Of a DNA stretch of 64,000 nt, positions 1 to 64,000 are shown one piece after another. The DNA is from an uncultured Duodenibacillus sp. (GTDB lineage Bacteria > Pseudomonadota > Gammaproteobacteria > Burkholderiales > Burkholderiaceae_F). The position numbers were made by a program, and so were the translations under genes. The stretch is taken from the NCBI GenBank assembly GCA_944390745.1, contig CALXQK010000012.1:343-64342 (forward strand), given 5' to 3'. Numbering within the stretch: the stretch's first letter is position 1; each line of letters begins with the position of its first letter. A model generated the notes under the pieces. It made no database searches. It saw nothing but the letters and a program-made list of their open reading frames with translations, and had not been told where the DNA came from.

Positions 1-230
1 TTTTTCTGCGATCATCACGAATACAGTGTTTTCCCTGAGAATACTCGGCAACAACACGCTGCAAGCCTTGACGAAAGGGACCTGGTGAAAGCAATGAAAC
101 GAGCGGCATTTCTTGATGCGTATCTTTCGCGGAACGTAAAGCCGCTGGTGGCCGATGCCTTCATACATCTTGGATTTTGGTACAGTACCGACCTCTATAT
201 ATAGATATCCCTTGAAGGAAGAAATTCATC

Positions 231-1595
231 ATGACCGTGCGTGTCCTGACGGGCATCAACACCACAGGAACCCTGCATCTGGGGAACTACTGCGGCGCCA
301 TCCGCCCCTGCATCCGCGCCTCGAGAAAAGAGGACGTGGAAAGCTTTCTTTTCATGGCCGACCTGCACGCGCTCATCAAATGCCAGGACCCCTCGCGCAT
401 TGAGCTGAGCCGCATGCAGATTGCTGCAAGCTGGCTTGCGGCCGGCCTTGATCCGGAGAAGGTGACCTTCTACCGCCAGAGCGACATCCCTGAGATTCCG
501 CTTCTGAACTGGATGTTCAACTGCGTCTGCCCCAAGGGCCTCATGAACCGCGCGCACGCCTACAAGGCCATGGTCGAGGCCAACGGCGCACAGAACGAGG
601 ACCCCGACAACGGCGTCTCGATGGGCCTTTTCTGCTATCCCGTGCTGATGGCCGCCGACATCCTCATGTTCAACGCCGACTTCGTGCCCGTGGGGCGCGA
701 CCAGATCCAGCACCTTGAGATGGCGCGCGACATCGCCGCGCGCTTCAACAACCTCTACGGCGTGCAGGAAAACTTCTTCGTCATGCCCTACGAGCAGATT
801 GACGACGAGCTTGAGATCCTTCCGGGCCTTGACGGCCGCAAGATGAGCAAGAGCTACAACAACGTCATCCCGCTCTTTGAGGGCGGCAGAAAGGCGCTTG
901 CTGAGGCCATCAGCCGCGTCGTCACCGACAGCCGGCTGCCGGGCGAGCCCAAGGACCCGGACAGCACGTCGCTGACGCAGATCTTCGACGCCTTCGCCAC
1001 GCACGAGGAGCGCGAGGCCTTCCGCGACGAGCTGCGCAGCGGTCTGGGCTGGGGCGAGGCCAAGAAGCGCCTCGTCGAACAAATCGAGGCCGAGATCGGA
1101 CCAATGCGCGAGAAGTACACCTACTACACGACGCACACAGCCGAACTCGAGGACATTCTCCAGGCAGGCGCCGCCAAGGCGCGCAAGCTCTCCGAGCCCT
1201 TCATGGAGCGCTTGCGCGAGGCCGTCGGCCTGAGAAGCTTCCGGCATCTTTCCGCAGCCGGAGGCAAAGCCGCCGCCCCCGAATCCGCGCCCTCGCAAAA
1301 GACCGCCGAAGTCGCCTCCTTCAAGCAGTACCGCGAGGCCGACGGACTCTTTTACTTCAAGCTCGCCCTTCCCGGCGGACGCGTGCTCCTGACCTCGGTC
1401 GGCTTTGAAAGCGGCCGCGATGCGGGCCAGACCGTTGCAAGGCTCAAGAAGACCTGCTCGCTTGAAGGCCTTGCCGCAAGCGTCGTCTTCGGCGACGGCG
1501 TCTCGGCGCAGGACGTCGAGGCCGCGCTTGCCGCCATGAAGGCCGAGGATGAGCGAAAGGCTGCTCTGAAGGCGCAAAAAAACAGCGCCGGCTGA
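231..1595 (+). CDS. trpS: Tryptophan--tRNA ligase with a C-terminal extension of about 115 aa containing a DUF1508/YegP-like repeat
   Basis: 454-aa ORF. Class I HIGH-region equivalent 'TGTLHLGNY' at the N-terminus and a verbatim 'KMSKS' ('GRKMSKSYNN'). The C-terminal 'FKQYREADGLFYFKLALPGGRVLLTSVGFESGRDAGQTVARLKK' resembles a YegP/DUF1508 unit. Confidence 0.9.
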   Translation: MTVRVLTGINTTGTLHLGNYCGAIRPCIRASRKEDVESFLFMADLHALIKCQDPSRIELSRMQIAASWLAAGLDPEKVTFYRQSDIPEIPLLNWMFNCVCPKGLMNRAHAYKAMVEANGAQNEDPDNGVSMGLFCYPVLMAADILMFNADFVPVGRDQIQHLEMARDIAARFNNLYGVQENFFVMPYEQIDDELEILPGLDGRKMSKSYNNVIPLFEGGRKALAEAISRVVTDSRLPGEPKDPDSTSLTQIFDAFATHEEREAFRDELRSGLGWGEAKKRLVEQIEAEIGPMREKYTYYTTHTAELEDILQAGAAKARKLSEPFMERLREAVGLRSFRHLSAAGGKAAAPESAPSQKTAEVASFKQYREADGLFYFKLALPGGRVLLTSVGFESGRDAGQTVARLKKTCSLEGLAASVVFGDGVSAQDVEAALAAMKAEDERKAALKAQKNSAG

Positions 1596-1626
1596 TTTGC
1601 CGCCTTTGTTTTCTGCTTTTCTCAAG

Positions 1627-1659
1627 GCCCTGTCCGCCCGGCGGCAGGGCTTGTTTTTT
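1627..1659 (+). terminator. Rho-independent terminator after trpS
   Basis: GC-rich hairpin GCCCTG(T)CCGC-ccg-GCGGCAGGGC (1627-1650) followed by TTGTTTTTT. It lies 32 nt after the trpS stop. Confidence 0.6.
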
Positions 1660-1767
1660 CAGCCTGCCCTTTTCAGGCAATGTTTTGCCGCCCCGGAGAA
1701 CGGAGCCGGCGCTACTCTGTGATGCATCAAACTTTGCATCCGTTACTTTTCGCGCAAGGAGCAGCAC

Positions 1768-2460
1768 ATGCCCAAAGTCATCTGCCACATGATTTCCTCG
1801 GTCGACGGACGTCTGTACCCGAGCCGCTGGACGCCCGCCGAGGCCGATGTTTCCGCCGTCTACGAGCAGGCCGCCTCGCAGTTTGATGCGCAGGGCTGGA
1901 TCGTCGGACGCACAACCATGGCCGAGTACGCCGACAGCATCTGCGAGCAGGCCCCGGCCGCAAGACGCACCGACGGCTCGCGCCCGCAGCCCTGGACGGG
2001 CGAACATGCCGGCCGAATGCTTGCCGTCGTCTTTGATCCGCACGCCAAGCTGCACTATCAGGAGCCCGTGCTGCCCACGGGCGAGCATCTTGTCGCCGTA
2101 CTCTCGCCCGAGACGGGCGACGATTACCTTGAGGAGCTGCGCCGCACGGGCGTCTCGTACGTCTTTGCCGAGGACCCTGCGGGCGGGCTTGCCGCTCTTG
2201 AAGGCTCCTTCGGCGTGCAGACGCTGCTTCTTGAGGGCGGCGGCATCATCAACGGCGCCTTTCTCAAGGCCGGGCTCATTGACGAACTGAGCATTCTCAT
2301 CTACCCGGCCGTCGACGGCCTTGCCGGCGTCTCCTCCATCATCTCCTGCCCGGGACAGGCGGGCGATCTGCCTGCGCAGGGCCAGCGGCTTGAACTGACG
2401 TCCTCGCAGACCTTCCCGGGCGGCGTCGTCTGGCTGCGCTACAAGGTGCTGCGCGCGTAG
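1768..2460 (+). CDS. RibD C-terminal domain / dihydrofolate reductase-like family protein
   Basis: 230-aa ORF. The N-terminal 'KVICHMISSVDGRL' and the 'LLLEGGGIINGAFLKAGLIDELSILIYP' block are typical of the RibD_C (bacterial DHFR-like reductase) fold. Confidence 0.6.
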   Translation: MPKVICHMISSVDGRLYPSRWTPAEADVSAVYEQAASQFDAQGWIVGRTTMAEYADSICEQAPAARRTDGSRPQPWTGEHAGRMLAVVFDPHAKLHYQEPVLPTGEHLVAVLSPETGDDYLEELRRTGVSYVFAEDPAGGLAALEGSFGVQTLLLEGGGIINGAFLKAGLIDELSILIYPAVDGLAGVSSIISCPGQAGDLPAQGQRLELTSSQTFPGGVVWLRYKVLRA

Positions 2461-2696
2461 AGACCCGGCAAGGCAAGGCCGCGGCTGCGCCGTCCCCTTT
2501 CCTGTCGTGCGCCCAGGCGCCTTCCGGGCGCACGGGCATTGAACACCCGGCAAAAGCCGGGGTGTTCAAGTCTTGAAAATTGCAAAAGGTCGTTTCCCGC
2601 GCTCCAGTTCGCCACTTTTTATGGCATCCTTCAGCGCCTTCTGAAAGAAATCCGTTGAAATCAGGAACAACACCAACACAACCAACAGCACCATTT

Positions 2697-3137
2697 ATGA
2701 CAACGACCCCGCAGCAAGACTCCGCGCCGTCGCTTCCGCAGGAGCAAAACCGCCTCATCGATCTCTTCAACCGCGTCATTACGGCCGGCCAGGCCGTGGC
2801 CCTCGTCGTGATTGCCATTGCAGCGCTCTACGGCGTGGGCGAGTCGGCCGTCGCCCTTTTTGAGGGGCAGAAGGTGCAGATCGGGATGCTCCTGATGATC
2901 TTTCTCTACATTGAGATTCTCGCCATGGTCAAGGGCTCGCGGCTCGGCACGCGCGAAATCCCGATTCATACGCCGATTGCGCTCGCCCTTGTGGCGGTTG
3001 CCCGCTACCTGATGGTCGACGTCGAGCACATTGATGCGCTCTACGTGATGTACACCTCAGGCGCCATTCTCCTGCTCGTGCTGAGCCTCTGGGTCGTTCG
3101 CAAAAGCGAGCGCCATTCGCTCAACCGCTTCAAGTAA
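2697..3137 (+). CDS. PsiE-family inner membrane protein (phosphate-starvation-inducible protein E-like)
   Basis: The ORF track starts at 2580. I prefer the internal ATG at 2697. Four hydrophobic segments. 'MIFLYIEILAMVK', 'ALVAVARYLMVD' and 'SGAILLLVLSLWVV' parallel the E. coli PsiE blocks as I remember them. Confidence 0.65.
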   Translation: MTTTPQQDSAPSLPQEQNRLIDLFNRVITAGQAVALVVIAIAALYGVGESAVALFEGQKVQIGMLLMIFLYIEILAMVKGSRLGTREIPIHTPIALALVAVARYLMVDVEHIDALYVMYTSGAILLLVLSLWVVRKSERHSLNRFK

Positions 3138-3261
3138 TCCTGCAAACAACCAGCGGCGTGCGCCTCGAGCGCACGCCTGCAGCCCGGACGGCGGCGCGAC
3201 TGATGCGCGCCAGCCTCCGGGCTTTGTTTTTTGAAGCTTCAAAAAAGCGCGGCGCAGGACT

Positions 3262-3329
3262 GGAAAAACAAAAGAGCTCCCGAACCTTCCTGCCGCCTTC
3301 AGAAGGGCGGCAGAGGAGATTTCGGGAGC
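3262..3329 (-). terminator. Rho-independent terminator after cstA (nested hairpin)
   Basis: Outer stem GCTCCCGAA (3276-3284) / TTCGGGAGC (3321-3329) encloses a CTGCCGCC/GGCGGCAG hairpin. On the minus strand the structure is followed by TCTTTTGTTTTTCC. It lies 46 nt downstream of the cstA stop. Confidence 0.5.
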
Positions 3330-3374
3330 CTTCAGGGGCGGGCGCAGCCGCCCCGGTCCTTGTCAGGGGAAACG

Positions 3375-5069
3375 TCAGCCCTGGGTCGAGCCGCGGTTGA
3401 TGACGGGCGGCGCGTCGCGCAGCCGCGCCACGCAGTGGTAGACCACGAGAAGCGCGAGTACGATGAGCGCCAGGGCCACCACCAGCTGCAGGCCGTGCAC
3501 CATCAACACGAAGGTGCCGTTGCTGGCGGCAACGAAGATCTTGTAGACCGCCTGCAGAAGCGCCGTCATCGTCACCACGAACATGATCGTCATCGGCGCA
3601 TACAGCATCCAGCCCTTGCGGCCGGTGGACTTCAGGAACACCGCCATGCCGGTGAGCACCAGGGCCGAGAGCAGCTGGTTGGCCGAACCAAAGAGCGGCC
3701 AGACGCTCATGTAGCCCGCAATGCACAGCGCATAGCCGCACAGCAGCGTGAGCACCGTGGCAAAGGCCGTGTTGGTAAAGAGCTTCTGCACGGCCGTCTT
3801 CTCCTGTCCGGCCGGGGGCATGAAGAGCTCCTGCAGCGACATGCGGCCGATGCGGGCCACGGCGTCCACCGAGGTGAGGGCGAGGGCCGAGACGCACATC
3901 GTCAGGATGCAGGCCGAGATCTGCTGCGGCACGCCGAAGATTTCCGTCAGGAAGGACGCCACCGAGGTCGAGAAGATCTGAAAGGGCGTGCCCGACGGGA
4001 GCTTGCCGTTGCTTGCGGCCGCGCACACGACCACGAGCGAGACGACGCCGAGCACCACCTCAAGGCACATCGAGCCGTAGCCCACCGGGCGCATGTCGCG
4101 CTCGTTGGAAATCATCTTGGAGCTCGTCCCCGAGCTCACGAGCGAGTGAAAGCCCGAGACGGCGCCGCAGGCAATCGTCACAAAGAGAATCGGGAAGAGG
4201 TCGAGATTGTTGACCGTAAAGCCCGCAAAGGCCGGCATGTTGAGCGTCGGGTTCTGAACGCAGACGCCCACCGCGGCGCACACGATCATGCCCACCAGCA
4301 GGAACATCGACAGGTAGTCGCGGGGCTGCTTCAGAAGCCACATCGGCATCACCGAGGCGGCAAAGAGGTAGGCAAACACCACATAGCGCCAGGTCTCGGC
4401 GTCGGCATAGATCGGAAACTCAATGCCCACGGCAAGCATCACCACCATGAGCACGATGCCCACGACGAGCTGCACGCCCGAGGAGGGCTTGAAGTACTTG
4501 AGGTACAGGCCGAAGAACACGGCCACCACCATGTAGAGCAGCGAAATCGAGCCGGCCGCCGCGCCGGGCATGAGCTCGGCGCCCGTCTTGGAGTAGCCGT
4601 TGAAGGTGTTGGCGACCATGTCGCAGAACGCGGCGATCACCAGCAGCGTAAAGAGCCAGCAGAAAAGCAAAAAGAGCTGGCGGCCCGTGCGGCCCACATA
4701 GTCCTCGATGATCATGCCCACCGAGCGGCCGCCGTTTTTCACCGAGGCGTAGAGCGCAACGAAGTCCTGCACGGCGCCGAAGAAGATGCCGCCCACGAGC
4801 ATCCACAAAAGCGCCGGCAGCCACCCGAACATGGCCGCGATGATCGGTCCCGTCACGGGGCCCGCGCCCGTAATGGACGTGAACTGGTGCGCAAACACCG
4901 TCCAGCGCGAGGCAGGCGAAAAGTCCTTGCCGTCATTGATGCGCACCGCCGGAGTCGGCTTGTCGGGGTCAATGCCCCAGGTTTTCTCAAGCCACCTGGC
5001 GTAGACAAAGTAGCCGAGCAGAAGCGCCGCCGCTGCGATCAGCATGATTGAAAGACCGGTCATGGTCAT
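3375..5069 (-). CDS. cstA: Carbon starvation protein A family transporter (peptide/pyruvate uptake type)
   Basis: 564-aa polytopic membrane ORF. The N-terminal 'FAHQFTSITGAGPVTGPIIAAMFGWLPALLWMLVGGIFFGAVQDF' is the hallmark CstA block. Confidence 0.85.
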   Translation of the reverse strand: MTMTGLSIMLIAAAALLLGYFVYARWLEKTWGIDPDKPTPAVRINDGKDFSPASRWTVFAHQFTSITGAGPVTGPIIAAMFGWLPALLWMLVGGIFFGAVQDFVALYASVKNGGRSVGMIIEDYVGRTGRQLFLLFCWLFTLLVIAAFCDMVANTFNGYSKTGAELMPGAAAGSISLLYMVVAVFFGLYLKYFKPSSGVQLVVGIVLMVVMLAVGIEFPIYADAETWRYVVFAYLFAASVMPMWLLKQPRDYLSMFLLVGMIVCAAVGVCVQNPTLNMPAFAGFTVNNLDLFPILFVTIACGAVSGFHSLVSSGTSSKMISNERDMRPVGYGSMCLEVVLGVVSLVVVCAAASNGKLPSGTPFQIFSTSVASFLTEIFGVPQQISACILTMCVSALALTSVDAVARIGRMSLQELFMPPAGQEKTAVQKLFTNTAFATVLTLLCGYALCIAGYMSVWPLFGSANQLLSALVLTGMAVFLKSTGRKGWMLYAPMTIMFVVTMTALLQAVYKIFVAASNGTFVLMVHGLQLVVALALIVLALLVVYHCVARLRDAPPVINRGSTQG

Positions 5070-5591
5070 GACTCCCTAAAGTTTTTTATATTCCCGGCGC
5101 CCCGGCCGCCGAAACCCAATCTTGTTTCGAATCCCGCGGCTGGGGCCGCCCTTGTCTTTGTTTGCATTTGCGCTTTCGCACGACGGACGCACGCGCCAGG
5201 ACCACTGTCTGCGTGCATCTACAACAAATCAGGGATAACCCGACTTTTTGTCGTCGAAAAAGCCTCTTTTTGGGAAGCGAGCGACTATCGTACTCCCTAG
5301 CCTGTACCCAAACAACATCGATATATGTTTACGGTCAAAACTTGTGCACGCAAATGCACTTTTTTCAGCTGTCCCTAGGCTGTTCTGCCTAGAAAAAAGG
5401 GGCTTTTGCACGCCTGCGGCCGGCCGCCCCGCACCATTGCGGTGCACATGTCGGCCGCAGGCCGCGTACACGCGCCCAACCTCCTGCGCGGCGCAAGTCT
5501 GAAGCCCCCTGCCGGGGGTTAAGATTGTCGTTCGCGCGCCTCTGACCCTGGGGCGCCTGTGCCGCACAACCCACCTGTCTTCTCAACGCGC

Positions 5592-6389
5592 ATGCCCAGT
5601 CCCTCCAGCCTCTTTTCGCCGCTTCCCGACCCCGTGCATCCCGCGCGCATCGGCGACGTTCTCATCGGCCCGCAGCCCGTCAAGATTCTTGCAAGCATCA
5701 TGGCCCCGGGCACGAGCGACCTCATCGAGACGGCCTACGACTACCAGCGGCTTGAGGGCGACAGGAGCATCGACATCCTCGAGTGGCGCGCCGATTTTTT
5801 TGAATCCCCGGGCCTCAACGCGTTTCTTGCCGCGGCGCTTGAATTGCGCCAGTGCACGGAAAAGCCCGTCGTCTGGACGCTGCGCACCCGCGCAGAGGGC
5901 GGACTTGCCCCCGACGACGAGAGCTACCGCGAGCAGGTGCTCGGAATGGCTGCCTCGGAACTGGTCGACGCCGTCGACATGGAGCTTGCCCGCGGCATCA
6001 CGGCTGAGGACGTCGCTCTTGCCCGCCAGGCGCAGACGCGGGTCATCCTGAGCTACCACAACTTTGAGAAGACGCCGTCGCAGGAAGCCATGCTTGAGAT
6101 GCTTCTGGCCATGGACGCGCTCGGAGCCGACGTGCTCAAGATCGCCGTCATGCCCCGCACGCCCGAGGATGTGCTCAGCCTTTTGTCGGTCACTTGCGCC
6201 GCGCGCCGCCGCACCGGCAAGCCCGTCATCAGCATGAGCATGGGCGCCTGGGGGGCGCTTTCGCGCGTAAGCGGCGCGATCTTCGGCTCCTCGGCTGCCT
6301 TTGCGAGCGTCGTGCACGCCTCGGCTCCCGGACAGTTTGAGGTCTCCCGCGCCCGGACGCTGATGCGCGAGCTGCTGCAAGCCTCCTGA
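5592..6389 (+). CDS. aroD: 3-dehydroquinate dehydratase, type I
   Basis: 'VILSYHNFEKTP' (catalytic His region) and 'DVLKIAVMP' (Schiff-base Lys region). N-terminal 'VLIGPQPVKILASIM' aligns with AroD 'LVIGTGAPKIIVSLM'. The start is ATG 5592 or GTG 5559. Confidence 0.8.
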   Translation: MPSPSSLFSPLPDPVHPARIGDVLIGPQPVKILASIMAPGTSDLIETAYDYQRLEGDRSIDILEWRADFFESPGLNAFLAAALELRQCTEKPVVWTLRTRAEGGLAPDDESYREQVLGMAASELVDAVDMELARGITAEDVALARQAQTRVILSYHNFEKTPSQEAMLEMLLAMDALGADVLKIAVMPRTPEDVLSLLSVTCAARRRTGKPVISMSMGAWGALSRVSGAIFGSSAAFASVVHASAPGQFEVSRARTLMRELLQAS

Positions 6390-6421
6390 AACCCGACTTT
6401 TGAAGCCCCAGGCCCCAGCCC

Positions 6422-7669
6422 ATGTCCGACTCCCCCTCGCAGGCACCGAAAAGCTCCCCGGCGCGCCGCACGCAATACACGCTCAGAGACGTCTTCACGC
6501 CGGTCTTCATCGGCATCTCGCTCATCAACTTTCTGGGCATGGTCGCCTACTACGCGGCCTTCGTCGTGAGCACGAGCTTTCTGACGCAGGTGCACCACGC
6601 CAGCACGAGCATGGCCGGCCTTGCCACAGGGATCGTCGTGATCGGCTGTCTGGTCGGGCGCTTCTTCAGCGGCCGCATCGTCGAACTCGCAGGCTGCCGC
6701 ATCGTGCTTGCCGCAGGCGTGATCCTCTACATGGCCTCCAACATCGGCTACCTCGCCGACGGCGGCCTGTGGTACTACTTTTTCATCCGCTTCATCTCCG
6801 GCGTCGCCGTGGGCGTCATCGGCACGGTGACGGGATCGGTGGTGGCGCTGATCACGCCCCGACCCCTGCTCGGACGCGGCATCTCGTACTTTTCCATGAG
6901 CACGGCCCTGGCGCTGTGCTTCGGTCCCTTCCTCGGCATCGCCTTCCTGGACATTCTGGGCTATGAGGGGATCTTCCTTGTCTGTGCGGCCATCTCGGCC
7001 GTTTCGGTTGCGATCGCCCTCTTTCTATCCGTCCCGAATCCGCCCGCAAGGACGGCCGCCAGGCGGATTTCAATCGAGGACTTCATCGCCCCGAAGCTCA
7101 TTCCGTTCTGCCTTCTGATTGCGCTCTTTTGCCTTGGCTGGGGCTGCGCGCAGGCCTTCCTCGCCTCCTACGGCAAGGCCTACGACGTCACCGGCGCGGC
7201 CTCGCTCTTTTTCCTTTTCTATGCGGCCGCCGTGCTCATCTCGCGTCCCTTCACCGGCAGAATCTACGACTCTCACGGCCCGGCCGTGATCTTCTACCCG
7301 GCCATCGCCTCCCTTGCCGCCGGCCTCGGACTGCTGTGGACGGCCTGGGGCGAGTGGAGCGTGCTTGCCGCAGGCGTGCTGATGGGCTTTGGCTTCGGCA
7401 ACATCCAGTCCCTCGGCCAGAGCACGGCCGTCTCAATGGTGCCGCGCGAGCGCTACACGCAGGCAACGAGCACCTTCTACATTTGCTTTGACCTCGGCAT
7501 CGGCGCGGCGCCCTACCTCTTCGGCCTGCTTGCCGGCACGCTCAGCCTTGCGCAGATCTTCGGCATCAACGCCCTCATCGCCCTGGCAGGACTGCCGATC
7601 TACCGCCTGATTGCCCGCTACCGCACGCAGCGTCCCGCCTCGGGCGAGGCCGTCAATCTCGACGACTAG
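6422..7669 (+). CDS. MFS transporter
   Basis: 415-aa ORF with about 12 hydrophobic segments. It has the MFS-type 'GRFFSGRIVELAGCR' loop between TM2 and TM3 and a second-half 'RPFTGRIYD' repeat of it. Confidence 0.8.
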   Translation: MSDSPSQAPKSSPARRTQYTLRDVFTPVFIGISLINFLGMVAYYAAFVVSTSFLTQVHHASTSMAGLATGIVVIGCLVGRFFSGRIVELAGCRIVLAAGVILYMASNIGYLADGGLWYYFFIRFISGVAVGVIGTVTGSVVALITPRPLLGRGISYFSMSTALALCFGPFLGIAFLDILGYEGIFLVCAAISAVSVAIALFLSVPNPPARTAARRISIEDFIAPKLIPFCLLIALFCLGWGCAQAFLASYGKAYDVTGAASLFFLFYAAAVLISRPFTGRIYDSHGPAVIFYPAIASLAAGLGLLWTAWGEWSVLAAGVLMGFGFGNIQSLGQSTAVSMVPRERYTQATSTFYICFDLGIGAAPYLFGLLAGTLSLAQIFGINALIALAGLPIYRLIARYRTQRPASGEAVNLDD

Positions 7670-8020
7670 CCGAGCCGGCGGCGCGGGCGCCCCGAAACTG
7701 AAGAAAATTTGCAACACCCCGGGAGCGCCCCGCACCTGCGGCCGCCCGCGGTGCCGCCAGCGTCAAGCAAGGCGCAAGCGATTGATTATTCAGCGCTTTT
7801 TCTCAATCACGCACCACCAGCCCCGGACCGGGCGCCCGTCCTGCGCCCCATCGCCCGGAGCCGGAGAATGCCGCCGCCGGCAGTGTTTCTATAATGGCGG
7901 ATCTGAAAGCCAGCGAATGAAGACCTGCGCCGCCGCGCCGGGATTCGAACCCCTGCCGCCGGGCGCTTCTTTCGCGCGCCGTCCTGTTTCTCCCAGTCAA
8001 GAAAGCCAAGGAAGCCTGTC

Positions 8021-9292
8021 ATGAAGACTTATGAGTTCGCCTACGGGCACTCGAGCAAGAAATTCAATCTCGACGAAGAGCTCGTCATCAAGGAGGTGCG
8101 CACGCAGCCCTTCCCGGTGATGACCGACATCAAGTCGGGCGTGCTCGAAGCCATCTACAACCCGATCGGATGCGAGCCGATCGACAAGATCATCAAGCCC
8201 GGCGATACCGTTGCCTTCATCTGCAACGACCCCACGCGCGTGGCCAACAGCTACGACTTCATGCCGGTGCTCGTCAATGAGATGAACCACCTCGGCGTCA
8301 AGGACGAGGACATGCGCATCGTCTTCTCGCTCGGCACGCACCGCGACATGCCCCATGAGGAGATGGTCGCCTCCGTGGGCGAGGAGGTCGCCTCGCGCAT
8401 CAAGATGTACAACAGCACGGCCACCAAGACCGAGGACTTCGAGTACTTCGGCACGACGAGCCGCGGCACGCCCGTGTGGATCAACAAGCTGCTGTGCGAC
8501 GTCGACCACATCATCCTCACCGGCACCATCGTGCACCACTACTTCTCGGGCTACGGCGGCGGCCGCAAGGCCATTCTGCCCGGTTGCGCGGCCATGGAGA
8601 CCGTGCGCCGCAACCACAGCTGGATGCTCGATGACAACGCCGCCCTCGGCCGCACCGTCGGCAACCCCGTTTACGAGGACCAGATGGAGGGCGTGGCGCT
8701 CTTTGCCAAGGGCCGCTCGCTCTTTTTGTTCAACGCCATTCTCAATGCGCACCACGAGTTCCTGCGCATGTTTGCCGGCGACTACATCGCCGCGCACAAG
8801 GAGGCCTGCAAGTTCGTCGACCAGGCCTACGGCTGCGTCATCCCCGAGGAGGCCGATCTCGTGATCGCCTCCTGCGGCGGCTACCCCAAGGACATCAACG
8901 TCTATCAGATGCAGAAGACGATGGACAACGCGGCCTGCGCCGTCAAGAAGGGCGGCGTGGTGATTCTTCTGGCTGAATGCGAGGAGGGCTCCGGCTCCAA
9001 GCTTCTTGAGGAGACCTTCAAGCGCCTGCACACGCCCGAGGAAATCAAGGCCGAGCTGCAGGCCAACTTCCAGATCGGCGCCAACAAGGCCTTTGCCGTG
9101 GCGCGCCCCATCTCGAAGGCCCGCTACATCCTGGTGACGGGACTTGACCGAGACATGGCCCGCTCGATGCTCTTTACGGGCGCCGTGGACACGGTCGAGG
9201 AGGCGCTTGAGCTTGCCAAGCCCTACCTGCCCGAAAAGCCCACCATCATCCTCATGCCCGAGGGCAGCCTCACCGTTCCGCGCGTCGAATAG
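8021..9292 (+). CDS. larA: LarA-family nickel-pincer-nucleotide-dependent 2-hydroxyacid racemase/epimerase (lactate racemase-like; substrate unknown)
   Basis: 423-aa ORF with a DUF2088-type N-terminus. 'LGTHRDM' and 'HHYFSGYGGGRKAILPG ... RRNHSW' fit the His/Lys/His constellation of LarA. larB and larC lie 1.3 kb downstream. Confidence 0.75.
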   Translation: MKTYEFAYGHSSKKFNLDEELVIKEVRTQPFPVMTDIKSGVLEAIYNPIGCEPIDKIIKPGDTVAFICNDPTRVANSYDFMPVLVNEMNHLGVKDEDMRIVFSLGTHRDMPHEEMVASVGEEVASRIKMYNSTATKTEDFEYFGTTSRGTPVWINKLLCDVDHIILTGTIVHHYFSGYGGGRKAILPGCAAMETVRRNHSWMLDDNAALGRTVGNPVYEDQMEGVALFAKGRSLFLFNAILNAHHEFLRMFAGDYIAAHKEACKFVDQAYGCVIPEEADLVIASCGGYPKDINVYQMQKTMDNAACAVKKGGVVILLAECEEGSGSKLLEETFKRLHTPEEIKAELQANFQIGANKAFAVARPISKARYILVTGLDRDMARSMLFTGAVDTVEEALELAKPYLPEKPTIILMPEGSLTVPRVE

Positions 9293-9434
9293 CGCTCCCC
9301 TGGCCCGGGGATTCTCCCCGGGTCCATAGGAAAAACGGCCGCATCAAGACATCCCCGGAAGGCGAGGCGCCCTCCGGGGATGCTTCATCTCGACGCTCTT
9401 GCTCCTTGTTCGGACACCAGGGCGCCTCAGGCAG

Positions 9435-10289
9435 TCACGGCGCTGCCGGCCGCAGGCAGACGCTGTATTGTCGGCCGGTTTCTGTTGACGCTCCGCCGCT
9501 GCCGTGCGGATTGCCGTCAATGAGGCTGATGTGTCTGGCGCGGTTTTTTGCATATGGCGAGAGGCCCGCCCAGTAGCGCTCGGAGACCTTCCAACCCGCG
9601 GCAAGCGCTGCGCCGTAGGCTTGCGGCAGCTTGTTGTAGCGGCCCTTCTGAGCGATCGTCTGCAAATCAGCCGCGCGCGGCATCGAGGCGTTTTACCCCT
9701 GGCAGAAGGCGAGGTGCTCCCTGTAGGAAACCGGGGTCTCGCCGGGCTTTGAAAACCGCGACAGCGGTCCCCTGCCGAACTCCAGGTCCGTGCATGCACT
9801 GCCGCGCACGCCGTCGCTCATGACTGAGGCGCAGACCGTGACGGTGCGCTCGCCCAAAACATCGAAAAGCCGGGCCGAGGCATCGCCGTCCTCGTTTGCG
9901 TGCGTCCAAAAGGCTTCGACGGGCGTCGTACGGCCGGAGACAGGCGCCGACCAGGACAGGCCGGAGGTCATCCTCTCCCAGCCGGGCGCCACCGATCCGT
10001 GGTTGCGGCTCTCACGCACTTCCCAGACAATCTCAAGATTGCGTCCCCTGCCTTGATGCGGCGAGAGATTCAGGGACTGCCCCCGGGGCGAGGCGTCCTT
10101 CACGTGAGCCGTCATCAGGCAGGAGGCAAAGCCCGCCGCCTTGAAGTCCTGCGTCTTGCCGCACTGCGCATCAATCTCAAGCCGCACCCTTGTCTGGGGC
10201 GTGCTCATGCCGGGCATGGCCTCGACGGCGGACGCCGAACACGCAAGCAGACAGAAAAGCGGCAGACAATGCATGAAGGGTCGGGACAT
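9435..10289 (-). pseudogene. Secreted/lipoprotein-like DUF1566 (Lcl C-terminal domain) protein interrupted by an in-frame TAA
   Basis: The 198-aa ORF (9693-10289; signal-like 'MSRPFMHCLPLFCLLACSASA') ends '...YREHLAFCQG' at TAA 9693-9695. The 82-aa ORF 9435-9683 is in the same frame four codons later. It continues the DUF1566 pattern ('MPRAADLQ...', 'YWAG', 'SLIDGN', terminal 'YSVCLR'). Confidence 0.45.
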
Positions 10290-10568
10290 ATGCTGTTTTC
10301 TCCAGGGAGTCAGAGACGAAATCCTAAGGCCGCGGTCTTTGCCCGTGCTGAAGGCGGCGGCTCCCGTCGCTGCGTTCATGGCTTTCGTTGTTCTCTTGAC
10401 CCGATCGCCCCGATCACGTGCACGATCGTCGCAACCCCGGGCGCTGAAAGCGCCTTTGAGAGGCGCACGTGCTAGCCTTGCCCCACCTGACGGCGATGCG
10501 CCCGTTTCTGTCTTCGGACGTCGCCCGCGGGAGTCCGCCCTGAGCTTGCAAGCTTCTTTTATCCAACC

Positions 10569-11255
10569 ATGCCCACCTACTCCACCGACTCCGTTCCCTG
10601 CATTCGCTTTGACATCGACCGCGACGCCCGCATCGGTCTGCCCGAGGCAGTCTTTTGCGAAGGCAAGCCGCGCCGCGCGCTTGAGACGCTTCTTGAGCGC
10701 TTTGCCGATCCGGCGCAAAAGCCCATTCTCTTTACGCGCCTTGCGCCCGAGGTGTTTCACGCCCTCCCGCAGAACCTGCAGGAGGTCTACGACTACGAGG
10801 CGCTGAGCCGCACGGCCTGGCGCACGACGCTGCCGCGGCACGAAAAGGGCGCCGCGGCGGTGGTGAGCGCGGGCACGGCCGACGGCCGCACGGCGCGCGA
10901 GGTCTCCCGCACGCTCGAGTACCTGGGCTGGACGGCGCGGCGCTTTGAGGACTGCGGCGTGGCCGGGCTCTGGCGCATCGAGGCCGCCATCGCGGAGATC
11001 AACAAGGCCGACGTGGTGATTGTGGTCGCCGGGCTTGACGCGGCGCTGGCAAGCGTCGTGGGCGGACTCACCTCCCGGCCTCTTTTTGCCGTGCCCACGT
11101 CGGTGGGCTACGGCATTGCCGAACACGGCCGCACCGCCCTCTCGAGCATGCTCGCCTCGTGCGCTCCGGGCGTGGCGGTCTTCAACATCGACAACGGCTA
11201 CGGCGCGGCCTGCGCCGCCGCGCGCGTGCTGCACGCGATCTACCCGCAGGACTAG
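10569..11255 (+). CDS. larB: LarB, nickel-pincer cofactor biosynthesis protein (PurE-like NaAD carboxylase/hydrolase)
   Basis: 228-aa ORF with a PurE-like core: 'AAVVSAGTADGRTAREV', 'VIVVAGLDAALASVVGGLTSRPLFAVPTSVGYG', 'FNIDNGYGAA'. Confidence 0.85.
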   Translation: MPTYSTDSVPCIRFDIDRDARIGLPEAVFCEGKPRRALETLLERFADPAQKPILFTRLAPEVFHALPQNLQEVYDYEALSRTAWRTTLPRHEKGAAAVVSAGTADGRTAREVSRTLEYLGWTARRFEDCGVAGLWRIEAAIAEINKADVVIVVAGLDAALASVVGGLTSRPLFAVPTSVGYGIAEHGRTALSSMLASCAPGVAVFNIDNGYGAACAAARVLHAIYPQD

Positions 11256-11291
11256 GGCGCCGCCGTTTTTTTCTTCGAGGAACACCCTGCC

Positions 11292-12119
11292 ATGTCAAAC
11301 GCTGTGCATGACGTTTTCGAGCGCCCGGTGCTCACCGTGCGCATTCACTCCGGCCTCAACGCCGAGAGCTTTCTTGCCGGACTTCTGAGCGTGACGAGCC
11401 CGGCCCCGCTGCTCGATCCCCAGGGGCTTCTCGAGGCGCGCTTTCCGCACGTCCCCGCCCGCCTGACCCTCGAGCAGCGCTCTGTGAACGGCATCAGCGG
11501 CGCGTGCTGCCGCATCGAGGTCGACGAGGCCGGGCGTCACCGCCATCATGACGATGGGCACGCGCACGAGCACGAGCACGCGCATCACCACGCGCACCGC
11601 AGTCCTGCCGACATCGAGGCCTTCTACGAGCAGTACGGGGCGCTTACGCCCGCCGCGCGCGAGCTTGCGCGCAGCATCTGGTCGGTGCTTGCCTCGGCCG
11701 AGGCCCGCGTGCACGGCGCCTCGCCCGAGACCGTGCACTTTCACGAGGTGGGCCGCACGAGCAACATTCTTGCCGTGGGCCTCATCGCCGAACTCATTGC
11801 CGCCGTCAATCCCCGGGACATTGTCTCAAGCCCCGTGCCGCTTGCCGACGGCGAGGTGCGCTGCGCCCACGGCGTGGTCACCAACCCGGCCCCGGCGCTG
11901 CTGCAGATGCTCGACGGCGTGGCCGTCAAGCCCTTTTCGGGCGAGGGCGAGGCGGTCACCCCCACGGGCCTGGCGATCCTTCTCGGTCTCGGCGCGCGCT
12001 TCGACCGCTGGCCCGCCATGCGCATCGAGCGCCTTGCCACCGCCTTTCACAACGCCAGGGTCTTCGAGGGAACGGCCAACGGGCTGGTCTTTGCCCTCGG
12101 CGAAGCGCTCCCGGACTAG
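11292..12119 (+). CDS. larC: LarC-like nickel insertion protein, N-terminal (LarC1-type) portion only, with a His-rich tract
   Basis: DUF111 blocks 'FHEVGRTSNILAVGLIAELI', 'SPVPLADGEVRCAHGVVTNPAPALLQML' and 'GEAVTPTGLAILL'. His-rich 'HRHHDDGHAHEHEHAHHHAH'. The ORF is only 275 aa and no LarC2-like region follows. Confidence 0.7.
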   Translation: MSNAVHDVFERPVLTVRIHSGLNAESFLAGLLSVTSPAPLLDPQGLLEARFPHVPARLTLEQRSVNGISGACCRIEVDEAGRHRHHDDGHAHEHEHAHHHAHRSPADIEAFYEQYGALTPAARELARSIWSVLASAEARVHGASPETVHFHEVGRTSNILAVGLIAELIAAVNPRDIVSSPVPLADGEVRCAHGVVTNPAPALLQMLDGVAVKPFSGEGEAVTPTGLAILLGLGARFDRWPAMRIERLATAFHNARVFEGTANGLVFALGEALPD

Positions 12120-12156
12120 GCCGCCAGGGCGCGCCTTCCCGTTCGCTTCCGACAAA

Positions 12157-12217
12157 AGGGCGCCCGCGCAAAGGCCGTCCCCCTTCAAAAGCGGGAGGCG
12201 TTTTGCGCGGGCGCCCT
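12157..12217. terminator. Long inverted repeat between the convergent larC and phosphomannomutase genes (possible bidirectional terminator)
   Basis: Perfect 16-bp arms AGGGCGCCCGCGCAAA (12157-12172) / TTTGCGCGGGCGCCCT (12202-12217) around a 29-nt loop. There is no clean U-tract. Confidence 0.4.
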
Positions 12218-12253
12218 GCATTCCTTGAGCGCCTGGCCCCCGGGAAAATGCCG

Positions 12254-13636
12254 CTAGAAGGGCAGCTTGATGGAGGGATCCACGCTCTTGAGGAACGCGC
12301 CGAAGCGCTTCTTGATGCGCTCGAGCGCCTGCGGCGTGTCGCCCTCTAGGCGCAGCACCACCACCGGGGTGGTGTTCGAGGAGCGCGCCAGCGCAAAGCC
12401 GTCCTTGAATTCAACGCGCAGTCCGTCGATGAGGATCACGTCCTCAGCGTCGTCAAACTTCGCCGCCGCCCGGATCTTTTCAATGAAGCGCTTGTTTTCG
12501 CCCTCGGCCATCGGAATCTGCAGCTCGGGCGTGTTGACGGCCGTGGGCAGGCTGTCGAGCAGCGCCGACGGATTGTCCGTGCGGCTGACGATCTCAAGAA
12601 GCCGCGCCGCGGCGTAGGCCCCGTCGTCGAATCCCGGCCAGCGGCCGTCGTTGAAGAAGAGGTGTCCGCTCATTTCGCCCGCAAAGGGAGCGCCCGTTTC
12701 ACGCAGCCGCGCCTTCACAAGCGAGTGGCCCGTGGCCGAGATCGTCGGCACGCCGCCGTGCTCGCGAATCCAGGGCACGAGCGCACGCGTGCACTTGACG
12801 TCGTAGATGATCTGCGCGCCCGGGTGCCGGGCAAGGATGTCGGCGGCAAACAGCATCATCTGCCGGTCGGGATAGATGATCGAGCCCGACTTCGTCACGA
12901 CGCCGAGCCGGTCGCCGTCGCCGTCAAAGGCAAGGCCCAGCTCCACATCGCTCGTCTTCACCGCCTCGATCAGATCGGCAAGGTTCGCGGGCTTGCTCGG
13001 ATCGGGATGGTGGTTGGGGAAATGTCCGTCCACGTCGAAGTAAAGCTCCCGCACCTCGGCGCCGATGGCCTCGAACATGCGCCGCACGGTGGGGCCGGTG
13101 ACGCCGTTGCCGCAGTCGACGGCAACCTTCACGCGGCGGGCAAGATGCACGTCGGAGGCGATCTTTTCCAGATAGGGGCCGATCACGTCGACCTCCTCAA
13201 CCGTGCCGGGCCGCTCGGCGACGATGAAGTCCTCGGCCTCGATCATGTCGGCCAGGCGCGCGATGCCCTCGCCGAAAAGCGTGCGGCCCGCCAGCATCAT
13301 CTTCAGGCCGTTGTACTCGGGCGGATTGTGCGAGCCGGTCACCGCCACGCCCGAGCCGTTTTGAAAGTAGGTCGTCGCAAAGTAGAGCACGGGCGTGGGC
13401 GTCATGCCGATGCTGCGCACGTTCACCCCGGTGCCCGCGATGCCCTCGATGAGCGCCGCGGCAAGCGCCGGGCCGGAGAGCCGGCCGTCACGGCCCACGC
13501 ACATCTCGCGCACGCCCTCGCGCACCGCGAGCGTGCCGAGCGCGCGGCCCACGGCGCGGGCCGCCTCCTCGGTCAGGGTCTTTCCGACGATGCCCCGAAT
13601 GTCATAAGCTTTGAAAATTGAACGGTCTACCTGCAT
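12254..13636 (-). CDS. Phosphomannomutase/phosphoglucomutase
   Basis: Active-site Ser loop 'VTGSHNPPEYNG' and metal loop 'FDGDGDRLG'. I prefer the ATG at 13636 ('MQVDRSIFKAYDIRG', the canonical N-terminus) over the track start at 13852. Confidence 0.9.
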   Translation of the reverse strand: MQVDRSIFKAYDIRGIVGKTLTEEAARAVGRALGTLAVREGVREMCVGRDGRLSGPALAAALIEGIAGTGVNVRSIGMTPTPVLYFATTYFQNGSGVAVTGSHNPPEYNGLKMMLAGRTLFGEGIARLADMIEAEDFIVAERPGTVEEVDVIGPYLEKIASDVHLARRVKVAVDCGNGVTGPTVRRMFEAIGAEVRELYFDVDGHFPNHHPDPSKPANLADLIEAVKTSDVELGLAFDGDGDRLGVVTKSGSIIYPDRQMMLFAADILARHPGAQIIYDVKCTRALVPWIREHGGVPTISATGHSLVKARLRETGAPFAGEMSGHLFFNDGRWPGFDDGAYAAARLLEIVSRTDNPSALLDSLPTAVNTPELQIPMAEGENKRFIEKIRAAAKFDDAEDVILIDGLRVEFKDGFALARSSNTTPVVVLRLEGDTPQALERIKKRFGAFLKSVDPSIKLPF

Positions 13637-13980
13637 GACTGCCTTTCCTGTACGTAGAGGACTGCGCCCGGCGCCGCGGTCCGCGGACAAGGGGCCCCGG
13701 GGCGCGCTTGAGTCCGCCGTGCGCGGACGGCGCTGATGGTGCGCCATTTTAGCCGCGTGAGCAGAATCTTTTAGGCAAAAACTCCCGGTGCGTTTTACCT
13801 GCCGCAAGAACAAGCCGCAGCCGCCGGCATTCAAGGCGCCGACGGTTTTCAAAGAGTCATGCCCCGCGGTAAACTACGATTTTTGTCAGATTCACCATGC
13901 ACGAGGGCCCGGGGTGTTCCAGCCGTGACTGAGGCCTTCGTGCGGCAAGTCGTCACAGAACACTACACACCGGAGCACCT

Positions 13981-15780
13981 ATGCGTACCGTTTACTGTGG
14001 CCTGGTCGATGAGAAGTACATCGGCCAGACTGTCACCCTCTACGGGTGGGCTCATCGCCGCCGCGACCACGGCGGGGTGATTTTCATTGATCTGCGCGAC
14101 CGCGAGGGTCTTGTGCAGGTCGTCTGCGATCCGGACCGTCCGGAAGTCTTTCAAACCGCCGACAAGGTGCGCAACGAGTACTGCCTCAAGGTTGAGGGCT
14201 TGGTGCGCGCCCGTCCCGAAGGCACGAAGAATCCCTCGCTCATCTCGGGCGGCGTCGAGGTGCTCTGCCAGAATCTCGAGGTCATCAATCCGTCCCTGCC
14301 GCCGCCGTTCCAGCTCGACGACGACACGGTGAGCGAATCGGCGCGCCTGACCTACCGCGTGCTCGATCTGCGCCGCCCGCAGATGCAGAAGAACCTCAAG
14401 CTGCGTTTCAAGGTGACGCAGGCCTTCCGGCACTTCCTCGACGACCACGGCTTCATCGACATCGAGACGCCGTTTCTCACGAAGTCCACGCCCGAGGGCG
14501 CCCGCGACTACCTCGTGCCCTCGCGCACGATGGAGGGCCACTTCTTCGCCCTGCCGCAGTCCCCGCAGCTCTTCAAGCAGCTGCTGATGGTGGCCGGGTT
14601 CGACCGCTACTACCAGATCGTGAAGTGCTTCCGCGACGAGGATCTTCGCGCCGACCGCCAGCCCGAGTTCACCCAGGTCGATATCGAGACCTCGTTCCTC
14701 GACCAGCAGGAAATCCGCGACATCATGGAAAGCCTCGTGCGCTACGTCTTCAAGACGTGCCTTGATGTGGACCTCGTCGCCGCCGATGCGCGCTTCCCGG
14801 TCATGCAGTACCGCGACGCCATGGCGCTCTACGGCTCGGACAAGCCCGACCTGCGCGTGAAGCTGCAGCTGACGGAGGTCACCGACCTCGTCGTCAACAG
14901 CGACTTCAAGGTCTTCAGCTCCGTGAAGAACCTGCACAACGGCAAGGTCGTCGCCATGCGCGTGCCCGGCGCCTGCGCCATGCCGCGCTCGGAAATCGAC
15001 GGCTACACCGAGTTTGTGAAGATCTACGGCGCCAAGGGCCTTGCCTACATCAAGGTCAACGACAAGGCCGCCGGCCGCGAGGGCCTGCAAAGCCCCATCG
15101 TCAAGAACCTCTCCGATGAGATCCTCGCCGGCCTGCTCGAGGCGACCGGAGCCGAAAACGGCGACATCATCTTCTTCGGCGCCGACAAGGCCAAGATCGT
15201 CTACGACAGCCTCGGCGCCCTGCGCCTGCGCATCGGCCACAGCGAATTCGGCAAGAAGAACGGTCTCTTCGAGGACGGCTGGAAGCCCCTGTGGGTCGTC
15301 GACTTTCCGATGTTCGAGTTCTCCGAGGAGGAGAACCGCTGGATGGCCTGCCACCATCCGTTCACGGCGCCGCACGACGACTGCGTCGACAAGCTCATCA
15401 CCGACCCCGAGAACTGCTACGCCAAGGCCTACGACATGGTTCTCAACGGCTGGGAGATCGGCGGCGGCTCGGTTCGTATCCACCGCGCCGACGTGCAGAG
15501 CAAGGTCTTCGAGGCCCTCAAGATCGGCCCCGAGGAGGCCAAGCTCAAGTTCGGCTTCCTGCTTGACGCGCTGCAGTACGGCGCGCCGCCCCACGGCGGC
15601 ATCGCCTTCGGCCTGGACCGCATCGTGACGATGATGGCGGGCGCTCCGTCGATTCGCGACGTGATCGCCTTCCCGAAGACCCAGCGCGCGCAGTGCCTGC
15701 TCACGGGCGCGCCCACCGTGGTCGACGAAAAGCAGCTGCGCGAGCTGCACATCCGCCTGCGCAACGAGCCCAAGGCCTAG
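13981..15780 (+). CDS. aspS: Aspartate--tRNA ligase
   Basis: 599-aa ORF with class II motifs: '[16 protein letters not shown]', '[16 protein letters not shown]', 'GGGSVRIH', '[13 protein letters not shown]'. Confidence 0.95.
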
Positions 15781-15825
15781 TGCGCGCACCGGCTGCCGGC
15801 ATCCCTGGATCTGGCAGCGCGCAGA

Positions 15826-15862
15826 GCCGTTCGTGCCGACCGCCGGCACGGACGGCTTTTTT
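15826..15862 (+). terminator. Rho-independent terminator after aspS
   Basis: 13-bp stem GCCGTTCGTGCCG / CGGCACGGACGGC (one G-U pair), a 5-nt loop, then TTTTTT (15857-15862). Confidence 0.75.
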
Positions 15863-15966
15863 GCGCCCGTGCGCTTCTCATCCGTACGGCTGATTAGGGG
15901 TTTTCACCGGGACGCGGCCGCTATACTTGAGCACGTAAAAAATTCTTTGGATTCAGACTTCTCACG

Positions 15967-16344
15967 ATGGAAATCACCACCACAAGGCAACAGCTGCGCG
16001 CCTTTGGCGAACGTTTGAAGACCGAGCGCGAAAAGCGCGGTTATTCGCAGCAGCAGATCGCGCAGCTGCTCGGCATTGCGCCGGAAGACTACATCGCGCA
16101 TGAAAAAGGACTCCGCGAGATGGGCGTTCTGGCCCTCACCCGCCTGCAGTCGGTGGGACTCGACGCTTTTTTCGTTCTCACGGGCGAGCGCTTCGCCCCG
16201 GCACGCGAGGAAAGCGAGCTGCTGCAGCGCTTCCGCGAACTCTCGCTCAAGGGGCGCACGTCGATCTTCATGACGCTTGATGCGCTCGAGCGCCTTGCCC
16301 CCAACCTGCAGCGGCGCATCCGCGCCTCGCTTGCGCACGACTAG
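15967..16344 (+). CDS. XRE-family helix-turn-helix transcriptional regulator
   Basis: 125-aa ORF. 'LRAFGERLKTEREKRGYSQQQIAQLLGIAPEDYIAHEKG' is a classic Cro/C1-type HTH. Confidence 0.7.
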   Translation: MEITTTRQQLRAFGERLKTEREKRGYSQQQIAQLLGIAPEDYIAHEKGLREMGVLALTRLQSVGLDAFFVLTGERFAPAREESELLQRFRELSLKGRTSIFMTLDALERLAPNLQRRIRASLAHD

Positions 16345-16403
16345 CGGCTGACCGGGCAGCCGGCGGACGGGCGGCCTTCAGGGCCGCCCCGGGCAATACC
16401 CAT

Positions 16404-16784
16404 TCACGTCTCCGCCCGGCCTGCGTTCGAAGACTCCCTTGCCTTTTTCTCGGGCGCTTCGCCGCCTGCGGCCTGTTGCGCCTGCCTTTTTGCGGGGGCA
16501 TCGGCCGAAAGCGTCTGCGCGGCCTGCCAGAGGACCGCAACAGCGTCCTTGAGCGCGGCGGCTGCGCGCTGCGCAGTCCCCAGCCACTGGTCGATGCGCG
16601 CGGCCGCAGTCCTTGCCAGGGCGAGAGTTTCGCGGGGCCGGGCGATCATGGCGGCTGCCGCAAGCGCCAGGACAACGCCTGCGGCAGCCAGCAGCATCGC
16701 CGCGGCCAGCGCGGCCAGCGCAAAGGCCGCAAGCACGACAATGGCAAGAAGAACGGCGCGCAGACAGCCGCTGACAAGATTCAT
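16404..16784 (-). CDS. Hypothetical membrane-anchored protein (last gene of the P1B-ATPase operon)
   Basis: 126-aa ORF. Ala/Leu-rich N-terminal transmembrane stretch followed by an Ala-rich helical tail. It is co-directional with the HMA-like gene and 28 nt downstream of it. No motif recognised. Confidence 0.4.
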   Translation of the reverse strand: MNLVSGCLRAVLLAIVVLAAFALAALAAAMLLAAAGVVLALAAAAMIARPRETLALARTAAARIDQWLGTAQRAAAALKDAVAVLWQAAQTLSADAPAKRQAQQAAGGEAPEKKARESSNAGRAET

Positions 16785-16811
16785 GGGATGGCCTCCTGTC
16801 AGTGCAAGTCT

Positions 16812-17315
16812 TCAAAGCACGCGCCGATGGTCGTTGGCATGCAGCGCCGTCATCAGCGCAAAGGCCCAGCCAAGCACGCCGTGCAGACGCCTTGAGAAGG
16901 CAAGCGAGGCGACGCTCGCCGCACCAAGCCCCAGCATCACGCGGTTTTTGGCCATGCGGCGCGCCCGCTTGATGTTTGAAACGCCCGGCACCAGCATCCG
17001 GGCAAGCGCATCGAGCCGGCGCTCCTGCTGAGATCGCTCGCACGGCCGTTGAACTGCAGGCGCCCTGAGCCCGGCAAGAAGCCATTGCGCAAGCCCAAGG
17101 AGCTCCTCATCAGAAATCTTTCGCACATCCCAGTACAGCAGCAGACTGCCCGTGCGCGGATTGACGCGCACGGACTGCACGCCGTCGACGGCGGAAATTG
17201 TCTGCCGCAGCGCCTCAATTTCCCCGGCCGCAAGATTCTTGAGCGCCTCATGGCGCACCCGCACGCGTCCGGGAACGCAGCTTCGGATCGCCTCTTCGAT
17301 TGCCGTCATCTTCAA
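16812..17315 (-). CDS. HMA-like (ferredoxin-fold, CxxC-less) domain protein with a C-terminal membrane segment
   Basis: 'GRVRVRHEALKN...ISAVDGVQSVRVNPRTGSLLLYWD' parallels the N-terminal domain of the adjacent ATPase ('AVAGVTGVRVRPRTGSVICTVD'). No CxxC is present. Confidence 0.55.
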   Translation of the reverse strand: MKMTAIEEAIRSCVPGRVRVRHEALKNLAAGEIEALRQTISAVDGVQSVRVNPRTGSLLLYWDVRKISDEELLGLAQWLLAGLRAPAVQRPCERSQQERRLDALARMLVPGVSNIKRARRMAKNRVMLGLGAASVASLAFSRRLHGVLGWAFALMTALHANDHRRVL

Positions 17316-17338
17316 ATCTCCTTTTCTTCAAGCTCGCC

Positions 17339-19693
17339 TCAAGACTTTGCCGCGGGGGCCTCCCCGCGCGCGGTTCCGGCAAGCAGATCGCGCACATGCG
17401 CAAGCGCCGCAGCAAGGTCAAGCTTCTGGTCCAGGGGCGAGCGCATGGCGTTGAGGCAGACGCCGATCGTGGTGAGGTTGTGCAGCACGGCGCCGGCAGC
17501 AGGCTGCAGCACGCCCGAAAGGCCTCCGGCCATGAAGGCGGTGTTGAGCCCCACGGAAACAGCGAAGTTCTGCCGGATGCGCGCCATCGCCGCGCGGCTG
17601 AGGTCAATGGCCCGGGGCAGATCCTCAAGGGTGTTGTGCGTGAGCACCAGGTCGGCCACCTCCTGCGCGATGGCGCTGCCCTCGCGCAGCGTTGCGCCGA
17701 CGTCGGCCGCCGACAGCGCGGGGCTGTCGTTGATGCCGTCGCCCACCATGATCACCCGGCAGCCCTGCTCGCGCAGCTTCTGCACGTAGAGCGCCTTGTC
17801 GACGGGCAGCACCTGGGAGCGGTACTCGTCAACGGCCAGGCGCGCGGCCACGGCCGCCGCCGTCTTCTGGTCGTCGCCGGTGAGCATCACCACGCGCCTG
17901 ATGCCGCGCGCCCTGAGAGCCTCAATGACCCCGGCGGCCTCCCCGCGCAGCGGATCGAGAATGCCGAGCACGCCGGCAAGCCTTCCGCCGCGGGCGATAT
18001 AAAGCACCGACTTGCCCTCGCCGGCAAGCCGCGCCACGACCCGGGCCGCCGGCGTGCAGTCCACGCCCTCGTCCTCCTCGACGAAGTGCCGGGAGCCGAT
18101 CACCACCTTTTCGCCCGCAACGCTCGAGCAGATGCCGTGGGCAACGATGTAGCGCACCTCGGCATCGTGCACCTCGTCGGCGTGGTAAAGCCCGCGGGCG
18201 GCCGCGGCCTCGACCACCGACCGCGACACCGGGTGCGGGAAGTGCTCCTCAAGGCATGCGGCAAGCCGCAGCAGCTCGTCGCTGCCTGAGACGCCGTCGA
18301 CGGGCTCGACGTCGGTCAGCTTCGGCGAGGCCGCCGTGAGCGTTCCCGTCTTGTCAAACACGACGGCGTCGGCCTGGGCGAGCGCCTCAATGTAGCGGCC
18401 GCCCTTGATGAGCATCCCCGCGCGCGAGCCCTCCTTCATGGCGGTCAGAATGGCCAGGGGAGCGGCAAGCCGCAGTGCGCAGGAGTAGTCCACGAGCAGC
18501 ACCGCGGCGGTGCGCGCAAGGCTGCGGGTGAGCGCAAAGACCAGGGCCGCAAGGGCAAAGTTCCAGGGCACGACGGCATCTGCCATGCGCTCGGCGCGGC
18601 CCTGGATTCCGGCCTTGGCCTGCTCGCTTGTCTCGATGAAGTCGATGATTCTGCTAAGCCGCGTCTCGCCGCCCATCTGCGTGGGGATGATGTCGATCTC
18701 GCCGTCCTCGACGACGGTGCCGGCAAACACCATGCCTCCGGCGGCGCGGTGCACCGCAAGCGGCTCGCCCGTCATGCTCGCCTGATTGACCGCGGCCACG
18801 CCCGAGACCACCTTCCCGTCCACCGGAATCGTGCTGCCGGCCCGAACCACGATGAGGTCGTCGGGCCGGGCATCCCTGAGCGCAATCTCAAGAACCTCTC
18901 CAGCGCGCCGCACCCAGACGCGGTCGACCTTGAGCGCGAGCTGGTCGGCCAGGCTCTCCAGGGACTTTCGACGGGTGTAGCTTTCAAGCAGCTCGCCCAG
19001 CCCCAGCAGGAGCACCACCAGACCGGCCGTCTTGAAGTCCCGCCGCAGCAGCGAGACCGCCACGGCCGCCGCGTCCAGAACCTCAACATTGAGCCGGCCG
19101 CCGCGCAGCTCCCGCAGCCCCTTGAAAATGATGGGAATGGCGCCGATCACCGTGTTGAGCGCATTGATCACGAGCGGCAGCCAGGGCCGAACCGCAAACC
19201 AGCTCACCACGGGCGAAAGGTCCAGCGCGCCCGCGGCCGCAGCGCCGCCTCCCGCACCGGCAGAGGGCAGGCGTGCGGCCTGCGCCAGACGCCTCAGGGG
19301 GCGCGCTGCGGCGCGCACCAGGGGAAGCCCCCGCACCCCCTCCGAAAGAAGGTGCGCAAGCCCGCCGATGCCAGGCAACGTCGGGGCGTCCGCCCGCCGG
19401 CAGGCCGCACGGGCGCGGTCGGCCTGCGCACGCGCAAGAATCTCGCCGCGTCGCCCGCGCGCCATGGGCGGCTGCTGCAGCAGCCCCGCGAAGTACGCCG
19501 CAACGCGCTGACGCGCCGGCAGCGCATCGACCGTGCAGATCACCGAACCCGTCCGCGGACGAACCCTGACGCCCGTCACGCCTGCAACCGCCGAGAGCTC
19601 CTCGGCAATGAGCCCGGCGCTTGCCTGCGTCATTGTCTGCGCAGTTTTCCAGCGCTGGCGGCTTCCCGCCTCATGAACCAAAACAAACCGCAT
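17339..19693 (-). CDS. Heavy-metal-type (P1B) P-type ATPase with an atypical S-C-A transmembrane motif
   Basis: 'MTGEP' (A-domain TGE), 'DKTGTLT', P1B 'HP' dipeptide ('FPHPVS'), 'MLTGD', 'GDGINDSPAL'. The membrane motif is 'DYSCALRLA' where CPC/CPx is normally found. The N-terminal HMA-like domain has no CxxC. Confidence 0.85.
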   Translation of the reverse strand: MRFVLVHEAGSRQRWKTAQTMTQASAGLIAEELSAVAGVTGVRVRPRTGSVICTVDALPARQRVAAYFAGLLQQPPMARGRRGEILARAQADRARAACRRADAPTLPGIGGLAHLLSEGVRGLPLVRAAARPLRRLAQAARLPSAGAGGGAAAAGALDLSPVVSWFAVRPWLPLVINALNTVIGAIPIIFKGLRELRGGRLNVEVLDAAAVAVSLLRRDFKTAGLVVLLLGLGELLESYTRRKSLESLADQLALKVDRVWVRRAGEVLEIALRDARPDDLIVVRAGSTIPVDGKVVSGVAAVNQASMTGEPLAVHRAAGGMVFAGTVVEDGEIDIIPTQMGGETRLSRIIDFIETSEQAKAGIQGRAERMADAVVPWNFALAALVFALTRSLARTAAVLLVDYSCALRLAAPLAILTAMKEGSRAGMLIKGGRYIEALAQADAVVFDKTGTLTAASPKLTDVEPVDGVSGSDELLRLAACLEEHFPHPVSRSVVEAAAARGLYHADEVHDAEVRYIVAHGICSSVAGEKVVIGSRHFVEEDEGVDCTPAARVVARLAGEGKSVLYIARGGRLAGVLGILDPLRGEAAGVIEALRARGIRRVVMLTGDDQKTAAAVAARLAVDEYRSQVLPVDKALYVQKLREQGCRVIMVGDGINDSPALSAADVGATLREGSAIAQEVADLVLTHNTLEDLPRAIDLSRAAMARIRQNFAVSVGLNTAFMAGGLSGVLQPAAGAVLHNLTTIGVCLNAMRSPLDQKLDLAAALAHVRDLLAGTARGEAPAAKS

Positions 19694-19770
19694 GCGCGCA
19701 GCTCCCCTTCAAGCTCAACCGTTGACCCTGGCCGCAGGCCCTGCATGCAGGCCGGCGGCCCCAGAGAAAA

Positions 19771-20103
19771 TCAGGCCGCAGGTGAACAGGCCGCGGGCGC
19801 CGCCTCGGCGCCTGCCGGGGCATCCTCCCGGGAGACGGGAGCGGCGGCCTGCGTCTGGGCCGCCTCCCTTGCCTCGCGGCGGGCCATGTTCTTGACCTGC
19901 GCCTCGGCCACCACATCCTCAATGTCCTCGCGGACGCTCTCAACGCCCGCCATGAGCTTGTCGCGCAGCTCGAGCCCGCCGCTGACAAGGTCGCTGGCAA
20001 GGGGCTTGATGCGCAGTTCGCCGCGCGTGATCGCCACGGCGCCCAAGGCCCCCACCACGAGGCCGCCAAAAAAGAAGAGTCCGCACTTGGTCGTGTTGTC
20101 CAT
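19771..20103 (-). CDS. Small membrane protein (first gene of the P1B-ATPase operon)
   Basis: 110-aa ORF. One N-terminal TM segment ('GLFFFGGLVVGALGAVAI') followed by an amphipathic, acidic helix. Co-directional with the ATPase and 78 nt upstream of it. Confidence 0.5.
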   Translation of the reverse strand: MDNTTKCGLFFFGGLVVGALGAVAITRGELRIKPLASDLVSGGLELRDKLMAGVESVREDIEDVVAEAQVKNMARREAREAAQTQAAAPVSREDAPAGAEAAPAACSPAA

Positions 20104-20225
20104 CTCTCAATTCTCCATTGAAAAAGTCCGCACGCACGCCGCCCCTCAGGGGCCCTGCAGCCGGTCAGGGAAACAGCCGCGCGCGCCGCTTGAATCCGGG
20201 GGAAATTGTGTCACACATAAATGAG

Positions 20226-20244
20226 AATGATTATTAAAATCATT
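20226..20244. promoter_or_regulatory. AT-rich inverted repeat, Fur-family-box-like, in the divergent ATPase-operon / asmA promoter region
   Basis: AATGAT-TATTAAA-ATCATT (19 bp) inside GAGAAT-GATTAT-TAAAAT hexamer-like repeats. It sits in a sharply AT-rich island about 125 bp upstream of the 20103 start. Confidence 0.25.
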
Positions 20245-20492
20245 AATTCATCACAGTTTCTTGACGCACGTCACAAGAACCGACAGTCCCAGCGCGCGGC
20301 CTGCGCCGCACGCGGCCGCGCAGGGAGCGTTGCAGTCCGGACGCACCGAAGCCCGCGCACGCGAATCTTTTGCACCCCCGGCCGATGCCTGCCGCCCAAA
20401 GTGCTTTAGCATTGACGGCTGACTGATTTCTTCCCCTTTCCACTCCCTTTTGGCATGTCCGGCCGGTCATCTGCGGCCGCCCTCTTTCTGTG

Positions 20493-23111
20493 ATGATCGA
20501 CACCCGAGTCAAGCGCTTTGTTCTGGGCTTTATCGTTCTCGTCGCCGTGCTGTGTCTGGCGGCGGTTTGCGCGCTCTTTGTCTGGGTCAATGAAAAGGCG
20601 GTGCAGCGCACGATCGAGGACTTTTCCGCGCAGGCGCTCTCGGCCGACGTGCGCTTTGAGGGGCCGGTGAAGATTCAAAGGCTCTCCACGCTCAAGATCG
20701 CGCTGCCGGCCATGACCTTCACGGACAGGGAGAGCGGCGCGCTGATCGGGCGCATCGCCTCGGCGCACGCCGACGTCTCGATCTGGTCTCTGGCGCTTGG
20801 AGCCGTGCACGTTCATTCCGCTGAAATCGACGGACTGGAGGGGACGCTGTCAGTGCCCGCCCTCTCTGGAAACGCCCTCTTTGAATCCACCTTCGGCAGC
20901 GTGCGCTTTCCCGACAGCCTTCGCGTCTCAAGCCTGAACCTCACCCGCGCCCGCTTCACGCTTGAAGTCGCCGCCCACGAAAGGGCGCAGCGGTTTCTTC
21001 TCACGGATCTGAGCCTCTCGCTCGGGCGCTTCTCGCCCGAGATGACGACGCCCTTTGAGCTCTCCACGCGCCTGGAGGCGCTCGATGAGAGCGGCCGCGT
21101 CGTGCCGATGCCCGAGCTTGAGATGCCCGCCGCTGCACCGGCCGAGCCCGCCGGCGCAGCCGACGCATCCAATGTCGGAGCGGGACCCGCTGCTCCGGCC
21201 GCTGAATCTGCACCGCAGGAGTCGACCGAAGCTTCGGAAAAGCCCTCTGCCGAGGCGCCTTTGGGGCCCTCCGCCGACACGTCGGCCGGGGCCTCTTCCG
21301 ACAATCAGTCCGAGGCTGCGCAAGGCCGGGAGTCTGCCGCAGGGGAGTCCTCCGCCGAGGCCGCCATGGACGCCGGCGCCCCGGCCGAGCCTGTCCAGGG
21401 CGAGACCGCCGGGCCTGAGTCCGCCCCCGCCGCGGAGGCGCCCGCCGATGCCGGTGCGCCTGAGGCGCACGGGGATGCGGCTTTGCCCGAATCCGCTCCC
21501 GCCCAGCCCGCCGCAGGGGACGCTGCCGCCCCTGCGATTCTCTCCTGGCTCGGTGCGGCGCACGCGCAGTCCCTGCCCGAAGGATCCGGGGAGTCTGCCG
21601 CCGGTGCAGCAGCCTCCGCCGCGACCCCGGCGCAGTCCATTTTCGAGGGATTTGATCCGAGCAGGCTTTCGGCCATGCTCTCGGCCAAGGGGACGCTCAC
21701 GATCTCCACGGCCAACCGCTACGTTCTCTTTGAAAACCTCAGCTTCTCGGGCGAAGTCTTCTACGGCGGGGAGGTCTTCACGACCGTGGCCCGCGCCGAC
21801 GTGCTGCGCTTCAAGGGTGAGGAGCTCTCGGGCATGAACGCCTCGCTGTCGCTGTCGCGCCCGCAGCAAAGCTCGGGCGACATGCAGTTTGCCGCGGCCG
21901 ACTTCCGACTGCGCCCGGGCGTGCTTGAAAGCCCCGAGATGCGCTTTGAGCACAGCCGCACCGAAGACGGCCGCACCACGAGTCTTTCGCTGGCAAGCAC
22001 CGTGACGGCCGATCTCAAGTCGGGGGCAATTGACTGCGACAGCTTCACCGCACGCGTGACGGTCACGGGCGACAAGACGCTTCCGTCCGACTTTGAAGCT
22101 TCGCTCTCGGGCTTTGTGCGTGCGCGCCTTGCGCAGCGCGAGGCGCGCGTGGGGCTCTCCGGGTCCTTTGCCGGAGCGCCGGTCTCCTACAACGGCGACA
22201 TCGTTCTCACCGACATCGCGCGGCTGCGCGGCGACCTGATGCTCGGAGATCTGGACACGGCGCGGCTGCCCGCCATTCAAAACCTCGACTGGCTGCAGCA
22301 GCTTGACTTCACCGGGACGCTTCGCATCGCCAACATCACCTCCGGACCCTTTACGGCCACGCAGCTGCACGCGCAGCTCACCGCCGGCGAAGGGCGTCTG
22401 CATCTGTCCGATCTGATCGTCAACGTCGCCGACGGGCGCGTGCTGGGCGAACTTGCCCTGGCAAGCACGGGCGACTGGGTCTTCGAGGGCCGCGTCGACG
22501 GCTCGGGACTTGACAAGCTGATGGCGGGCCTCGGAGCCTCGCCGCTCATCTCGGGCGTTGCAAGCGGCCCCCTGGTGATTTCCGGCCGCAGGCTCGATGC
22601 GGCCTCGCTTGAGGCCTCCTGCTCGCTTTCGGTTCTGCGCGGCGCCTATCACGGGCTTGACCTTGAGGCCGCGCGCCGCGTGGTGCTCAAGACCGCTCCT
22701 GAAAGCGACATCACCCGCCCGGGCGCCCGGACCGCCTTTGACGAGGCCTCGGCGCAGCTCTCGCTTAAGAACCGCACGCTCACGATCGGCTCGATCTCGG
22801 CGCGCTCGGTGTACCTCAAGAGCACCGGCAGCGTGCGCGCCGACCTTGCCGCGGGCACTGTCGAGGGCAGCATGAAGAGCACCTTTGCGCCGCTGCACGG
22901 CGAGCCGGCGATCTACCTCTCGGCCGAGCTCTCGGGCTCGGGTCTTGCGCCCGCATGGACGTTTGACTTCGCGCGCTCGGGCCAGGCACTGAGCCGCGCG
23001 CAGGGCCGCCCGCTTCTCAAGCCCGGCCGCCCCGCCCAGGAAGGCGCGCAGGACAAGCCCGCCGAGAGCCGCAGCCTCTGGCAGAGCGTGCGCGACTTCT
23101 TCAAGTTCTAG
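20493..23111 (+). CDS. AsmA-family outer-membrane biogenesis/lipid-transfer protein with a large low-complexity insert
   Basis: N-terminal anchor 'FVLGFIVLVAVLCLAAVCALFVW'. AsmA-like N- and C-terminal regions ('GEGRLHLSDLIVNVADGRVLGELAL'). The central A/E/S/P-rich stretch of about 180 aa is low-complexity. Confidence 0.7.
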   Translation: MIDTRVKRFVLGFIVLVAVLCLAAVCALFVWVNEKAVQRTIEDFSAQALSADVRFEGPVKIQRLSTLKIALPAMTFTDRESGALIGRIASAHADVSIWSLALGAVHVHSAEIDGLEGTLSVPALSGNALFESTFGSVRFPDSLRVSSLNLTRARFTLEVAAHERAQRFLLTDLSLSLGRFSPEMTTPFELSTRLEALDESGRVVPMPELEMPAAAPAEPAGAADASNVGAGPAAPAAESAPQESTEASEKPSAEAPLGPSADTSAGASSDNQSEAAQGRESAAGESSAEAAMDAGAPAEPVQGETAGPESAPAAEAPADAGAPEAHGDAALPESAPAQPAAGDAAAPAILSWLGAAHAQSLPEGSGESAAGAAASAATPAQSIFEGFDPSRLSAMLSAKGTLTISTANRYVLFENLSFSGEVFYGGEVFTTVARADVLRFKGEELSGMNASLSLSRPQQSSGDMQFAAADFRLRPGVLESPEMRFEHSRTEDGRTTSLSLASTVTADLKSGAIDCDSFTARVTVTGDKTLPSDFEASLSGFVRARLAQREARVGLSGSFAGAPVSYNGDIVLTDIARLRGDLMLGDLDTARLPAIQNLDWLQQLDFTGTLRIANITSGPFTATQLHAQLTAGEGRLHLSDLIVNVADGRVLGELALASTGDWVFEGRVDGSGLDKLMAGLGASPLISGVASGPLVISGRRLDAASLEASCSLSVLRGAYHGLDLEAARRVVLKTAPESDITRPGARTAFDEASAQLSLKNRTLTIGSISARSVYLKSTGSVRADLAAGTVEGSMKSTFAPLHGEPAIYLSAELSGSGLAPAWTFDFARSGQALSRAQGRPLLKPGRPAQEGAQDKPAESRSLWQSVRDFFKF

Positions 23112-24082
23112 CCCGCCCGGTCAAAGGCGCGCTCAACCGTGTGCCGCGCCGCGGCGCTGCGCTCAAGAAAGTCCCTCGCCGCGGCCTGCGCCAGCCACTG
23201 CGCAAAGCAGCGCACATCCACGTCCTTGATGTCGCGGTCGGTGCGCGTGATGATGCACATGGTCCAGGCCTGCCGCTCCCAGCCGCGCAGGATCGGCACG
23301 ATCATCCCCGAGCTGATCTCCTCGATGACGTGTCCGCAGTAGAGGTCCGTCGTGATGCCGAGCCCCCCGAGCAGAAGCTCCTTGAGCGTGAACTGGTCGT
23401 GCGTCGAGAAGGTCTTTCTCCACTTCAAGAGCGCGCTCGGCACGCCGTCGCGAAAGAGAAACTGCGAGGGCTTTCGATTGATGGTCTGAAAGAGCAGCCC
23501 GGTGTGCTCGACGAGATCGGCTGGCGTCCTCGGGCAGCCGTTCTTGGCAAGATAGTCCGGTGCGGCGAGCACCGGCGTGGTCGACGTGTTGTAGGCGCGC
23601 ACGAAGATGTCCGCACCGGCGCCCGAAGTCTGCGGACGGTGGTTCATCACCGCGACGTCCACGTCGCCCGAGAGCACCGCGTCGACGCGCACCTCCGGAA
23701 AGACCTGAAACTCAATGCCTGGATGCGCGACGGAGTAGTCGTACAAAAGACGCGAGAAGTACTCCTGCTCAAGCTCAATGGGGGCGGCAAAGCGCAGCAC
23801 CCGGCGCCTTGCCGGCGCCTGCGAGCGCTCCTCGATCATCTGCCGAAAGCCCCGCACGAGGGGCTCGGCCTGCCGCACGAGCTCGCTGCAGCGCTGCGTC
23901 GGGGCAAAGGGGCGCCGGGACCGGTCAAAGAGCCTCGCGCCGAGCTCCTCCTCAAGGCCTGATATCCAGCGCGAGACCCGCGGCAGGTCCGTCTGCATGA
24001 GCTCGGCCGTGCGCGAGATGTTTCCGGTCCGGGCCGTGATCACCACGGCCTCCCAGGCAAGCAAGTTGTTCCTGCAGTTCAT
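23108..24082 (-). CDS. LysR-family transcriptional regulator
   Basis: N-terminal HTH 'ISRTAELMQTDLPRVSRWISGLEEELGARLFDRSRRPFAPT' plus a LysR substrate-binding-type C-terminus. It is divergent from the molybdoenzyme operon. Confidence 0.85.
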   Translation of the reverse strand: MNCRNNLLAWEAVVITARTGNISRTAELMQTDLPRVSRWISGLEEELGARLFDRSRRPFAPTQRCSELVRQAEPLVRGFRQMIEERSQAPARRRVLRFAAPIELEQEYFSRLLYDYSVAHPGIEFQVFPEVRVDAVLSGDVDVAVMNHRPQTSGAGADIFVRAYNTSTTPVLAAPDYLAKNGCPRTPADLVEHTGLLFQTINRKPSQFLFRDGVPSALLKWRKTFSTHDQFTLKELLLGGLGITTDLYCGHVIEEISSGMIVPILRGWERQAWTMCIITRTDRDIKDVDVRCFAQWLAQAAARDFLERSAAARHTVERAFDRAG

Positions 24083-24230
24083 GTTCCGCGAGCCCCTCTG
24101 CCTTGTGCGGCTGCAAAACGTCTAGGGTTTTTTCTGAACTTCCGACAGGCGATTTCAAAACACAGCAATCGCTTGATTTTCAATGACTTTTATGAGTTTG
24201 AACGCCTTCGGGAATGACTTTACCCGATTG

Positions 24231-24247
24231 TTTGCAAAATTTGCAAA
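24231..24247. promoter_or_regulatory. 17-bp palindrome (candidate LysR-type operator containing a T-N11-A core)
   Basis: TTTGCAAA-A-TTTGCAAA is perfectly symmetric about its centre. It contains TGCA-N5-TGCA (T-N11-A). It lies in the 540-bp divergent region between the LysR gene and the molybdoenzyme gene. Confidence 0.35.
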
Positions 24248-24622
24248 CTACCCTGTTCAAAACAACTAGTCAAACCGACGGATGCAGAACACAATCAAAT
24301 CCGAGCGGCTCGTGCATTCCGACAAGCCGCCTGCAGCAGAAGGCTTTGAGGGAGCGGCTTTCCCGAAAAAAACAAGTGCTCGGCCAAGCGAGCGCCCTCC
24401 TTCGAAAGTCTCCGGCTGACAAACCGCAACCCCTGAAATTGGTTTTCCGTCCGCACAAAAACCCCCTTGTGCGGACGCCTGCCCATCCGGATGCCGGGGC
24501 AGCGCGCACCCCCGGGCGGACCGGCGCTCCAGCCGCCGCCCCCGGTCGCCGCCGTCCCCCAGCGGCCCCGCCGCCCGGGCGAGCGGGCCTGAACCATTTT
24601 CGTCCAACCAGGAGATTGAAAA

Positions 24623-27304
24623 ATGGAAATGTCCGCGATCAATCGCCGCAGCTTTCTGAAGGCGACGGCCGTGACCGGCGTCGCGGCGGCTCTGAGCGAG
24701 TCGCTGCCGGGCGGCCTCGTTGAGGATGCCCGCGCCGCTGCGGAAAAGCCTGCGGCCAAGGACGAGACCAAGATCGTCAAGACCTGCTGCCGCGCCTGCA
24801 TTCACAACTGCGGCGTGCTCGCGCACGTCAGAAACGGCCGCGTCGTCAAGCTCGAGGGCGACCCCGACTACCCGATGAGCAAGGGCGCCATGTGCGCCAA
24901 GGGCCTGGCCGGCATCTCGGCACTCTATCACCCCAACCGCAACAAGTACCCGCTCATCCGCGCCGGAAAGCGCGGCGAGAACAAGTGGAAGCGCATCACT
25001 TGGAAGGAAGCCATCGACATCATCGCCAAGAAGCTCATGGACACCCGCGCCAAGTACGGCGCCGAGGCCGTCATGGTGTCGACGGGCGGCGGCGGCAACC
25101 CGGCCTTCCGCGGCGTCTCGCGCTTCTGCAACGCCTTCGGCACGCCGAACTTCTACGAACCGGGCTGCGCGCAGTGCTGGCTGCCCCGCACGCTCACGTA
25201 CGACCTGATGTACGGCGGCCCGGGCCCGAGCATCGCCGACGAGCAGTGCCGCGAGATCTACAACCCCGACACCAAGATCAAGACCATCGTGCTCTGGGGC
25301 ACGGACGCAAGCTACAGCAACCCCGCCGGCGGCGGACGCGCGCTCGTTGAGCTGCGCGCCAAGGGCGTCAAGACCGTCTCGATCGACCCGCGCTTTGTGC
25401 CCGACGCCGCGCGCGCCGACGTGTGGCTGCCGATCCGCCCGGGCACCGACGTGGCGCTGATGCTCACCTGGATTCGCTACATCATCGACCGCAAGATCTA
25501 CGACCGCGACTTTGTGCTGCGCTGGACGAACCTGCCCTTCCTCGTCAACACCAAGACGAAGATGATCTACATGGCCAGCGAGGTCGATCCCAAGGCCGAT
25601 CCCAAGACCCCGATGGTCTGGGACGCCAAGACGAAGTCGGCCAAGCCCCTGCCCTATCCCTGGGACGACAATCTCGATCCGGCTCTCGAGGGCGCCTTCA
25701 CGATCAACGGCGTCGAGTACAAGACGGGCTTTACGCTTCTGAAGGAGCGCGCCGAGCCCTGGACGCTTGAAAAGGGCGCCGAGGTCTGCTGGCTTGACGC
25801 CAAGAAAATTGAGGAGGCCATCAAGCTCTACGCCGACGGTCCCTCGGGCATCTCCCTGGGCGTCGCCACCGACCAGAGCCCCAACTCCGTGCAGGCCGCC
25901 ATGGGCGTGTGCCTCATCGAGTCGCTGATGGGCAATGTCGAGAAGCCCGGCAACTTCATGCAGCGCAACCCGACGAGCAACGTCGTGCCCTCGGGCAGTC
26001 TTGCCACCCGCTGCTCCTACCTGCTGCCCAAGGGCCAGCTCAAGAAGCGCATCGGCTCCAACGAGCACAAGGGCCTCATGCAGTGGGACGCCGCGCAGCC
26101 CTCGGCGCTTCTCAACGCCATCCTCACCGGCAAGCCCTACCCGATCAAGGTCTGGCTGGAGCGCTCGGGCAACAAGTTCGTCGTCAACGCCAACGCCGGC
26201 TCCTGGGTGGCGGCCTTCGACAAGCTCGACTTCGTGATGCACATGTACATGTACCCGACCTCGTTCTCGGCCTACGCGGACATGCTGCTGCCCGCCACCG
26301 AGTGGCTTGAGACGAACATGCTCGTCGAGTGCATGAACACCGTCTTCGCCCGCCAGGCGGTCACCCACCTGTGGGAGACCGAGGACGAGACGCTCATGTG
26401 GTCGAAGGTGATCAAGAAGTGCGCCGAGCTCGGCAACGAGAACTGCAAGCGCGCCTGCGATCCGAAGTTCATGAAGGACGACCTCGCCTACTGGGATTCG
26501 ATGGAGGAGCTGCTCGACCAGCGTCTGGCCCGCATCGGCCTCACCTGGAAGGAGCTGCTTGCCAAGAACGGCCCCGTGGAGTACATGCCCTACGAGAAGT
26601 GGAACCAGTACTACGTCTACAAGAAGGTCGATCCGAAGACGGGGCTGCCTCAGGGCTTCCGCACGCCCTCAAGAAAGCTCGAGCTCTACGGCGAGCGCTT
26701 CATCAAGCTCGGCCGCACGGGCGAGCCCTATGCGCTCGACGAGGTTCCGCCCGTTGAGAAGGACTACGATCCGCTGCCCTACTACCTCGAGCCCAGCGAG
26801 AGTCCCAACGATCCGAAGGTCGCCGGAGAATATCCGCTCACCATGACCAACGGTCGTCTGCCCATTTACCACCACGGCACGCTGCGCAACGTTCCGTACC
26901 TGCGCGAGATCATGCCCACGGCCGAAATCTGGATCAACCCCGAAACGGCCGCCAAGAACGGCATCGCCCAGAACGACTGGGTCTGGGTTGAGTCTCCGCG
27001 CGGCAAGATCCGCGCACGCGCGCGCCTTACCGAGAGCATGAACCCGCGCGTGGTCTACATGGAGCGCTTCTGGAACCCCGAGACGCTCAACACGAAGACC
27101 CACGGCTGGCAGGAGGAGAACGTCAACGTTCTCTCCAAGAACACGCCGCCCTTCAACGACGTTGTGGGCACCTACACGCTGCGCGGCTACCAGGTGAAGA
27201 TCTACAAGGCCGACGGCGCCCCCGAGGGCGTCTGGACCAAGCCCGAGGATTTCAAGCCGTGGATGCCTCAGCCCTCGGATCCGACCAAGAATGTGGAGTT
27301 CTAA
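24623..27304 (+). CDS. Periplasmic molybdopterin (bis-MGD, DMSO-reductase superfamily) oxidoreductase, catalytic subunit; substrate unknown
   Basis: Tat signal 'MEMSAINRRSFLKATAVTGVAAA'. N-terminal FS0 motif C-X2-C-X3-C-X27-C ('CCRACIHNCG...GAMCAKG'). 893 aa. SD AGGAGA lies 8 nt upstream of the ATG. Confidence 0.85.
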   Translation: MEMSAINRRSFLKATAVTGVAAALSESLPGGLVEDARAAAEKPAAKDETKIVKTCCRACIHNCGVLAHVRNGRVVKLEGDPDYPMSKGAMCAKGLAGISALYHPNRNKYPLIRAGKRGENKWKRITWKEAIDIIAKKLMDTRAKYGAEAVMVSTGGGGNPAFRGVSRFCNAFGTPNFYEPGCAQCWLPRTLTYDLMYGGPGPSIADEQCREIYNPDTKIKTIVLWGTDASYSNPAGGGRALVELRAKGVKTVSIDPRFVPDAARADVWLPIRPGTDVALMLTWIRYIIDRKIYDRDFVLRWTNLPFLVNTKTKMIYMASEVDPKADPKTPMVWDAKTKSAKPLPYPWDDNLDPALEGAFTINGVEYKTGFTLLKERAEPWTLEKGAEVCWLDAKKIEEAIKLYADGPSGISLGVATDQSPNSVQAAMGVCLIESLMGNVEKPGNFMQRNPTSNVVPSGSLATRCSYLLPKGQLKKRIGSNEHKGLMQWDAAQPSALLNAILTGKPYPIKVWLERSGNKFVVNANAGSWVAAFDKLDFVMHMYMYPTSFSAYADMLLPATEWLETNMLVECMNTVFARQAVTHLWETEDETLMWSKVIKKCAELGNENCKRACDPKFMKDDLAYWDSMEELLDQRLARIGLTWKELLAKNGPVEYMPYEKWNQYYVYKKVDPKTGLPQGFRTPSRKLELYGERFIKLGRTGEPYALDEVPPVEKDYDPLPYYLEPSESPNDPKVAGEYPLTMTNGRLPIYHHGTLRNVPYLREIMPTAEIWINPETAAKNGIAQNDWVWVESPRGKIRARARLTESMNPRVVYMERFWNPETLNTKTHGWQEENVNVLSKNTPPFNDVVGTYTLRGYQVKIYKADGAPEGVWTKPEDFKPWMPQPSDPTKNVEF

Positions 27305-27307
27305 AAA

Positions 27308-27901
27308 ATGGCACAGAAAACTCTCGTCATCGACCTCGACCGCTGCATCGGCTGCCACGCCTGCGAGGTCGCCTGCAAGCAGGAAAACAACGTGCCGCTC
27401 GGCGTGTACTACAACAAGGTGCTCTCGATCGGCCCGCTCGGCAAATTCCCCGACATCAAGCAGTACTTTCTGCCCTCGGTCTGCCAGGTCTGCAAGGATG
27501 CTCCCTGTCTGAAGGTCTGCCCGACGGGCGCGACCTACAAGACTGAGGACGGCCAGATTCTGGTGAACAAGGAAAAGTGCATCGGCTGCAAGATGTGCAT
27601 GGCCGCGTGCCCCTACGGCGCCCGCTCCTACAACCCGGAGGAGAACGTGGTCGAGAAGTGCACGCTGTGCCATCACCTGCAGGAGGTCGGCGACCTTCCG
27701 GCCTGCGTGAAGGCCTGCTGCGCCAAGGCCCGCTTCTTCGGCGACATCGACGATCCTGAAAGCGACGTCTCCAAGGCCGTCAAGGCCGCCGGTCCGGAAA
27801 ACGTGCACAGCATGCCCGACTCGGGCAATCATCCGACCGTGCGCTACATTCTTCACAAGAAGAATGCTCCGTGGCAGGCCAATCCTCCGAAGATGCTCTA
27901 A
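27308..27901 (+). CDS. Four-cluster 4Fe-4S electron-transfer subunit (DmsB/PsrB type)
   Basis: 'CIGCHACEVACK', 'CQVCKDAPCLKVCPTGA', 'CIGCKMCMAACPYGA', 'CTLCHH...PACVKACCAKA'. It starts 4 nt after the catalytic subunit stop. Confidence 0.85.
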   Translation: MAQKTLVIDLDRCIGCHACEVACKQENNVPLGVYYNKVLSIGPLGKFPDIKQYFLPSVCQVCKDAPCLKVCPTGATYKTEDGQILVNKEKCIGCKMCMAACPYGARSYNPEENVVEKCTLCHHLQEVGDLPACVKACCAKARFFGDIDDPESDVSKAVKAAGPENVHSMPDSGNHPTVRYILHKKNAPWQANPPKML

Positions 27902-27919
27902 CCGTCGGGAGAGCTCGAG

Positions 27920-28741
27920 ATGGGCGAAGGATCGATCACTCTGACGCTGTTCAACGTACTGCTCACCTGCTCGGCGGGCCTCATGGCCGCCGCAGCCCTC
28001 GCCGAGCGCGCCAACCTTCCGGTGCGCGTGCTCGCGGCAGCGGCCGCGGCCGCCCTCGTCTGCCTTGCGGCGGGCGGTGCGGCGGCCCTGGCCAACCTCG
28101 GCCGGCCGGCCCTGATCTTCGGCGTGCTCTCCAACCCGGGGACGCCGATCTTCGAGCAGTTCGTCGCGCTGATGGCGTTTGCAGCGGCCATCCTCGTCTA
28201 TCTCGTGCTGCTTTACCGCGGCGCCGAGAACGCCGTCACCTTCCGGACGGCCTGCGTCGCCTCGCTGCTCGGGCTGGTGCTCGTGGTGATTCTCGGCAAA
28301 AGCCTCGTCATGCCCTGGCGCGCCGCCTGGAACACCTACACGATCATCCTCGGCCCCGCGGCCTGGATGGCGCTCATGGCAGCCTCGTGCTACGCCCTCA
28401 TGGCCTGGCGCTCTGAGGACGATCCGCACCCCGTGCGCATTGCCGTGTGCGCCGTCGCGGCGCTTGCCGCCGCGGCGGTCTACCTCGCCGCCCTGGCTGT
28501 GTCGGGCAGCCCCGAGGCGCTCGGCGCGGTCAACCGCGCGCTGAGCGGCGACGCGGCCGGGCTTCTGTGGCTGGGCATCGTCGTCTGCGGAGCGCTCGTT
28601 CCCCTGGCGGCGGCATTTTTTGCGCACCGCGCTCCGGCCGCCGGCGGGATCATCGCCCTGGCGGGCGCGCTCGTCGGCTGCGGGGCGGGCCACCTTCTGG
28701 TGACGGCCCTGGGCTCGCGCACCTGGGAGTTCTTCGGCTAG
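27920..28741 (+). CDS. DmsC-type membrane anchor subunit
   Basis: 273-aa ORF with about 8 hydrophobic helices and no cofactor motifs. It is in third position of an A-B-C arrangement. Confidence 0.7.
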   Translation: MGEGSITLTLFNVLLTCSAGLMAAAALAERANLPVRVLAAAAAAALVCLAAGGAAALANLGRPALIFGVLSNPGTPIFEQFVALMAFAAAILVYLVLLYRGAENAVTFRTACVASLLGLVLVVILGKSLVMPWRAAWNTYTIILGPAAWMALMAASCYALMAWRSEDDPHPVRIAVCAVAALAAAAVYLAALAVSGSPEALGAVNRALSGDAAGLLWLGIVVCGALVPLAAAFFAHRAPAAGGIIALAGALVGCGAGHLLVTALGSRTWEFFG

Positions 28742-28863
28742 AAAAGCCCTCCCCGGCCTGCGGCCCCGCTCTTTTTTGCTCTTTTTTGAAGTTTTGTGCG
28801 GCGCCGCCTCGGCAGGCGCCGCCCCCGGCAATCGGTTCAAGCAACAAGAAGGAATCAATTCCC

Positions 28864-29601
28864 ATGAATCAGCAGGACGCTCTCGCACTGCAGCAGCGCG
28901 GCGAAATGTACCGGCTCCTGAGCCGGTTCTTTCGCACGGAAATCACCGCGCAATGCCTCGACGGCCTCAAGCAGATGCAGTTTCCCGGCGGAAGCGCCGA
29001 TGAAAACCCTCTGGCCGAGGGCTTTGCGCGCATCCGCGCCTATCTCGATGCGCCGCACGAGGATGCGCTCACGGAGCTCGCCGTCGACTACGCCTCGGCC
29101 TTTCTGGGCGCGGGAAAAATGCGCGCCGCCTATCCCTATGAGTCGGTCTATACGAGCCCCGAGCGGCTCGTGATGCAAAACGCCTGGGAGGAGGTGTGCG
29201 CGATCTACCGCACCCATGGCCTGGCCTGCAGCGATCACCGCGACGTCCTTGAAGACCACCTCGCGCTTGAGCTTGAATTCATGGCGCGGCTCACCGACAA
29301 CGCGCTTGCCGCGCTCAAGGCCGGCGACCGCCAGGCGCTCGCGGCGGCCCTCGAGGAGCAGCAGTCGTTTCTGAAGGCGCACCTGCTCAACTGGATCAGC
29401 TCCTTTGCCCACGAGGCGCGCGAATACATCGAGACCGACTTCTACCGCGGCGCGGTGGACGTGACTGAAAAATTCCTCTCGATGGACGCGGCAATCTTGG
29501 ACGACCTTCTTGCGGAGGTCCGCGCCGAGCCGGCCGCCGGCGGCGCGGCGCAGGACAAGTCCTCGCCCGCGGTCCCGGAGACCGCGCAGCAGAAGGCCTG
29601 A
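28864..29601 (+). CDS. TorD/DmsD-family redox enzyme maturation chaperone
   Basis: I prefer the ATG at 28864 ('MNQQDALALQQRGEMYRLLSRFF'). Family motif 'LEDHLALELEFMARL'. The track ORF start at 28447 overlaps dmsC and is rejected. Confidence 0.7.
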   Translation: MNQQDALALQQRGEMYRLLSRFFRTEITAQCLDGLKQMQFPGGSADENPLAEGFARIRAYLDAPHEDALTELAVDYASAFLGAGKMRAAYPYESVYTSPERLVMQNAWEEVCAIYRTHGLACSDHRDVLEDHLALELEFMARLTDNALAALKAGDRQALAAALEEQQSFLKAHLLNWISSFAHEAREYIETDFYRGAVDVTEKFLSMDAAILDDLLAEVRAEPAAGGAAQDKSSPAVPETAQQKA

Positions 29602-29649
29602 GGACGGCCGGAGAAGTCCCCCGGCCGGTTTTCCACAACACACGACAAG

Positions 29650-30423
29650 GTGCATGGGATGCGTGAAGACAGCAGACGCACGGACGCAAAGAACCCGGAC
29701 GAGGCCCGAGACCGCCTCCCGGGGGCGTCGACAGCGAATCGCCGCGCACCCCTGGGCATGCAGCGCCGCGACCTGTGCGCGGCCGCCGCGGGCACGGCTG
29801 CGCTTTTTCTTCTCGGCGCCGCAGGGCGCGCCTCGTCTGCGCAGCGTCCCGTGCGGCCTCCGGGAGGACAGAATGAGGCCGAGTTTCTGGCGCGCTGCAT
29901 TCGCTGCGACCGGTGCCGGAGCATCTGCCCCACCTCGGCCATCGGCGTGGGCACGATCGCTGGCGGCCTTGTGCAGATGCGCACCCCGGTGATGGTCTTT
30001 CTTTCGGGCGACTGCGACTTCTGCCGCAAGTGCGTCGAGGTCTGTCCCACCGGGGCGCTGCAGGACTTTGATCCCGACACGGCCAAGATCGGCACGGCCG
30101 AACTGACCGACAGCTGCATTGCGCTGCGCACCGGGGGCTGCACGAAGTGCTACGAGATGTGCCCCTACGACGCCATCTCCCTTAGCGACACCATGGCGCC
30201 CGTCATCGACGCCGGGCGCTGCAACGGCTGCGGCACGTGCGTGAAGGTTTGCCCGGCCAACGTCTTTCAGGCCTTCAGGGGAGAGGCGGTGCGCGGCGTT
30301 CGCATCGCCGCCTCCGAAAAGACCCTGCGCACGGACGCCACGGCGCGCGACGAGACGCCCAACGCGCTTCCCGGCCGCTCCCCGGCGCAGCCCCCAGAGT
30401 CCGGCGGGAGGGCGAATTCATGA
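29650..30423 (+). CDS. NapG/MauM-like periplasmic four-cluster ferredoxin (Tat-exported)
   Basis: Twin-arginine region 'MQRRDLCAAAAGTAALFLLGAAG'. Clusters 'CIRCDRCRSICP', 'CDFCRKCVEVCP', 'CTKCYEMCP', 'CNGCGTCVKVCP'. The true start may be 29659 or 29758. Confidence 0.7.
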   Translation: MHGMREDSRRTDAKNPDEARDRLPGASTANRRAPLGMQRRDLCAAAAGTAALFLLGAAGRASSAQRPVRPPGGQNEAEFLARCIRCDRCRSICPTSAIGVGTIAGGLVQMRTPVMVFLSGDCDFCRKCVEVCPTGALQDFDPDTAKIGTAELTDSCIALRTGGCTKCYEMCPYDAISLSDTMAPVIDAGRCNGCGTCVKVCPANVFQAFRGEAVRGVRIAASEKTLRTDATARDETPNALPGRSPAQPPESGGRANS

Positions 30424-32780
30424 AGCTCAAGCCATCCGCGCTGCGCACCGCCACGGCGCTTTTCTTCATTCTGGCGGTCATCGTCGGGCTTATTTTCCAC
30501 ACGGGCTGGGGGACGCTCTCCTCGTTCGGCATCGGCGCCATCGCCGCCATCTGCCCACTGGGCGCGCTGGAGATGAGTCTTGCCGACGGCGCGCTGCTGC
30601 CGCGCGTTCTCATCGGCTTTGTCGTCTTTCTGGCCGTAACGGCCCTTTTCGGGCGCATCTTCTGCGGCTGGGCCTGCCCGGTGCCGCTCATTGAGCGCGC
30701 CGCAGGCAAGAAACGCACGATCGCCATCCATGCGCAGTCCTGCACCCGCAACAAGGAGCAGAGCCCGGGCGACTGCACGCACAACTGCAGCGCCTGCAGC
30801 GCGTCCGCGGGCGACTCCGGCGCGGCCGGCAAAAAGCCCGCCCGCGCCCCGTACTTCATTCTGGGCGGCGCGCTTGTCTCAAGCGCCGTCTTCGGCTTTC
30901 CGGTCTTTTGCCTCATCTGCCCGGTGGGCCTGACGTTTGCGCTCATCATCGGCCTGTGGCAGCTCTTTGCCTTCAACGCCGGCTCCTGGTCGCTTGCCTT
31001 CTTCGCGGGCTTTCTCGTGCTCGAGATCTTCGTGTTGCGGCGCTGGTGCGGCAGCTTCTGCCCGCTCGGGGCGCTCATTTCCATCATGGCGCGCTTGAAC
31101 CGCTTCTGGCGTCCGAAGATTCATCCGCAGGCCTGCCTTGCGTCCTCGCGCGGACTCGACTGCCGCGTCTGCCGCTCGGTCTGCCCGGAGGGGATTGATC
31201 TCACGGCGCCCTGCGTTTCAGACGAGCTGATGGCGCGCTGCACGAAGTGCCGCGCCTGCGCCGAGGCCTGCCCGGCGGGCGCCATTTCCTTCCCCTTCCA
31301 GAAAATCACCCGGCCCAGGACGGCTCCGGCCATGGCCGCGCGCCGCGATCCTGCAGAGCTGCCCGTTGAGGTGCGCCGCAGCACCTTTGCCGAGGTCTGC
31401 GGCGGGCTGACCGCAGCCGAGGCGCAGGAGCAAAGCGCCCGCTGCATCGGATGCGGGGCGTGCGAAAAGGCCTGCCCGCAAGGCAATCCGATTGTCTCGG
31501 TGCTCTCGCTCGTGTCGCAGGCGCGCACGCGCGAGGCCGCCGCCGCGCTGCTTGTTCCCGGCGCCATGCCCGAAATCTGCGGCCGCGTCTGCCCCCAGGA
31601 GCGGCTCTGCGAGAGCGCCTGCCCCCTCGGGCAGGATCCGGCGCTCGGCGGCCCGCTTCCGATCGGCGCCCTGACGCGGTTTGCCGCCGACACGGTGCTT
31701 GCGCGCGGATGGCGCCCCGCAAGGGCCCGCCGCAAGTCCGGCCGCAGGGCGGCCGTGATCGGCTCGGGTCCCGCGGGCCTCGCGGCGGCCGACGTGCTCG
31801 CGCAGGCCGGGCATGAGGTCACGATCCTTGAGGCGCTGCCGCACGCCGGGGGCCTTCTTTCCTGGGGCATTCCGGCCTTCAAGCTCGACCCCCTCGTCGT
31901 TGAGCGGCGCATCGGCTTTCTGAAGCATCTCGGCGTGACGCTGCGCACCGGCGTCAGCGCGGGCGCTGCCGAGGGCGCGGATCCTGAGACAATCCTCAGG
32001 GACTTTGATGCGGTTTTTGTCGCCTGCGGCGCGCAGTCGCCCTCCGGACTCTTTCTCGAGCCCGGAAAAGATGCCGTCAACGGCACGGACGTCGTGCAGG
32101 CGCTTGACTACCTGCGCGAGGCCGCGCAGCTCGTTCGCGACGCCCGCAGCCGCACCGCGCCCGGCCGACGGCGCCGGCGCGCCGCAGCAGCCTCGCCCGA
32201 ACCCGAGGTCATTGACACGCGCCTGAACGTGCGCGGCCGCCGCGTGGCGGTGCTCGGAGGCGGCGATACGGCGATGGACTGCCTGCGCACCGCCATCCGC
32301 GAGGGCGCCCGCAGCGCCGCGTGCATCTATCACCATGACCGCGCGGCCATGCACGCCGCCGGCGCCGAGGTGCGCCGAGCCCGCGAGGAGGGCGCCGAGT
32401 TTTTCTTCAACGCCGAGGTTGCCGGGCTTGCCCGCGCAGCCGACGGCATGCTCACGGGCGTCATCGTCCGGCAGGGCGGGGCCGCCCCCCGGACGATTGA
32501 GGCCGACCTGGTGATCGTCGCCTACGGCTTTCACTGCGCTGCGGCGCCGTGGCTTGAAAAGGCGGGCGTTGCCCTCGATGCGCAGGGCCGCATCATCACC
32601 GGCGACGGGGGCGTCGACGGGCGCACCACGAACCCGAGGATCTTTGCCGCGGGCGACGCGGTGCACGGCGCCGATCTCGTCGTCACCGCGCTTGCAGACG
32701 CCCGCAGGGCCGCGAAGTCCATGTGCGCCCTGCTCGACGAAGACCGTCCGGGGAAAGCCGCACCGCACGCCCGAGCCTGA
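30420..32780 (+). CDS. Fusion protein: NapH-like membrane Fe-S protein (N-terminal) + GltD/SudA-like NAD(P)H-dependent FAD/Fe-S oxidoreductase (C-terminal)
   Basis: The ATG at 30420 overlaps the napG-like stop (ATGA). Four TM segments with the NapH-type 'CGWACP' and 'CGSFCP', then 'CRVCRSVCP' and 'CTKCRACAEACP'. GltD-type 'RCIGCGACEKACP ... CGRVCPQERLCESACPLG', 'AVIGSGPAGLAAA' and 'VAVLGGGDTAMDC' follow. Confidence 0.75.
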   Translation: MKLKPSALRTATALFFILAVIVGLIFHTGWGTLSSFGIGAIAAICPLGALEMSLADGALLPRVLIGFVVFLAVTALFGRIFCGWACPVPLIERAAGKKRTIAIHAQSCTRNKEQSPGDCTHNCSACSASAGDSGAAGKKPARAPYFILGGALVSSAVFGFPVFCLICPVGLTFALIIGLWQLFAFNAGSWSLAFFAGFLVLEIFVLRRWCGSFCPLGALISIMARLNRFWRPKIHPQACLASSRGLDCRVCRSVCPEGIDLTAPCVSDELMARCTKCRACAEACPAGAISFPFQKITRPRTAPAMAARRDPAELPVEVRRSTFAEVCGGLTAAEAQEQSARCIGCGACEKACPQGNPIVSVLSLVSQARTREAAAALLVPGAMPEICGRVCPQERLCESACPLGQDPALGGPLPIGALTRFAADTVLARGWRPARARRKSGRRAAVIGSGPAGLAAADVLAQAGHEVTILEALPHAGGLLSWGIPAFKLDPLVVERRIGFLKHLGVTLRTGVSAGAAEGADPETILRDFDAVFVACGAQSPSGLFLEPGKDAVNGTDVVQALDYLREAAQLVRDARSRTAPGRRRRRAAAASPEPEVIDTRLNVRGRRVAVLGGGDTAMDCLRTAIREGARSAACIYHHDRAAMHAAGAEVRRAREEGAEFFFNAEVAGLARAADGMLTGVIVRQGGAAPRTIEADLVIVAYGFHCAAAPWLEKAGVALDAQGRIITGDGGVDGRTTNPRIFAAGDAVHGADLVVTALADARRAAKSMCALLDEDRPGKAAPHARA

Positions 32781-32825
32781 CAGTTTTGCGCATCCGCCGA
32801 ATCCTTTTTCCAACGTTTTCGCACC

Positions 32826-33962
32826 ATGCCTGCAACCCGGTCCGGGGGCGCCGCCCAGGGCGCCCCCAAAATCGCTCCCACCGTTCCCATCATCGTGCGC
32901 AAGCGCTGCCTGCATGCGCGCCATGTCGCCTCGCGCTGCACGCGCTGCATTGACGTGTGCGGCGCCGGCGCCCTGCGTCTTGTCGAGCAGCAGCTCATCA
33001 CCGACTCGCGCCGTTGCTCGTCGTGCGGCGCCTGCGTTGCGGCCTGCCCGACCGAGGCGCTTTACGCGGTCGTGCCCGAGACGCATGCCCTCGCGCAGGA
33101 GATTGCCGCACAGGCCCGCAACGGCGCCGTGCGCATCAGCTGCACGATGGCGCAGCTGCCGCCCTCCGAGGCGGGCACCCGGGTGCCGTGTCTGGCACGT
33201 CTGTCGCCCGGCATGCTGATCGATGCCGTGGAGTCCGGCGCGGATTGTCTGCAGCTCACGTGCGGCGTCTGCTCGACCTGCTCCCGGCGCCCGAAGACCG
33301 ATGTTGTTGAGGAGGCGCTGCAGCGCGTGCGCGCCTGGCTTGCCGCCCGCGGCCGCAGGGTCCTCGACGCGCCGCCCCATCCAGGCGGCGGCGATGAGGC
33401 GGCCGGCGCCGTTGTCCTGCACCTCACAAGGCACGCGCACGGCATGAACTCGGCGCGCCGCGCCGCCCTCGGGCGGCTTCTCGGCATCGGCGCCAGCGCC
33501 CTTGACCGCGAGCCCTTCAGGCTGCCGGCTGACTTCAGGGACAAGCTCGAGGCCATTCGCGCCGAACCCCTCGTGCGCATTCCCGAGCCGCAGAAGGCGC
33601 GCCTGCGGCGCTTTCAGAAGGGCACGCCTGAAACGCGCGAGGCCTTTGCGCTTGACGCTCCCGTCATCGACGCCGAGGCCTGCGCCTGCTGCGGGCTGTG
33701 CGCCGACATGTGCCCCTCGGGGGCCCTGAAGATGCTCTCGCAAAATCCCTGCCGCATCATTGCCAGTCCCCTGCTGTGCTGCGGCTGTCGGCTGTGCGCG
33801 GACCTTTGCTTCAAGGACGCGGTCACCCTTGAAAGGGCCTCCACGCCCGAGGAGGCCGCCGCACGCGTCGTGCTCGAGAAGTCCGTCGGGGACGATCCGA
33901 TGGCCGTCTGGGAGGACAAGCTCGGGCGGCTTCTCGGCGACGTGCCGATCTACCGCAGCTAG
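32826..33962 (+). CDS. Cytoplasmic multi-cluster 4Fe-4S (polyferredoxin-like) protein
   Basis: 'RCTRCIDVCGAGAL', 'CSSCGACVAACPTEAL', 'CACCGLCADMCPSGAL', 'CCGCRLCADLCFKDA'. The N- and C-terminal ferredoxin modules are separated by about 200 aa of unrecognised sequence. No signal peptide. Confidence 0.6.
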   Translation: MPATRSGGAAQGAPKIAPTVPIIVRKRCLHARHVASRCTRCIDVCGAGALRLVEQQLITDSRRCSSCGACVAACPTEALYAVVPETHALAQEIAAQARNGAVRISCTMAQLPPSEAGTRVPCLARLSPGMLIDAVESGADCLQLTCGVCSTCSRRPKTDVVEEALQRVRAWLAARGRRVLDAPPHPGGGDEAAGAVVLHLTRHAHGMNSARRAALGRLLGIGASALDREPFRLPADFRDKLEAIRAEPLVRIPEPQKARLRRFQKGTPETREAFALDAPVIDAEACACCGLCADMCPSGALKMLSQNPCRIIASPLLCCGCRLCADLCFKDAVTLERASTPEEAAARVVLEKSVGDDPMAVWEDKLGRLLGDVPIYRS

Positions 33963-34063
33963 CTGGCTGCGCCGCACGCTCGCTCTTCGGTTTTCCAATG
34001 CAAGGACGGCCGGACGCCCGCCACAGGGGTGTCCGGCCGTCTTGTCAAGAGCGCAGCGGCTCG

Positions 34064-34987
34064 TCAGTTTTCGGAGCCGTGCCCGCCGCAATGGCAGTGC
34101 CCGTGGCCGTGGCCGCGGCCGTGTCCATGACCGCCGCAGCCGCAGCCGCCGTCGCCGGCGTGCGCATCCTCGTGCCCGCGGCTGCCGCAGGCGTCTTCAT
34201 GCCCGCCGCAGCAGCCCTCGTCCGAAGCCCCGTGATGATGCCCGCAGCAGCCGGAGGCCGCCGAGGCGTCAACGGGCTTGAGCGCTCCGGCGATGAGTGC
34301 TTCCACCGCCGCGTCAGCCGATCCTGCTGCGCCGGCATAAAGGCGGATGCCCGCCTGCGCAAGCGCGGCCGCGGCCCCGCCTCCAATGCCGCCGCAGATG
34401 ACGGCGTCCACATTGTTCTTGACAAGCAGGTTGACCATGGCGGCATGTCCGTGGCCGCTTGCAGGGACAACCTCGGACGATGCAGCCGCGCCGTCAGCAA
34501 TCGTGTAAATCTTCATGGCCGGAGCCTTGCCGAAATGACCGAAGACCTGGTCTTCAAAAAAAGGAACGGCAACCTTCATGATGCAGCCTCCCAAGGCGTT
34601 CAAATCCAATGACCCGCGGGCGCCCGTCCTTTGACGGCAACACCCGGGGCACCTGCAGCCGGCCTCGGATTCCTGCCGCGTACAGACCCGGTAGCGGCCG
34701 CCCTCGATGACGAGCTCGCGCCCGTTGACGATCGCATCGGCAATCTTGAAGCGCGCCCGCTCGTAGATCTCGGTGGCCGTCGTGCGCGAGATCTGCATGC
34801 GGGCGGCGCATTCCTCGTGCGAACGCTTGAGCAGGTCCACGATGCGCACCGCCTCATATTCATCGACAAAGAGGACGACGCGCCCGGACGGCGCAGCCTG
34901 CGGGCCTGGGGCGCCGCCGGCAAGCGGACCAAATCGTGAGAAAAGCGGCTCGGCACAAACGCGGCGGCAGCGGGAGGGTCTGGGCAT
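34064..34987 (-). CDS. DUF134 (UPF0251) DNA-binding-like domain fused in frame to a NifX/NifB-type (dinitrogenase Fe-Mo cofactor family) domain with a Cys/His/Gly-rich tail
   Basis: 'MPRPSRCRRVCAEPLFSRFGP...VLFVDEYEAVRIVD...ISRTTATEIYERARFKIADAIV' is DUF134. 'MKVAVPFFEDQVFGHFGKAP...VDAVICGGIGGGA' is NifX_NifB-like. The tail is 'CCGHHHG...GHGHGRGHGHGHCHCGGHG'. An internal GGAGG lies 7 nt before the ATG at 34579. Confidence 0.65.
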   Translation of the reverse strand: MPRPSRCRRVCAEPLFSRFGPLAGGAPGPQAAPSGRVVLFVDEYEAVRIVDLLKRSHEECAARMQISRTTATEIYERARFKIADAIVNGRELVIEGGRYRVCTRQESEAGCRCPGCCRQRTGARGSLDLNALGGCIMKVAVPFFEDQVFGHFGKAPAMKIYTIADGAAASSEVVPASGHGHAAMVNLLVKNNVDAVICGGIGGGAAAALAQAGIRLYAGAAGSADAAVEALIAGALKPVDASAASGCCGHHHGASDEGCCGGHEDACGSRGHEDAHAGDGGCGCGGHGHGRGHGHGHCHCGGHGSEN

Positions 34988-35210
34988 GGCAGAAGAAACG
35001 ATTCCGACAAATGACGGATTCAATCTTAGGACGAAAAATCCCCGCACGCAAGCCCCGTCAGGGGACCGACGCAGGAAAATCCTCTCAAGACCGGCCGCAG
35101 AAGCTCGCCCGGGGCCTCACGCGCGCATCACGCGGGCGCGCGGCGACTGTTGCGCCGCCGCGGCAAAAGGAGTCCTCAGCCCGCAGGGGCCGGGAATGCG
35201 CAGGATGCGC

Positions 35211-35399
35211 CTAGCGCACGCCGGAGGCGGCCCCGGCCTGTGGCGCCTCGTGCTGCATGAGCTCGGCGGCCTTTTCCATCTTCTGCGCCGACGTGCTCTG
35301 GTCATAGGCCGTGGGCTCGGCGTACCAGCTGACAAAGGCGCCCAGGAGGAGCGCCAGAACAATGACGGCCTCAAAGCCGAAGTGAAAGCGGATGGTCAT
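35211..35399 (-). CDS. Hypothetical small membrane protein
   Basis: 62-aa ORF with one hydrophobic helix ('FEAVIVLALLLGAFVSWY'). AAGGA lies about 9 nt upstream of the ATG. No homology recognised. Confidence 0.3.
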   Translation of the reverse strand: MTIRFHFGFEAVIVLALLLGAFVSWYAEPTAYDQSTSAQKMEKAAELMQHEAPQAGAASGVR

Positions 35400-35832
35400 T
35401 TTTTCTTTTCCTTATTGATGAGAAGCCGCTGTCAAAACCCGCCCAAAACCGTTCAAGGCCTTGAAAAAAAAGCGCCGACGGCTTTGCGAAGGCCTGAAGG
35501 CAGGGGCCTGTGCCGAAGGCACTTCAGGCTTCGAAAAGAGGTTCGGACAAGGGCGTCGACCAGTCCAAAATGTTTGATTGTCCAAAGTCTAGCAGAGGTT
35601 TCCAAAAAGTTTGAAGAGCAAAATTCCGAATTTACCCTTAGGTCCCTGCACGTATTCCCTGCGCAACATCAAAATCCGTCAGAGAATTTGAATTTGCCCA
35701 TAAAAATCAAGCCTTCGATACAATTTCATCCGGCACACGGAGCGCCATGAGGGAGAATCCACCCTCCCGGCCATCCGGCTTATCCAGCGCCGTCCCAACG
35801 ACCCCGACCCGCCTTATCCAGCCCCTGCCGCC

Positions 35833-36747
35833 ATGCACATCACGCTTCGACAACTGCAGGTTTTTCTTGCCGTCCACGAGGCGCGCAATCTCTCCAGGGC
35901 CGCCGCCCGGCTTTGCGTGACGGCAAGCGCCGCAAGCCAGTCGCTGCGCGAGCTCGAGCGCGCGCTTGACGCCGAGCTCTTCACCCGCACGGCCGCGGGT
36001 CTGGCGCCGACGCCCGCGGGCGCATCGCTCGTTCCCCAGGCAACGCTTGTCGTCAAGAAGGCCCAGGAAATTGAAACGCTCTTTGCCGCGCAGAAGGCGG
36101 GGCTTGCCGGGCGTCTGGCGGTGGGCGCCAACCGCGCCAGCGGCATCTACATCCTTTCGCGGCGCCTGCCCGCGTTCAAGACCCGGCACCCGGGCGTTGA
36201 TCCCGTGCTCATCATCGAGGACAACGACGTGGTCGAGCGCGGCGTTCTTGAAAACCGCTTCGACGTGGGCTTTGTCAGCCGCCCACCCCTTGATGCCGCC
36301 CTTGAGTCCTTTGCCTGCTTTCGCGACGACTTCGTGATTGTCGCGAGCCCCTCGAGTCCGCTCATCGCCATGGACGCCTCGGCCGAGGACTTCAGCATGG
36401 CGACCTGGATCATGGATCAGGAGAAAAACGTGCGCGAGGCCGCGCTGCGCTGGCTCCAGGACCAGGGCATCACCGTCTCGCGCATGCTGTTGATGAACAC
36501 CATGGGCGCGCTCAAGCGCGCCGCGGCGACCGGTCCGGGCGTCGCCGTGCTCCCCTACCTGTCGGTTCGCGAGGAGATTCTGCGCGGCGATCTTGTGGAG
36601 CTGAGAAAGGACGTCAATCCCGACCGCACGGCCGAGTCCGCGCGCCGGATCTACGCCATCTACCGGCCCAACCACGGCCGGCCCCTGCGCGAGCTCTTCT
36701 TCAGGGAGTGCGGCATCCGGCCGCTTGACGCCGGCTGCGCCCCATAG
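35833..36747 (+). CDS. LysR-family transcriptional regulator
   Basis: HTH 'LSRAAARLCVTASAASQSLRELERALDAELFTRTAAGLAPT' plus a LysR-type effector domain. It is convergent with the end of the sulfite-reductase locus. Confidence 0.85.
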   Translation: MHITLRQLQVFLAVHEARNLSRAAARLCVTASAASQSLRELERALDAELFTRTAAGLAPTPAGASLVPQATLVVKKAQEIETLFAAQKAGLAGRLAVGANRASGIYILSRRLPAFKTRHPGVDPVLIIEDNDVVERGVLENRFDVGFVSRPPLDAALESFACFRDDFVIVASPSSPLIAMDASAEDFSMATWIMDQEKNVREAALRWLQDQGITVSRMLLMNTMGALKRAAATGPGVAVLPYLSVREEILRGDLVELRKDVNPDRTAESARRIYAIYRPNHGRPLRELFFRECGIRPLDAGCAP

Positions 36748-36785
36748 AAAAAGCCCCGCGGGCAGAGTCACTGCATCCGCGGGGC
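36747..36785 (-). terminator. Rho-independent terminator at the end of the mcc/sir-like operon
   Basis: 9-bp GC stem GCCCCGCGG (36753-36761) / CCGCGGGGC (36777-36785). On the minus strand it is followed by TTTTTC. It lies 26 nt after the stop of the last gene. Confidence 0.55.
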
Positions 36786-36810
36786 CGGGATCCTCGGCCG
36801 GAGCGACGCG

Positions 36811-37434
36811 CTACTTGCGCACGGCGTACTTGGCGGCCAGCGCCTCAAGATAGGCGGGCACCTTTTCATCAGACCAGTCCACGAAGCCGCGCACGAACCC
36901 CACGAGGTTGCCCTTGCCGTCGAGCACGAAGACGCTCGGCACGACGTCAAGCGGCGCGTCATCGCCAATCTTCTGCTCAGGGTCGATCAGGGTGCTGAAG
37001 CCCTCGAGGTTGTAGCGCTTGATGAAGTCCTCGACGTCGCTCTTTTTCTGATCCACCGAGACCGACACCACGCGAATGGGGCTCTCAGGCTTGTTGTAGC
37101 GCTCCTGCAGCTTCTTGATCATCGGCAGCGACCGGATGCATGGCTCGCACCACGAGGCCCAGACGTCAATCAGCACGAGCTTGTCCTTGAAGCCGTTCAA
37201 GGCGTACTTCCCGCCCTTGAGATCCTCGAGCTCGGCCGTGGAGAAGCCGCGCGCGTTTCTGAGCTCAATAAAGGTGCGCAGCACCCCGGGCTTGCCCGCG
37301 ACGGGCTCGCCGTTGGCGTAGAGCTTGTGCTGAAAGCCCGGCAGCTCATTGACGTCCAGGGCGAGCGCCGGAGCGCTCGCGGCCATCTGCAGGCCGAGCG
37401 CCAGGGCAAGGGCAAGCATCCATTTCTTCATCAT
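36811..37434 (-). CDS. TlpA/ResA/CcmG-like periplasmic thiol:disulfide oxidoreductase
   Basis: Signal peptide 'MMKKWMLALALALGLQMAASAPALA' and the thioredoxin motif 'WASWCEPC'. Its ATG overlaps the upstream stop (ATGA). Confidence 0.8.
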   Translation of the reverse strand: MMKKWMLALALALGLQMAASAPALALDVNELPGFQHKLYANGEPVAGKPGVLRTFIELRNARGFSTAELEDLKGGKYALNGFKDKLVLIDVWASWCEPCIRSLPMIKKLQERYNKPESPIRVVSVSVDQKKSDVEDFIKRYNLEGFSTLIDPEQKIGDDAPLDVVPSVFVLDGKGNLVGFVRGFVDWSDEKVPAYLEALAAKYAVRK

Positions 37435-37877
37435 CAGTCTCCTCGTTTATTGTTGGATTGTTCACTGCCCGCCTGCGGGCGAAGGCGCCAGCGGCGCCAC
37501 AAAAAGAATGCCGCCGCCGCGGCTGCAAGCCACGGCGCCGCCCAGAGCAGCGCCGTGCCGCTGTTGAGATCGGGCTCGTAGCGGATCATTTCGCCGTAGC
37601 GCGCCACCATGCCGTCGAAGATCTCCTCGCGGGTCTTTCCCGCGCGCAGCTCTTCATAAATGCGCGCCTTGAGCTCGGAGGCAACGGCGCTCTCCGAGTC
37701 AAAGAGCGTGTAGTTGGCCGAGGCCGGATCGCGCAGCAGCTTGGAAATTGCAATGGCCTCCTCGTTGAGCGCCTGGCCCTGAAGGGGCGCGCGGGTCTCG
37801 GCGGCAGCCGCGCCCGCCGCCGTCGCCAGCACGAGGACCGCGGCGCAAAGCGCCGCCATGCATCGGATCTTCATCAT
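37434..37877 (-). CDS. CcmH/NrfF-like cytochrome c maturation protein lacking the CXXC motif
   Basis: 'SELKARIYEELRAGKTREEIFDGMVARYGEMIRYEPDL..TALLWAAPWL' matches the CcmH/NrfF core and C-terminal TM. Where LRCxxCQ is expected, the sequence reads 'LLRDPASANYTLFDSES'. Confidence 0.7.
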   Translation of the reverse strand: MMKIRCMAALCAAVLVLATAAGAAAAETRAPLQGQALNEEAIAISKLLRDPASANYTLFDSESAVASELKARIYEELRAGKTREEIFDGMVARYGEMIRYEPDLNSGTALLWAAPWLAAAAAAFFLWRRWRLRPQAGSEQSNNKRGD

Positions 37878-39796
37878 GCCTTCTCCCCAGGTTTTGCGCA
37901 ATCGGCCCGGGCGCCTCGCCGCACCCGCACGAGAACAAGCGCGCCGGCAAGCATCATGAAGAGCGCCCCGGCCCAGATCCAGCTCGCAAGGGGCTTGACG
38001 CTCAGCCGCACCAGCCATTCCGTCTTCGAGAGCTGATTGCCCATGGAGACGTAGTAGTCGCGCAGGAATCCATGTCCGATGCCTGCAGCCGACATCTGCA
38101 TGCCGCTTGCGACAAAGGTCTGGCGCATCGGCTGCAGCGTCGTCAGCAGGCTCTCGTCTCCGGCGCGCAGCACCTCGATGTAGGCCGCCTCGCCGAAATA
38201 GCTGCGGGTGTTGACCGGGTAGAAGCCCCGGTTGACGAAGACCACCCCGGCCAGGGGCCGTCCCGCCCCCGCATCCATGCGAACAAGCGCCTCGGACTCG
38301 TACTGCGAAACTCCAATTGCTCCGGCCATCGTCACGGCGATGCCCAGGTGCGCGATGACCGCCGCGCAGCCCAGGCGCCGGGCGCCGGGCAGAAGGCCTG
38401 CGAGCGTGGTCAGCACCAGCCACAGGGCCGAGGCCGAGGCCGCAAAGGTCATCACGTGCGAACGGGGGTCCGTGAGAAGCGCCGCGGCCGCGCCGAGCGC
38501 CAGGCTGGCGGCCGCGCAGACAAGCGCGGCTGCGGGCCTGCCCGTGCGCAGCGCCTGCGTCAGGCCGATGAGCACCGCGGCGGCAATGGCCATCGGCGCA
38601 AAGAACTGGTTGAAGTAAGGCGCCCCAACCGTGAGGCTGCGCCCGGCAATGAGCTCATAAAAAAGCGGATAAACGGTTCCGAACAGCACCGCTGCGCAGG
38701 CCGCGACCGTTAGAAAGACGCCTGCCGTAAGCAGCATGTCCTCGCGCGAGAGCGCCGTCTCGGTCTCAGCGCAGCACTCCTGCACGCGCAGCGCATAGAG
38801 CGCGAACGCGGGCAGAAGGATGATGACTGAAACGGCAAGAAGCGCCGCACCGCGGCTTGGATCCGAGGCAAAGGCGTGCACCGACTGCATCATGCCCGAG
38901 CGCACGATGAAGGTGCCCAGCAGACAGCACGCAAAGCACGCCAGCGCCAGCGCCACCGACAGGCGCTTGAGCTGCCCGCGGCGGCGCGCAAGGATGAGCG
39001 CATGCAGCAGCGCGCTCACCCCGAGCCACGGGATGAAGGAGGCGTTTTCCACCGGATCCCAGAACCACCAGCCGCCCCAGCCGAGCTCCGTATAGGCCCA
39101 CCAGGAGCCGAGCGCGTTGCCCGCCGTCAGAAAGATCCAGGTCGTCACCGAGGAGATGAACATGAAGCGCACGGGCGTGCGGCTCCATCGTCTTGACCAG
39201 AGCAGGGCGCAGGCCGCGGCAAAGCACAGCGCCAGCCCCGCGTATCCCATGAAGAGCACCGGCGGGTGCAGGATCATGCCCACATCCTGCAAAATGGGAT
39301 TGAGGTCGCGCCCCTCGACGGGCACAAGCGGCAGATTGCGCGCAAACGGGTTGGAGGTGGTGACGAGAAAGAGCCCCAGAAGGCCGGTCACGGCCAGCAT
39401 CACCGACTGCAGCCGCGCCATGAAGAGCGCGTCCCCGTCCGGCTCCTCCCGCAGGCGCACAAGGCCTGCGGCCGCCGCCCAGAGCGCGATCAGGAGCACC
39501 CACAGCAGCATCGAGCCCTCATGGCCGCCCCAGAAGGCGGCAAACTTGTAGACCGCCTCAAGCCCCGTGTTGGAGTTGTCGGCAACGTAGGCCACCGAAA
39601 AGTCGTCGGTGAGAAACGCGTGCCAGAGTATCGCCGAGCTCGCCAGAACCGCCGCGGCGGCAAAGCGTCCCGCCGGACGCCAGAGCCCGGTGAGAAAGGC
39701 GTTTTCCTGCCGGATGCCCCAGGCCGAGGCAGCAGCCGCGGCAATCGAGACCACGCAGGCAAGGATCAATAGAAAAAGTCCGAGTTCAGCCAGCAA
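37874..39796 (-). CDS. CcmF/NrfE-family haem lyase (System I)
   Basis: 640-aa polytopic ORF. WWD motif 'WGGWWFWDPVENASFIPWL' and conserved His-containing loops. Confidence 0.85.
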   Translation of the reverse strand: MLAELGLFLLILACVVSIAAAAASAWGIRQENAFLTGLWRPAGRFAAAAVLASSAILWHAFLTDDFSVAYVADNSNTGLEAVYKFAAFWGGHEGSMLLWVLLIALWAAAAGLVRLREEPDGDALFMARLQSVMLAVTGLLGLFLVTTSNPFARNLPLVPVEGRDLNPILQDVGMILHPPVLFMGYAGLALCFAAACALLWSRRWSRTPVRFMFISSVTTWIFLTAGNALGSWWAYTELGWGGWWFWDPVENASFIPWLGVSALLHALILARRRGQLKRLSVALALACFACCLLGTFIVRSGMMQSVHAFASDPSRGAALLAVSVIILLPAFALYALRVQECCAETETALSREDMLLTAGVFLTVAACAAVLFGTVYPLFYELIAGRSLTVGAPYFNQFFAPMAIAAAVLIGLTQALRTGRPAAALVCAAASLALGAAAALLTDPRSHVMTFAASASALWLVLTTLAGLLPGARRLGCAAVIAHLGIAVTMAGAIGVSQYESEALVRMDAGAGRPLAGVVFVNRGFYPVNTRSYFGEAAYIEVLRAGDESLLTTLQPMRQTFVASGMQMSAAGIGHGFLRDYYVSMGNQLSKTEWLVRLSVKPLASWIWAGALFMMLAGALVLVRVRRGARADCAKPGEKA

Positions 39797-39823
39797 GATT
39801 CAAGCTTCCTATCTTTCGCCTTC

Positions 39824-40627
39824 CTAGAGGCGCCGCCGGTTGAGCGCAAGGCGGCACAGCGCAAAAAGAACGACGATCCAGCCCAGAAGAATTCCGCACA
39901 AAAGCCCCGTCTGCGGGCGCGCCAGCGCAGCCGCGTCGGCCGCCCCCATCTGGTTGATCAGCCGAAAGACGCTTGCCGGATTGGCCAGCATCATCGCTGA
40001 GAGCGTGCTGCGCCCGAAATAGTCGGCGCCCGCCACGCTCACCACCAGAAGCGCGAGATCATAGAGAAGCACCATCACAAACCAGATGACGAGAAGCGCC
40101 GCCAGCGCCTGCGCCTTGTGCCGCACCGTCAGGCTCACCCAGTAGGACGCGAGCATGAACACAAGCGCCAGAAGCCACCCCGTGGCGGCAAGCCTTGCCA
40201 GCGCCGCCAGAAGCTCGCCCATGCCGTAGGGTACCGCAAGAAAGAGCTGCACCACGGGCAGCGCCGCAAACCCGAGCGCGAGAACGAGCGCAAGCGCCGC
40301 GGCCTGCCCGAGCGCCTTGCCCAGAAGCCACTGCGTGCGCGTGAGCGGATAGGTGAGCATCAAAAGAAGCGTTCCCGACTCCGCCTCGCCCACAAACGCG
40401 TCGTAGCACAGCATCAGCACCAGCAGCGGGAGCACGAACACGGTAAGGCTCAGAAGCGAATTCATCACCGTCGCAAGCGGCTGGTAGGCCAGCGTGCCGC
40501 CGATGGCGGCCGTGCCGAAGAACACCGCAAGCGAGAGGATGGCGAAGATGGCGCTGCCTGAAAAAAGCCACCGGCTGCGGATGCAGTCCATGAATTCCTT
40601 CTGCGCCACGATCAGGATTTCGCGCAT
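39824..40627 (-). CDS. nosY: ABC-2 type permease, NosY-like
   Basis: 267-aa ORF with 6 TM segments. N-terminal 'MREILIVAQKEFMDCIRSRW'. It lies immediately downstream of the NosF-like ATPase. Confidence 0.7.
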   Translation of the reverse strand: MREILIVAQKEFMDCIRSRWLFSGSAIFAILSLAVFFGTAAIGGTLAYQPLATVMNSLLSLTVFVLPLLVLMLCYDAFVGEAESGTLLLMLTYPLTRTQWLLGKALGQAAALALVLALGFAALPVVQLFLAVPYGMGELLAALARLAATGWLLALVFMLASYWVSLTVRHKAQALAALLVIWFVMVLLYDLALLVVSVAGADYFGRSTLSAMMLANPASVFRLINQMGAADAAALARPQTGLLCGILLGWIVVLFALCRLALNRRRL

Positions 40628-40628
40628 G

Positions 40629-41564
40629 TCAGCACCCCTCCGCGTGGTCCGGCGCCGAGAACAGTCCGCGCTCGCCCATCACAAAATATCCGAAGATGTC
40701 CGCCAGGCCCGCCTTCTGCACCTCAAAGTCAAAGAGTCCGCACTCGCGCGTGAGCGTCGCAACGACGTCCTCAAGCTCGCCGGGCGCGACGACGAGCGCC
40801 TCGCCCGAAAGCCGCGCGAGCAGCTTCGGGTGCGTCCTGAGCTTTTCGGCATCCAGGTGCGTGATGCACACGGCCAGCCCCGCGGCCGCGCGCAGCTCCT
40901 CGAGCGTTCCGGCCCCGGCAAGCCTGCCGTGGGAGATGACCGCGGCGTTGTCGAGGTAGTGCTCGACAAGCGAGAGCTCATGGGTGCAGACCACGACGCT
41001 GCAGCCCGAGTCGCGAAGCCTTGAAAGCTCGCGGTACATCAATAGCGAGGCCGCCGGATCGAGCCCCACCGTGGGCTCGTCAAGGATCAGAAGCTCGGGG
41101 CTTGTGAGCAGCGCCTGCGCAAGGCCCAGTCTCTGGCGCTGTCCCTTGGAGCACTGCCCGAGCTTGCTGCGCATGACCTCGCCCAGGCCCAGCCCCTCGG
41201 CAAGCGCCATGGCGCGCGCCTGGTCCACACGCTTGAGCGCGGCAAAGTACTTGAGGTGCGCGCGCACCGTCATCTGGTCGTAGAAGCTCACGTTCTCAGG
41301 AAGGTAGCCCACCTTCAGGGGCGAGGCCCCCGGGGCGGCGCCAAGCACCGAGATCGTGCCCGAGGCCGGCGCAAGAAGTCCCAGCGCGAGCTTCAGAAGC
41401 GTCGACTTGCCCGCGCCGTTGTGGCCGATGAGCGCCGTCATCGTCCCGGCGGGAAGCGACAGATTGATGTTTTCGAGAATCGTTCGGCGCCCGCGCCGAA
41501 AGCAAAGGTCCCGGCAGGCGATGGAGGACGGCCGGCTCGCCGCGTCTGTCAATTGCTGCATCAT
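40629..41564 (-). CDS. nosF: ABC transporter ATP-binding protein, NosF-like
   Basis: Walker A 'GHNGAGKST', signature 'CSKGQRQRL', Walker B 'LLILDEPT'. It sits between the NosD-like and NosY-like genes. Confidence 0.85.
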   Translation of the reverse strand: MMQQLTDAASRPSSIACRDLCFRRGRRTILENINLSLPAGTMTALIGHNGAGKSTLLKLALGLLAPASGTISVLGAAPGASPLKVGYLPENVSFYDQMTVRAHLKYFAALKRVDQARAMALAEGLGLGEVMRSKLGQCSKGQRQRLGLAQALLTSPELLILDEPTVGLDPAASLLMYRELSRLRDSGCSVVVCTHELSLVEHYLDNAAVISHGRLAGAGTLEELRAAAGLAVCITHLDAEKLRTHPKLLARLSGEALVVAPGELEDVVATLTRECGLFDFEVQKAGLADIFGYFVMGERGLFSAPDHAEGC

Positions 41565-41580
41565 GACGGATTCCTTCTTC

Positions 41581-42918
41581 CTAGTCCCGGCGCGCCCCGG
41601 CGACCTCGACCGGCCGCATCAGGGGATGACTGTCGGTGACGCCCTTGCCGCGGTCGATTTCAAACTGCTGCGCGAGCCAGCGCAGCAGCACCACCACGGG
41701 GCTGTCCATCAGAAACCGCGCCTCGGGATAAATCCAGAAGATCCTGTCGAGGCTGTCGTTGGGCTGATAGGGCTTGTCGGCCACGCCGTCGCCGTTGAAG
41801 TCCCAGGCCATGAAGGTGCTCCAGAAGTTGCCGCGCCCGTTGCTGCTCCACTCCAGAGGCGTGCGGCCCACGTAGCGCACCTGCGTCTTGTTGTCGATGA
41901 AGGTGTTTTCGCTGAGCACGTTGCCCTCGCCGCCGAGCGCCACGCCCACGCCCACATCGGCCGAGGCAAACCAGTTGCGCACCACGGTGTTGGCCCCGGG
42001 GCCGTAGATGAAGAGCCCCTTGCCCTCGTTGTCGAGCGCCGCACGGCCGCGCGGGTTGTGCACGCCCTCGATGCGGTTGCCCCTGACGGTGCAGCCGTCG
42101 CAGACGTTGAGCAAAATGCCGAACTCGACGCACTTGCGCGCTGTGTTGTTCTCAAAGTGGATGCGCTCGGAGCTCATCAGCGCAAAGCCTCCGATGACGC
42201 CGGCTGAGACATTGTCCCAGGCGCTGTCGCCCCGGGTATACATCCAGTGAATGCCGTACTGCGCGCCGGTAAAGAAGTTTCCGCGGCTCACGCTCTGCTC
42301 GACGTTTTCAAAGTAAAAGCCGTCGCGCACGTTGCGCGCGCTGTTGCCGGTGAGAACAGGCCTCTTGACGTAGTTGAGAAACACCCCGTCGCCGCGGTCG
42401 AGCACGTGCATGCGCCGCACGCCCTCAATCGTGCAGTCCTCGATGCGAATCCCCTCGAGGCGGTCGGCGCGGATTCCAAAGCCCGGTCCCTTGAGCACCA
42501 TGCGCCGGATGACGACGTTGTCGGCGCCGTCGGTGACGCGCACGCCCGCGTCGCGCTCGTAGAGGTTGCCGCCGTAGTTGGCCGCCGTGATGTGCTCGAC
42601 CACGGCGCCGGGCACGCGCACAGTGATGGCGCTGCCGCGGCCCGAGGCATCAATCACCGCGGCGCGGGAAACGTCCGTCGCCGCCTTCGGATCCTGCAGC
42701 TCCGGCCCCCGGAGGGTGATGGCCGCGCGCACCACAAGGCGCGTCTGGTACAGCCCCGGGGCCAGCTCGATGACGTCGCCCGGCTGCGCCTGCTCGACAA
42801 TGCGCGCGACGTCGTCGGCGGGCGTGACGCGCACGTGCGCGGCCTGCGCGACCCCGGCCGCAAGGCCGAGCGCCAGAAGCCCCTCAAGAAAAAGCGCCGG
42901 CAGCCGCAGGTGCATCAC
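41581..42918 (-). CDS. nosD: NosD-like periplasmic parallel beta-helix (CASH repeat) protein
   Basis: Signal peptide, then repeated beta-helix units ('GIRIEDCTIEG', 'GVFLNYV', 'GFYFENV', 'YGIHWMYT', 'FGILLNVCDGCTVRGNRIEG'), then 'FWIYPE...RWLAQQF' at the C-terminus. Confidence 0.8.
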   Translation of the reverse strand: MMHLRLPALFLEGLLALGLAAGVAQAAHVRVTPADDVARIVEQAQPGDVIELAPGLYQTRLVVRAAITLRGPELQDPKAATDVSRAAVIDASGRGSAITVRVPGAVVEHITAANYGGNLYERDAGVRVTDGADNVVIRRMVLKGPGFGIRADRLEGIRIEDCTIEGVRRMHVLDRGDGVFLNYVKRPVLTGNSARNVRDGFYFENVEQSVSRGNFFTGAQYGIHWMYTRGDSAWDNVSAGVIGGFALMSSERIHFENNTARKCVEFGILLNVCDGCTVRGNRIEGVHNPRGRAALDNEGKGLFIYGPGANTVVRNWFASADVGVGVALGGEGNVLSENTFIDNKTQVRYVGRTPLEWSSNGRGNFWSTFMAWDFNGDGVADKPYQPNDSLDRIFWIYPEARFLMDSPVVVLLRWLAQQFEIDRGKGVTDSHPLMRPVEVAGARRD

Positions 42919-43415
42919 TGCTCCAGAAGCTTGAGCGTGACGTCGGCATAGCCAAAGAGCGCCCCGCCCTCGCGGGCGATGAAGTCGCGCGCGGCCTGCT
43001 CGGTGCCGAAGCCCGCGGGCTCGTTGCCCATCACGCCCGGCACCCGGTGCCCGTAGACGTAGTGCAGCTGCCGCGCGTCGGCAAAGGCCTTGTCGTCGGG
43101 CTTCTTCCAGTCGGTGCGCGCCAGGTCATGGATGAAGAAGCCCTCAAGCCTGCGGGCGTTCTCGGGCTGCAGCGCGAAGGTGAAGGCGTCGCGCCCCGAG
43201 CAGAACTTCAGGGGCTCGGGCACGTCCTTGATGAAGATCTCGGCCTTGGGACCCTCGTAGTGCACGATCACCATGCCGCACAGATGGCAGCGGTCGTGGC
43301 TGCCCACCGGCACGGGGGCGTGCGCGGCGGTCTGATCAGCCTCCTGCCCGCAGCCCGCAAGCGCGAGCGTGAGCGCTGCAAGGGCGGCCTGCGCCGCCAG
43401 AGTCCAGGGTCTCAC
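42915..43415 (-). CDS. nosL: NosL-family copper chaperone lipoprotein (paralogue 2)
   Basis: I prefer the GTG at 43415, with GGGAG 8 nt upstream. Lipobox 'LALAGC'. Motif 'DRCHLCGMVIV'. The C-terminal 'GVMGNEPAGFGTEQAARDFIAREGG' is typical of NosL. Confidence 0.7.
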   Translation of the reverse strand: MRPWTLAAQAALAALTLALAGCGQEADQTAAHAPVPVGSHDRCHLCGMVIVHYEGPKAEIFIKDVPEPLKFCSGRDAFTFALQPENARRLEGFFIHDLARTDWKKPDDKAFADARQLHYVYGHRVPGVMGNEPAGFGTEQAARDFIAREGGALFGYADVTLKLLEQ

Positions 43416-43590
43416 TTTAACCAGTCTCCCTTTTTTGCGTCCTTGTACACCGGCCCTGAAAACGTGCGCCGCCCTGCAGAAGCTGCAGCGCGGCGCGCCT
43501 TGAGGCCTTCTCTGACGGATTGTCGCCCGACCCGCACGCATGAATCAAGTCCCGCGCGGGCATGCGCAGGGGCCGGGACGGCCTTGATGA

Positions 43591-44061
43591 TCAGTACTTG
43601 GCGCCGCACCCGAGGGTTTCGGCCGTCAAATCCTTAAGTCGATAAAGTTTTCCGCCGTAGCGCTTCTGGAATTCCCGCGCCTTGGCTTCATCAGCAAAGG
43701 GGGCAAGCGACGGCCCCATCACGGCCTTCTGGGAGGAGCCGTACACAAACCATGCGTCGGCCGCGTTGAAGAATCCCTCGTTCGAGGGCTTTTTCCAGTC
43801 CTCGCGTCCGGCATCGTGCATCCACAGGGTCTTCGCCTTGCCGGCATTGGCCGCCCATCCGCAGGCTGCGCCACGGGCCGAGCAATACTTGAGAACCGTT
43901 CCGTCGACAAGCTCCACGGCGCCCTTGGGGCCGGGATACTTGGTAATCCACATCGCGCACGACGCGCACTGATCCTGCGCCGTCAGAACCGGCGCGGACC
44001 ATCCCAGGGAGGGCGCAAGCAGCAGGGGGGCGACCATCGCCCCGAAAAGTTTCAGATTCAT
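43591..44061 (-). CDS. nosL: NosL-family copper chaperone (paralogue 1)
   Basis: ATG at 44061 preceded by GGAGGAG. Signal peptide. 'DQCASCAMWIT' and 'VMGPSLAPFADEAKAREFQKRYGG'. Confidence 0.7.
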   Translation of the reverse strand: MNLKLFGAMVAPLLLAPSLGWSAPVLTAQDQCASCAMWITKYPGPKGAVELVDGTVLKYCSARGAACGWAANAGKAKTLWMHDAGREDWKKPSNEGFFNAADAWFVYGSSQKAVMGPSLAPFADEAKAREFQKRYGGKLYRLKDLTAETLGCGAKY

Positions 44062-44131
44062 CGACTCCTCCTTGGAACTGTGCAGGGCGCGTGCCGCGCG
44101 CTGCGAAAGGAATTGCTGATTCCCCGGCAGG

Positions 44132-44158
44132 GGAAGGGGTGGAAGGGGTGGAAGGTGT
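44132..44158. repeat. Tandem 9-bp repeat x3 in the nrfD-like/nosL intercistronic spacer
   Basis: GGAAGGGGT GGAAGGGGT GGAAGGTGT on the plus strand. On the transcript this is ACACCUUCC ACCCCUUCC ACCCCUUCC. Confidence 0.6.
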
Positions 44159-44254
44159 GAAAAAGTGCCCCAGCCGGGCGTGCGCCGAAATCCGGACGCA
44201 CGCTCAGACTGAAGCAGTTGAGGCATCCTGCGGGGGTTCCCGCAGGGCCGGGCA

Positions 44255-45175
44255 CTAGATGCTGTAGAGCTGTCCAGCGTAAAGGATGAACAGACGCAGG
44301 CACATCATGCCCGTCACCGACGCCAGACCCGAGAGGTAGAACGCCGTGGAGTTCTTCGCGCCGCTCAGAAGAATCGGCACGAGGAATCCGACGCCCACCA
44401 CGCCGATCCAGAACTCGGTTGCCCAGGCGCCCGTCGTAAAGGCCTGCGCCGCAGCCTGAGCCGCAGCGTTGCCGCTGATGAGGGCCACCGCGATCATGAA
44501 GATGCAGAGCGCCTCGGCGGCCATGATCGGCCATTCGGCGCCGTGCAGAAGCTTCAGATCGGCCGAGTGCTGATCCGCACCGAACATGCCCGCGGCCACC
44601 ATCTTGGAGGCGGCGGCGCCGGCCGAAAGACCGGAGGCGACGAACAGCGCCGGCAGAACGGCCTGGTTGATCAGCGGGAAGCGGATCAGAGCCGAGATGA
44701 GAAAGCCCGTGTAGGCGCAGATGGTGAGCGCCAGCACCAGCACGATCCACTGCAGACCGCAGCGATGCGCATCAAACCAGCCGATGATTCCGTCAAGGAA
44801 GCCAATCTTGAAGTCATCGCGCAGCGCCACGAGCATCAGGATGCACACGAGCGGGATGTAGCCAAGCAGCGCCATCACGCCCAGACTCATCACGGAGGTC
44901 GGGTTGTAGTAGATGAGAATCCGCCAGAAATTGAGCGGATTGGTCAGGTCGAGCACCAGGCACACCATGCCGAGCACGATGGTCACAAAGCCGATCAGCG
45001 TTGCGGCCTTCAGCAGGGGCGTGTTGTCCCTTGTCTGCCTGCGGTAGAGGTTCATCATGATTGCCGTTGCGACGGCGCCGCCCGAGATGCCTGCCAGAAA
45101 CAGGTAGACGGCGATGGGCCACGGCCAGCTGATGCCCTCACTCAGACCCAGTGTAAAGTTCAACGCGATGTCCAT
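44255..45175 (-). CDS. NrfD/PsrC-family membrane quinol dehydrogenase subunit (MccD/SirD-like)
   Basis: 306-aa ORF with about 8 TM segments. NrfD-type N-terminus 'WPWPIAVYLFLAGISGGA'. It starts 3 nt after the NrfC-like gene. Confidence 0.8.
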   Translation of the reverse strand: MDIALNFTLGLSEGISWPWPIAVYLFLAGISGGAVATAIMMNLYRRQTRDNTPLLKAATLIGFVTIVLGMVCLVLDLTNPLNFWRILIYYNPTSVMSLGVMALLGYIPLVCILMLVALRDDFKIGFLDGIIGWFDAHRCGLQWIVLVLALTICAYTGFLISALIRFPLINQAVLPALFVASGLSAGAAASKMVAAGMFGADQHSADLKLLHGAEWPIMAAEALCIFMIAVALISGNAAAQAAAQAFTTGAWATEFWIGVVGVGFLVPILLSGAKNSTAFYLSGLASVTGMMCLRLFILYAGQLYSI

Positions 45176-45177
45176 CT

Positions 45178-45864
45178 TTACACTCCTTTCTTAACAATGG
45201 GGATGTAGCGCAGCGACGGCTTCGTGCCGAGTTCCGGGCGGATGCGCACGGAATCCTTCACGGCCAGCAGACGGCTGACGTAGGACTTCGGGTCGTTGAT
45301 GTCGCCGAAGATCAGCGCGTCGTACTTGCAGCTCTCCACGCAGGCGGGCTGCTGCTGCTTCTCAAGCCGGGTATGCAGACAGAAGTCGCAGTTGTCGGCG
45401 ACCTTGGTCTCCTCATTGATGAAGCGTGCGTTGTAGGGGCAGGCCACGATGCAGTACTTGCAGCCCACGCACTTCGAGGCGTCCATCGTGACGATGTTCG
45501 TCTTCGGGTCGCGATATGCGGCTCCCGTCGGGCAGACGGTCACGCACGGGGCGTTCTCGCACTGCTGGCAGGAAACACGCACATAGCGGCGCTGGGCCTG
45601 GTAGCCGCGATCGCCCTCGATTCTGTCGCCCTGCAGTTCCAGAATGAGACGCGTGCGGCCCTTGGGCAGCTTGTTGGTCTCATTGCAGGCATCCCTGCAG
45701 TCGCGGCAGCCGACGCACTTGTTCTGGTCAAAGACCATCACATAGTGAGGCTGTTTGCCGTCGCCCGTTTTTCCGCCCGTTCCGCACCCCGCAAGGGGAA
45801 GGACGAGCAGCGAGCTGGCACCGGCACCTAGGAGAAACCTTCTCCTGTCGATTCTTTCGCTCAC
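45178..45864 (-). CDS. NrfC-like Tat-exported four-cluster Fe-S protein (MccC/SirC-like)
   Basis: Tat signal 'MSERIDRRRFLLGAGAS'. 'CVGCRDCRDAC', 'CQQCENAPCVTVCPTGA', 'CVGCKYCIVACPYNA', 'CDFCLH...PACVESCKYDA'. Confidence 0.85.
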   Translation of the reverse strand: MSERIDRRRFLLGAGASSLLVLPLAGCGTGGKTGDGKQPHYVMVFDQNKCVGCRDCRDACNETNKLPKGRTRLILELQGDRIEGDRGYQAQRRYVRVSCQQCENAPCVTVCPTGAAYRDPKTNIVTMDASKCVGCKYCIVACPYNARFINEETKVADNCDFCLHTRLEKQQQPACVESCKYDALIFGDINDPKSYVSRLLAVKDSVRIRPELGTKPSLRYIPIVKKGV

Positions 45865-45918
45865 ATTTTTCTCCAGAAGCGAATCCCGCTGCGATGCAGC
45901 TGCAGCCGGATCCGCCGA

Positions 45919-46584
45919 TTAGTCTTGCTGTCGAGCTCTCGACTCGGCGTTGGCAATGGCATTGCGAAGCGCTCTTGTCTGCGCGGGGGCTGCGCCCGAA
46001 TCGAGCAGCATCCTCCACTGGGCGATCGCCTCTTCATAGCGGCCGTTCAGAAACGCGTCCTGCCCAAGCAGCATGCGCGTCTGGACGTCGAGCCTGTTCA
46101 AGGCAAGCGCCTGGTCTGCGGCGGCGCGGGCTTCGCCGGACATCCGGCGCCCGTCGCGGTAGTACAGCGCGTAGGCCGTCTTGCCGTAGAGCTCCGCCCG
46201 GGGCCCCGACAGCCCGATGGCCGCACGGTAGTCCTCGACGGCCTCCCGGTAAAAGCCCGCCTCAAGGTGGGCGTCTCCGAGCGCAACTCTTGCCGCTGCG
46301 CTTTGAGGGGCCATCTTCACGCGCCGCTGCGCCTCGGTGATCTGGGTGGTGAGCAGATATCCCACGTCGTGGTTCGTCTTCTCAACCTGCCAGTCAGACC
46401 ACCGGCCGAGCGAGGCGTAGCCCGCCGCACTCAGCACGAAGGTCACGGCCGCGAATGCCGCCATGAACGTTCTTGCGCCCGGTGTTCCCCTGCCCCGCCT
46501 GCGGTAGTCGACCGCAAGCACCGCCGTCCAGCCGAGGCCGACGACAAGCACGAGCACCGTCAATGCGTTCATGCAGTCCGCCAT
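45919..46584 (-). CDS. TPR-repeat protein, NrfG/CcmI-like haem-lyase specificity factor
   Basis: N-terminal TM segment ('ALTVLVLVVGLGWTAVLAV') followed by TPR-like repeats ('ALGDAHLEAGFYREAVEDYRAAIGL', 'GQDAFLNGRYEEAIAQWRMLL'). Confidence 0.6.
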   Translation of the reverse strand: MADCMNALTVLVLVVGLGWTAVLAVDYRRRGRGTPGARTFMAAFAAVTFVLSAAGYASLGRWSDWQVEKTNHDVGYLLTTQITEAQRRVKMAPQSAAARVALGDAHLEAGFYREAVEDYRAAIGLSGPRAELYGKTAYALYYRDGRRMSGEARAAADQALALNRLDVQTRMLLGQDAFLNGRYEEAIAQWRMLLDSGAAPAQTRALRNAIANAESRARQQD

Positions 46585-46608
46585 GTTTTCAAAGAGCGCT
46601 CCCCGTCA

Positions 46609-47376
46609 TTACTGATGGGGATTCTTCATGCCTTCGAGGTTTGCACCGCCGAAGTTCTGATGAGCTCCGACCTTGTCAACCTTGACCAACTCCAGCTCGA
46701 AGACGAGCGGGGATTCCGGAGGAATCTGACCGGCGCCATCAGCCCCGTAGGCGAGGTTGGCGGGGATCGTGAAGCGATAGCGCGATCCCTGGGGCATCAG
46801 GCGGATGCCCTCCTCAAGCCCGGGAATGATGGTCATGAGAACAAACTTCGCAGGCTGCTTGGTCTCATAGGTGCTCTCAAACACCGTGCCGTCCATGAGC
46901 GAACCGACATAGTTGACCGTGACGACGTCCTCGGTCTTTGCCTGCGGACCCGTGCCCTTCTTGAGCACTTCGTACTGCAGGCCGCTCTTGGTGACGACCA
47001 CGCCCTTCTTCTTGGCGTTCTTTGCAAGGAAGTCCTTCGCCTTGGCCGAGTTCTCGGCGGCGATCTTCTTCTTGTGCGCCTCGTAGAGCTTGTTGAGCCC
47101 CTCGGCGCGGGTGTTGAGGAACTTGAGCACGTCGTCGTCGTTCAGCCGGCTCTTGCCGCGCAGCGCTTCTTCAAAGCCCTGCACCACGAGATCCATGTTG
47201 ACCGGCGCACCGAGCTCGGTCTGCTTGAAGATCTGATCGGAGAGGTAATTGCCGACGGAGGCACCCATGCTGTAGGACTCCTTGTCCTGCTGGGTCTGAA
47301 GGCCGGCGGCAAAAGCCGTCGAGCCGGCGAGGAGCGCAGCGCAGGCGCACAGCACAATTTTCTTCATGGCGATCAT
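46609..47376 (-). CDS. Periplasmic FKBP-type peptidyl-prolyl cis-trans isomerase (FkpA/MccB-like)
   Basis: Signal peptide 'MKKIVLCACAALLAGSTAFAAG'. FKBP_C block 'VTVNYVGSLMDGTVFESTY...FVLMTIIPGLEEGIRLMPQGSRYRFTIPANLAYG'. The start is 47376 or 47367. Confidence 0.8.
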   Translation of the reverse strand: MIAMKKIVLCACAALLAGSTAFAAGLQTQQDKESYSMGASVGNYLSDQIFKQTELGAPVNMDLVVQGFEEALRGKSRLNDDDVLKFLNTRAEGLNKLYEAHKKKIAAENSAKAKDFLAKNAKKKGVVVTKSGLQYEVLKKGTGPQAKTEDVVTVNYVGSLMDGTVFESTYETKQPAKFVLMTIIPGLEEGIRLMPQGSRYRFTIPANLAYGADGAGQIPPESPLVFELELVKVDKVGAHQNFGGANLEGMKNPHQ

Positions 47377-47438
47377 CTTTTCTTGTTCATTCTCACGAGG
47401 ACCCGCGAGGATCCGCGCATCCAAGGTCTTCAGGGGGT

Positions 47439-47879
47439 TTAGGGACGCTCGAACTTGTGTCCGGAGAGCTTCCAGCCGTAGATGCCGTCGGGCATCTGCA
47501 TGACGTTGGTGTAGCCGAGCTTCATCACCTCATAGGCGGCGATTTCGCTCGAGCTGCACAGGCGGTTGGCGCAGTAGAAGACGAGCGGCGCGTTCTTGTC
47601 GGCCGGCAGCAGCTTCTTCCAGTTGCCCACGTTGAAGAAGATCGCCCCCGGGATGTACCCGTCAGCCCAGATCTCCAGCGTGTTGACGTCATAGAAGGTC
47701 ACCTCGGGACGCTCGTGCAGCTTTTCGGCCTCAAAGATCGAAATCTGGTGAATGGCCTGGCTGTAGACCGGCGCCTCTTCAATGGGCGCGTCGCCTCCGG
47801 CCATCGCCGGCAGCGCGCACAGCCCCGCAGCGGCAGCCGCCGCCGCACCCGCAAGCAAACCCTTCAGATACGCTTTCAT
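47439..47879 (-). CDS. Periplasmic single-domain rhodanese-like sulfurtransferase
   Basis: Signal peptide 'AAAGLCALPAMAGG'. 'GYIPGAI', active-site loop 'FYCANRLCSSS', 'GYTNVMQMPDGIYGW'. Confidence 0.75.
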   Translation of the reverse strand: MKAYLKGLLAGAAAAAAAGLCALPAMAGGDAPIEEAPVYSQAIHQISIFEAEKLHERPEVTFYDVNTLEIWADGYIPGAIFFNVGNWKKLLPADKNAPLVFYCANRLCSSSEIAAYEVMKLGYTNVMQMPDGIYGWKLSGHKFERP

Positions 47880-48008
47880 GATTCCTTCGTATGTTGGCGG
47901 TCAGTGCCCTGCTCCTTGTCCGGGGCCGAAGCCCGGAGGGGATTCCCTCCGGGCCTGCGGCTTGACAGGGAGATTGCGCTGACAGCGGTTGATTGAGCCG
48001 AAAGCGGC

Positions 48009-50063
48009 TTACTTGGCGTCCTTCTTGGCTTCAACGAGCGGGAAGTCGCCCTTGTCGAGGATCTGCTGAGCCTGCGTGAGATAGGCGTTGGCCGTCTCGG
48101 CGCGAAGCTTCAGGTACTCGGGAGCGTGCACGCCCCAGGAGCCGTCCTTCTCGAGCTGCGTGGTGATGTCCTTGGACTTGTCAAGGAGCATCAGGATCTG
48201 GGTCTTGGCCTCGACCGGGACCTTCGTCACCTCAAGCAGCTTCATGATGCGTTCCTGGCTGGCAACGGCGGCCTTGTAGCCGTCCTTGACCGGGTTCTGC
48301 CATTCCACGACCTCGTCATAGATCTGCTGCTGGTCGGTGTACTGCAGACCCTTCTCGAGCTCGGACAGGAAGGCGCTGTGGCAGCCCTTGTTGTTCACCA
48401 CGCCCTGTTCAGCATTGGCCGTGCGGGCGCAGGACCACATCAGGTCGAGATAGCCGTGGCCTTCGTCATCGCGGGCAATGTGCCAGCCCTTGGAGTTCGA
48501 GGCGCGCGACTGGCCCTCGGCCGGATTCATCATCTTGGCCTTCGGGTCAACCTTGATGTTCCAGAGGTGAGAACGACGGACGGCGTCGAAGCCGGCCATG
48601 TCCGGACGCTGGATGGCCGTGAAGTTCTCGCAGCTCATCGTGAACGGCATATGGCAGTCGATGCAGTCGATGTCGGCATGGGTCTTGGTCTGGGCAACCA
48701 CATCAGCCTGCGTCTCGTGGCAGTCCTGGCAGGTCTTGCGGATGGCGGGCTTGGTGTAGTAGCTCTTCCAGTCGTTGGAGGTGACTTCATGCGGGTCGTG
48801 GCAGGTGACGCAGCGCATGCCCTTTTCATAGTGAACGGACATCATGAGCTGCGAGCCTTCCGTACCGCACGACGGGCAGGAGGACTTCGTCTTCACGTTG
48901 AAGCCCTTTTCAAGCTTGCCCTGTGCAGCCGGGTTCTTCAGGTCGCTTTCGACGAAGTTCGAGCGCTGGTGGCAGCGTTCGCAGTTGGTCTGGAAGCCGT
49001 TGCTTTCAGCACCGATCAGGTGGCCGCCGGCACCGTGGCACTCCTCGCAGGCGATGCCGCGGGAGATGGTGTGCTTCTGCAGTTCCTTCGGATTGCCGAG
49101 AGCGGCAAAGAACTCTTCCTTGGTCTTGAAGTCGAACTTGAAGGCGTGGCAGACCTCGCAGTACGAGCTTGCAGGCTGGAAGAGGAATTCCTTCTCATAG
49201 GACGAGCCGTAGGAGGTCATGCCCCACTGGTGCGAGGCCGAGCCGCCCATGGCCTTCATGTCGGTCGGGAAGTCCGGAATCACCTTCTGGATTTCCTTGG
49301 CGCGCTCCGGGGTGAGCCACTGGGCCCAGCCGCGGGAGAACTGGTTGCCGCCGGCAACGAGCGTGCCCGTGCCGTCGCGCAGCAGACCGTCGCGGATGTG
49401 ATAGGCGCCGCGAACGAGCCAGGCGTCGATGTAGCCGTACTTCGTGCGGGGCGTGCCGACCGTCGCGTAGATCACGTCGGGCGTGATGCCGTCGGGAAGA
49501 ATCGAGGCCTGCGAGCCGTAGAGCTTCTTCTTGAGGTCGTTGTCGACTTCAGGATGCTCGCCCGGGAAGCGGATCGTCTGGGCATGACGGCTTCTCTTCC
49601 ACTTTTCATACTGCACGGCATGGCACTCGCCGCAGCGCTCCGGACCGACGAAGCGGTTCGGGAAGTCGAGAATCGACTTCGCGGCCAGGCGGTACTGGGA
49701 GGCCTTCGGACGACCGCCCGAGAGCTGCGAGTACTTCTGGGCGTTGCCTTCGCCAAGGAACTCGGAGCCGCGGGTGGAAATCTTGTAGACGCCCTTGATG
49801 CGGCCCTCTTCGGCGTACTTGAAGACCGGGTGGTTTTCAAAGAGCCACTCGAAGAGTTCCTTTTCCTGCACGATGTAGTCCTGCAGGGTGCGCACGCCGA
49901 TCGTGCTCTCCGTCGTGGACGGATTGTCAAAAACCTTCTGCGTCAAGGCGTTGAACTGTTTGTTGCCAACGCCAGGAGCATCAGCAGCCTGGGCACCGGC
50001 AGCAACCATGGCCGCCGTGCAAAACAGGGCGCTCGCCGCTGTTTTGATCATTGTTGTTGTCAT
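48009..50063 (-). CDS. mccA: Octahaem cytochrome c sulfite reductase, MccA/SirA type
   Basis: Signal peptide. Seven CXXCH motifs (CGECH, CEVCH, CEECH, CERCH, CVTCH, CQDCH, CIDCH) plus one CX15CH ('[18 protein letters not shown]'). 684 aa. The genomic context of NrfCD-like, FKBP, NosL and a dedicated haem lyase fits the family. Confidence 0.85.
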
Positions 50064-50180
50064 CTCAATCTCCTGATTATTCAGGCCTCTTTTGCTTTTC
50101 TTGCGAAAAAAAGAAGCGGCCGCAGACGCACGCTGTCCAAGCGGTTCGTGCGCTTCGGCTACCTTCAGTTTACGTTAAGG

Positions 50181-50213
50181 CTTCAGAAACACTTCAGAAA
50201 CACTTCAGAAACC
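50181..50213 (-). promoter_or_regulatory. Three tandem 11-bp direct repeats upstream of mccA (candidate response-regulator binding sites)
   Basis: CTTCAGAAACA CTTCAGAAACA CTTCAGAAACC on the plus strand, 118-150 bp upstream of the mccA ATG. The spacing is one helical turn. Confidence 0.5.
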
Positions 50214-50544
50214 GCGGAAAACCTTCTCCCGTCATGTCGAAAAGGCAAGACATGACCGCTTGAAACACCCCGGTTTTCCTAGGAAAGAAGAAAAGACGCC
50301 CTCTTTTCCTGCCGCGAAGAAAGAGGCGCAGAATCAGGCGCTTGCAGGACGCTTTTCTTTCGCATCCGCGCAGCAGGCAGCTCCATTTCCTTCTTCTCGG
50401 CTGATGCCTTCGATCGACAAACGTGACCAAAAGCACTACGTATTAGGTATTTACACCTAGGCCTCATGAGGTACAAGGTCTTTTTTACAACACTCCTCTT
50501 TTTTGGGGAGATCACCCCTGCGCCGCATGCAGCGTCAGAACGAA

Positions 50545-50568
50545 GAAACCCGCCTTGCGGCGGGTTTC
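50545..50568 (-). terminator. Rho-independent terminator after the flavocytochrome c gene
   Basis: GAAACCCGCC-ttgc-GGCGGGTTTC perfect 10-bp stem. On the minus strand it is followed by TTCGTTCTG. It lies 27 nt after the stop at 50596. Confidence 0.6.
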
Positions 50569-50595
50569 TGAGCGGCGCGTGAGCAAAGAGGCGGA

Positions 50596-52389
50596 CTACT
50601 TCGCGCTCTTCAGCCCAAGGGCGTACTGCGCGGCATGCTCGCCGCTGCGGCGCCCGAAGACCACCGTGTCGGCGATGGCGTTTCCGCCGAGACGGTTGAA
50701 CCCGTGCACGCCGCCCGTGACTTCACCGGCGGCATAAAGTCCCGGAATCGGCCGGCTCTGGATGTCGAGCAACTCGCTCTGGGGCGTGATTGCCACGCCG
50801 CCCATCGTGTGGTGGATGCCGGGCGCGACGGCAACGGCGTAGTACGGCGCCTTTTCAATGCCAAGCGGCATGTCGGGGCGCCCGAAGGCCTCGTCCTTGC
50901 CCGCCTTGCGGTAGGCGTTGTAGCTGCGGACCGTCCCGGCGAGCGTTGCGGGATCCATCCCGCAGGTCTCGGCAAGCTTTTCAATCGTGTCGGCCTTCTT
51001 GAGCATGCCGAGGTGGTCGTAGCCGCGCACCATCTTGGCCGAGTTGTACAGATCGCTGTCAAAGACAAGCCAGGCGCGACGCTCGGGCTGATGCAGGATG
51101 GCGTCGCTTGCGCGGTCGCGCGTGGTGAGCTCATTGACAAAGCGCGCGCCCTTGATGTTGACCATGATGGCGCCGACGCCGCGCACGGTCTCGCTGATCA
51201 GAATGCGGCTGTCGAGCCCCACGGTCGGATGCGCCTGCACCCAGTCGATGTCGGTCATGCTCGCGCCGATGTTGAGCGCCATCGTGATGCCGTCGCCCGT
51301 GCTCGTCACGTTGTTCGAGCTGGTCATGTTCTTGAAGGTCGGACGGTAGAAGGCAATCATCTGCTTGTTCTGTCCGTAGCCGCCGGTGGCGAGCACCACC
51401 GCGCGGGCGGCGATCTTGTAGTAGCCCGAGTGCTTGCCGTGCACGATGGCTCCGGCAATCTTGAAGTCCTTGTCAAGCAGCAGCTTGACGGCGCGCGAGT
51501 TCACGCGGGCCCCGACGCCCTCCTTGGTCGCCTCGGCGCGCAGCACGTCCACAATGTGCGGACCCACGGACATGCCGCCGTGCGGACGGTGCGTGCGGCT
51601 GACCGTAGCGCCGCCCGAGCGCTTGACGTCCGAGAGGTCCGCTCCCATGTCCTCGAGCCACTTCACGCCCGAGGCGCTCTGCTCGGCGAGAATTCTCACC
51701 AGCTGCGGATCATTCTTGCCGCGGCCGCCCTTCATGGTGTCCTTCACATAGAGGTCCACCGAGTCCTTGATGCCCTTCTTGGCCTGCTGGGGCGTTCCGA
51801 CGGCGTTGTAGCCGCCGGCGGCAAGCATCGAGTTGCCGCCCGCGTAGGCGTGCTTTTCAAGCAGCACCACGCTCGCACCGGCGCGCTTGGCGGCAATGGC
51901 GGCATTGAGTCCGGCCGAGCCCGCCCCGATCACGAGCACGTCGACCGTTTCGCGCGGCGCGGCGGCCTCGGCGGCGGCCACGGCCTTTTCATCAATTCCG
52001 TCGTCCCAGGCCGGCCTTGCGGCTGCATCGGCAAAGGGCATCTTCATGTCGAAGCTGTGGCAGTCGTTGCAGATCAGCTTGGGCTGCGCGTGCCCGGCGT
52101 GGCAGACCGTGCAGTTGATGGGGCTGCGGTCGCTCAGGTGGCTGTTGTGCGGATCAAAGCGCTTGCTCTTGTCGGCAAGCTTCTTGTAGTCGCCGTGGCA
52201 GGTCATGCACTTGCCGTTGATGTCGATCTCATCGTCGGGCACGTCGGCGGCCGTCACGGAACTGGCGCCGTGGCAGGTCTGGCAGCCTCCGAGCTTGTTG
52301 TGAAAGGAGGCCAGGTCCTCGGCGCCGGCTGCCGCCGCACCAAGCGACAGAAGAGCCGAAAGCACGAGCGCGGCTGCGGGTTTCATCAT
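50596..52389 (-). CDS. Periplasmic flavocytochrome c (tetrahaem + FAD), fumarate/2-enoate reductase family
   Basis: ATG at 52389 with AGGAG upstream. Signal peptide. CQTCH, CMTCH, CTVCH, CNDCH. 'VLVIGAGSAGLNAAIAA'. Catalytic-type blocks 'ISETVRGVGA', 'HHTMGGV' and 'GEVTGGVHGFNRLGGNA'. Confidence 0.85.
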   Translation of the reverse strand: MMKPAAALVLSALLSLGAAAAGAEDLASFHNKLGGCQTCHGASSVTAADVPDDEIDINGKCMTCHGDYKKLADKSKRFDPHNSHLSDRSPINCTVCHAGHAQPKLICNDCHSFDMKMPFADAAARPAWDDGIDEKAVAAAEAAAPRETVDVLVIGAGSAGLNAAIAAKRAGASVVLLEKHAYAGGNSMLAAGGYNAVGTPQQAKKGIKDSVDLYVKDTMKGGRGKNDPQLVRILAEQSASGVKWLEDMGADLSDVKRSGGATVSRTHRPHGGMSVGPHIVDVLRAEATKEGVGARVNSRAVKLLLDKDFKIAGAIVHGKHSGYYKIAARAVVLATGGYGQNKQMIAFYRPTFKNMTSSNNVTSTGDGITMALNIGASMTDIDWVQAHPTVGLDSRILISETVRGVGAIMVNIKGARFVNELTTRDRASDAILHQPERRAWLVFDSDLYNSAKMVRGYDHLGMLKKADTIEKLAETCGMDPATLAGTVRSYNAYRKAGKDEAFGRPDMPLGIEKAPYYAVAVAPGIHHTMGGVAITPQSELLDIQSRPIPGLYAAGEVTGGVHGFNRLGGNAIADTVVFGRRSGEHAAQYALGLKSAK

Positions 52390-52694
52390 CTCAATCTCCT
52401 GATTGCCGGCGTCTCGACGACTCGCCCGATGAATCCCGCGCCCCGCCCCTTTGCCTGGGAGCGTGCGGCGACGATGCGAATGCGCTGAAAGCCGGTCCGT
52501 TGCTTTCCTCCGGAACGCTTCCCGGAGGGGTGTGAAATTTGAAGCAAGGGCGCGACGCACGCATGCGCCGCGCCCCGGATCAGGCTTTCAGTCTAGGTTA
52601 AGGATGTTCCCGTCCAATTGACGGGCATCAAGGCAAAAATTCTTTTTATTTCAAAGTTCTAAACGAGCTTTAAGTTTTTCTTAAAACCGTCGCC

Positions 52695-53117
52695 TCAAAT
52701 CGTTTCGCTGTTCCCGGGGCCGGCGGGCGGAGCTCCCGCGTCAAGCTCCAGGGCAGGGCCGCCGTCGGCGGCAGGCGCTTTTTTCGCGGCCGCACTCGGA
52801 CGGCGCAGCATGTCCTCGTCCTGCGCGGTCTCGCGCCGGGAAAGCCAGCGGCGGATCGTGGCGCGGCTGATGCCCGTCTCGCGGGCAAGCTCGTTGTAGG
52901 AGAGTCCCTGCTCGGCGCGCATGAGCAGCACGCGGGCCTTGACGGCGTCGCCGAAGCGCGGCGCGCGGACGGCTCGCGGCTCAAGCAGCGTCTCAAAGGT
53001 GCCGTTGCGGTAGCGGTGCATCCAGTCGCGCGCGGTGTAGATCGAGACCCCAAGCGAGGCCGCCACCGTCTTGTAGCTTGCCCCGCGGGAAAAAAGATCC
53101 CGCGCAAGATTGAGCAT
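52695..53117 (-). CDS. Helix-turn-helix domain protein (two HTH-like units)
   Basis: 'GASYKTVAASLGVSIYTARDWMHRY' and 'GLSYNELARETGISRATIRRWLSR'. The start is uncertain. The track ORF extends to 53366 and overlaps the upstream ORF. Confidence 0.4.
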   Translation of the reverse strand: MLNLARDLFSRGASYKTVAASLGVSIYTARDWMHRYRNGTFETLLEPRAVRAPRFGDAVKARVLLMRAEQGLSYNELARETGISRATIRRWLSRRETAQDEDMLRRPSAAAKKAPAADGGPALELDAGAPPAGPGNSETI

Positions 53118-53295
53118 CTGCAGGCTGTGGCGCCCCTGGCGCGCTGCCGGAGACCAGGGCGACAAGGGCAGCTCACTTACCAGCTCAAACGCCTCGCCGC
53201 CGCAGGCCTGCGGCTCAGGCACCGGCTCCGGCTGCTGCCCGGGCTCGGCAAAGAGATCGGGCTGGCGGCCGTCGTCAGCCGCGCACGTGCGCCCT

Positions 53296-53724
53296 CTAGC
53301 GGGACTCCCCGCCCGGGTCCTTGCTTTCACGGTGACGAATCTCCTCAATGACGACGGCATCCTCAATCACCGTCGTGCGCCGCACGCCGGTGCGCGCCTC
53401 TCCCCTGGGCACCTCGGGCTCGTCCGAGGGCTGTGCGGGACCCCGGGAAGTCTGTCCGGGGGCGGCGCCGGCCGCCGCCTGCATGCGCCGCAGCATCTCC
53501 TCCTGGGCCTTCTTGAAGGGGTCGCCGTGGCGCCAGCGGTAGTACGCGCCGTAAAGCGCCAGGGCGGCCACGCACAGGAGCACGAAGATCATGATGCCGC
53601 CGATGACGGGCAGCAACAGGATTCCGAGCCCGATCAAGGCCGCGAAGAACGCCACGGAGGCGATGAAGGAGACAAGCGGATGAATGGGACGTCCGTTGAT
53701 GTAGAGCATGGAGTTGTATCTCAA
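53296..53724 (-). CDS. Hypothetical membrane protein
   Basis: 142-aa ORF with two hydrophobic helices ('LVSFIASVAFFAALIGLGILLL', 'IGGIMIFVLLCVAALALYGAYY') and a charged C-terminal tail. No motif recognised. Confidence 0.35.
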   Translation of the reverse strand: MRYNSMLYINGRPIHPLVSFIASVAFFAALIGLGILLLPVIGGIMIFVLLCVAALALYGAYYRWRHGDPFKKAQEEMLRRMQAAAGAAPGQTSRGPAQPSDEPEVPRGEARTGVRRTTVIEDAVVIEEIRHRESKDPGGESR

Positions 53725-54132
53725 AGATGACCGCGCCCCAGCCGCAGGGCGCCGCGCCCGGATAATGCAGCGTCCGGGTGCCGACTGCAGTCAGTCTATC
53801 AGCACGCGCGCCCGGCAAATGCAAACATTCCCGCGGCCTTGTTAAGGAATTTTTCCATCCGCCGCGCCGCCCCCGCACGCGCGTGCGGCTGGAAAAACGC
53901 CGTAGTCACGCCGCAAATTCGTTATCATTGCGGACTCATAACATTTTTGACTTTTGCCGCTTCCGCGCCCCGCGCCATCCCCGCTGCCGGGAACGCCCGC
54001 CTCGCCGCCTCGAATTCTTCGGATCCCCGGACACTTTCGAATCCTCCGGCCCGGGCCGCACCCCCGCCTTGAGCCCAGCGCTTCACGCCGATGCCGCGCA
54101 CCTGCGGCCGGAGGCCGCGACAACCACGATTT

Positions 54133-54930
54133 ATGGATCAGAAGTTTTCGTCTCTTCCCGACGTGCAGAGCCTTGTCGACGGACGCAACATTCCCATCGA
54201 CCGCGTCGGCGTCCGCGGACTCACCGTCCCTCTCACGGTGGCCAGCGTCAAGGGCCCGCAGCCGACGGTCGCCGAGGTGAGCATGTACGTCGGCCTGCCC
54301 GCCGACAAGCGCGGCACGCACATGTCGCGCTTCGTCTCGCTCATCGCCGACGATCCCGAGCCGCTTTCGAGCGGCATGATGCGCAGCCTGCTTGAGCGCA
54401 TGCTCGAGCTGCTCGGAGCCGAGGAGGGCTACATCGACATCCGCTGCCCCTTCTTCGTGACCAAGACGAGCCCCGTCTCGGGCCTCAAGAGCCTCATGAA
54501 CTACAAGGTGCGCTTTACGGCGGAGCGCCGCCGCGGCGTCACGCGCATCCTTCAGGAGATCACCGCGCCCGTCACGAGCCTGTGCCCGTGCAGCCGCGAG
54601 ATCAGCGACTACGGCGCGCACAACCAGCGCTCGCGCATCACGATCGCCGTGGAGCTCGACGGCGAGCTCTCGCTCGAGGAGCAGATCCGCATCGCCGAGA
54701 CCTCGGCCTCGTGCGAGCTCTGGAGCCGCCTGAAGCGCAACGACGAGAAGTACGTCACCGAATACGCCTACGATCACCCGAAGTTCGTCGAGGACATCGT
54801 GCGCGACACCGCCAAGCAGCTCAACGCCGAGCCGCGCGTGCTCGCCTACCACACCGAGGCCGAGAACTTCGAGTCGATCCACAACCATTCCGCCTACGCG
54901 CAGATTGAGCGCGACAAGCGGCTCGGCTAG
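54133..54930 (+). CDS. folE2: GTP cyclohydrolase I type 2 (FolE2/MptA family)
   Basis: 'LPDVQSLVDGRNIPIDRVGVRGLTVPL', 'RGTHMSRF', 'SLCPCSREIS', 'HNQRS' and 'ESIHNHSAYA' are the family blocks. I prefer the ATG at 54133. Confidence 0.85.
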   Translation: MDQKFSSLPDVQSLVDGRNIPIDRVGVRGLTVPLTVASVKGPQPTVAEVSMYVGLPADKRGTHMSRFVSLIADDPEPLSSGMMRSLLERMLELLGAEEGYIDIRCPFFVTKTSPVSGLKSLMNYKVRFTAERRRGVTRILQEITAPVTSLCPCSREISDYGAHNQRSRITIAVELDGELSLEEQIRIAETSASCELWSRLKRNDEKYVTEYAYDHPKFVEDIVRDTAKQLNAEPRVLAYHTEAENFESIHNHSAYAQIERDKRLG

Positions 54931-55128
54931 GGCGCACGCCCCCGCCCGCCGTCTCCCTGCAAGCCCCGCCCGCACGGAATCTGAAGCGTTCCGCGCGGTT
55001 CGGGGCTTTCAGCGCACCGATTTCCGCGCGGTTTGCTATCGTTTGCGGACCCGCCCAGCCGCCGCTGCCGGGCGTCGTCACGCTCAAACCAACAACTCCC
55101 CGTCAATTTTTTCGTCTTCACCGAAGTC

Positions 55129-56859
55129 ATGACCGAAGATCAGAAACAGTCCCTTGCGCAGCTCCTCGGGCGCGCCGCCGCCGCCATCGGCGCGGCCGGC
55201 ACGACCGCGCGTCTGGAGCGCCCCAAGTCCGCCGAACACGGCGACCTGGCCACCAACGTCGCCATGCAGCTTGCGCGCACGCTCAAAAAGAATCCGCGTG
55301 AAATCGCCTCGGAACTCGTGGCGGCCATGAAGGCCGACGCGCACTTTGACTCGCTTCTGTCGAGCGTTGAGATCGCCGGCCCGGGCTTCATCAACATGCG
55401 CTTCAACCAGGCCGCCAAGTTCAGCGTCATCGGCGACGTGCTGCGCCAGGGCGCGTCCTACGGCTCAAGCCGCGCCGCCGAGGGCAGAAGCGTTCTTCTT
55501 GAGTACGTCTCGGCCAACCCCACGGGACCGCTTCACCTCGGCCACGCCCGCCAGGGGGCGCTCGGCGACGTGCTCGCGCGCATCATGCGCACCCAGGGCT
55601 ATCAGGTGACGCGCGAGTTCTACTACAACGACGCGGGCGTCCAGATCCACAATCTCACGATCTCGGTGCAGGCCCGCGCAAGGGAGCTGCTCGGCCTGCA
55701 GGGCCCCGAGGCCTTCCCGGAGAAGGGCTACCAGGGGCTCTACATCTTCGACATCGCCCGCGACTATCTGGCCAAAAAGCCTGTCGCCGCAAACTCGGGG
55801 ACCGTCGTCGAGTCCTCGGGCGACGTTGAGGACCTCGAGACGATCCGCCGCTACAGCGTGGCCTACCTGCGCAATGAGCAGGACGAGGACCTGAAGCTGC
55901 TCGGCGTCGCCTTCGACAACTTCTATCTGGAGAGCTCGCTGTACACGAGCGGCCGCGTGGAGAAGGCCGTGCAGGCGATCATCGCCTCGGGCCACACCTA
56001 CGAGGCCGACGGCGCGCTCTGGCTGCGGACCACCGATCCCGCCTTCAAGGACTTCAAGGACGACAAGGACCGCGTGATGCGCAAGCAGGACGGCTACTAC
56101 ACGTACTTCGTGCCCGACGTCGCCTACCATCTTGCGAAGTTTGAGCGCGGCTTCGACCGCGCCATCAACATCCAGGGGTCGGACCACCACGGCACCGTCG
56201 CGCGCGTGCGCATCGGCCTGCAGGCGGCCGCCCCCGCGTTCGGCTTCAAGATCCCGAAGACCTTCCCCGAGTACCTGCTGCACAAGATGCTCAAGGTCGT
56301 CATTGACGGCGTCGAGCAGAAGATGAGCAAGCGTGCGGGCACCTATGTGACGCTGCGCGACCTCGTCGAGTGGGTCGGCCGCGACGCCGCGCGCTTCTTC
56401 CTCGTCTCGAGAAAGCCGGACGCCGAATTTGCCTTCGACGTCAACCTGGCGCGCTCGCGCAGCGACGAAAACCCGGTCTACTACCTGCAGTACGCCCATG
56501 CGCGCATCTGCTCGGTTCTGCGGCAGGCCGCCGAGCGCGGCTTCTGCGTTCCCGACGCGCAGCAGGCAGCCGCGGCCGACTTCTCCGCGCTTGAAAGCCC
56601 GCAGGCCGCGGCGCTCGCGCTGCGCCTGTCGCAGTACGGCCAGACGCTTGCGGTTGCCGCGCGCGACCTTGCCCCGCACCTCATCTGCGTGTATCTCAAG
56701 GACCTCGCCGCGGACTTCCACGCCTTCTACAATGCCGAGCATGTGCTCGTCGACGACGAGCGCGTGCGCTGCGCGCGCCTGGCGATGCTGCTGGCCGCCC
56801 GGCAGGTGCTTCGAAACGGGCTCGATGTTCTCGGCGTCAGCGCCCCCGAACACATGTAA
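55129..56859 (+). CDS. argS: Arginine--tRNA ligase
   Basis: '[20 protein letters not shown]' (HIGH), 'KMSKRAG' and the DALR-type anticodon-binding C-terminus. I prefer the ATG at 55129 ('[13 protein letters not shown]'). Confidence 0.95.
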
Positions 56860-56948
56860 CATTGACGCGCCCCTGACCGGCCCCTCGCCCGGGCCGGCCT
56901 GCGCGGCGCTCCGCACCCTGCCCCTTTTTCAAGGAGTGACGTTTCCTC

Positions 56949-57473
56949 ATGGCTACGAGCAAATCCGCGATCTTCTGGTCGTTCACCGCTGGCGTCGTCG
57001 TCTCGCTCATCATCACCGCAGGCGTCTTCATCTGGGTGAACGAGGCCCCGATCCCGTTCGTCTCCAAGGTCCAGCAGGTGAGCTCAAGCGTTGACGAGCG
57101 CCTGCTCGACGGCAAGAGCATCGATCCCAACCAGAAGCTCTACGACGAGGGCCAGGGCGAGGAGCAACGCAAGGACGTTGCCACCGTCACCGCGCCCGGC
57201 TCGGCCGCCGCGGGCGACTCGACCGAGATCATCAACACCGAGCGCTACTGGGTGCAGGCGGGAACCTTCCCGTCCAACGACGAGGCCGAGTCGATGCGCG
57301 CGAGCATCGCCTTCATCGGACTTGACGCGCAGATCAGCACGGCAACCCAGGGCGGAAAGCGCGTCTACATCGTGCGCACCGGCCCGTTCGACAACACCAA
57401 CGACGCCGAGGAGATCCGCCAGACGCTTGCGGACAACGGCATCCAGGCCAGTCTCATTCACCAGCGCAACTAG
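56949..57473 (+). CDS. SPOR domain-containing protein (FtsN-like septal peptidoglycan binding)
   Basis: N-terminal TM segment ('IFWSFTAGVVVSLIITAGVFIWV'). C-terminal SPOR domain 'YWVQAGTFPSNDEAESMRASIAFIGLDAQI...YIVRTGPFDNTNDAEEIRQTL'. Confidence 0.75.
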   Translation: MATSKSAIFWSFTAGVVVSLIITAGVFIWVNEAPIPFVSKVQQVSSSVDERLLDGKSIDPNQKLYDEGQGEEQRKDVATVTAPGSAAAGDSTEIINTERYWVQAGTFPSNDEAESMRASIAFIGLDAQISTATQGGKRVYIVRTGPFDNTNDAEEIRQTLADNGIQASLIHQRN

Positions 57474-57522
57474 CGCGCGGCCGCTGACAGCCTTTCGTTT
57501 TTGAACAAGGACTCAACCCATC

Positions 57523-58200
57523 ATGATCACTCGACGTCACCTTCTTCAGGGCGCAGCCGCCGCCGTCTGCGCCGCCGCAACGCCCGCCCTCACGAGCCTG
57601 TGCGCCGCGCAGCAAAAGCGCGCTGCGGTCGCCGGCAAGGACTACATCATCGTGCGCCCGCCCGTGGACTACCCCGAGCGGCCGATCCTCGTGCACAACT
57701 TCTTTGCCTACACCTGCCCGCACTGCCTCACGTTCGAGCCGGTGATCGACGCGTTCGCCGAGGAGCTCAAGAGCATGTCCGACGTGAAGTTCGTCGCCTC
57801 GCCCGTGGCCTGGAACACGGACCTCGACATCTTCTCGAGCGTCTACTACAGCCTTGAGGCGATGAATCGCCTCGGGGACATTCACCTGCCCTTCTGGAAC
57901 TGGGTCATCCGCGAGGATCATGCCGGCTGGACCTCGACCGAGGCCATCGCCCGCGACATCGAGGCCTTCATGGGCCGCAACGGCATCAAGAGCGACGACT
58001 GGAACAAGATGCTCAAGAGCTTCTCGGTCGTCTCCAAGACCCGCCAGGCCGCCCGCACCTGGAAGCACTACGGCGTGGACTCCACGCCCTCGATCGGCAT
58101 CGCCGGACGCTTCATCACCGCGCCGCACCTTGTGGGCACCCGCGAGGGCGCCATCGACATGGCGCGCGAGCTCATCGCCCGCATCCGCAGGGAAAAGTAA
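57523..58200 (+). CDS. dsbA: Thiol:disulfide interchange protein DsbA
   Basis: 'FFAYTCPHCLTFEP' (CPHC) and the DsbA helical insert. The C-terminal 'GVDSTPSIGIAGRF' carries the cis-Pro loop region. Confidence 0.85.
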   Translation: MITRRHLLQGAAAAVCAAATPALTSLCAAQQKRAAVAGKDYIIVRPPVDYPERPILVHNFFAYTCPHCLTFEPVIDAFAEELKSMSDVKFVASPVAWNTDLDIFSSVYYSLEAMNRLGDIHLPFWNWVIREDHAGWTSTEAIARDIEAFMGRNGIKSDDWNKMLKSFSVVSKTRQAARTWKHYGVDSTPSIGIAGRFITAPHLVGTREGAIDMARELIARIRREK

Positions 58201-58224
58201 ACGCACCCCGGAGCAACGCAGCCT

Positions 58225-58995
58225 ATGCGCATCTTTCTCACCGGCGCCTCCAGCGGCATCGGCGCCGCCCTGGCCCGTGAATTCGACGCCCTCGGCGCCG
58301 AGCTAGGCCTCGTGGGCCGCAACCCTGAAAAGCTCGAGGCCTTCGCGGCCTCGCTCGGGCACCCCGGGCGGCACCGCAGCTATGCGCTCGACGTCGCCGA
58401 CCGCGCGGCGCTCTTTGCCGCGGCCCGCGACTTTGAGGCTGCCGGCCCCACGGACATCGTGATCGCCAACGCGGGCATCTCGATCGGCGTCAAGACCGAG
58501 TTCGAGGAGGATCTCGACGTCATGGAGCGCGTCTACCGCACCAACGTGCTCGCCATGGCTGCAACCTTTCATCCCTTCATCGACCCCATGCGCCGGCGCG
58601 GGCGCGGGCAGTTCGTGGGCATTGCCTCGGTGGCGGGCATCCGGGGGCTGCCCGGCAGCGAAGCCTACTGCTCGAGCAAGGCTGCGGCGATCAGCTATCT
58701 TGAGAGCCTGCGCAACGACGTGCACAAGTACGGCATCAAGGTCACCACGATCTCGCCGGGGTTCGTGCGCACGCCCCTGACGGCGAAGAACCCCTACCGC
58801 ATGCCCTTCATTCTCGAGGCCGACGAGTTTGCGCGGCGCGCCGTGCGCGCCATCCTCTCGGAGGTCTCCTACCGCACCATTCCCTGGCAGATGGGGCTGC
58901 TTGCCAAGCTGCTGCGCATCCTCCCCAACGCCGTCTTCGACGCCGTCATCGCCGGGCGCGGAGAAAAGCCGCGCGCCAAGGATCTCGGCGCGTAG
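58225..58995 (+). CDS. SDR-family short-chain dehydrogenase/reductase
   Basis: 'FLTGASSGIGAALA' (TGxxxGIG), 'NAG', catalytic 'YCSSK'. Confidence 0.85.
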   Translation: MRIFLTGASSGIGAALAREFDALGAELGLVGRNPEKLEAFAASLGHPGRHRSYALDVADRAALFAAARDFEAAGPTDIVIANAGISIGVKTEFEEDLDVMERVYRTNVLAMAATFHPFIDPMRRRGRGQFVGIASVAGIRGLPGSEAYCSSKAAAISYLESLRNDVHKYGIKVTTISPGFVRTPLTAKNPYRMPFILEADEFARRAVRAILSEVSYRTIPWQMGLLAKLLRILPNAVFDAVIAGRGEKPRAKDLGA

Positions 58996-59004
58996 ACCGG
59001 GGGC

Positions 59005-60648
59005 TTACTCATGCCGTCCGCAGCCCGGGCCCGGAGCAGCCGGCTGCCGGGCCTCGCCGAGCAGCCCCAGCTTGATGAGGCGGCTGCGCATCGTGTTGGG
59101 ATTCATGCCCGCCAGACGCGCGGCGCCGTGCGCGCCCGAAATGCGCCCCTCGGTCAGATCGAGCAGCCTGCTGAAGTACTGCCGCTGCATCGTCTCGAAA
59201 TCCACGGCCTCAAGGCAGGAGGCCGCCGGCGGCCGCGCCTGCGCCTGCGCCTGCGCTTCACCCTCCGGCGCAGGCGGCGCAGCCTTGATTCGAGCCGCGC
59301 CGGCAGCAGCGTCCGGGGCGGCCCCCTGGGAGCCGTCATCGAGCACAAGCCGCACGCCGTGCGCCGAGCCCTGGGCGCTGAGCCCCGAGCGGATCACGGC
59401 GTTTCTGAGCTCGCGCACATTGCCCGGCCAGCGCCAGGCGCGCGCATCGGCCAGCAGCGCCGGCACGAAGTTCTCGGGCAGCGGCACGTGAAAGCGCTCC
59501 TTGACCTCCTGGGCAAACAGCGCGATCAGCGGCTCGAGATCCTCCGGGCGCTCCCGCAGCGGAGGAATGTGCAGCCGCAGCACGTTGAGGCGGTAGTACA
59601 GATCGAGTCGAAAGAGCTTCTTGTCGACCAGCTCCGAAAGACTGCGGTTGGTGGCCGAGATGATGCGCACGTTGATCGGAATCTCCACCGTGCCGCCCAC
59701 GCGTCGAATGGCCTGGTTCTGCAGCACGTGCAGCAGCTTGCCCTGCATGGCAAGCGGCAGCTCGCCGATTTCATCAAGAAAGATCGTCCCGCCGTCGGCC
59801 TCCTCAAAAAGGCCCCGGCGCATGCGCCGCGCGTCGGTAAAGGCGCCCGCCTCATAGCCGAAGAGCTCGGCCTCGATGAGCGCCTCGGGGATCGCCGCGC
59901 AGTTGACGCGCACAAAGGGCCGCATGGCGCGCGAGGACATGTTGTGAATCGCGGTGGCAAGCACCTCCTTGCCGGTGCCCGACTCGCCCGTGATGAGCAC
60001 CGGCACCGGGTAGCCCGCCGCCTGCTTGATGAGCGGGGCGAGCATCCGCATGGAGGGCGAGCGGCGCACGAGCTCGGCCAGAGGCGAGCTCTTGGCCAGG
60101 GCAAGCGTCTGCATCAGCTCCCTGTTGATGCTCTCAATCCTGCGGCTGCGCCGGTCCAGCCGGATGCCCAGCGCAAAGCCCACCTGCAACGACAGCAGCG
60201 TCCGAAGCCAGGACACGGCCCGCGCCTCCCGGTCATGGAATGCCCCGGGTCTCGTGCTGTAGAAGCACACGACGCCGAGGTGGCGCTCCTCAATCTGCAG
60301 CGAGATCAGAATGAAGCTGCGGATGCCTGCAATGACCTTTCCGGCTGCCGTGCGCGTAAAGGGATCCTGCGCGATGTCCTCAACCACCGTGACGCCGTCC
60401 GGGTGCGTCGCCGGCAGCGGCCGCACCCCCGCGGGAACGGCCGCGACGTCGCTGAGCTCCCGGGCGTCCCGGCGCGTGGCATGCGCAAGAAACCACACCT
60501 CGGAGGTCTCGGCAACAAACGTATTGGCAAAGACCCCCTCGGCCGGGAATTCGTCTCCGAGGGCCGCCAGCCCCTTTTGCAGCGCCTGCGGCAGCAAGAG
60601 CGTGCTTGAAAACGCCGACGCCACGGCCCACCGATCCACCCAGACCAT
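59005..60648 (-). CDS. Sigma-54-dependent transcriptional activator (GAF sensor + AAA+ + Fis-type HTH)
   Basis: 'ITGESGTGKEVLA' (Walker A), 'GAFTDA' (variant GAFTGA), 'GGTIFLDEIGE' (Walker B), 'WPGNVRELRN'. C-terminal HTH 'GAARLAGMNPNTMRSRLIKLG'. I prefer the ATG at 60648, with AGGAGG upstream. Confidence 0.85.
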   Translation of the reverse strand: MVWVDRWAVASAFSSTLLLPQALQKGLAALGDEFPAEGVFANTFVAETSEVWFLAHATRRDARELSDVAAVPAGVRPLPATHPDGVTVVEDIAQDPFTRTAAGKVIAGIRSFILISLQIEERHLGVVCFYSTRPGAFHDREARAVSWLRTLLSLQVGFALGIRLDRRSRRIESINRELMQTLALAKSSPLAELVRRSPSMRMLAPLIKQAAGYPVPVLITGESGTGKEVLATAIHNMSSRAMRPFVRVNCAAIPEALIEAELFGYEAGAFTDARRMRRGLFEEADGGTIFLDEIGELPLAMQGKLLHVLQNQAIRRVGGTVEIPINVRIISATNRSLSELVDKKLFRLDLYYRLNVLRLHIPPLRERPEDLEPLIALFAQEVKERFHVPLPENFVPALLADARAWRWPGNVRELRNAVIRSGLSAQGSAHGVRLVLDDGSQGAAPDAAAGAARIKAAPPAPEGEAQAQAQARPPAASCLEAVDFETMQRQYFSRLLDLTEGRISGAHGAARLAGMNPNTMRSRLIKLGLLGEARQPAAPGPGCGRHE

Positions 60649-60692
60649 CCCTTCCCTCCTTTTTCCCAACCGCGCAAAGTCCCTGCAATTTA

Positions 60693-60760
60693 CGAAATAT
60701 CGAAAAGCTCCCGACCAGAGAAAAAATAACGATATTTCGCCAATTTTTCACGAAATATCG
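60693..60760. promoter_or_regulatory. Three copies of a 10-mer (candidate upstream activator sequences for the sigma-54 activator)
   Basis: CGAAATATCG at 60693-60702 and 60751-60760, and its reverse complement CGATATTTCG at 60730-60739. They lie 110-180 bp upstream of the -24/-12 element. Confidence 0.4.
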
Positions 60761-60872
60761 TGTTTCTGTTTTCGTACAACCCGGCACAGCCTCTTCAAAA
60801 GGGCCGGCGCGCCCGCCTGCGCAGTCTGAAGCATTTCTTAACCAGATGGGTTTTTATTCGTTTTTTGAATTC

Positions 60873-60888
60873 TGGCACGCATTTTGCA
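60873..60888 (+). promoter_or_regulatory. Sigma-54 (RpoN) -24/-12 promoter
   Basis: TGGCAC-GCATT-TTGCA matches the TGGCAC-N5-TTGCW consensus exactly. It lies about 80 nt upstream of the ATG at 60970 and next to a divergent sigma-54 activator gene. Confidence 0.7.
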
Positions 60889-60969
60889 TCCTGAAAAGAA
60901 ACCTCGCCTCAATGGCGAGGGCCGGCCTGCGCCGGAGAAACCCAGCACACCCCTTTGGAGTTCAGATAC

Positions 60970-62481
60970 ATGACACAGACCATCTCGCGCCGCCACCTTC
61001 TTGCCGCCGGCGCAGCGAGCGCCGTTGCAGGCGCCGCGGGCACCGCCTCCGCCGCCCAGGGTAAGCCGAAGTTTGACAAGATTGTCGACATCATCGTCGT
61101 CGGCTCGGGCTTTGCCGGCCTTGCCGCCGCACTCGAGGCGCGTCTTGGCGGCGCCGAGGTGATGCTCCTTGAAAAGATGCCCGCCTTCGGCGGCAACTCC
61201 GCCATCAACGGCGGCGCCTTCTCTGTGGCCGGAAGCCCCCTGCAGAAGAAGTTCGGCATCAAGGACTCGCCCGAGCAGATGCTCGCCGACATGATCCGCT
61301 CCGGCCGCGGCCTCTCGCACGTCGACCTGCTCAAGATGGTGGTCAACGGATCGCTGCCGGCCTACGAGTTCACGCTGCGACACGGCGTCAAGTACAAGGA
61401 CTTCGTACAGCACTTCGGCGGCCACTCCGTGCCGCGCACGCTGCAGACGGTCGAGAGCACCGGCGGCGGCATCACCCGGCCGCTGACGGAGTCCTGCCGC
61501 AAGCACGGCGTCGACCTGCACCTGCGCGCCAAGATGGAGGACTTCGTGCGCGACGAATCCGGCCGCGTGATCGGCCTCGTTGTGCGCGAGCGCTATCTCT
61601 TCCCCAACGAGAAGTCGGGCGTTCTGCAGACCTACGGCGCGCGCCGCGGCGTGATCATGGCCACGGGCGGCTTCTCGCGCAACATCTGGTTCAGAAAGCA
61701 GCAGGATCCCAACCTCGACGAGCGTCTGGACTCGACCAACCATCCCGGCGCCACGGGCGAGGGCATGCTCAAGATGTTTGCCATCGGCGGCGCCCCCGTG
61801 CAGGTCGACCAGATCCAGCTCGGCCCCTGGAGCTCGCCCGACGAGCGCGGCTTCGGCCTTGTCTCGCAGTTCAACACCATCGCCGGCTTCCCCATGGGCA
61901 TCATGGTTGACGTGCGCACCGGCAAGCGCTTCTGCAACGAGCTTGCCGACCGCAAGGAGCGCACCGACGCCATTCTCGGCCAGATGGAAAACGGCAAGCC
62001 CGTCTACCCCGTGTGCTTTACCGACAGCAAGGGCGTGGCCAAGGCCCAGACCCTCAAGAACGGCCTGAAGTACGGCGTCATCAAGCAGTTCAACACGATC
62101 GCCGAGCTCGCCCGCGCCTACGGCATCCCCGTCAAGGGACTCGAGGAGCAGGTCGCGCGCTGGAACCAGATGGTGCGCAGCAAGAAGGACACCGATTACC
62201 ACCGCGCGCTCGACCTGGCCATCGTGCTCGACAAGCCGCCGTTTTACGCCGCGCGCGTCTGGCCCAAGGTGCACTACTGCATGGGCGGCGTGGGCATCAC
62301 GCCCAGAGCCGAGGTCTATGACGTCATGGGCAGGGTGATCCCCGGTCTTTACGCCTGCGGCGAAGTCACCGGCGGCACCCACGGCGCGAGCCGTCTCGGC
62401 GGGTGCGCGATTGCCGACGGCCTCGTGATGGGCCGCGTCGCTGCCGACAACTGCCTCAAGAACAAGCCCGTGACGCTCTAA
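60970..62481 (+). CDS. Tat-exported FAD flavoprotein, flavin subunit of a split flavocytochrome c (fumarate/2-enoate reductase family)
   Basis: 'MTQTISRRHLLAAGAASAVAGAAGTASA' (Tat signal), 'DIIVVGSGFAGLAAALEA', 'GEVTGGTHGASRLGGCA'. The active-site block reads 'HYCMGG' rather than 'HHTMGG'. Confidence 0.8.
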   Translation: MTQTISRRHLLAAGAASAVAGAAGTASAAQGKPKFDKIVDIIVVGSGFAGLAAALEARLGGAEVMLLEKMPAFGGNSAINGGAFSVAGSPLQKKFGIKDSPEQMLADMIRSGRGLSHVDLLKMVVNGSLPAYEFTLRHGVKYKDFVQHFGGHSVPRTLQTVESTGGGITRPLTESCRKHGVDLHLRAKMEDFVRDESGRVIGLVVRERYLFPNEKSGVLQTYGARRGVIMATGGFSRNIWFRKQQDPNLDERLDSTNHPGATGEGMLKMFAIGGAPVQVDQIQLGPWSSPDERGFGLVSQFNTIAGFPMGIMVDVRTGKRFCNELADRKERTDAILGQMENGKPVYPVCFTDSKGVAKAQTLKNGLKYGVIKQFNTIAELARAYGIPVKGLEEQVARWNQMVRSKKDTDYHRALDLAIVLDKPPFYAARVWPKVHYCMGGVGITPRAEVYDVMGRVIPGLYACGEVTGGTHGASRLGGCAIADGLVMGRVAADNCLKNKPVTL

Positions 62482-62519
62482 GCGGTTCGCCTCGAGACTT
62501 TGAAAAGGACGTACGAAAA

Positions 62520-62894
62520 ATGATGAACCCCAAGCACCTCTTTGCTCTTTTCGGTCTTTGCGGCGTTCTTGCCGCGGCCGCGCTGCCGGCCGGCGCCGCA
62601 GGACTGCAGATGTCCAAGCACCACGCCGCCGTCATCAAGGACTGCGCGGTGTGCCACACGCAGGACAACGCCGTTGCCGGCAATGCCTTCGTCGTGCCCG
62701 ACGACAAGGTCTGCATGAGCTGCCACGGCAGCTACGAAGCGCTTGCCAAGAAGACCGAGAATCTCTCCGAACCCAACCCGCACCGCTCGCACCACTACGG
62801 CACGGGACTGTCCTGCACGGCCTGCCACGCCGAGCACAGCCAGCCCAGGGCCTACTGCAACGAGTGCCACGAGTTCAAGTACACGATGCCCTGA
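62520..62894 (+). CDS. Small periplasmic tetrahaem cytochrome c (haem subunit of the split flavocytochrome)
   Basis: ATG at 62520. Signal peptide. CAVCH, CMSCH, CTACH, CNECH within 124 aa. Confidence 0.8.
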   Translation: MMNPKHLFALFGLCGVLAAAALPAGAAGLQMSKHHAAVIKDCAVCHTQDNAVAGNAFVVPDDKVCMSCHGSYEALAKKTENLSEPNPHRSHHYGTGLSCTACHAEHSQPRAYCNECHEFKYTMP

Positions 62895-63019
62895 TTTTTT
62901 CAAGCTGCGGGCATAAAGGGCCCCCTGCAGAGGCCGGTTCCCGGGGCCTCTGCAGCCGGCACCCTTGAGCCCGCGGCTCACAGTCAACGTCAATCAACTC
63001 ACACCAGAGGAAGAAAAGC

Positions 63020-64000
63020 ATGAACAAGTTTCTAAAGGTCACCGCCATGACTGCAGCCATGATTGCCTGCGGCTCGCTCAGCGCGGCCACGATCACGCTC
63101 GACGGCAAGAGCCTCACGATGGAGGATGCCTGGAAGATTGCCAACAACGAGGCTGACGTGGCCATCTCGCCCAAGGCGATGAAGCTGCTCGACGACAGCT
63201 ACAAGCTCGTGATGGCCTCGGCCGCCGCCGGCCAGGCCGTCTACGGCCTCACCACGGGCGTGGGCCTCAACAAGGACCACAAGCTCTTTGACGCCAACGG
63301 CAAGCTCTCCGATGCCGTGATCAAGGCCTCGCGCGACTTCAACTACAACGCGCTGCGCTCGCACTCGGCCGGCGTGGGCAAGATGATGCCCACCAACCTC
63401 GCCCGTCTGTCGATGGTCGTGCGCCTGAACACGCTGCTCGACGGCAAGTCCGGCGCCCAGCCGCGCGTGGCCGAGCTCTACCGCGACATGCTCAACAAGG
63501 GCGTCACGCCGCTCATCCCCTCCGAGGGCTCGATCGGTGAGGCCGACATTCTGCTTGCCTCGCACGTCGGCGCCGTGATGATCGGCGAGTGGAAGGCCGA
63601 GGTGAAGGGCAAGGTCGTCGACGGCAAGACCGCCCTGAAGAACGCCGGCATCAAGCCGCTCGTTCCCGAGGGAAAGGATGCCCTCGCCATCCTGTCGAAC
63701 AACTCGGTGGCCATGGCCTACGCCATTGACGCCGCGCGCAACGCCCGCCAGATCCTCAACGTCACGCCCGTCGTCTACGGCCTCTCGCTTGAGGGCCTCA
63801 ACGGCAACGTCGCCCCGATCCTCCCGCAGACGGTCGGCGCCCGTCCCTTTGAAGGCCTCTCGCAGACCGCCGCTGACCTGCGCAGCGCCCTCAAGGGGTC
63901 CTATCTGTGGAAGGCCGACGACGCCCGTCCGCTGCAGGATCCGCTGTCCTACCGCGTGACCGTCTACGGCCTGTCTGAAGCCCGCCGCGCCCTGAAGGAT
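63020..64000 (+). CDS. Signal-peptide-bearing histidine/phenylalanine ammonia-lyase (HAL/PAL) family homologue lacking the Ala-Ser-Gly MIO triad; partial, continues beyond the window
   Basis: This ORF is not in the ORF track because it has no stop in the window. I translated it by hand: open from the ATG at 63020 to 64000 (327 codons). Family blocks 'VYGLTTGVG', 'NALRSHSAGVG', 'RLNTLLDGKSG', 'LQDPLSYRV'. Where 'GSVGASGDLAPL' is expected it reads 'GSIGEADILLAS'. N-terminal 'MNKFLKVTAMTAAMIACGSLSAA'. Confidence 0.75.
   Translation, partial: MNKFLKVTAMTAAMIACGSLSAATITLDGKSLTMEDAWKIANNEADVAISPKAMKLLDDSYKLVMASAAAGQAVYGLTTGVGLNKDHKLFDANGKLSDAVIKASRDFNYNALRSHSAGVGKMMPTNLARLSMVVRLNTLLDGKSGAQPRVAELYRDMLNKGVTPLIPSEGSIGEADILLASHVGAVMIGEWKAEVKGKVVDGKTALKNAGIKPLVPEGKDALAILSNNSVAMAYAIDAARNARQILNVTPVVYGLSLEGLNGNVAPILPQTVGARPFEGLSQTAADLRSALKGSYLWKADDARPLQDPLSYRVTVYGLSEARRALKD

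What the first reader, a model, noticed from the sequence alone, without database searches (positions are those of the whole stretch)
59005..64000. Sigma-54-controlled locus pairing a periplasmic 2-enoate-reductase-type flavocytochrome with a periplasmic ammonia-lyase homologue
The gene order is GAF-bEBP (divergent), sigma-54 promoter, Tat flavoprotein, tetrahaem cytochrome c, HAL/PAL-family protein with a signal peptide. Ammonia lyases convert His, Phe or Tyr to urocanate, cinnamate or coumarate. These are exactly the class of alpha,beta-unsaturated acids that periplasmic flavocytochromes of this family respire (for example urocanate to imidazole propionate). The locus therefore looks like a module for using an amino-acid-derived enoate as terminal electron acceptor. 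Every component is predicted to be extracytoplasmic, which is unusual. A GC-rich hairpin (62925-62955) separates the cytochrome and lyase-like genes. The locus continues past the window end.
Basis: inference. Interest (0 to 1): 0.65.

Follow-up and report, generated by a model that had tools for sequence, protein, structure and literature searches.

The report
Periplasmic ergothioneine-respiration operon in gut Sutterella
This locus of an uncultured human-gut Sutterella most likely splits the dietary antioxidant ergothioneine into trimethylamine and thiourocanate in the periplasm and then respires the thiourocanate; the same kind of module was described in Shewanella in 2025-2026, so this is a new member of a known kind.

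Summary
These are a divergent GAF-type sigma-54 activator, a perfect -24/-12 promoter, a Tat-exported FAD flavoprotein, a tetrahaem cytochrome c, a GC-rich hairpin and a signal-peptide-bearing HAL/PAL-fold protein that runs off the window end.

The general idea, a lyase that makes an enoate for a periplasmic flavocytochrome to respire, holds. The chemistry proposed does not. The lyase lacks the Ala-Ser-Gly triad that forms the MIO cofactor, so it cannot be a His/Phe/Tyr ammonia-lyase. Its best sequence and fold match is Treponema denticola ergothionase, and it keeps the thiolate-binding Lys (K437).

The flavoprotein carries all six residues published for the thiourocanate pocket of Shewanella oneidensis SO_3058. 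It lacks both acidic imidazole ligands of urocanate reductase UrdA.

Among 64 Lys-type lyases from other genomes, 62 lie within 2.5 kb of this reductase type. The GAF activator and the sigma-54 promoter recur from Sutterella to Shewanella and Ferrimonas.

The locus is therefore an orthologue of the SO_3056-3058 ergothionase/thiourocanate-reductase module. A 2026 preprint already lists a Sutterella orthologue. No activity has been tested in any Sutterella.

Verdict: ordinary but topical.

The parts
59005..60669 (-). Sigma-54 enhancer-binding protein (GAF-like sensor, AAA+ domain, C-terminal DNA-binding region), divergent from the operon. Gene callers start it at M8 (547 aa) or slightly later (543 aa).
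   Evidence: Pfam Sigma54_activat E 3.5e-68, weak GAF. GAF supported across orthologues. Full-length orthologues (residues ~14-537 aligned) sit beside the operon in Sutterellaceae, Shewanella and Ferrimonas.
60692..60760 (.). Candidate upstream activator sites: three copies of (A/G)CGAAATATCG at 60692-60702 (+), 60730-60740 (-) and 60750-60760 (+), 113-196 bp upstream of the -24 element.
   Evidence: Three matches against 0.38 expected, all in this intergenic region. CGAAATATCG/CGATATTTCG recurs upstream of orthologous operons in Sutterella, Parasutterella and Turicimonas. Binding by the activator is inferred.
60873..60888 (+). Sigma-54 -24/-12 promoter, TGGCACGCATTTTGCA.
   Evidence: Unique consensus match in the window (0.08 expected). 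TGGCAY-N5-YTGCW is found at the same place in most Sutterellaceae, Shewanella and Ferrimonas loci that carry the divergent activator. No sigma-70-like site in 60500-64000.
60902..60920 (+). Short GC-rich stem-loop in the predicted 5' untranslated region (CCTCGCCTCAATGGCGAGG).
   Evidence: Picked up by the terminator scan on the minus strand and read from the sequence. Function unknown.
60970..62481 (+). Tat-exported FAD subunit of a flavocytochrome c 2-enoate reductase; predicted thiourocanate reductase, orthologue of S. oneidensis SO_3058.
   Evidence: TIGR01813 485 bits. Tat motif SRRHLL. 57% identical to the S. cutis protein that matches SO_3058. Pocket residues Q159, W287, F295, S299, Q300, T303 equal SO_3058 Q168, W296, F304, S308, Q309, T312. 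R328/H435/R475 equal UrdA R411/H520/R560. UrdA E177 and D388 are replaced by A83 and Q300.
62520..62894 (+). Small periplasmic tetrahaem cytochrome c, the electron-input subunit of the reductase (orthologue of SO_3056).
   Evidence: Cytochrom_c3_2 E 8.5e-16. Four CXXCH at residues 42, 65, 99 and 113, plus a signal peptide. Present within 2.5 kb of all 64 Lys-type lyases.
62903..62978 (+). Intercistronic stem-loop (core 62925-62955) between the cytochrome and lyase genes, with no U-tract.
   Evidence: dG -59.9 kcal/mol, z -4.7; unique in the window; not called as a terminator. Stable stem-loops of unrelated sequence occupy the same spacer in many Sutterella species. Parasutterella and Turicimonas have only a 23-30 nt spacer.
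63020..64000 (+). Periplasmic MIO-less HAL-fold lyase; predicted ergothionase (ergothioneine trimethylammonia-lyase). The first 326 of 554 codons lie in the window.
   Evidence: PF00221 E 1.9e-80. SIGEADI replaces the Ala-Ser-Gly motif. Best PDB sequence hit is ergothionase 6s7j, E 4e-75. AF2 model pLDDT 86.5, best fold hit 6s7j with TM 0.90. Y75, H115, Q306, R312, N337, E465 and K437 are conserved; the last four lie beyond the window end in the 99.98%-identical contig L005.

Best explanation
The locus is a sigma-54-controlled, fully periplasmic module for respiring ergothioneine.

1. Ergothioneine enters the periplasm, probably through the porin encoded just downstream of the window.
2. The Sec-exported MIO-less lyase eliminates trimethylamine from it and gives thiourocanate.
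3. The Tat-exported FAD subunit reduces the C2=C3 double bond of thiourocanate to the saturated thio-imidazole propionate.
4. The reductase receives electrons from the quinol pool through its tetrahaem cytochrome c partner. No dedicated quinol dehydrogenase lies in the locus itself.
5. The divergent GAF-type enhancer-binding protein binds the repeated CGAAATATCG sites and opens the sigma-54 promoter when the substrate or its product is present.

Shown here: gene content, export signals, absence of the MIO motif, conservation of catalytic and specificity residues, fold, co-conservation of the genes, and conservation of the promoter.

Inferred: the substrate, the respiratory role, the inducer, the role of the porin and co-transcription.
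For: - Lyase, MIO and closest relative: there is no Ala-Ser-Gly. The best sequence match (E 4e-75) and best fold match (TM 0.90) is T. denticola ergothionase.
- Lyase, specificity residue: K437 aligns with Td Lys384, which is needed to bind the ergothioneine thiolate (10.64898/2026.04.22.720169). That position is Asn in the histidine-betaine lyase Swoo_3913 and Gln in SO_3299.
- Lyase, catalytic residues: Y75, H115, Q306, R312, N337 and E465 match the residues listed for Swoo_3913 at a constant offset of 2.
- Reductase: all six published SO_3058 pocket residues are present. The carboxylate triad is present, and UrdA's acidic ligands E177 and D388 are replaced by Ala and Gln. It is 57% identical to the S. 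cutis orthologue of SO_3058, against 35% to UrdA. That orthologue shares SO_3058's length of 517 aa, its C-terminus and its residue numbering.
- Covariation: 62 of 64 Lys-type lyases in other genomes have this reductase type within 2.5 kb, and all 64 have the small cytochrome. The Asp-type paralogues instead sit beside UrdA-like reductases (10 of 12), and the Val-type Enterococcus ones have neither.
- Regulation: the activator, the sigma-54 promoter and the repeat motif are conserved.
- Export: a Tat motif on the flavoprotein and Sec signals on the other two.
- Experiment in the orthologous system: SO_3057 is an ergothionase with kcat/Km 2.8e6 M-1 s-1. Ergothioneine induces it about 300-fold under anoxia and supports anaerobic growth of S. 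oneidensis.
Against: - No activity has been measured for any Sutterella protein.
- The thiourocanate reductase activity of SO_3058 itself rests on modelling and whole-cell methyl viologen oxidation, not on purified enzyme.
- Overall identity does not separate substrate classes. The window lyase is 55-56% identical to the Shewanella Lys-type, the Sutterellaceae Asp-type and the Enterococcus Val-type alike.
- The Lys-type is not monophyletic in a neighbour-joining tree (1 of 200 bootstraps). The assignment therefore rests on one specificity residue plus the partner reductase.
- The sensor is cytoplasmic while the pathway is periplasmic, so how the inducer is sensed is unexplained.
- The strong hairpin between the cytochrome and lyase genes could uncouple their expression.
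Confidence: 0.68

Rival explanations
1. The module respires histidine betaine (hercynine). The lyase would make urocanate and the flavocytochrome would be a urocanate reductase, as in Shewanella woodyi Swoo_3912/3913.
For: The layout is the same: a periplasmic MIO-less lyase next to a periplasmic enoate reductase. UrdA is the best PDB hit of the flavoprotein (E 5e-77).
Against: The histidine-betaine lyase has Asn at the Lys384 site, whereas this protein has Lys. The reductase lacks the FMN_bind domain and both acidic imidazole ligands of UrdA (A83, Q300) and carries the SO_3058 pocket instead. In Sutterellaceae a separate paralogous lyase sits beside a true UrdA-like reductase. Characterised ergothionases do not convert hercynine.
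Confidence: 0.1
2. The substrate is another N-alpha-trimethylated histidine derivative with a substituent the Lys can bind, such as selenoneine or S-methyl-ergothioneine, or a ring-methylated betaine as for SO_3299.
For: The family has diversified. Lys, Asn, Gln, Asp and Val variants occur at the specificity site, and SO_3299 uses N(pi)-methyl histidine betaine. Residue-level inference cannot tell S from Se.
Against: SO_3299-type enzymes have Gln at the site and a reductase with a different pocket. Lyase and reductase here both match the ergothioneine/thiourocanate signatures exactly.
Confidence: 0.12
3. One reading: a periplasmic His/Phe/Tyr ammonia-lyase feeds urocanate, cinnamate or coumarate to the flavocytochrome.
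For: The protein has the PF00221 fold and weak sub-threshold hits to HutH and PAL models.
Against: The Ala-Ser-Gly triad needed for MIO is absent. All NCBIfam ammonia-lyase and aminomutase models score far below their cut-offs (181 against 524 bits for HAL). The related MIO-less enzymes Swoo_3913, SO_3057 and SO_3299 showed no ammonia-lyase activity.
Confidence: 0.02
4. The locus serves to scavenge or detoxify ergothioneine, for example as a nitrogen or sulfur source or to remove thiourocanate, and not for energy-conserving respiration.
For: Classical ergothionases are catabolic enzymes.
Against: Those are cytoplasmic. Here all three proteins are exported, and the reductase is a cytochrome-linked flavocytochrome of the respiratory type. 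The window is full of respiratory genes. Ergothioneine supports anaerobic growth through the orthologous system in S. oneidensis.
Confidence: 0.06

Closest known systems
Shewanella oneidensis so_3056-3058 (ergothionase SO_3057 plus flavocytochrome c SO_3056/3058); Bertsova et al., bioRxiv 10.64898/2026.04.22.720169
   Same: A periplasmic MIO-less lyase with the Lys384-equivalent, a split flavocytochrome (Tat FAD subunit plus small multihaem cytochrome), and an identical thiourocanate-pocket signature. In Shewanella relatives there is also a divergent GAF sigma-54 activator and a sigma-54 promoter.
   Different: The gene order differs: flavoprotein-cytochrome-lyase here, flavoprotein-lyase-cytochrome in Shewanella. 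The proteins are only 55-57% identical. The host is an obligately host-associated gut betaproteobacterium. A porin gene follows the lyase and a strong hairpin precedes it. Nothing has been tested here.
Shewanella woodyi swoo_3912-3913 (urocanate reductase plus histidine betaine trimethylammonia-lyase); bioRxiv 10.1101/2025.08.13.670108
   Same: The same concept of a periplasmic betaine lyase feeding a periplasmic enoate reductase. The legend of its Fig. S1 already lists flavocytochrome subunits, a sigma-54 Fis-family regulator and porins as common neighbours.
   Different: That lyase has Asn at the specificity site and needs Mg2+. That reductase is a UrdA with an FMN_bind domain and acidic imidazole ligands.
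Treponema denticola ergothionase (PDB 6s7j)
   Same: Best sequence and fold match. There is no MIO, and the catalytic Tyr and the thiolate-binding Lys are kept.
   Different: It is cytoplasmic with no signal peptide, is 34% identical, lacks an insertion of about 27 residues present here (residues ~349-375) and is not coupled to a flavocytochrome.
Urocanate reductase UrdA (SO_4620, PDB 6t85-6t88) and flavocytochrome c3 fumarate reductases
   Same: The FAD_binding_2 fold and the Arg/His/Arg carboxylate triad with the proton-donor Arg (R328/H435/R475).
   Different: There is no FMN_bind or fused haem domain. E177 and D388 of UrdA are replaced by A83 and Q300, and a four-residue insertion carries T303.
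Gut ergothioneine catabolism by Clostridium symbiosum and cross-feeding of thiourocanate (as summarised in PMC13405746 and in 10.64898/2026.04.22.720169)
   Same: Ergothioneine is split into trimethylamine and thiourocanate, which serves as electron acceptor for gut anaerobes.
   Different: There the ergothionase is cytoplasmic, and thiourocanate is used by another organism or removed by a desulfhydrase. Here both steps sit in one periplasm.

Membership tests
MIO-dependent aromatic amino acid ammonia-lyases/aminomutases (HAL/PAL/TAL) | Ala-Ser-Gly triad that cyclises to the MIO electrophile | tested here: not met
   SIGEADI aligns with S-x-G-(ASG)-D-L; there is no Ala-Ser-Gly.
MIO-dependent aromatic amino acid ammonia-lyases/aminomutases (HAL/PAL/TAL) | PF00221 fold and catalytic Tyr base | tested here: met
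   PF00221 E 1.9e-80. Y75 is invariant. HAL structures match with TM 0.83-0.88.
MIO-dependent aromatic amino acid ammonia-lyases/aminomutases (HAL/PAL/TAL) | Passes a curated equivalog model (HutH, PAL, TAL, aminomutases) | tested here: not met
   The best score is 181 bits against a cut-off of 524 (NF006871), but only the 326-residue fragment in the window was scanned.
MIO-independent trimethylammonia-lyases: ergothionase | HAL fold without MIO; closest to a characterised ergothionase | tested here: met
   6s7j is the top hit by sequence (E 4e-75) and by fold (TM 0.90, E 4e-30).
MIO-independent trimethylammonia-lyases: ergothionase | Lys equivalent to Td Lys384 (thiolate binding); Asn or Gln in the non-thio betaine lyases | tested here: met
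   GAIQK(437)SF aligns with GTIQKTF. The Lys is conserved in at least 90% of the periplasmic relatives aligned in A1 and of the orthologues aligned in A3.
MIO-independent trimethylammonia-lyases: ergothionase | Carboxylate- and imidazole-binding residues and the Tyr base | tested here: met
   Y75, H115, Q306, R312, N337 and E465 match Swoo_3913 Y77, H117, Q308, R314, N339 and E467.
MIO-independent trimethylammonia-lyases: ergothionase | Converts ergothioneine to thiourocanate plus trimethylamine | not testable with these tools
   Needs an enzyme assay.
Periplasmic flavocytochrome c thiourocanate reductase (SO_3056/3058 type) | FAD_binding_2 subunit of the flavocytochrome c subfamily with a Tat signal, plus a separate small multihaem cytochrome | tested here: met
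   TIGR01813 485 bits against 285. SRRHLL motif. A 124-aa cytochrome with four CXXCH.
Periplasmic flavocytochrome c thiourocanate reductase (SO_3056/3058 type) | Pocket residues Gln168, Trp296, Phe304, Ser308, Gln309, Thr312 and proton donor Arg337 | tested here: met
   Q159, W287, F295, S299, Q300, T303 and R328, at a constant offset of 9. The numbering is identical in the S. cutis orthologue.
Periplasmic flavocytochrome c thiourocanate reductase (SO_3056/3058 type) | Genetic linkage to a Lys-type lyase | tested here: met
   62 of 64 loci; the two exceptions are a contig cut short and a deletion variant.
Periplasmic flavocytochrome c thiourocanate reductase (SO_3056/3058 type) | Reduces thiourocanate | not testable with these tools
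   Not shown with purified enzyme even for SO_3058.
Urocanate reductase UrdA | Acidic imidazole ligands (Glu177, Asp388) and an N-terminal FMN_bind domain | tested here: not met
   A83 and Q300 occupy those columns, and there is no FMN_bind domain.
Sigma-54 regulon unit (enhancer-binding protein plus -24/-12 promoter) | AAA+ Sigma54_activat domain, a GG-N10-GC promoter upstream of the target operon, and upstream repeats | tested here: met
   Activation itself was not tested.

The most novel reading that the evidence does not exclude
The GAF-domain enhancer-binding protein is inherited with this operon from Sutterella to Shewanella and Ferrimonas. It may be the dedicated sensor of ergothioneine or thiourocanate behind the roughly 300-fold induction seen in S. 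oneidensis. If so it would be a transcription factor that responds to this dietary antioxidant. It would also imply that the signal is imported or relayed from the periplasm into the cytoplasm. The lineage-specific hairpin before the lyase gene could further tune lyase against reductase so that thiourocanate does not accumulate.
Probability: 0.4. Interest if true: 0.5.

Novelty: new member of a known kind. Interest (0 to 1): 0.3.

Why it matters
Ergothioneine is a diet-derived cytoprotectant, and trimethylamine is the precursor of TMAO.

If the prediction holds, Sutterellaceae degrade ergothioneine, release trimethylamine and gain energy from it, all without importing the compound. Orthologues occur in Sutterella, Parasutterella, Turicimonas and Mesosutterella.

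The gene is common in metagenomes: single 90%-identity clusters of the lyase hold 2,083 and 2,938 member sequences.

A recent review of ergothioneine as a TMAO source does not mention these genera.

The 2026 Shewanella preprint already lists a Sutterella and a Turicimonas orthologue as putative systems. The finding therefore extends a published prediction and does not open a new field.

Tried and rejected
- A single-sequence AlphaFold model of the activator's N-terminal domain was unusable (pLDDT 36). The GAF call was settled with orthologue Pfam scans and a profile search of the PDB instead.
- Rfam and tRNA scans of the whole window found nothing, so the hairpin is not a known RNA family.
- The hairpin is not a canonical intrinsic terminator, because it has no U-tract. 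It is not a repeated element in the window. Its sequence is not conserved between species.
- I tried to use overall identity and a neighbour-joining tree to place the lyase with the characterised ergothionases. The Lys-type is paraphyletic and identity is uninformative, so this argument was dropped in favour of the specificity residue and the partner reductase.
- S. oneidensis itself was not among the 80 loci returned. Orthology to SO_3057/3058 was established indirectly, through S. cutis and S. xiamenensis-group proteins and the published alignment.
- The Escherichia sp. locus has no match in 5,426 complete E. coli genomes by megablast.
- An apparent cytochrome-lyase fusion (P0037/L012) is an in-frame deletion that truncates the cytochrome, not a functional fusion.

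Full report
**What is there**

The region holds one divergent regulator gene and one operon.
- The regulator (59005-60669, minus strand) has a Sigma54_activat AAA+ domain (E 3.5e-68) and an AAA lid.
- Its GAF match is weak in this protein alone. I aligned N-terminal domains of 19 orthologues from other genomes. Fourteen hit Pfam GAF_2 (best E 4e-9), and the profile hits a solved GAF domain (6oap, E 1.8e-6). The 'GAF-bEBP' label is therefore sound.
- The 300-bp intergenic region is the GC minimum of the neighbourhood (0.546).
- It holds the only match to TGGCAC-N5-TTGCW in the 64-kb window, at 60873-60888 (0.08 expected). This is 82 nt before the flavoprotein ATG.
- About 113-196 bp further upstream are three copies of (A/G)CGAAATATCG, two direct and one inverted (3 found, 0.38 expected). 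That is the usual layout of activator sites for an enhancer-binding protein.

The operon has three genes in the window.
- The first (60970-62481) encodes a 503-aa FAD protein with a twin-arginine motif (SRRHLL). It passes the flavocytochrome c subfamily model TIGR01813 (485 bits against a cut-off of 285).
- The second (62520-62894) encodes a 124-aa protein with a signal peptide and four CXXCH motifs.
- The third starts at 63020 and runs off the window. It encodes a PF00221 (HAL/PAL fold) protein behind a 22-residue signal peptide.
- The Cys in this signal peptide is not conserved in orthologues, whereas the A-x-A site before 'TITLDG' is. The protein is therefore probably soluble in the periplasm and not a lipoprotein.
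It has exact 11-bp arms at 62925-62955 (0.01 expected), inside a longer stem at 62903-62978 (dG -59.9 kcal/mol, z -4.7).

**Beyond the window end**

- The exact flavoprotein sequence occurs on 20 public contigs. Eight of them, fetched here, are 99.4-99.98% identical to the window over the shared stretch.
- They come from gut-type metagenome assemblies and one MAG (GCA_902490115.1).
- On these contigs the lyase is 554 aa and is followed after 155 nt by a 388-aa Porin_4 outer-membrane porin. After the porin comes either an MFS transporter or an acetyltransferase, depending on the strain.
- The nearest named genomes are Sutterella species. The closest genome in the collection gives 91% lyase identity, and close protein hits are labelled Sutterella sp..

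**What the lyase is**

- It is not an ammonia-lyase. Where HAL/PAL/TAL enzymes have G-S-x-G-Ala-Ser-Gly-D-L, it has G-S-I-G-E-A-D-I-L, so the MIO cofactor cannot form.
- All curated ammonia-lyase and aminomutase models score far below their cut-offs.
- The best solved relative by sequence is Treponema denticola ergothionase (6s7j, E 4e-75 for the full-length protein).
- An AlphaFold model built on 33 orthologues (pLDDT 86.5) also matches 6s7j best (TM 0.90), ahead of all histidine ammonia-lyases.

Two preprints from one group explain this class.
- MIO-less periplasmic 'trimethylammonia-lyases' remove trimethylamine from histidine betaines and feed the resulting enoate to a genetically linked periplasmic flavocytochrome.
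- Swoo_3913 of S. woodyi takes histidine betaine. SO_3057 of S. oneidensis takes ergothioneine. SO_3299 takes N(pi)-methyl histidine betaine.
- The residue they use to tell these apart is the one aligned with Td Lys384, which binds the ergothioneine thiolate. It is Lys in ergothionases, Asn in Swoo_3913 and Gln in SO_3299.
- The window protein has Lys there (K437, GAIQKSF against GTIQKTF).
- It also has the whole catalytic set Y75, H115, Q306, R312, N337 and E465, at a constant offset of 2 from the Swoo_3913 numbering.

**What the reductase is**

- Its best PDB hit is UrdA, but identity is only 35%.
- The carboxylate triad and proton donor are kept: R328, H435 and R475 match UrdA R411, H520 and R560.
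- UrdA's two acidic imidazole ligands are replaced. E177 becomes A83 and D388 becomes Q300.
- There is no FMN_bind domain.
- The 2026 preprint names Gln168, Trp296, Phe304, Ser308, Gln309 and Thr312 as the thiourocanate pocket of SO_3058, with Arg337 as proton donor.
- The window protein has Q159, W287, F295, S299, Q300, T303 and R328, an exact offset of 9.
- In S. cutis the orthologue has the published numbers themselves. It also shares the 517-aa length and C-terminus shown for SO_3058 in the preprint's supplement. The window protein is 57% identical to it.

**Co-conservation**

A scan of one genome per species returned 79 loci. I sorted the lyases by the residue at the Lys site.

| Residue at the Lys site | Lyases | Neighbouring reductase | Small cytochrome |
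|---|---|---|---|
| Lys | 64 | SO_3058 type (at least 53% identical to the window's), within 2.5 kb in 62 | all 64 |
| Asp | 12 | UrdA-like (FMN_bind plus FAD, Glu and Arg at UrdA positions 177 and 411), next to 10 | none |
| Val | 4 | none | none |

- The Lys-type lyases come from Sutterella, Parasutterella, Turicimonas, Mesosutterella, Shewanella, Ferrimonas, Citrobacter, Hafnia, Leminorella, Limnobaculum and others.
- The two Lys-type exceptions are a 3.3-kb contig and a deletion variant.
- The Asp-type lyases are a second paralogue in Sutterellaceae.
- The Val-type lyases are cytoplasmic proteins of Enterococcus.
- The specificity residue of the lyase therefore covaries with the type of reductase.

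Gene order varies between groups.
- Sutterellaceae: flavoprotein-cytochrome-lyase.
- Shewanella: flavoprotein-lyase-cytochrome, the so_3058-3057-3056 order.
- Ferrimonas and Enterobacterales: lyase-flavoprotein-cytochrome.

**Regulation**

- The activator is orthologous along its whole length, sensor domain included, in Sutterellaceae, Shewanella and Ferrimonas.
- A TGGCAY-N5-YTGCW element sits in front of the first operon gene in most of those loci.
- Enterobacterales loci lack both the divergent activator and the promoter element.
- The CGAAATATCG motif recurs in Sutterella, Parasutterella and Turicimonas.
- This fits the roughly 300-fold induction of ergothionase by ergothioneine under anoxia in S. 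oneidensis. The regulator is not discussed in the text I read, although the legend of the 2025 preprint's Fig. S1 lists a sigma-54 Fis-family regulator and porins among the common neighbours.
- How a cytoplasmic GAF sensor perceives a periplasmic pathway is not explained by anything I found.

**The hairpin**

- It has no U-tract and is not scored as a terminator.
- No sigma-70-like promoter follows it, and the lyase gene has a good Shine-Dalgarno sequence.
- Stable stem-loops of unrelated sequence occupy the same spacer in many Sutterella species. One (L016) is followed by a T-run.
- S. wadsworthensis has a 47-nt spacer without a stable structure, and Parasutterella and Turicimonas have only 23-30 nt.
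- A similar U-less hairpin lies between the lyase and porin genes.
- I read these as intercistronic structures that affect mRNA stability or relative expression, not as operon boundaries. Co-transcription remains untested.

**Caveats**

- No Sutterella protein has been assayed.
- The thiourocanate reductase assignment of SO_3058 itself rests on modelling and whole-cell data.
- The window lyase is 55-56% identical to the Lys-, Asp- and Val-type groups alike.
- In a neighbour-joining tree the Asp and Val groups nest inside the Lys-type radiation. The three together form a clade in 174 of 200 bootstraps, and the Lys-type alone in 1 of 200.
- Lys looks ancestral, since it is also found in T. denticola. 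The substrate call rests on that one residue plus the partner reductase, not on phylogenetic position.

**Novelty**

- The kind of system is known from the 2025 and 2026 preprints.
- The 2026 supplement lists Sutterella megalosphaeroides SUTMEG_07030 and strain YL45 among 'putative thiourocanate reductases' in operons with ergothionase genes. Its discussion names Sutterella and Turicimonas.
- The study of respiratory reductases in S. wadsworthensis does not mention ergothioneine or the lyase. A 2026 review of ergothioneine as a TMAO source does not mention Sutterella.
- The window therefore holds a new, untested member of a known kind.
- This analysis adds four points for Sutterellaceae: the conserved sigma-54/GAF regulatory unit with its repeat motif, the porin, the covariation between lyase residue and reductase type, and the second paralogous module.

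Noticed in passing
L040, L041, L043, L045, L050, L055, L057, L064 (also L010 2219-3871, L019 995-2629, L056 5204-6787): Sutterella, Parasutterella and Turicimonas carry a second periplasmic MIO-less lyase paralogue. It has Asp (motif GATED) at the Lys site. In most of these loci it lies next to a UrdA-like FMN_bind+FAD reductase, and in several there is an MFS transporter nearby. In three genomes it lies within a few kb of the Lys-type module. This looks like a separate betaine-respiration module with an unknown substrate, possibly hercynine.
   Followed up: partly
L036 3410-12987 (also L035, L048, L083): Enterococcus species have a cytoplasmic homologue, 55-56% identical, with Val at the Lys site. 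In L036, the one locus examined, it sits in a cluster with a PAS-type sigma-54 activator, a CoA-transferase, an MFS transporter and an NMO/FMN enoyl-reductase-like protein. This may be a cytoplasmic, CoA-dependent variant of the same theme.
   Followed up: partly
L012 ~7600-9614; protein cluster P0037 (211 member sequences): In one Sutterella lineage an in-frame deletion joins a truncated cytochrome (two CXXCH left) to the lyase at its signal peptide, and the flavoprotein gene is missing. This is a decayed copy of the locus, not a true fusion.
   Followed up: partly
window 50596-52560 (-): A second flavocytochrome c with a fused N-terminal cytochrome c3 domain (Fcc3 architecture). It is 35% identical to the operon's flavoprotein, and its substrate is unknown.
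   Followed up: no
window 37874-50063 (-): A respiratory gene block: CcmF, an ABC-2 permease and an ABC ATPase (NosY/NosF-like by position next to NosD and NosL), NosD, NosL, NrfD-type membrane protein, 4Fe-4S protein, CcmH-like TPR protein, FKBP isomerase, rhodanese and a 684-aa multihaem cytochrome. The NrfCD-like pair could be a quinol dehydrogenase for periplasmic reductases. No nosZ gene was identified.
   Followed up: no
window 24623-27901 (+): A molybdopterin oxidoreductase (893 aa) with a 4Fe-4S partner, downstream of a LysR regulator gene (23108-24082, minus strand). This is another candidate respiratory reductase.
   Followed up: no
window 60902-60920: A seven-pair GC-rich stem-loop in the predicted 5' untranslated region between the sigma-54 promoter and the flavoprotein start codon.
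   Followed up: no
L047 8001-11700; proteins P0312, P0319, P0322: Lys-type lyases labelled Escherichia coli or E. marmotae exist in the protein collection. An Escherichia sp. genome carries the lyase-flavoprotein-cytochrome cluster, yet none of 5,426 complete E. coli genomes matches it by megablast. This bears on old reports of ergothioneine degradation by E. coli extracts.
   Followed up: partly
L004 5424-5578 (downstream of the window end): Another U-less hairpin (GCCGCAGTTTC ... GAAACTGCGGC) lies between the lyase and porin genes. Downstream of the porin, the gene content differs between strains of the same species (MFS transporter or GNAT acetyltransferase).
   Followed up: partly

Follow-up and report, generated by a model that had tools for sequence, protein, structure and literature searches.

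What can a protein of the HAL/PAL family do if it lacks the Ala-Ser-Gly triad from which the MIO cofactor of its relatives is formed, and if it appears to begin with an export signal? The question is raised by the gene at the 3' end of the window, the term used here for the whole stretch of 64,000 nucleotides that was analysed. The family and fold of the encoded protein, the state of its MIO site, the conservation of the catalytic residues, the synteny, the promoter and the residues that mark specificity were computed. Taken together with the published work on relatives, they make it likely that the product of the open reading frame is an ergothionase-type trimethylammonia-lyase, located in the periplasm and working without MIO, which would convert ergothioneine to thiourocanate and trimethylamine, with respiratory reduction of the thiourocanate as the following step. 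The features of the gene are listed below.

63020..64000, + strand: predicted MIO-less trimethylammonia-lyase of the ergothionase type, first 327 of 554 codons
63020..63088, + strand: predicted signal peptide MNKFLKVTAMTAAMIACGSLSAA, most likely of the Sec/signal peptidase I type
63527..63562, + strand: GSIGEADILLAS (codons 170-181), in place of the MIO-forming GS(V/I)GASGDLAPL

Family, fold and MIO site of the lyase

The frame is free of stop codons from the ATG at 63020 (+ strand) to 64000, a length of 327 codons, and AGAGGAAG is located 6-13 nt 5' of the ATG. As the gene extends beyond the window end, residues 328-554 were read from P0001, a protein of 554 amino acids that is 100% identical to the lyase over the 327 in-window residues and whose contig is 99.6% identical to the window across 11 kb. 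Membership of the HAL/PAL fold family, proposed in an earlier sequence-only reading of this DNA, was borne out by the match to Pfam PF00221 (Lyase_aromatic, E 1.5e-80) and by Foldseek, and the family blocks quoted in that reading (VYGLTTGVG, NALRSHSAGVG, RLNTLLDGKSGAQ, LSNNS and LQDPLSYRV) were all found. Alignment of the full frame, via P0001, with the HAL and ergothionase structures placed it closest to the ergothionase of Treponema denticola (6s7j, hereafter Td_ETL). This enzyme was the best match in a sequence search of solved structures (full length, E 8e-76, 36% identity), in which the MIO-dependent HALs scored about 1e-44, and it was also the top Foldseek match (TM 0.90, E 2e-30) of the AF2 model of the lyase (pLDDT 83), the HAL structures, of the same PF00221 fold, giving TM values of 0.84-0.88.

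The homologue set used for the comparisons consists of 83 sequences from 81 loci. Since S. oneidensis is outside the best 80 loci, its proteins SO_3057 and SO_3058 are represented in the comparisons by Shewanella orthologues that have the same residue numbers. A single homologue cluster is found on 526 contigs, and another has 2083 member sequences.

In the alignment to the solved HALs, Glu-Ala is found at the MIO residue and the segment, GSIG-EA-DILL, is without Ser-Gly and one residue shorter than with Ala-Ser-Gly, exactly the replacement and deletion noticed earlier from the letters. The motif G-[ED]-[AG]-D-I occupies the MIO site in 83 of the 83 homologues and X-Ser-Gly in none of them (0/83), nearly all the Gram-negative homologues having an N-terminal extension as well. 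The crystallised ergothionase 6s7j reads SIGEGDI here, its GEGD-I matching the GEAD-I of the lyase. A sequencing or alignment artefact hiding an Ala-Ser-Gly is thus ruled out, because the motif is common to all 83 homologues and to a protein of known crystal structure. With the triad absent and the segment one residue shorter, the earlier claim that MIO cannot be formed by the known route is also upheld.

Y75, H115, Q306, R312, N337 and E465 are invariant in the homologue alignment from Sutterella through T. denticola, and Asn227/228 is kept in a shifted form. In two preprints, the corresponding residues of Swoo_3913 and Td_ETL are assigned as the base (Tyr), the carboxylate ligands (Gln, Arg, Asn) and the imidazole ligands (His, Glu) (bioRxiv 10.1101/2025.08.13.670108, 10.64898/2026.04.22.720169), the roles for the ergothionase being taken second-hand from these preprints.

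Predicted export signal, reductase genes and regulatory region

The first 23 residues include two Lys, a hydrophobic core and S-A-A before TITLDG. The alignment with the ergothionase begins at query residue 25, the 23-residue extension being absent from the cytoplasmic T. denticola enzyme. An n-h-c arrangement is likewise seen in the extensions, 18-29 residues long, of nearly all the Gram-negative homologues, those of Enterococcus having no such extension, and the characterised Shewanella relatives carry leader peptides (bioRxiv 10.1101/2025.08.13.670108, 10.64898/2026.04.22.720169). These features, and the likeness to the studied Shewanella proteins, suggest that the lyase is exported. The sequence-only reading had spoken of a Sec- or lipoprotein-like signal; the signal-like extension stands, given its n-h-c layout and S-A-A, and the lipoprotein reading of 'MIAC' is unlikely, because close orthologues, such as that of S. 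wadsworthensis (locus L004, 82% identity), have Ala or Gly in place of Cys17 while the A-x-A-type site six residues on is kept.

The following features were identified upstream of the lyase.

59005..60648, - strand: sigma-54-dependent transcriptional activator, divergent from the operon (Sigma54_activat, E 3.4e-68)
60693, 60730 (- strand) and 60751, span 60693..60760: three exact copies of CGAAATATCG in alternating orientation, candidate upstream activator sites
60873..60888, + strand: sigma-54 (-24/-12) promoter TGGCACGCATTTTGCA, exact match, 82 nt upstream of the FAD-subunit start codon
60970..62481, + strand: flavocytochrome c FAD subunit, 503 aa (TIGR01813, PF00890), predicted thiourocanate reductase
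62520..62894, + strand: small periplasmic tetraheme cytochrome c, 124 aa (PF14537 Cytochrom_c3_2, E 8.5e-16)
62903..62978, + strand: long G+C-rich hairpin in the cytochrome-lyase spacer (MFE -59.9 kcal/mol, z = -5.1)

In the window, the lyase gene is preceded by genes for an FAD_binding_2 subunit, predicted to be exported, and for a multihaem cytochrome c, and such neighbours are also present in almost all the K-type loci, i.e. those with Lys at the position discussed below; in nearly all of these a cytochrome c homologue is located no more than about 3.7 kb from the lyase. In the related contigs of the Sutterellaceae, a porin gene is present downstream of the lyase.

The FAD subunit carries a twin-arginine signal (SRRHLLAAG), scores 485 bits against TIGR01813 (flavo_cyto_c), matches PF00890 and has the urocanate reductase 6t85 as its best PDB match (E 5e-77). 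Urocanate reductase was rejected as the partner in this operon because Glu177 and Asp388 of UrdA are replaced by Ala and Gln (A83 and Q300) in the FAD subunit. Its residues Q159, W287, F295, T303 and R328 align with Q168, W296, F304, T312 and R337 of the Shewanella sequences from loci L053, L054 and L059. In SO_3058 these form the modelled site of thiourocanate binding and protonation, the thiourocanate specificity of that protein being a modelling prediction only (bioRxiv 10.64898/2026.04.22.720169). The cytochrome has four CXXCH motifs (CAVCH, CMSCH, CTACH and CNECH) and is predicted to be the electron-input subunit of the reductase.

The activator consists of AAA+ Sigma54_activat and AAA_lid_14 domains with a weak match to GAF_2 (a GAF-like N-terminal region), and its start, ATG at 60646-60648 (reverse complement), agrees with the start called in locus L001. 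In most loci a homologue (22-65% identity) is found no further than about 6 kb from the lyase; in those of the Sutterellaceae, Shewanella and Ferrimonas it is next to the operon and divergent from it. The sigma-54 promoter match is exact and single in the window, and TGGCA[CT]-N5-[TC]TGC[AT] occurs upstream of the operon in 39 of the 72 related loci, including Shewanella and Ferrimonas. The three copies of CGAAATATCG occupy a 68-bp part of the intergenic region between the divergent genes, no other match with up to one mismatch being present in the 64 kb, and are candidates for the upstream sites bound by the activator. In S. oneidensis under anaerobic conditions, SO_3057 is reported to be induced about 300-fold by ergothioneine (bioRxiv 10.64898/2026.04.22.720169), with which the promoter and the adjacent activator would agree.

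The hairpin between the cytochrome and lyase genes is possibly an intra-operon element of mRNA stability or attenuation. None of 200 shuffled sequences folds as well, no T-run is present 3' of the hairpin, which was not scored as a terminator, and several Sutterella orthologues also have strong hairpins, of unrelated sequence, in this spacer. No sigma-70 promoter was found in a scan of 60600-64000, no convincing intrinsic terminator between the operon genes and no tRNA in a scan of the whole window.

Substrate and competing explanations

The residue that bears most directly on the substrate is Lys437 of P0001, located beyond the window and read from the 99.6% identical contig, which aligns with Lys384 of Td_ETL. 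In the preprints, Lys384 is described as thiolate-binding and essential, with Asn in its place in Swoo_3913 and Gln in SO_3299, and its equivalent is reported as necessary for ergothionase activity, sufficiency being a separate matter (bioRxiv 10.1101/2025.08.13.670108, 10.64898/2026.04.22.720169). Of the 84 sequences aligned, 67 have Lys at position 437, every close orthologue among them. In the set of 81 loci, these 67 Lys-type lyases adjoin Gln/Thr-type reductases and a separate cytochrome c wherever the neighbours are on the contig, and the 13 Asp-type paralogues adjoin UrdA-like Glu/Asp reductases wherever a reductase of scoreable length is present; a separate Asp-type paralogue beside UrdA-like reductases is also found in the Sutterellaceae.

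Ergothioneine is the 2-thio derivative of N-alpha-trimethyl-histidine. The lyase would be exported by Sec, with cleavage of the signal peptide, presumably after Ala23, and would bind ergothioneine in its exported form. The conserved Tyr75 would take the beta-proton and trimethylamine would depart without an electrophilic cofactor, since the quaternary ammonium group leaves readily as it is, to give thiourocanate and trimethylamine. The co-transcribed flavocytochrome c, comprising the TAT-exported FAD subunit and the tetraheme cytochrome c, would then reduce the double bond of thiourocanate with electrons from the respiratory chain. A lyase feeding a periplasmic reductase in this manner would turn ergothioneine into the source of a terminal electron acceptor, with every step located in the periplasm. 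The divergent enhancer-binding protein would drive expression from the sigma-54 promoter, presumably when the substrate is present, and the product of the downstream porin gene would probably allow entry through the outer membrane. SO_3057 is an experimentally shown ergothionase and supports anaerobic growth on ergothioneine (bioRxiv 10.64898/2026.04.22.720169).

There is a small, though appreciable, chance that an enzyme of the same class and respiratory logic acts here on another N-alpha-trimethylated histidine derivative, such as hercynine (histidine betaine), N-pi-methyl histidine betaine, selenoneine or an ovothiol-like betaine, with the reductase acting on the matching urocanate analogue. 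Sharply different substrates are indeed used by characterised members of similar sequence, i.e. histidine betaine by Swoo_3913, N-pi-methyl histidine betaine by SO_3299 and ergothioneine by SO_3057 (bioRxiv 10.1101/2025.08.13.670108, 10.64898/2026.04.22.720169), the identity to the SO_3057-like proteins is only 55% and the Lys marker is one residue. However, both the non-thiol enzymes are without this Lys, having Asn and Gln, while it is kept in the protein studied here and in its orthologues, and the reductase has the Gln/Thr/Trp/Phe set associated with thiourocanate and lacks the Glu/Asp pair of the urocanate reductases. The Asp-type paralogue of the Sutterellaceae is, moreover, consistent with a division of labour between substrates.

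Two suggestions had been made from the sequence, a non-catalytic binding or sensor protein and an enzyme with different chemistry, and it is the latter that is supported, with the catalytic residues kept and an ergothionase as the closest structure. That a dead HAL has turned into a periplasmic ligand-binding or sensor protein is very improbable. A classical HAL would be inactive once its MIO triad was lost, the protein is probably exported and its gene is near that of a regulator, but the idea fails because the catalytic and substrate-binding residues common to HAL and ergothionase are all invariant, the Tyr base and every carboxylate and imidazole ligand being kept down to 36% identity. Activity has, in addition, been measured for the nearest relatives that share the motif, with kcat of 18-64 per s (bioRxiv 10.1101/2025.08.13.670108, 10.64898/2026.04.22.720169), and the lyase gene is part of the reductase operon rather than placed with the regulator.

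A genuine histidine or aromatic ammonia-lyase, expelling ammonia without MIO and supplying urocanate or cinnamate to the reductase, is hardly credible in spite of the database names of the close homologues ('aromatic amino acid ammonia-lyase', 'histidine ammonia-lyase') and the conserved HAL substrate-binding residues, since Swoo_3913, which also has the MIO-less motif, was inactive as an ammonia-lyase on histidine and on the other proteinogenic amino acids tested, a set without cysteine (bioRxiv 10.1101/2025.08.13.670108, 10.64898/2026.04.22.720169), SO_3299 converted the tested histidine derivatives only after further methylation, the partner reductase is without the urocanate signature, and the 327-residue fragment scores 179 bits against the NCBIfam equivalog hutH (cut-off 539) and 113 against PAL (cut-off 519), a shortfall due in part to the truncation of the fragment scored.

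Relation to known systems and significance

The periplasmic ergothionase proposed here has described counterparts, and the impression given by the sequence-only reading that no described subfamily was involved is not sustained. The structure of the MIO-less ergothionase 6s7j was released in 2019, and periplasmic trimethylammonia-lyases encoded in operons with flavocytochrome c are reported from Shewanella in two preprints (bioRxiv 10.1101/2025.08.13.670108, 10.64898/2026.04.22.720169), the second of which names Sutterella among the carriers. Ergothioneine, hercynine and ammonia-lyase are not mentioned in an electron-acceptor screen of S. wadsworthensis (bioRxiv 10.1101/2022.12.26.521950), nor are Sutterella and periplasmic enzymes in a 2026 review on ergothioneine and TMAO. 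A megablast search with the module of Escherichia sp. MOD1-EC7003 against 5,426 complete E. coli genomes gave no match.

The module described here shares with SO_3057 and SO_3056/SO_3058 of S. oneidensis a MIO-less PF00221 lyase with a leader peptide (predicted in the present case) and the Lys reported to bind the thiolate, a single operon with the FAD_binding_2 subunit and multihaem cytochrome c, and the Gln/Trp/Phe/Thr/Arg reductase site; a sigma-54 activator and promoter adjoin the lyase operon in the Shewanella orthologues as well. It differs in that its lyase is about 55% identical to the Shewanella Lys-type lyases recovered, which are proxies for SO_3057, that the gene order is FAD-cytochrome-lyase(-porin) rather than the FAD-lyase-cytochrome of the SO_3056-3058 type, and that a porin gene is appended in the Sutterellaceae module. 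The host here is an obligately anaerobic or microaerophilic gut betaproteobacterium, whereas Shewanella is a marine or sediment gammaproteobacterium.

Td_ETL resembles the lyase in the SIGE(G/A)DI that stands in for the MIO segment and in its catalytic residues (Tyr, His, Gln, Arg, Asn, Glu and Lys), but is cytoplasmic, without a signal peptide, catabolic rather than respiratory and 36% identical, the Sutterella protein having about 22 extra residues around positions 352-375. Swoo_3913 is likewise a periplasmic MIO-less lyase that gives its enoate to a periplasmic flavin reductase in anaerobic respiration; it differs in having Asn for Lys, in preferring histidine betaine, in its dependence on Mg2+ and in the absence of an adjacent regulator, and its partner is a single-polypeptide FMN_bind and FAD UrdA with the Glu/Asp urocanate site. 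HutH of Pseudomonas putida (1b8f) has the same fold (TM about 0.87) and the same carboxylate- and imidazole-binding residues, but forms MIO from Ala-Ser-Gly, is cytoplasmic and releases ammonia from histidine in the hut catabolic pathway.

The advance is incremental, because the idea was put forward, and shown in part, in earlier work on Shewanella that also names Sutterella as one of the carriers. The labels 'aromatic amino acid' and 'histidine ammonia-lyase', which such proteins receive from annotation pipelines, would imply a wrong substrate, a wrong product and a wrong cellular location, and the residue at lyase position 437, in combination with the active-site type of the reductase, offers a simple means of sorting such operons by predicted substrate. 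If the proposed reading is true, ergothioneine would join the precursors of respiratory electron acceptors in the human gut, and the module would connect a genus abundant in the gut with the loss of ergothioneine and the release of trimethylamine, two processes of medical interest. More speculatively, the Sutterellaceae, which are common in the human gut, may respire ergothioneine from the diet or the host wholly in the periplasm by means of the porin, the lyase and the thiourocanate reductase, and might thereby be a significant sink for this dietary, cytoprotective antioxidant and a source of trimethylamine and of a thio-analogue of imidazole propionate, with the K/D/V lyase position and the matching reductase site perhaps constituting a readable specificity code for a broader range of betaine-derived acceptors.

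The lyase and its altered MIO site

The lyase reading frame, with AGAGGAAG upstream of its ATG at 63020, runs without a stop to the window end (327 codons). Residues 328-554 lie beyond that end and were taken from P0001, a full-length public homologue of 554 aa, because P0001 is identical to the lyase over all 327 in-window residues and its contig (CAYDAP010000021.1, assembly GCA_964320715.1) shows 99.6% identity with the window over 11 kb. Over this length the two differ by 28 substitutions and, in a neighbouring gene, by an in-frame repeat indel of 18 bp, so the window is regarded as a close strain variant of that contig and not as identical to it; the indel represents three extra GCCTGC units in the window, located at 59233-59250 in the gene for the sigma-54 activator.

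The reading frame matches the Pfam family Lyase_aromatic (PF00221, E 1.5e-80). Codons 170-181 (63527-63562) encode GSIGEADILLAS at the place where enzymes dependent on 4-methylidene-imidazol-5-one (MIO) carry GS(V/I)GASGDLAPL, and HMMER alignment to solved HALs puts Glu-Ala at the MIO position, in a segment that falls short of Ala-Ser-Gly by one residue. The sequence-only reading was correct in observing this feature, which is real: its description of a HAL/PAL-family frame devoid of Ala-Ser-Gly is borne out by the translation, the family match and the HAL alignment; a search for homologues and their alignment revealed an MIO-type X-Ser-Gly triad in none of the 83 lyases compared.

When all PDB sequences were searched, the Treponema denticola ergothionase Td_ETL (6s7j, E 8e-76), aligned end to end, came out far ahead, followed by HALs (E ~1e-44), and the same order was obtained by fold with an AlphaFold2 model (mean pLDDT 83, pTM 0.86), for which 6s7j ranks first (TM 0.90-0.91, E 2e-30) and HALs next. 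The MIO-site segment is SSIGEGDITTLSHIG in Td_ETL and GSIGEADILLASHVG in the window lyase. According to Bertsova et al. 2025 (bioRxiv 10.1101/2025.08.13.670108), ergothionase is a HAL-fold enzyme that takes trimethylamine, not ammonia, off ergothioneine, and does so without MIO because the quaternary ammonium is itself a good leaving group.

Putative export signal and genomic context

The N-terminal 23 residues begin with a basic n-region, followed by a hydrophobic core and then by an S-A-A site immediately ahead of the first conserved strand (TITLDG), at the equivalent of which the cytoplasmic Td_ETL and the Enterococcus homologues begin. An extension of the same build (18-29 residues) occurs in nearly all Gram-negative homologues, those lacking it looking like start-codon miscalls. 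Of the two options in the 'Sec- or lipoprotein-like signal' proposed earlier, the lipoprotein is unlikely: Cys17 could suggest a lipobox, but close orthologues carry Ala or Gly there, which favours cleavage by signal peptidase I. Export to the periplasm is probable, backed by the TAT signal and c-type haems of the putative partners and by the Shewanella work discussed below. The genes directly upstream of the lyase, on the same strand, and the divergent regulator are as follows.

60970-62481, + strand: FAD subunit, 503 aa, twin-arginine signal (TIGR01813 flavocytochrome c, 485 bits; best PDB match urocanate reductase)
62520-62894, + strand: tetraheme cytochrome c, 124 aa, own signal peptide
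59005-60648, - strand: sigma-54-dependent activator, divergent from the operon

The sole match to the sigma-54 -24/-12 consensus in the window is exact (TGGCACGCATTTTGCA, 60873-60888) and is located 82 nt ahead of the FAD gene. In the activator-FAD intergenic region, CGAAATATCG occurs as three exact copies within 68 bp, and nowhere else in the 64 kb; these copies are plausible candidate activator sites. The cytochrome c-lyase spacer holds a very stable hairpin (62903-62978, -59.9 kcal/mol, z -5.1) that is not followed by a T-run; the same spacer contains strong hairpins, unrelated in sequence, in several Sutterella orthologues, and is short and hairpin-free in Parasutterella, Turicimonas and S. 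wadsworthensis. In both the near-identical contig and the closest species representative, the gene after the lyase encodes a Gram-negative porin. A 532-aa frame opposite the activator gene (59011-60609, + strand), with no family match, almost certainly does not represent a gene but a shadow ORF in G+C-rich DNA. Elsewhere in the window, a molybdopterin oxidoreductase with Fe4S4, Molybdopterin and Molydop_binding domains (24623-27304, + strand) is another candidate respiratory reductase, in keeping with reports that Sutterella has large arsenals of reductases.

When a single genome was scanned for each species, the best 80 loci belonged to Sutterella, Parasutterella, Turicimonas, Mesosutterella, Citrobacter, an Escherichia sp., Hafnia, Limnobaculum, Leminorella, Enterobacillus, Shewanella, Ferrimonas and Enterococcus, the closest being a human-gut Sutterella MAG (91% amino-acid identity), so that the window is assigned to a species of Sutterella. 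The lyase adjoins the FAD subunit and cytochrome c in almost all proteobacterial loci, usually with the sigma-54 activator, and in 39 of 72 loci the operon has a sigma-54 promoter element upstream. The Shewanella loci differ in having the order FAD-lyase-cytochrome, as in so_3058-3057-3056. Enterobacterial Lys-type modules (defined below) are ordered lyase-FAD-cytochrome (Escherichia sp. MOD1-EC7003, L037; Citrobacter, L028/L032/L034; Hafnia, L039). The MOD1-EC7003 module gave no megablast match among 5,426 complete E. coli genomes, which is relevant to the old reports that E. coli extracts show ergothionase activity. The loci titled uncultured Ruminococcus sp. UMGS362 (L047, proteins 86% identical to those of the window) and Burkholderia sp. 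(L007) carry Sutterella-like operons, so that these labels probably reflect mis-binning or loose naming.

Characterised relatives and the predicted substrate

The view that no described subfamily was involved is out of date, as the kind was characterised in two Shewanella preprints. Swoo_3913 of Shewanella woodyi, a leader-bearing, MIO-less 'aromatic amino acid ammonia-lyase' whose gene adjoins a urocanate reductase gene, is a histidine-betaine trimethylammonia-lyase that supports anaerobic respiration and showed no activity on histidine or any other amino acid tested (bioRxiv 10.1101/2025.08.13.670108). The same group showed in 2026 (bioRxiv 10.64898/2026.04.22.720169) that S. oneidensis SO_3057, encoded between the two subunit genes of flavocytochrome c SO_3056/3058, is a periplasmic ergothionase induced ~300-fold by ergothioneine under anoxia, that ergothioneine supports anaerobic growth, and that the paralogue SO_3299 uses N-pi-methyl histidine betaine; its Discussion names Sutterella and Turicimonas among genera with such clusters. 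Judged by its sequence, the window lyase is a further member of this kind, the periplasmic MIO-less trimethylammonia-lyases coupled to flavocytochrome c, and its module is predicted to be of the ergothionase/thiourocanate-reductase type.

In the preprints, Td_ETL Lys384, which binds the thiolate and is reported essential, is the discriminating residue; in its column the histidine-betaine enzyme has Asn and SO_3299 has Gln. This position lies beyond the window end, and P0001 has Lys437 there; in 84 aligned sequences it is Lys in 67, Asp in 13 Sutterellaceae paralogues and Val in four Enterococcus proteins without signal peptide. The window FAD subunit carries Q159, W287, F295, T303 and R328 in the columns of Q168, W296, F304, T312 and R337 of Shewanella orthologues (L053, L054, L059), exactly the residues to which thiourocanate binding and protonation by SO_3058 were assigned by modelling (bioRxiv 10.64898/2026.04.22.720169), and the urocanate-binding Glu177 and Asp388 of urocanate reductase (UrdA) are replaced by Ala and Gln. 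Asp-type lyases adjoin UrdA-like reductases retaining Glu, Asp and Arg, some at UrdA numbering (E176, D388, R411), as read where the contig carries a reductase long enough to score. Lyase type thus co-varies with reductase type among loci with neighbouring genes on the contig, Lys-type and Asp-type lyases having differing partners. These markers, those of the reductase derived from modelling, support conversion of ergothioneine to thiourocanate by the window module, the reductase residues lending independent support.

The serious alternative, that the substrate is a different trimethylated histidine derivative, is given a small but appreciable probability. That the lyase is a non-catalytic binder is very unlikely, given that Y75, H115, Q306, R312, N337 and E465 (P0001 numbering; listed roles: Tyr as base, His and Glu as imidazole ligands, Gln, Arg and Asn as carboxylate ligands) are invariant across Sutterella, its relatives and Td_ETL. 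A true ammonia-lyase is slightly less credible still, in view of negative assays for enzymes with the same motif.

Related branches and significance of the module

Sutterellaceae also possess another periplasmic MIO-less lyase, a paralogue (55-59% identical) with Asp at position 437, where the characterised variants have Lys, Asn or Gln. It was found in the following homologous loci.

L003, 2219-3871, - strand: Asp-type paralogue
L030, 995-2629: Asp-type paralogue
L047, 5204-6787: Asp-type paralogue
L020, L029, L031, L033, L035, L040, L045, L046, L048, L055: Asp-type paralogues

The Enterococcus homologues (L024, L025, L038, L074; E. hulanensis, E. malodoratus and relatives; match at 8001-9580, 55-57% identical) have no signal peptide, Val at position 437 and no adjacent flavocytochrome, with a gene for a sigma-54-type AAA+ domain ~3.4 kb upstream; these features suggest a cytoplasmic branch that serves another role.

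The window module is not a novel type of system. Its value lies in putting right the misleading annotation of such lyases and in pointing to the predicted respiration of ergothioneine, with release of trimethylamine, in a common gut genus.
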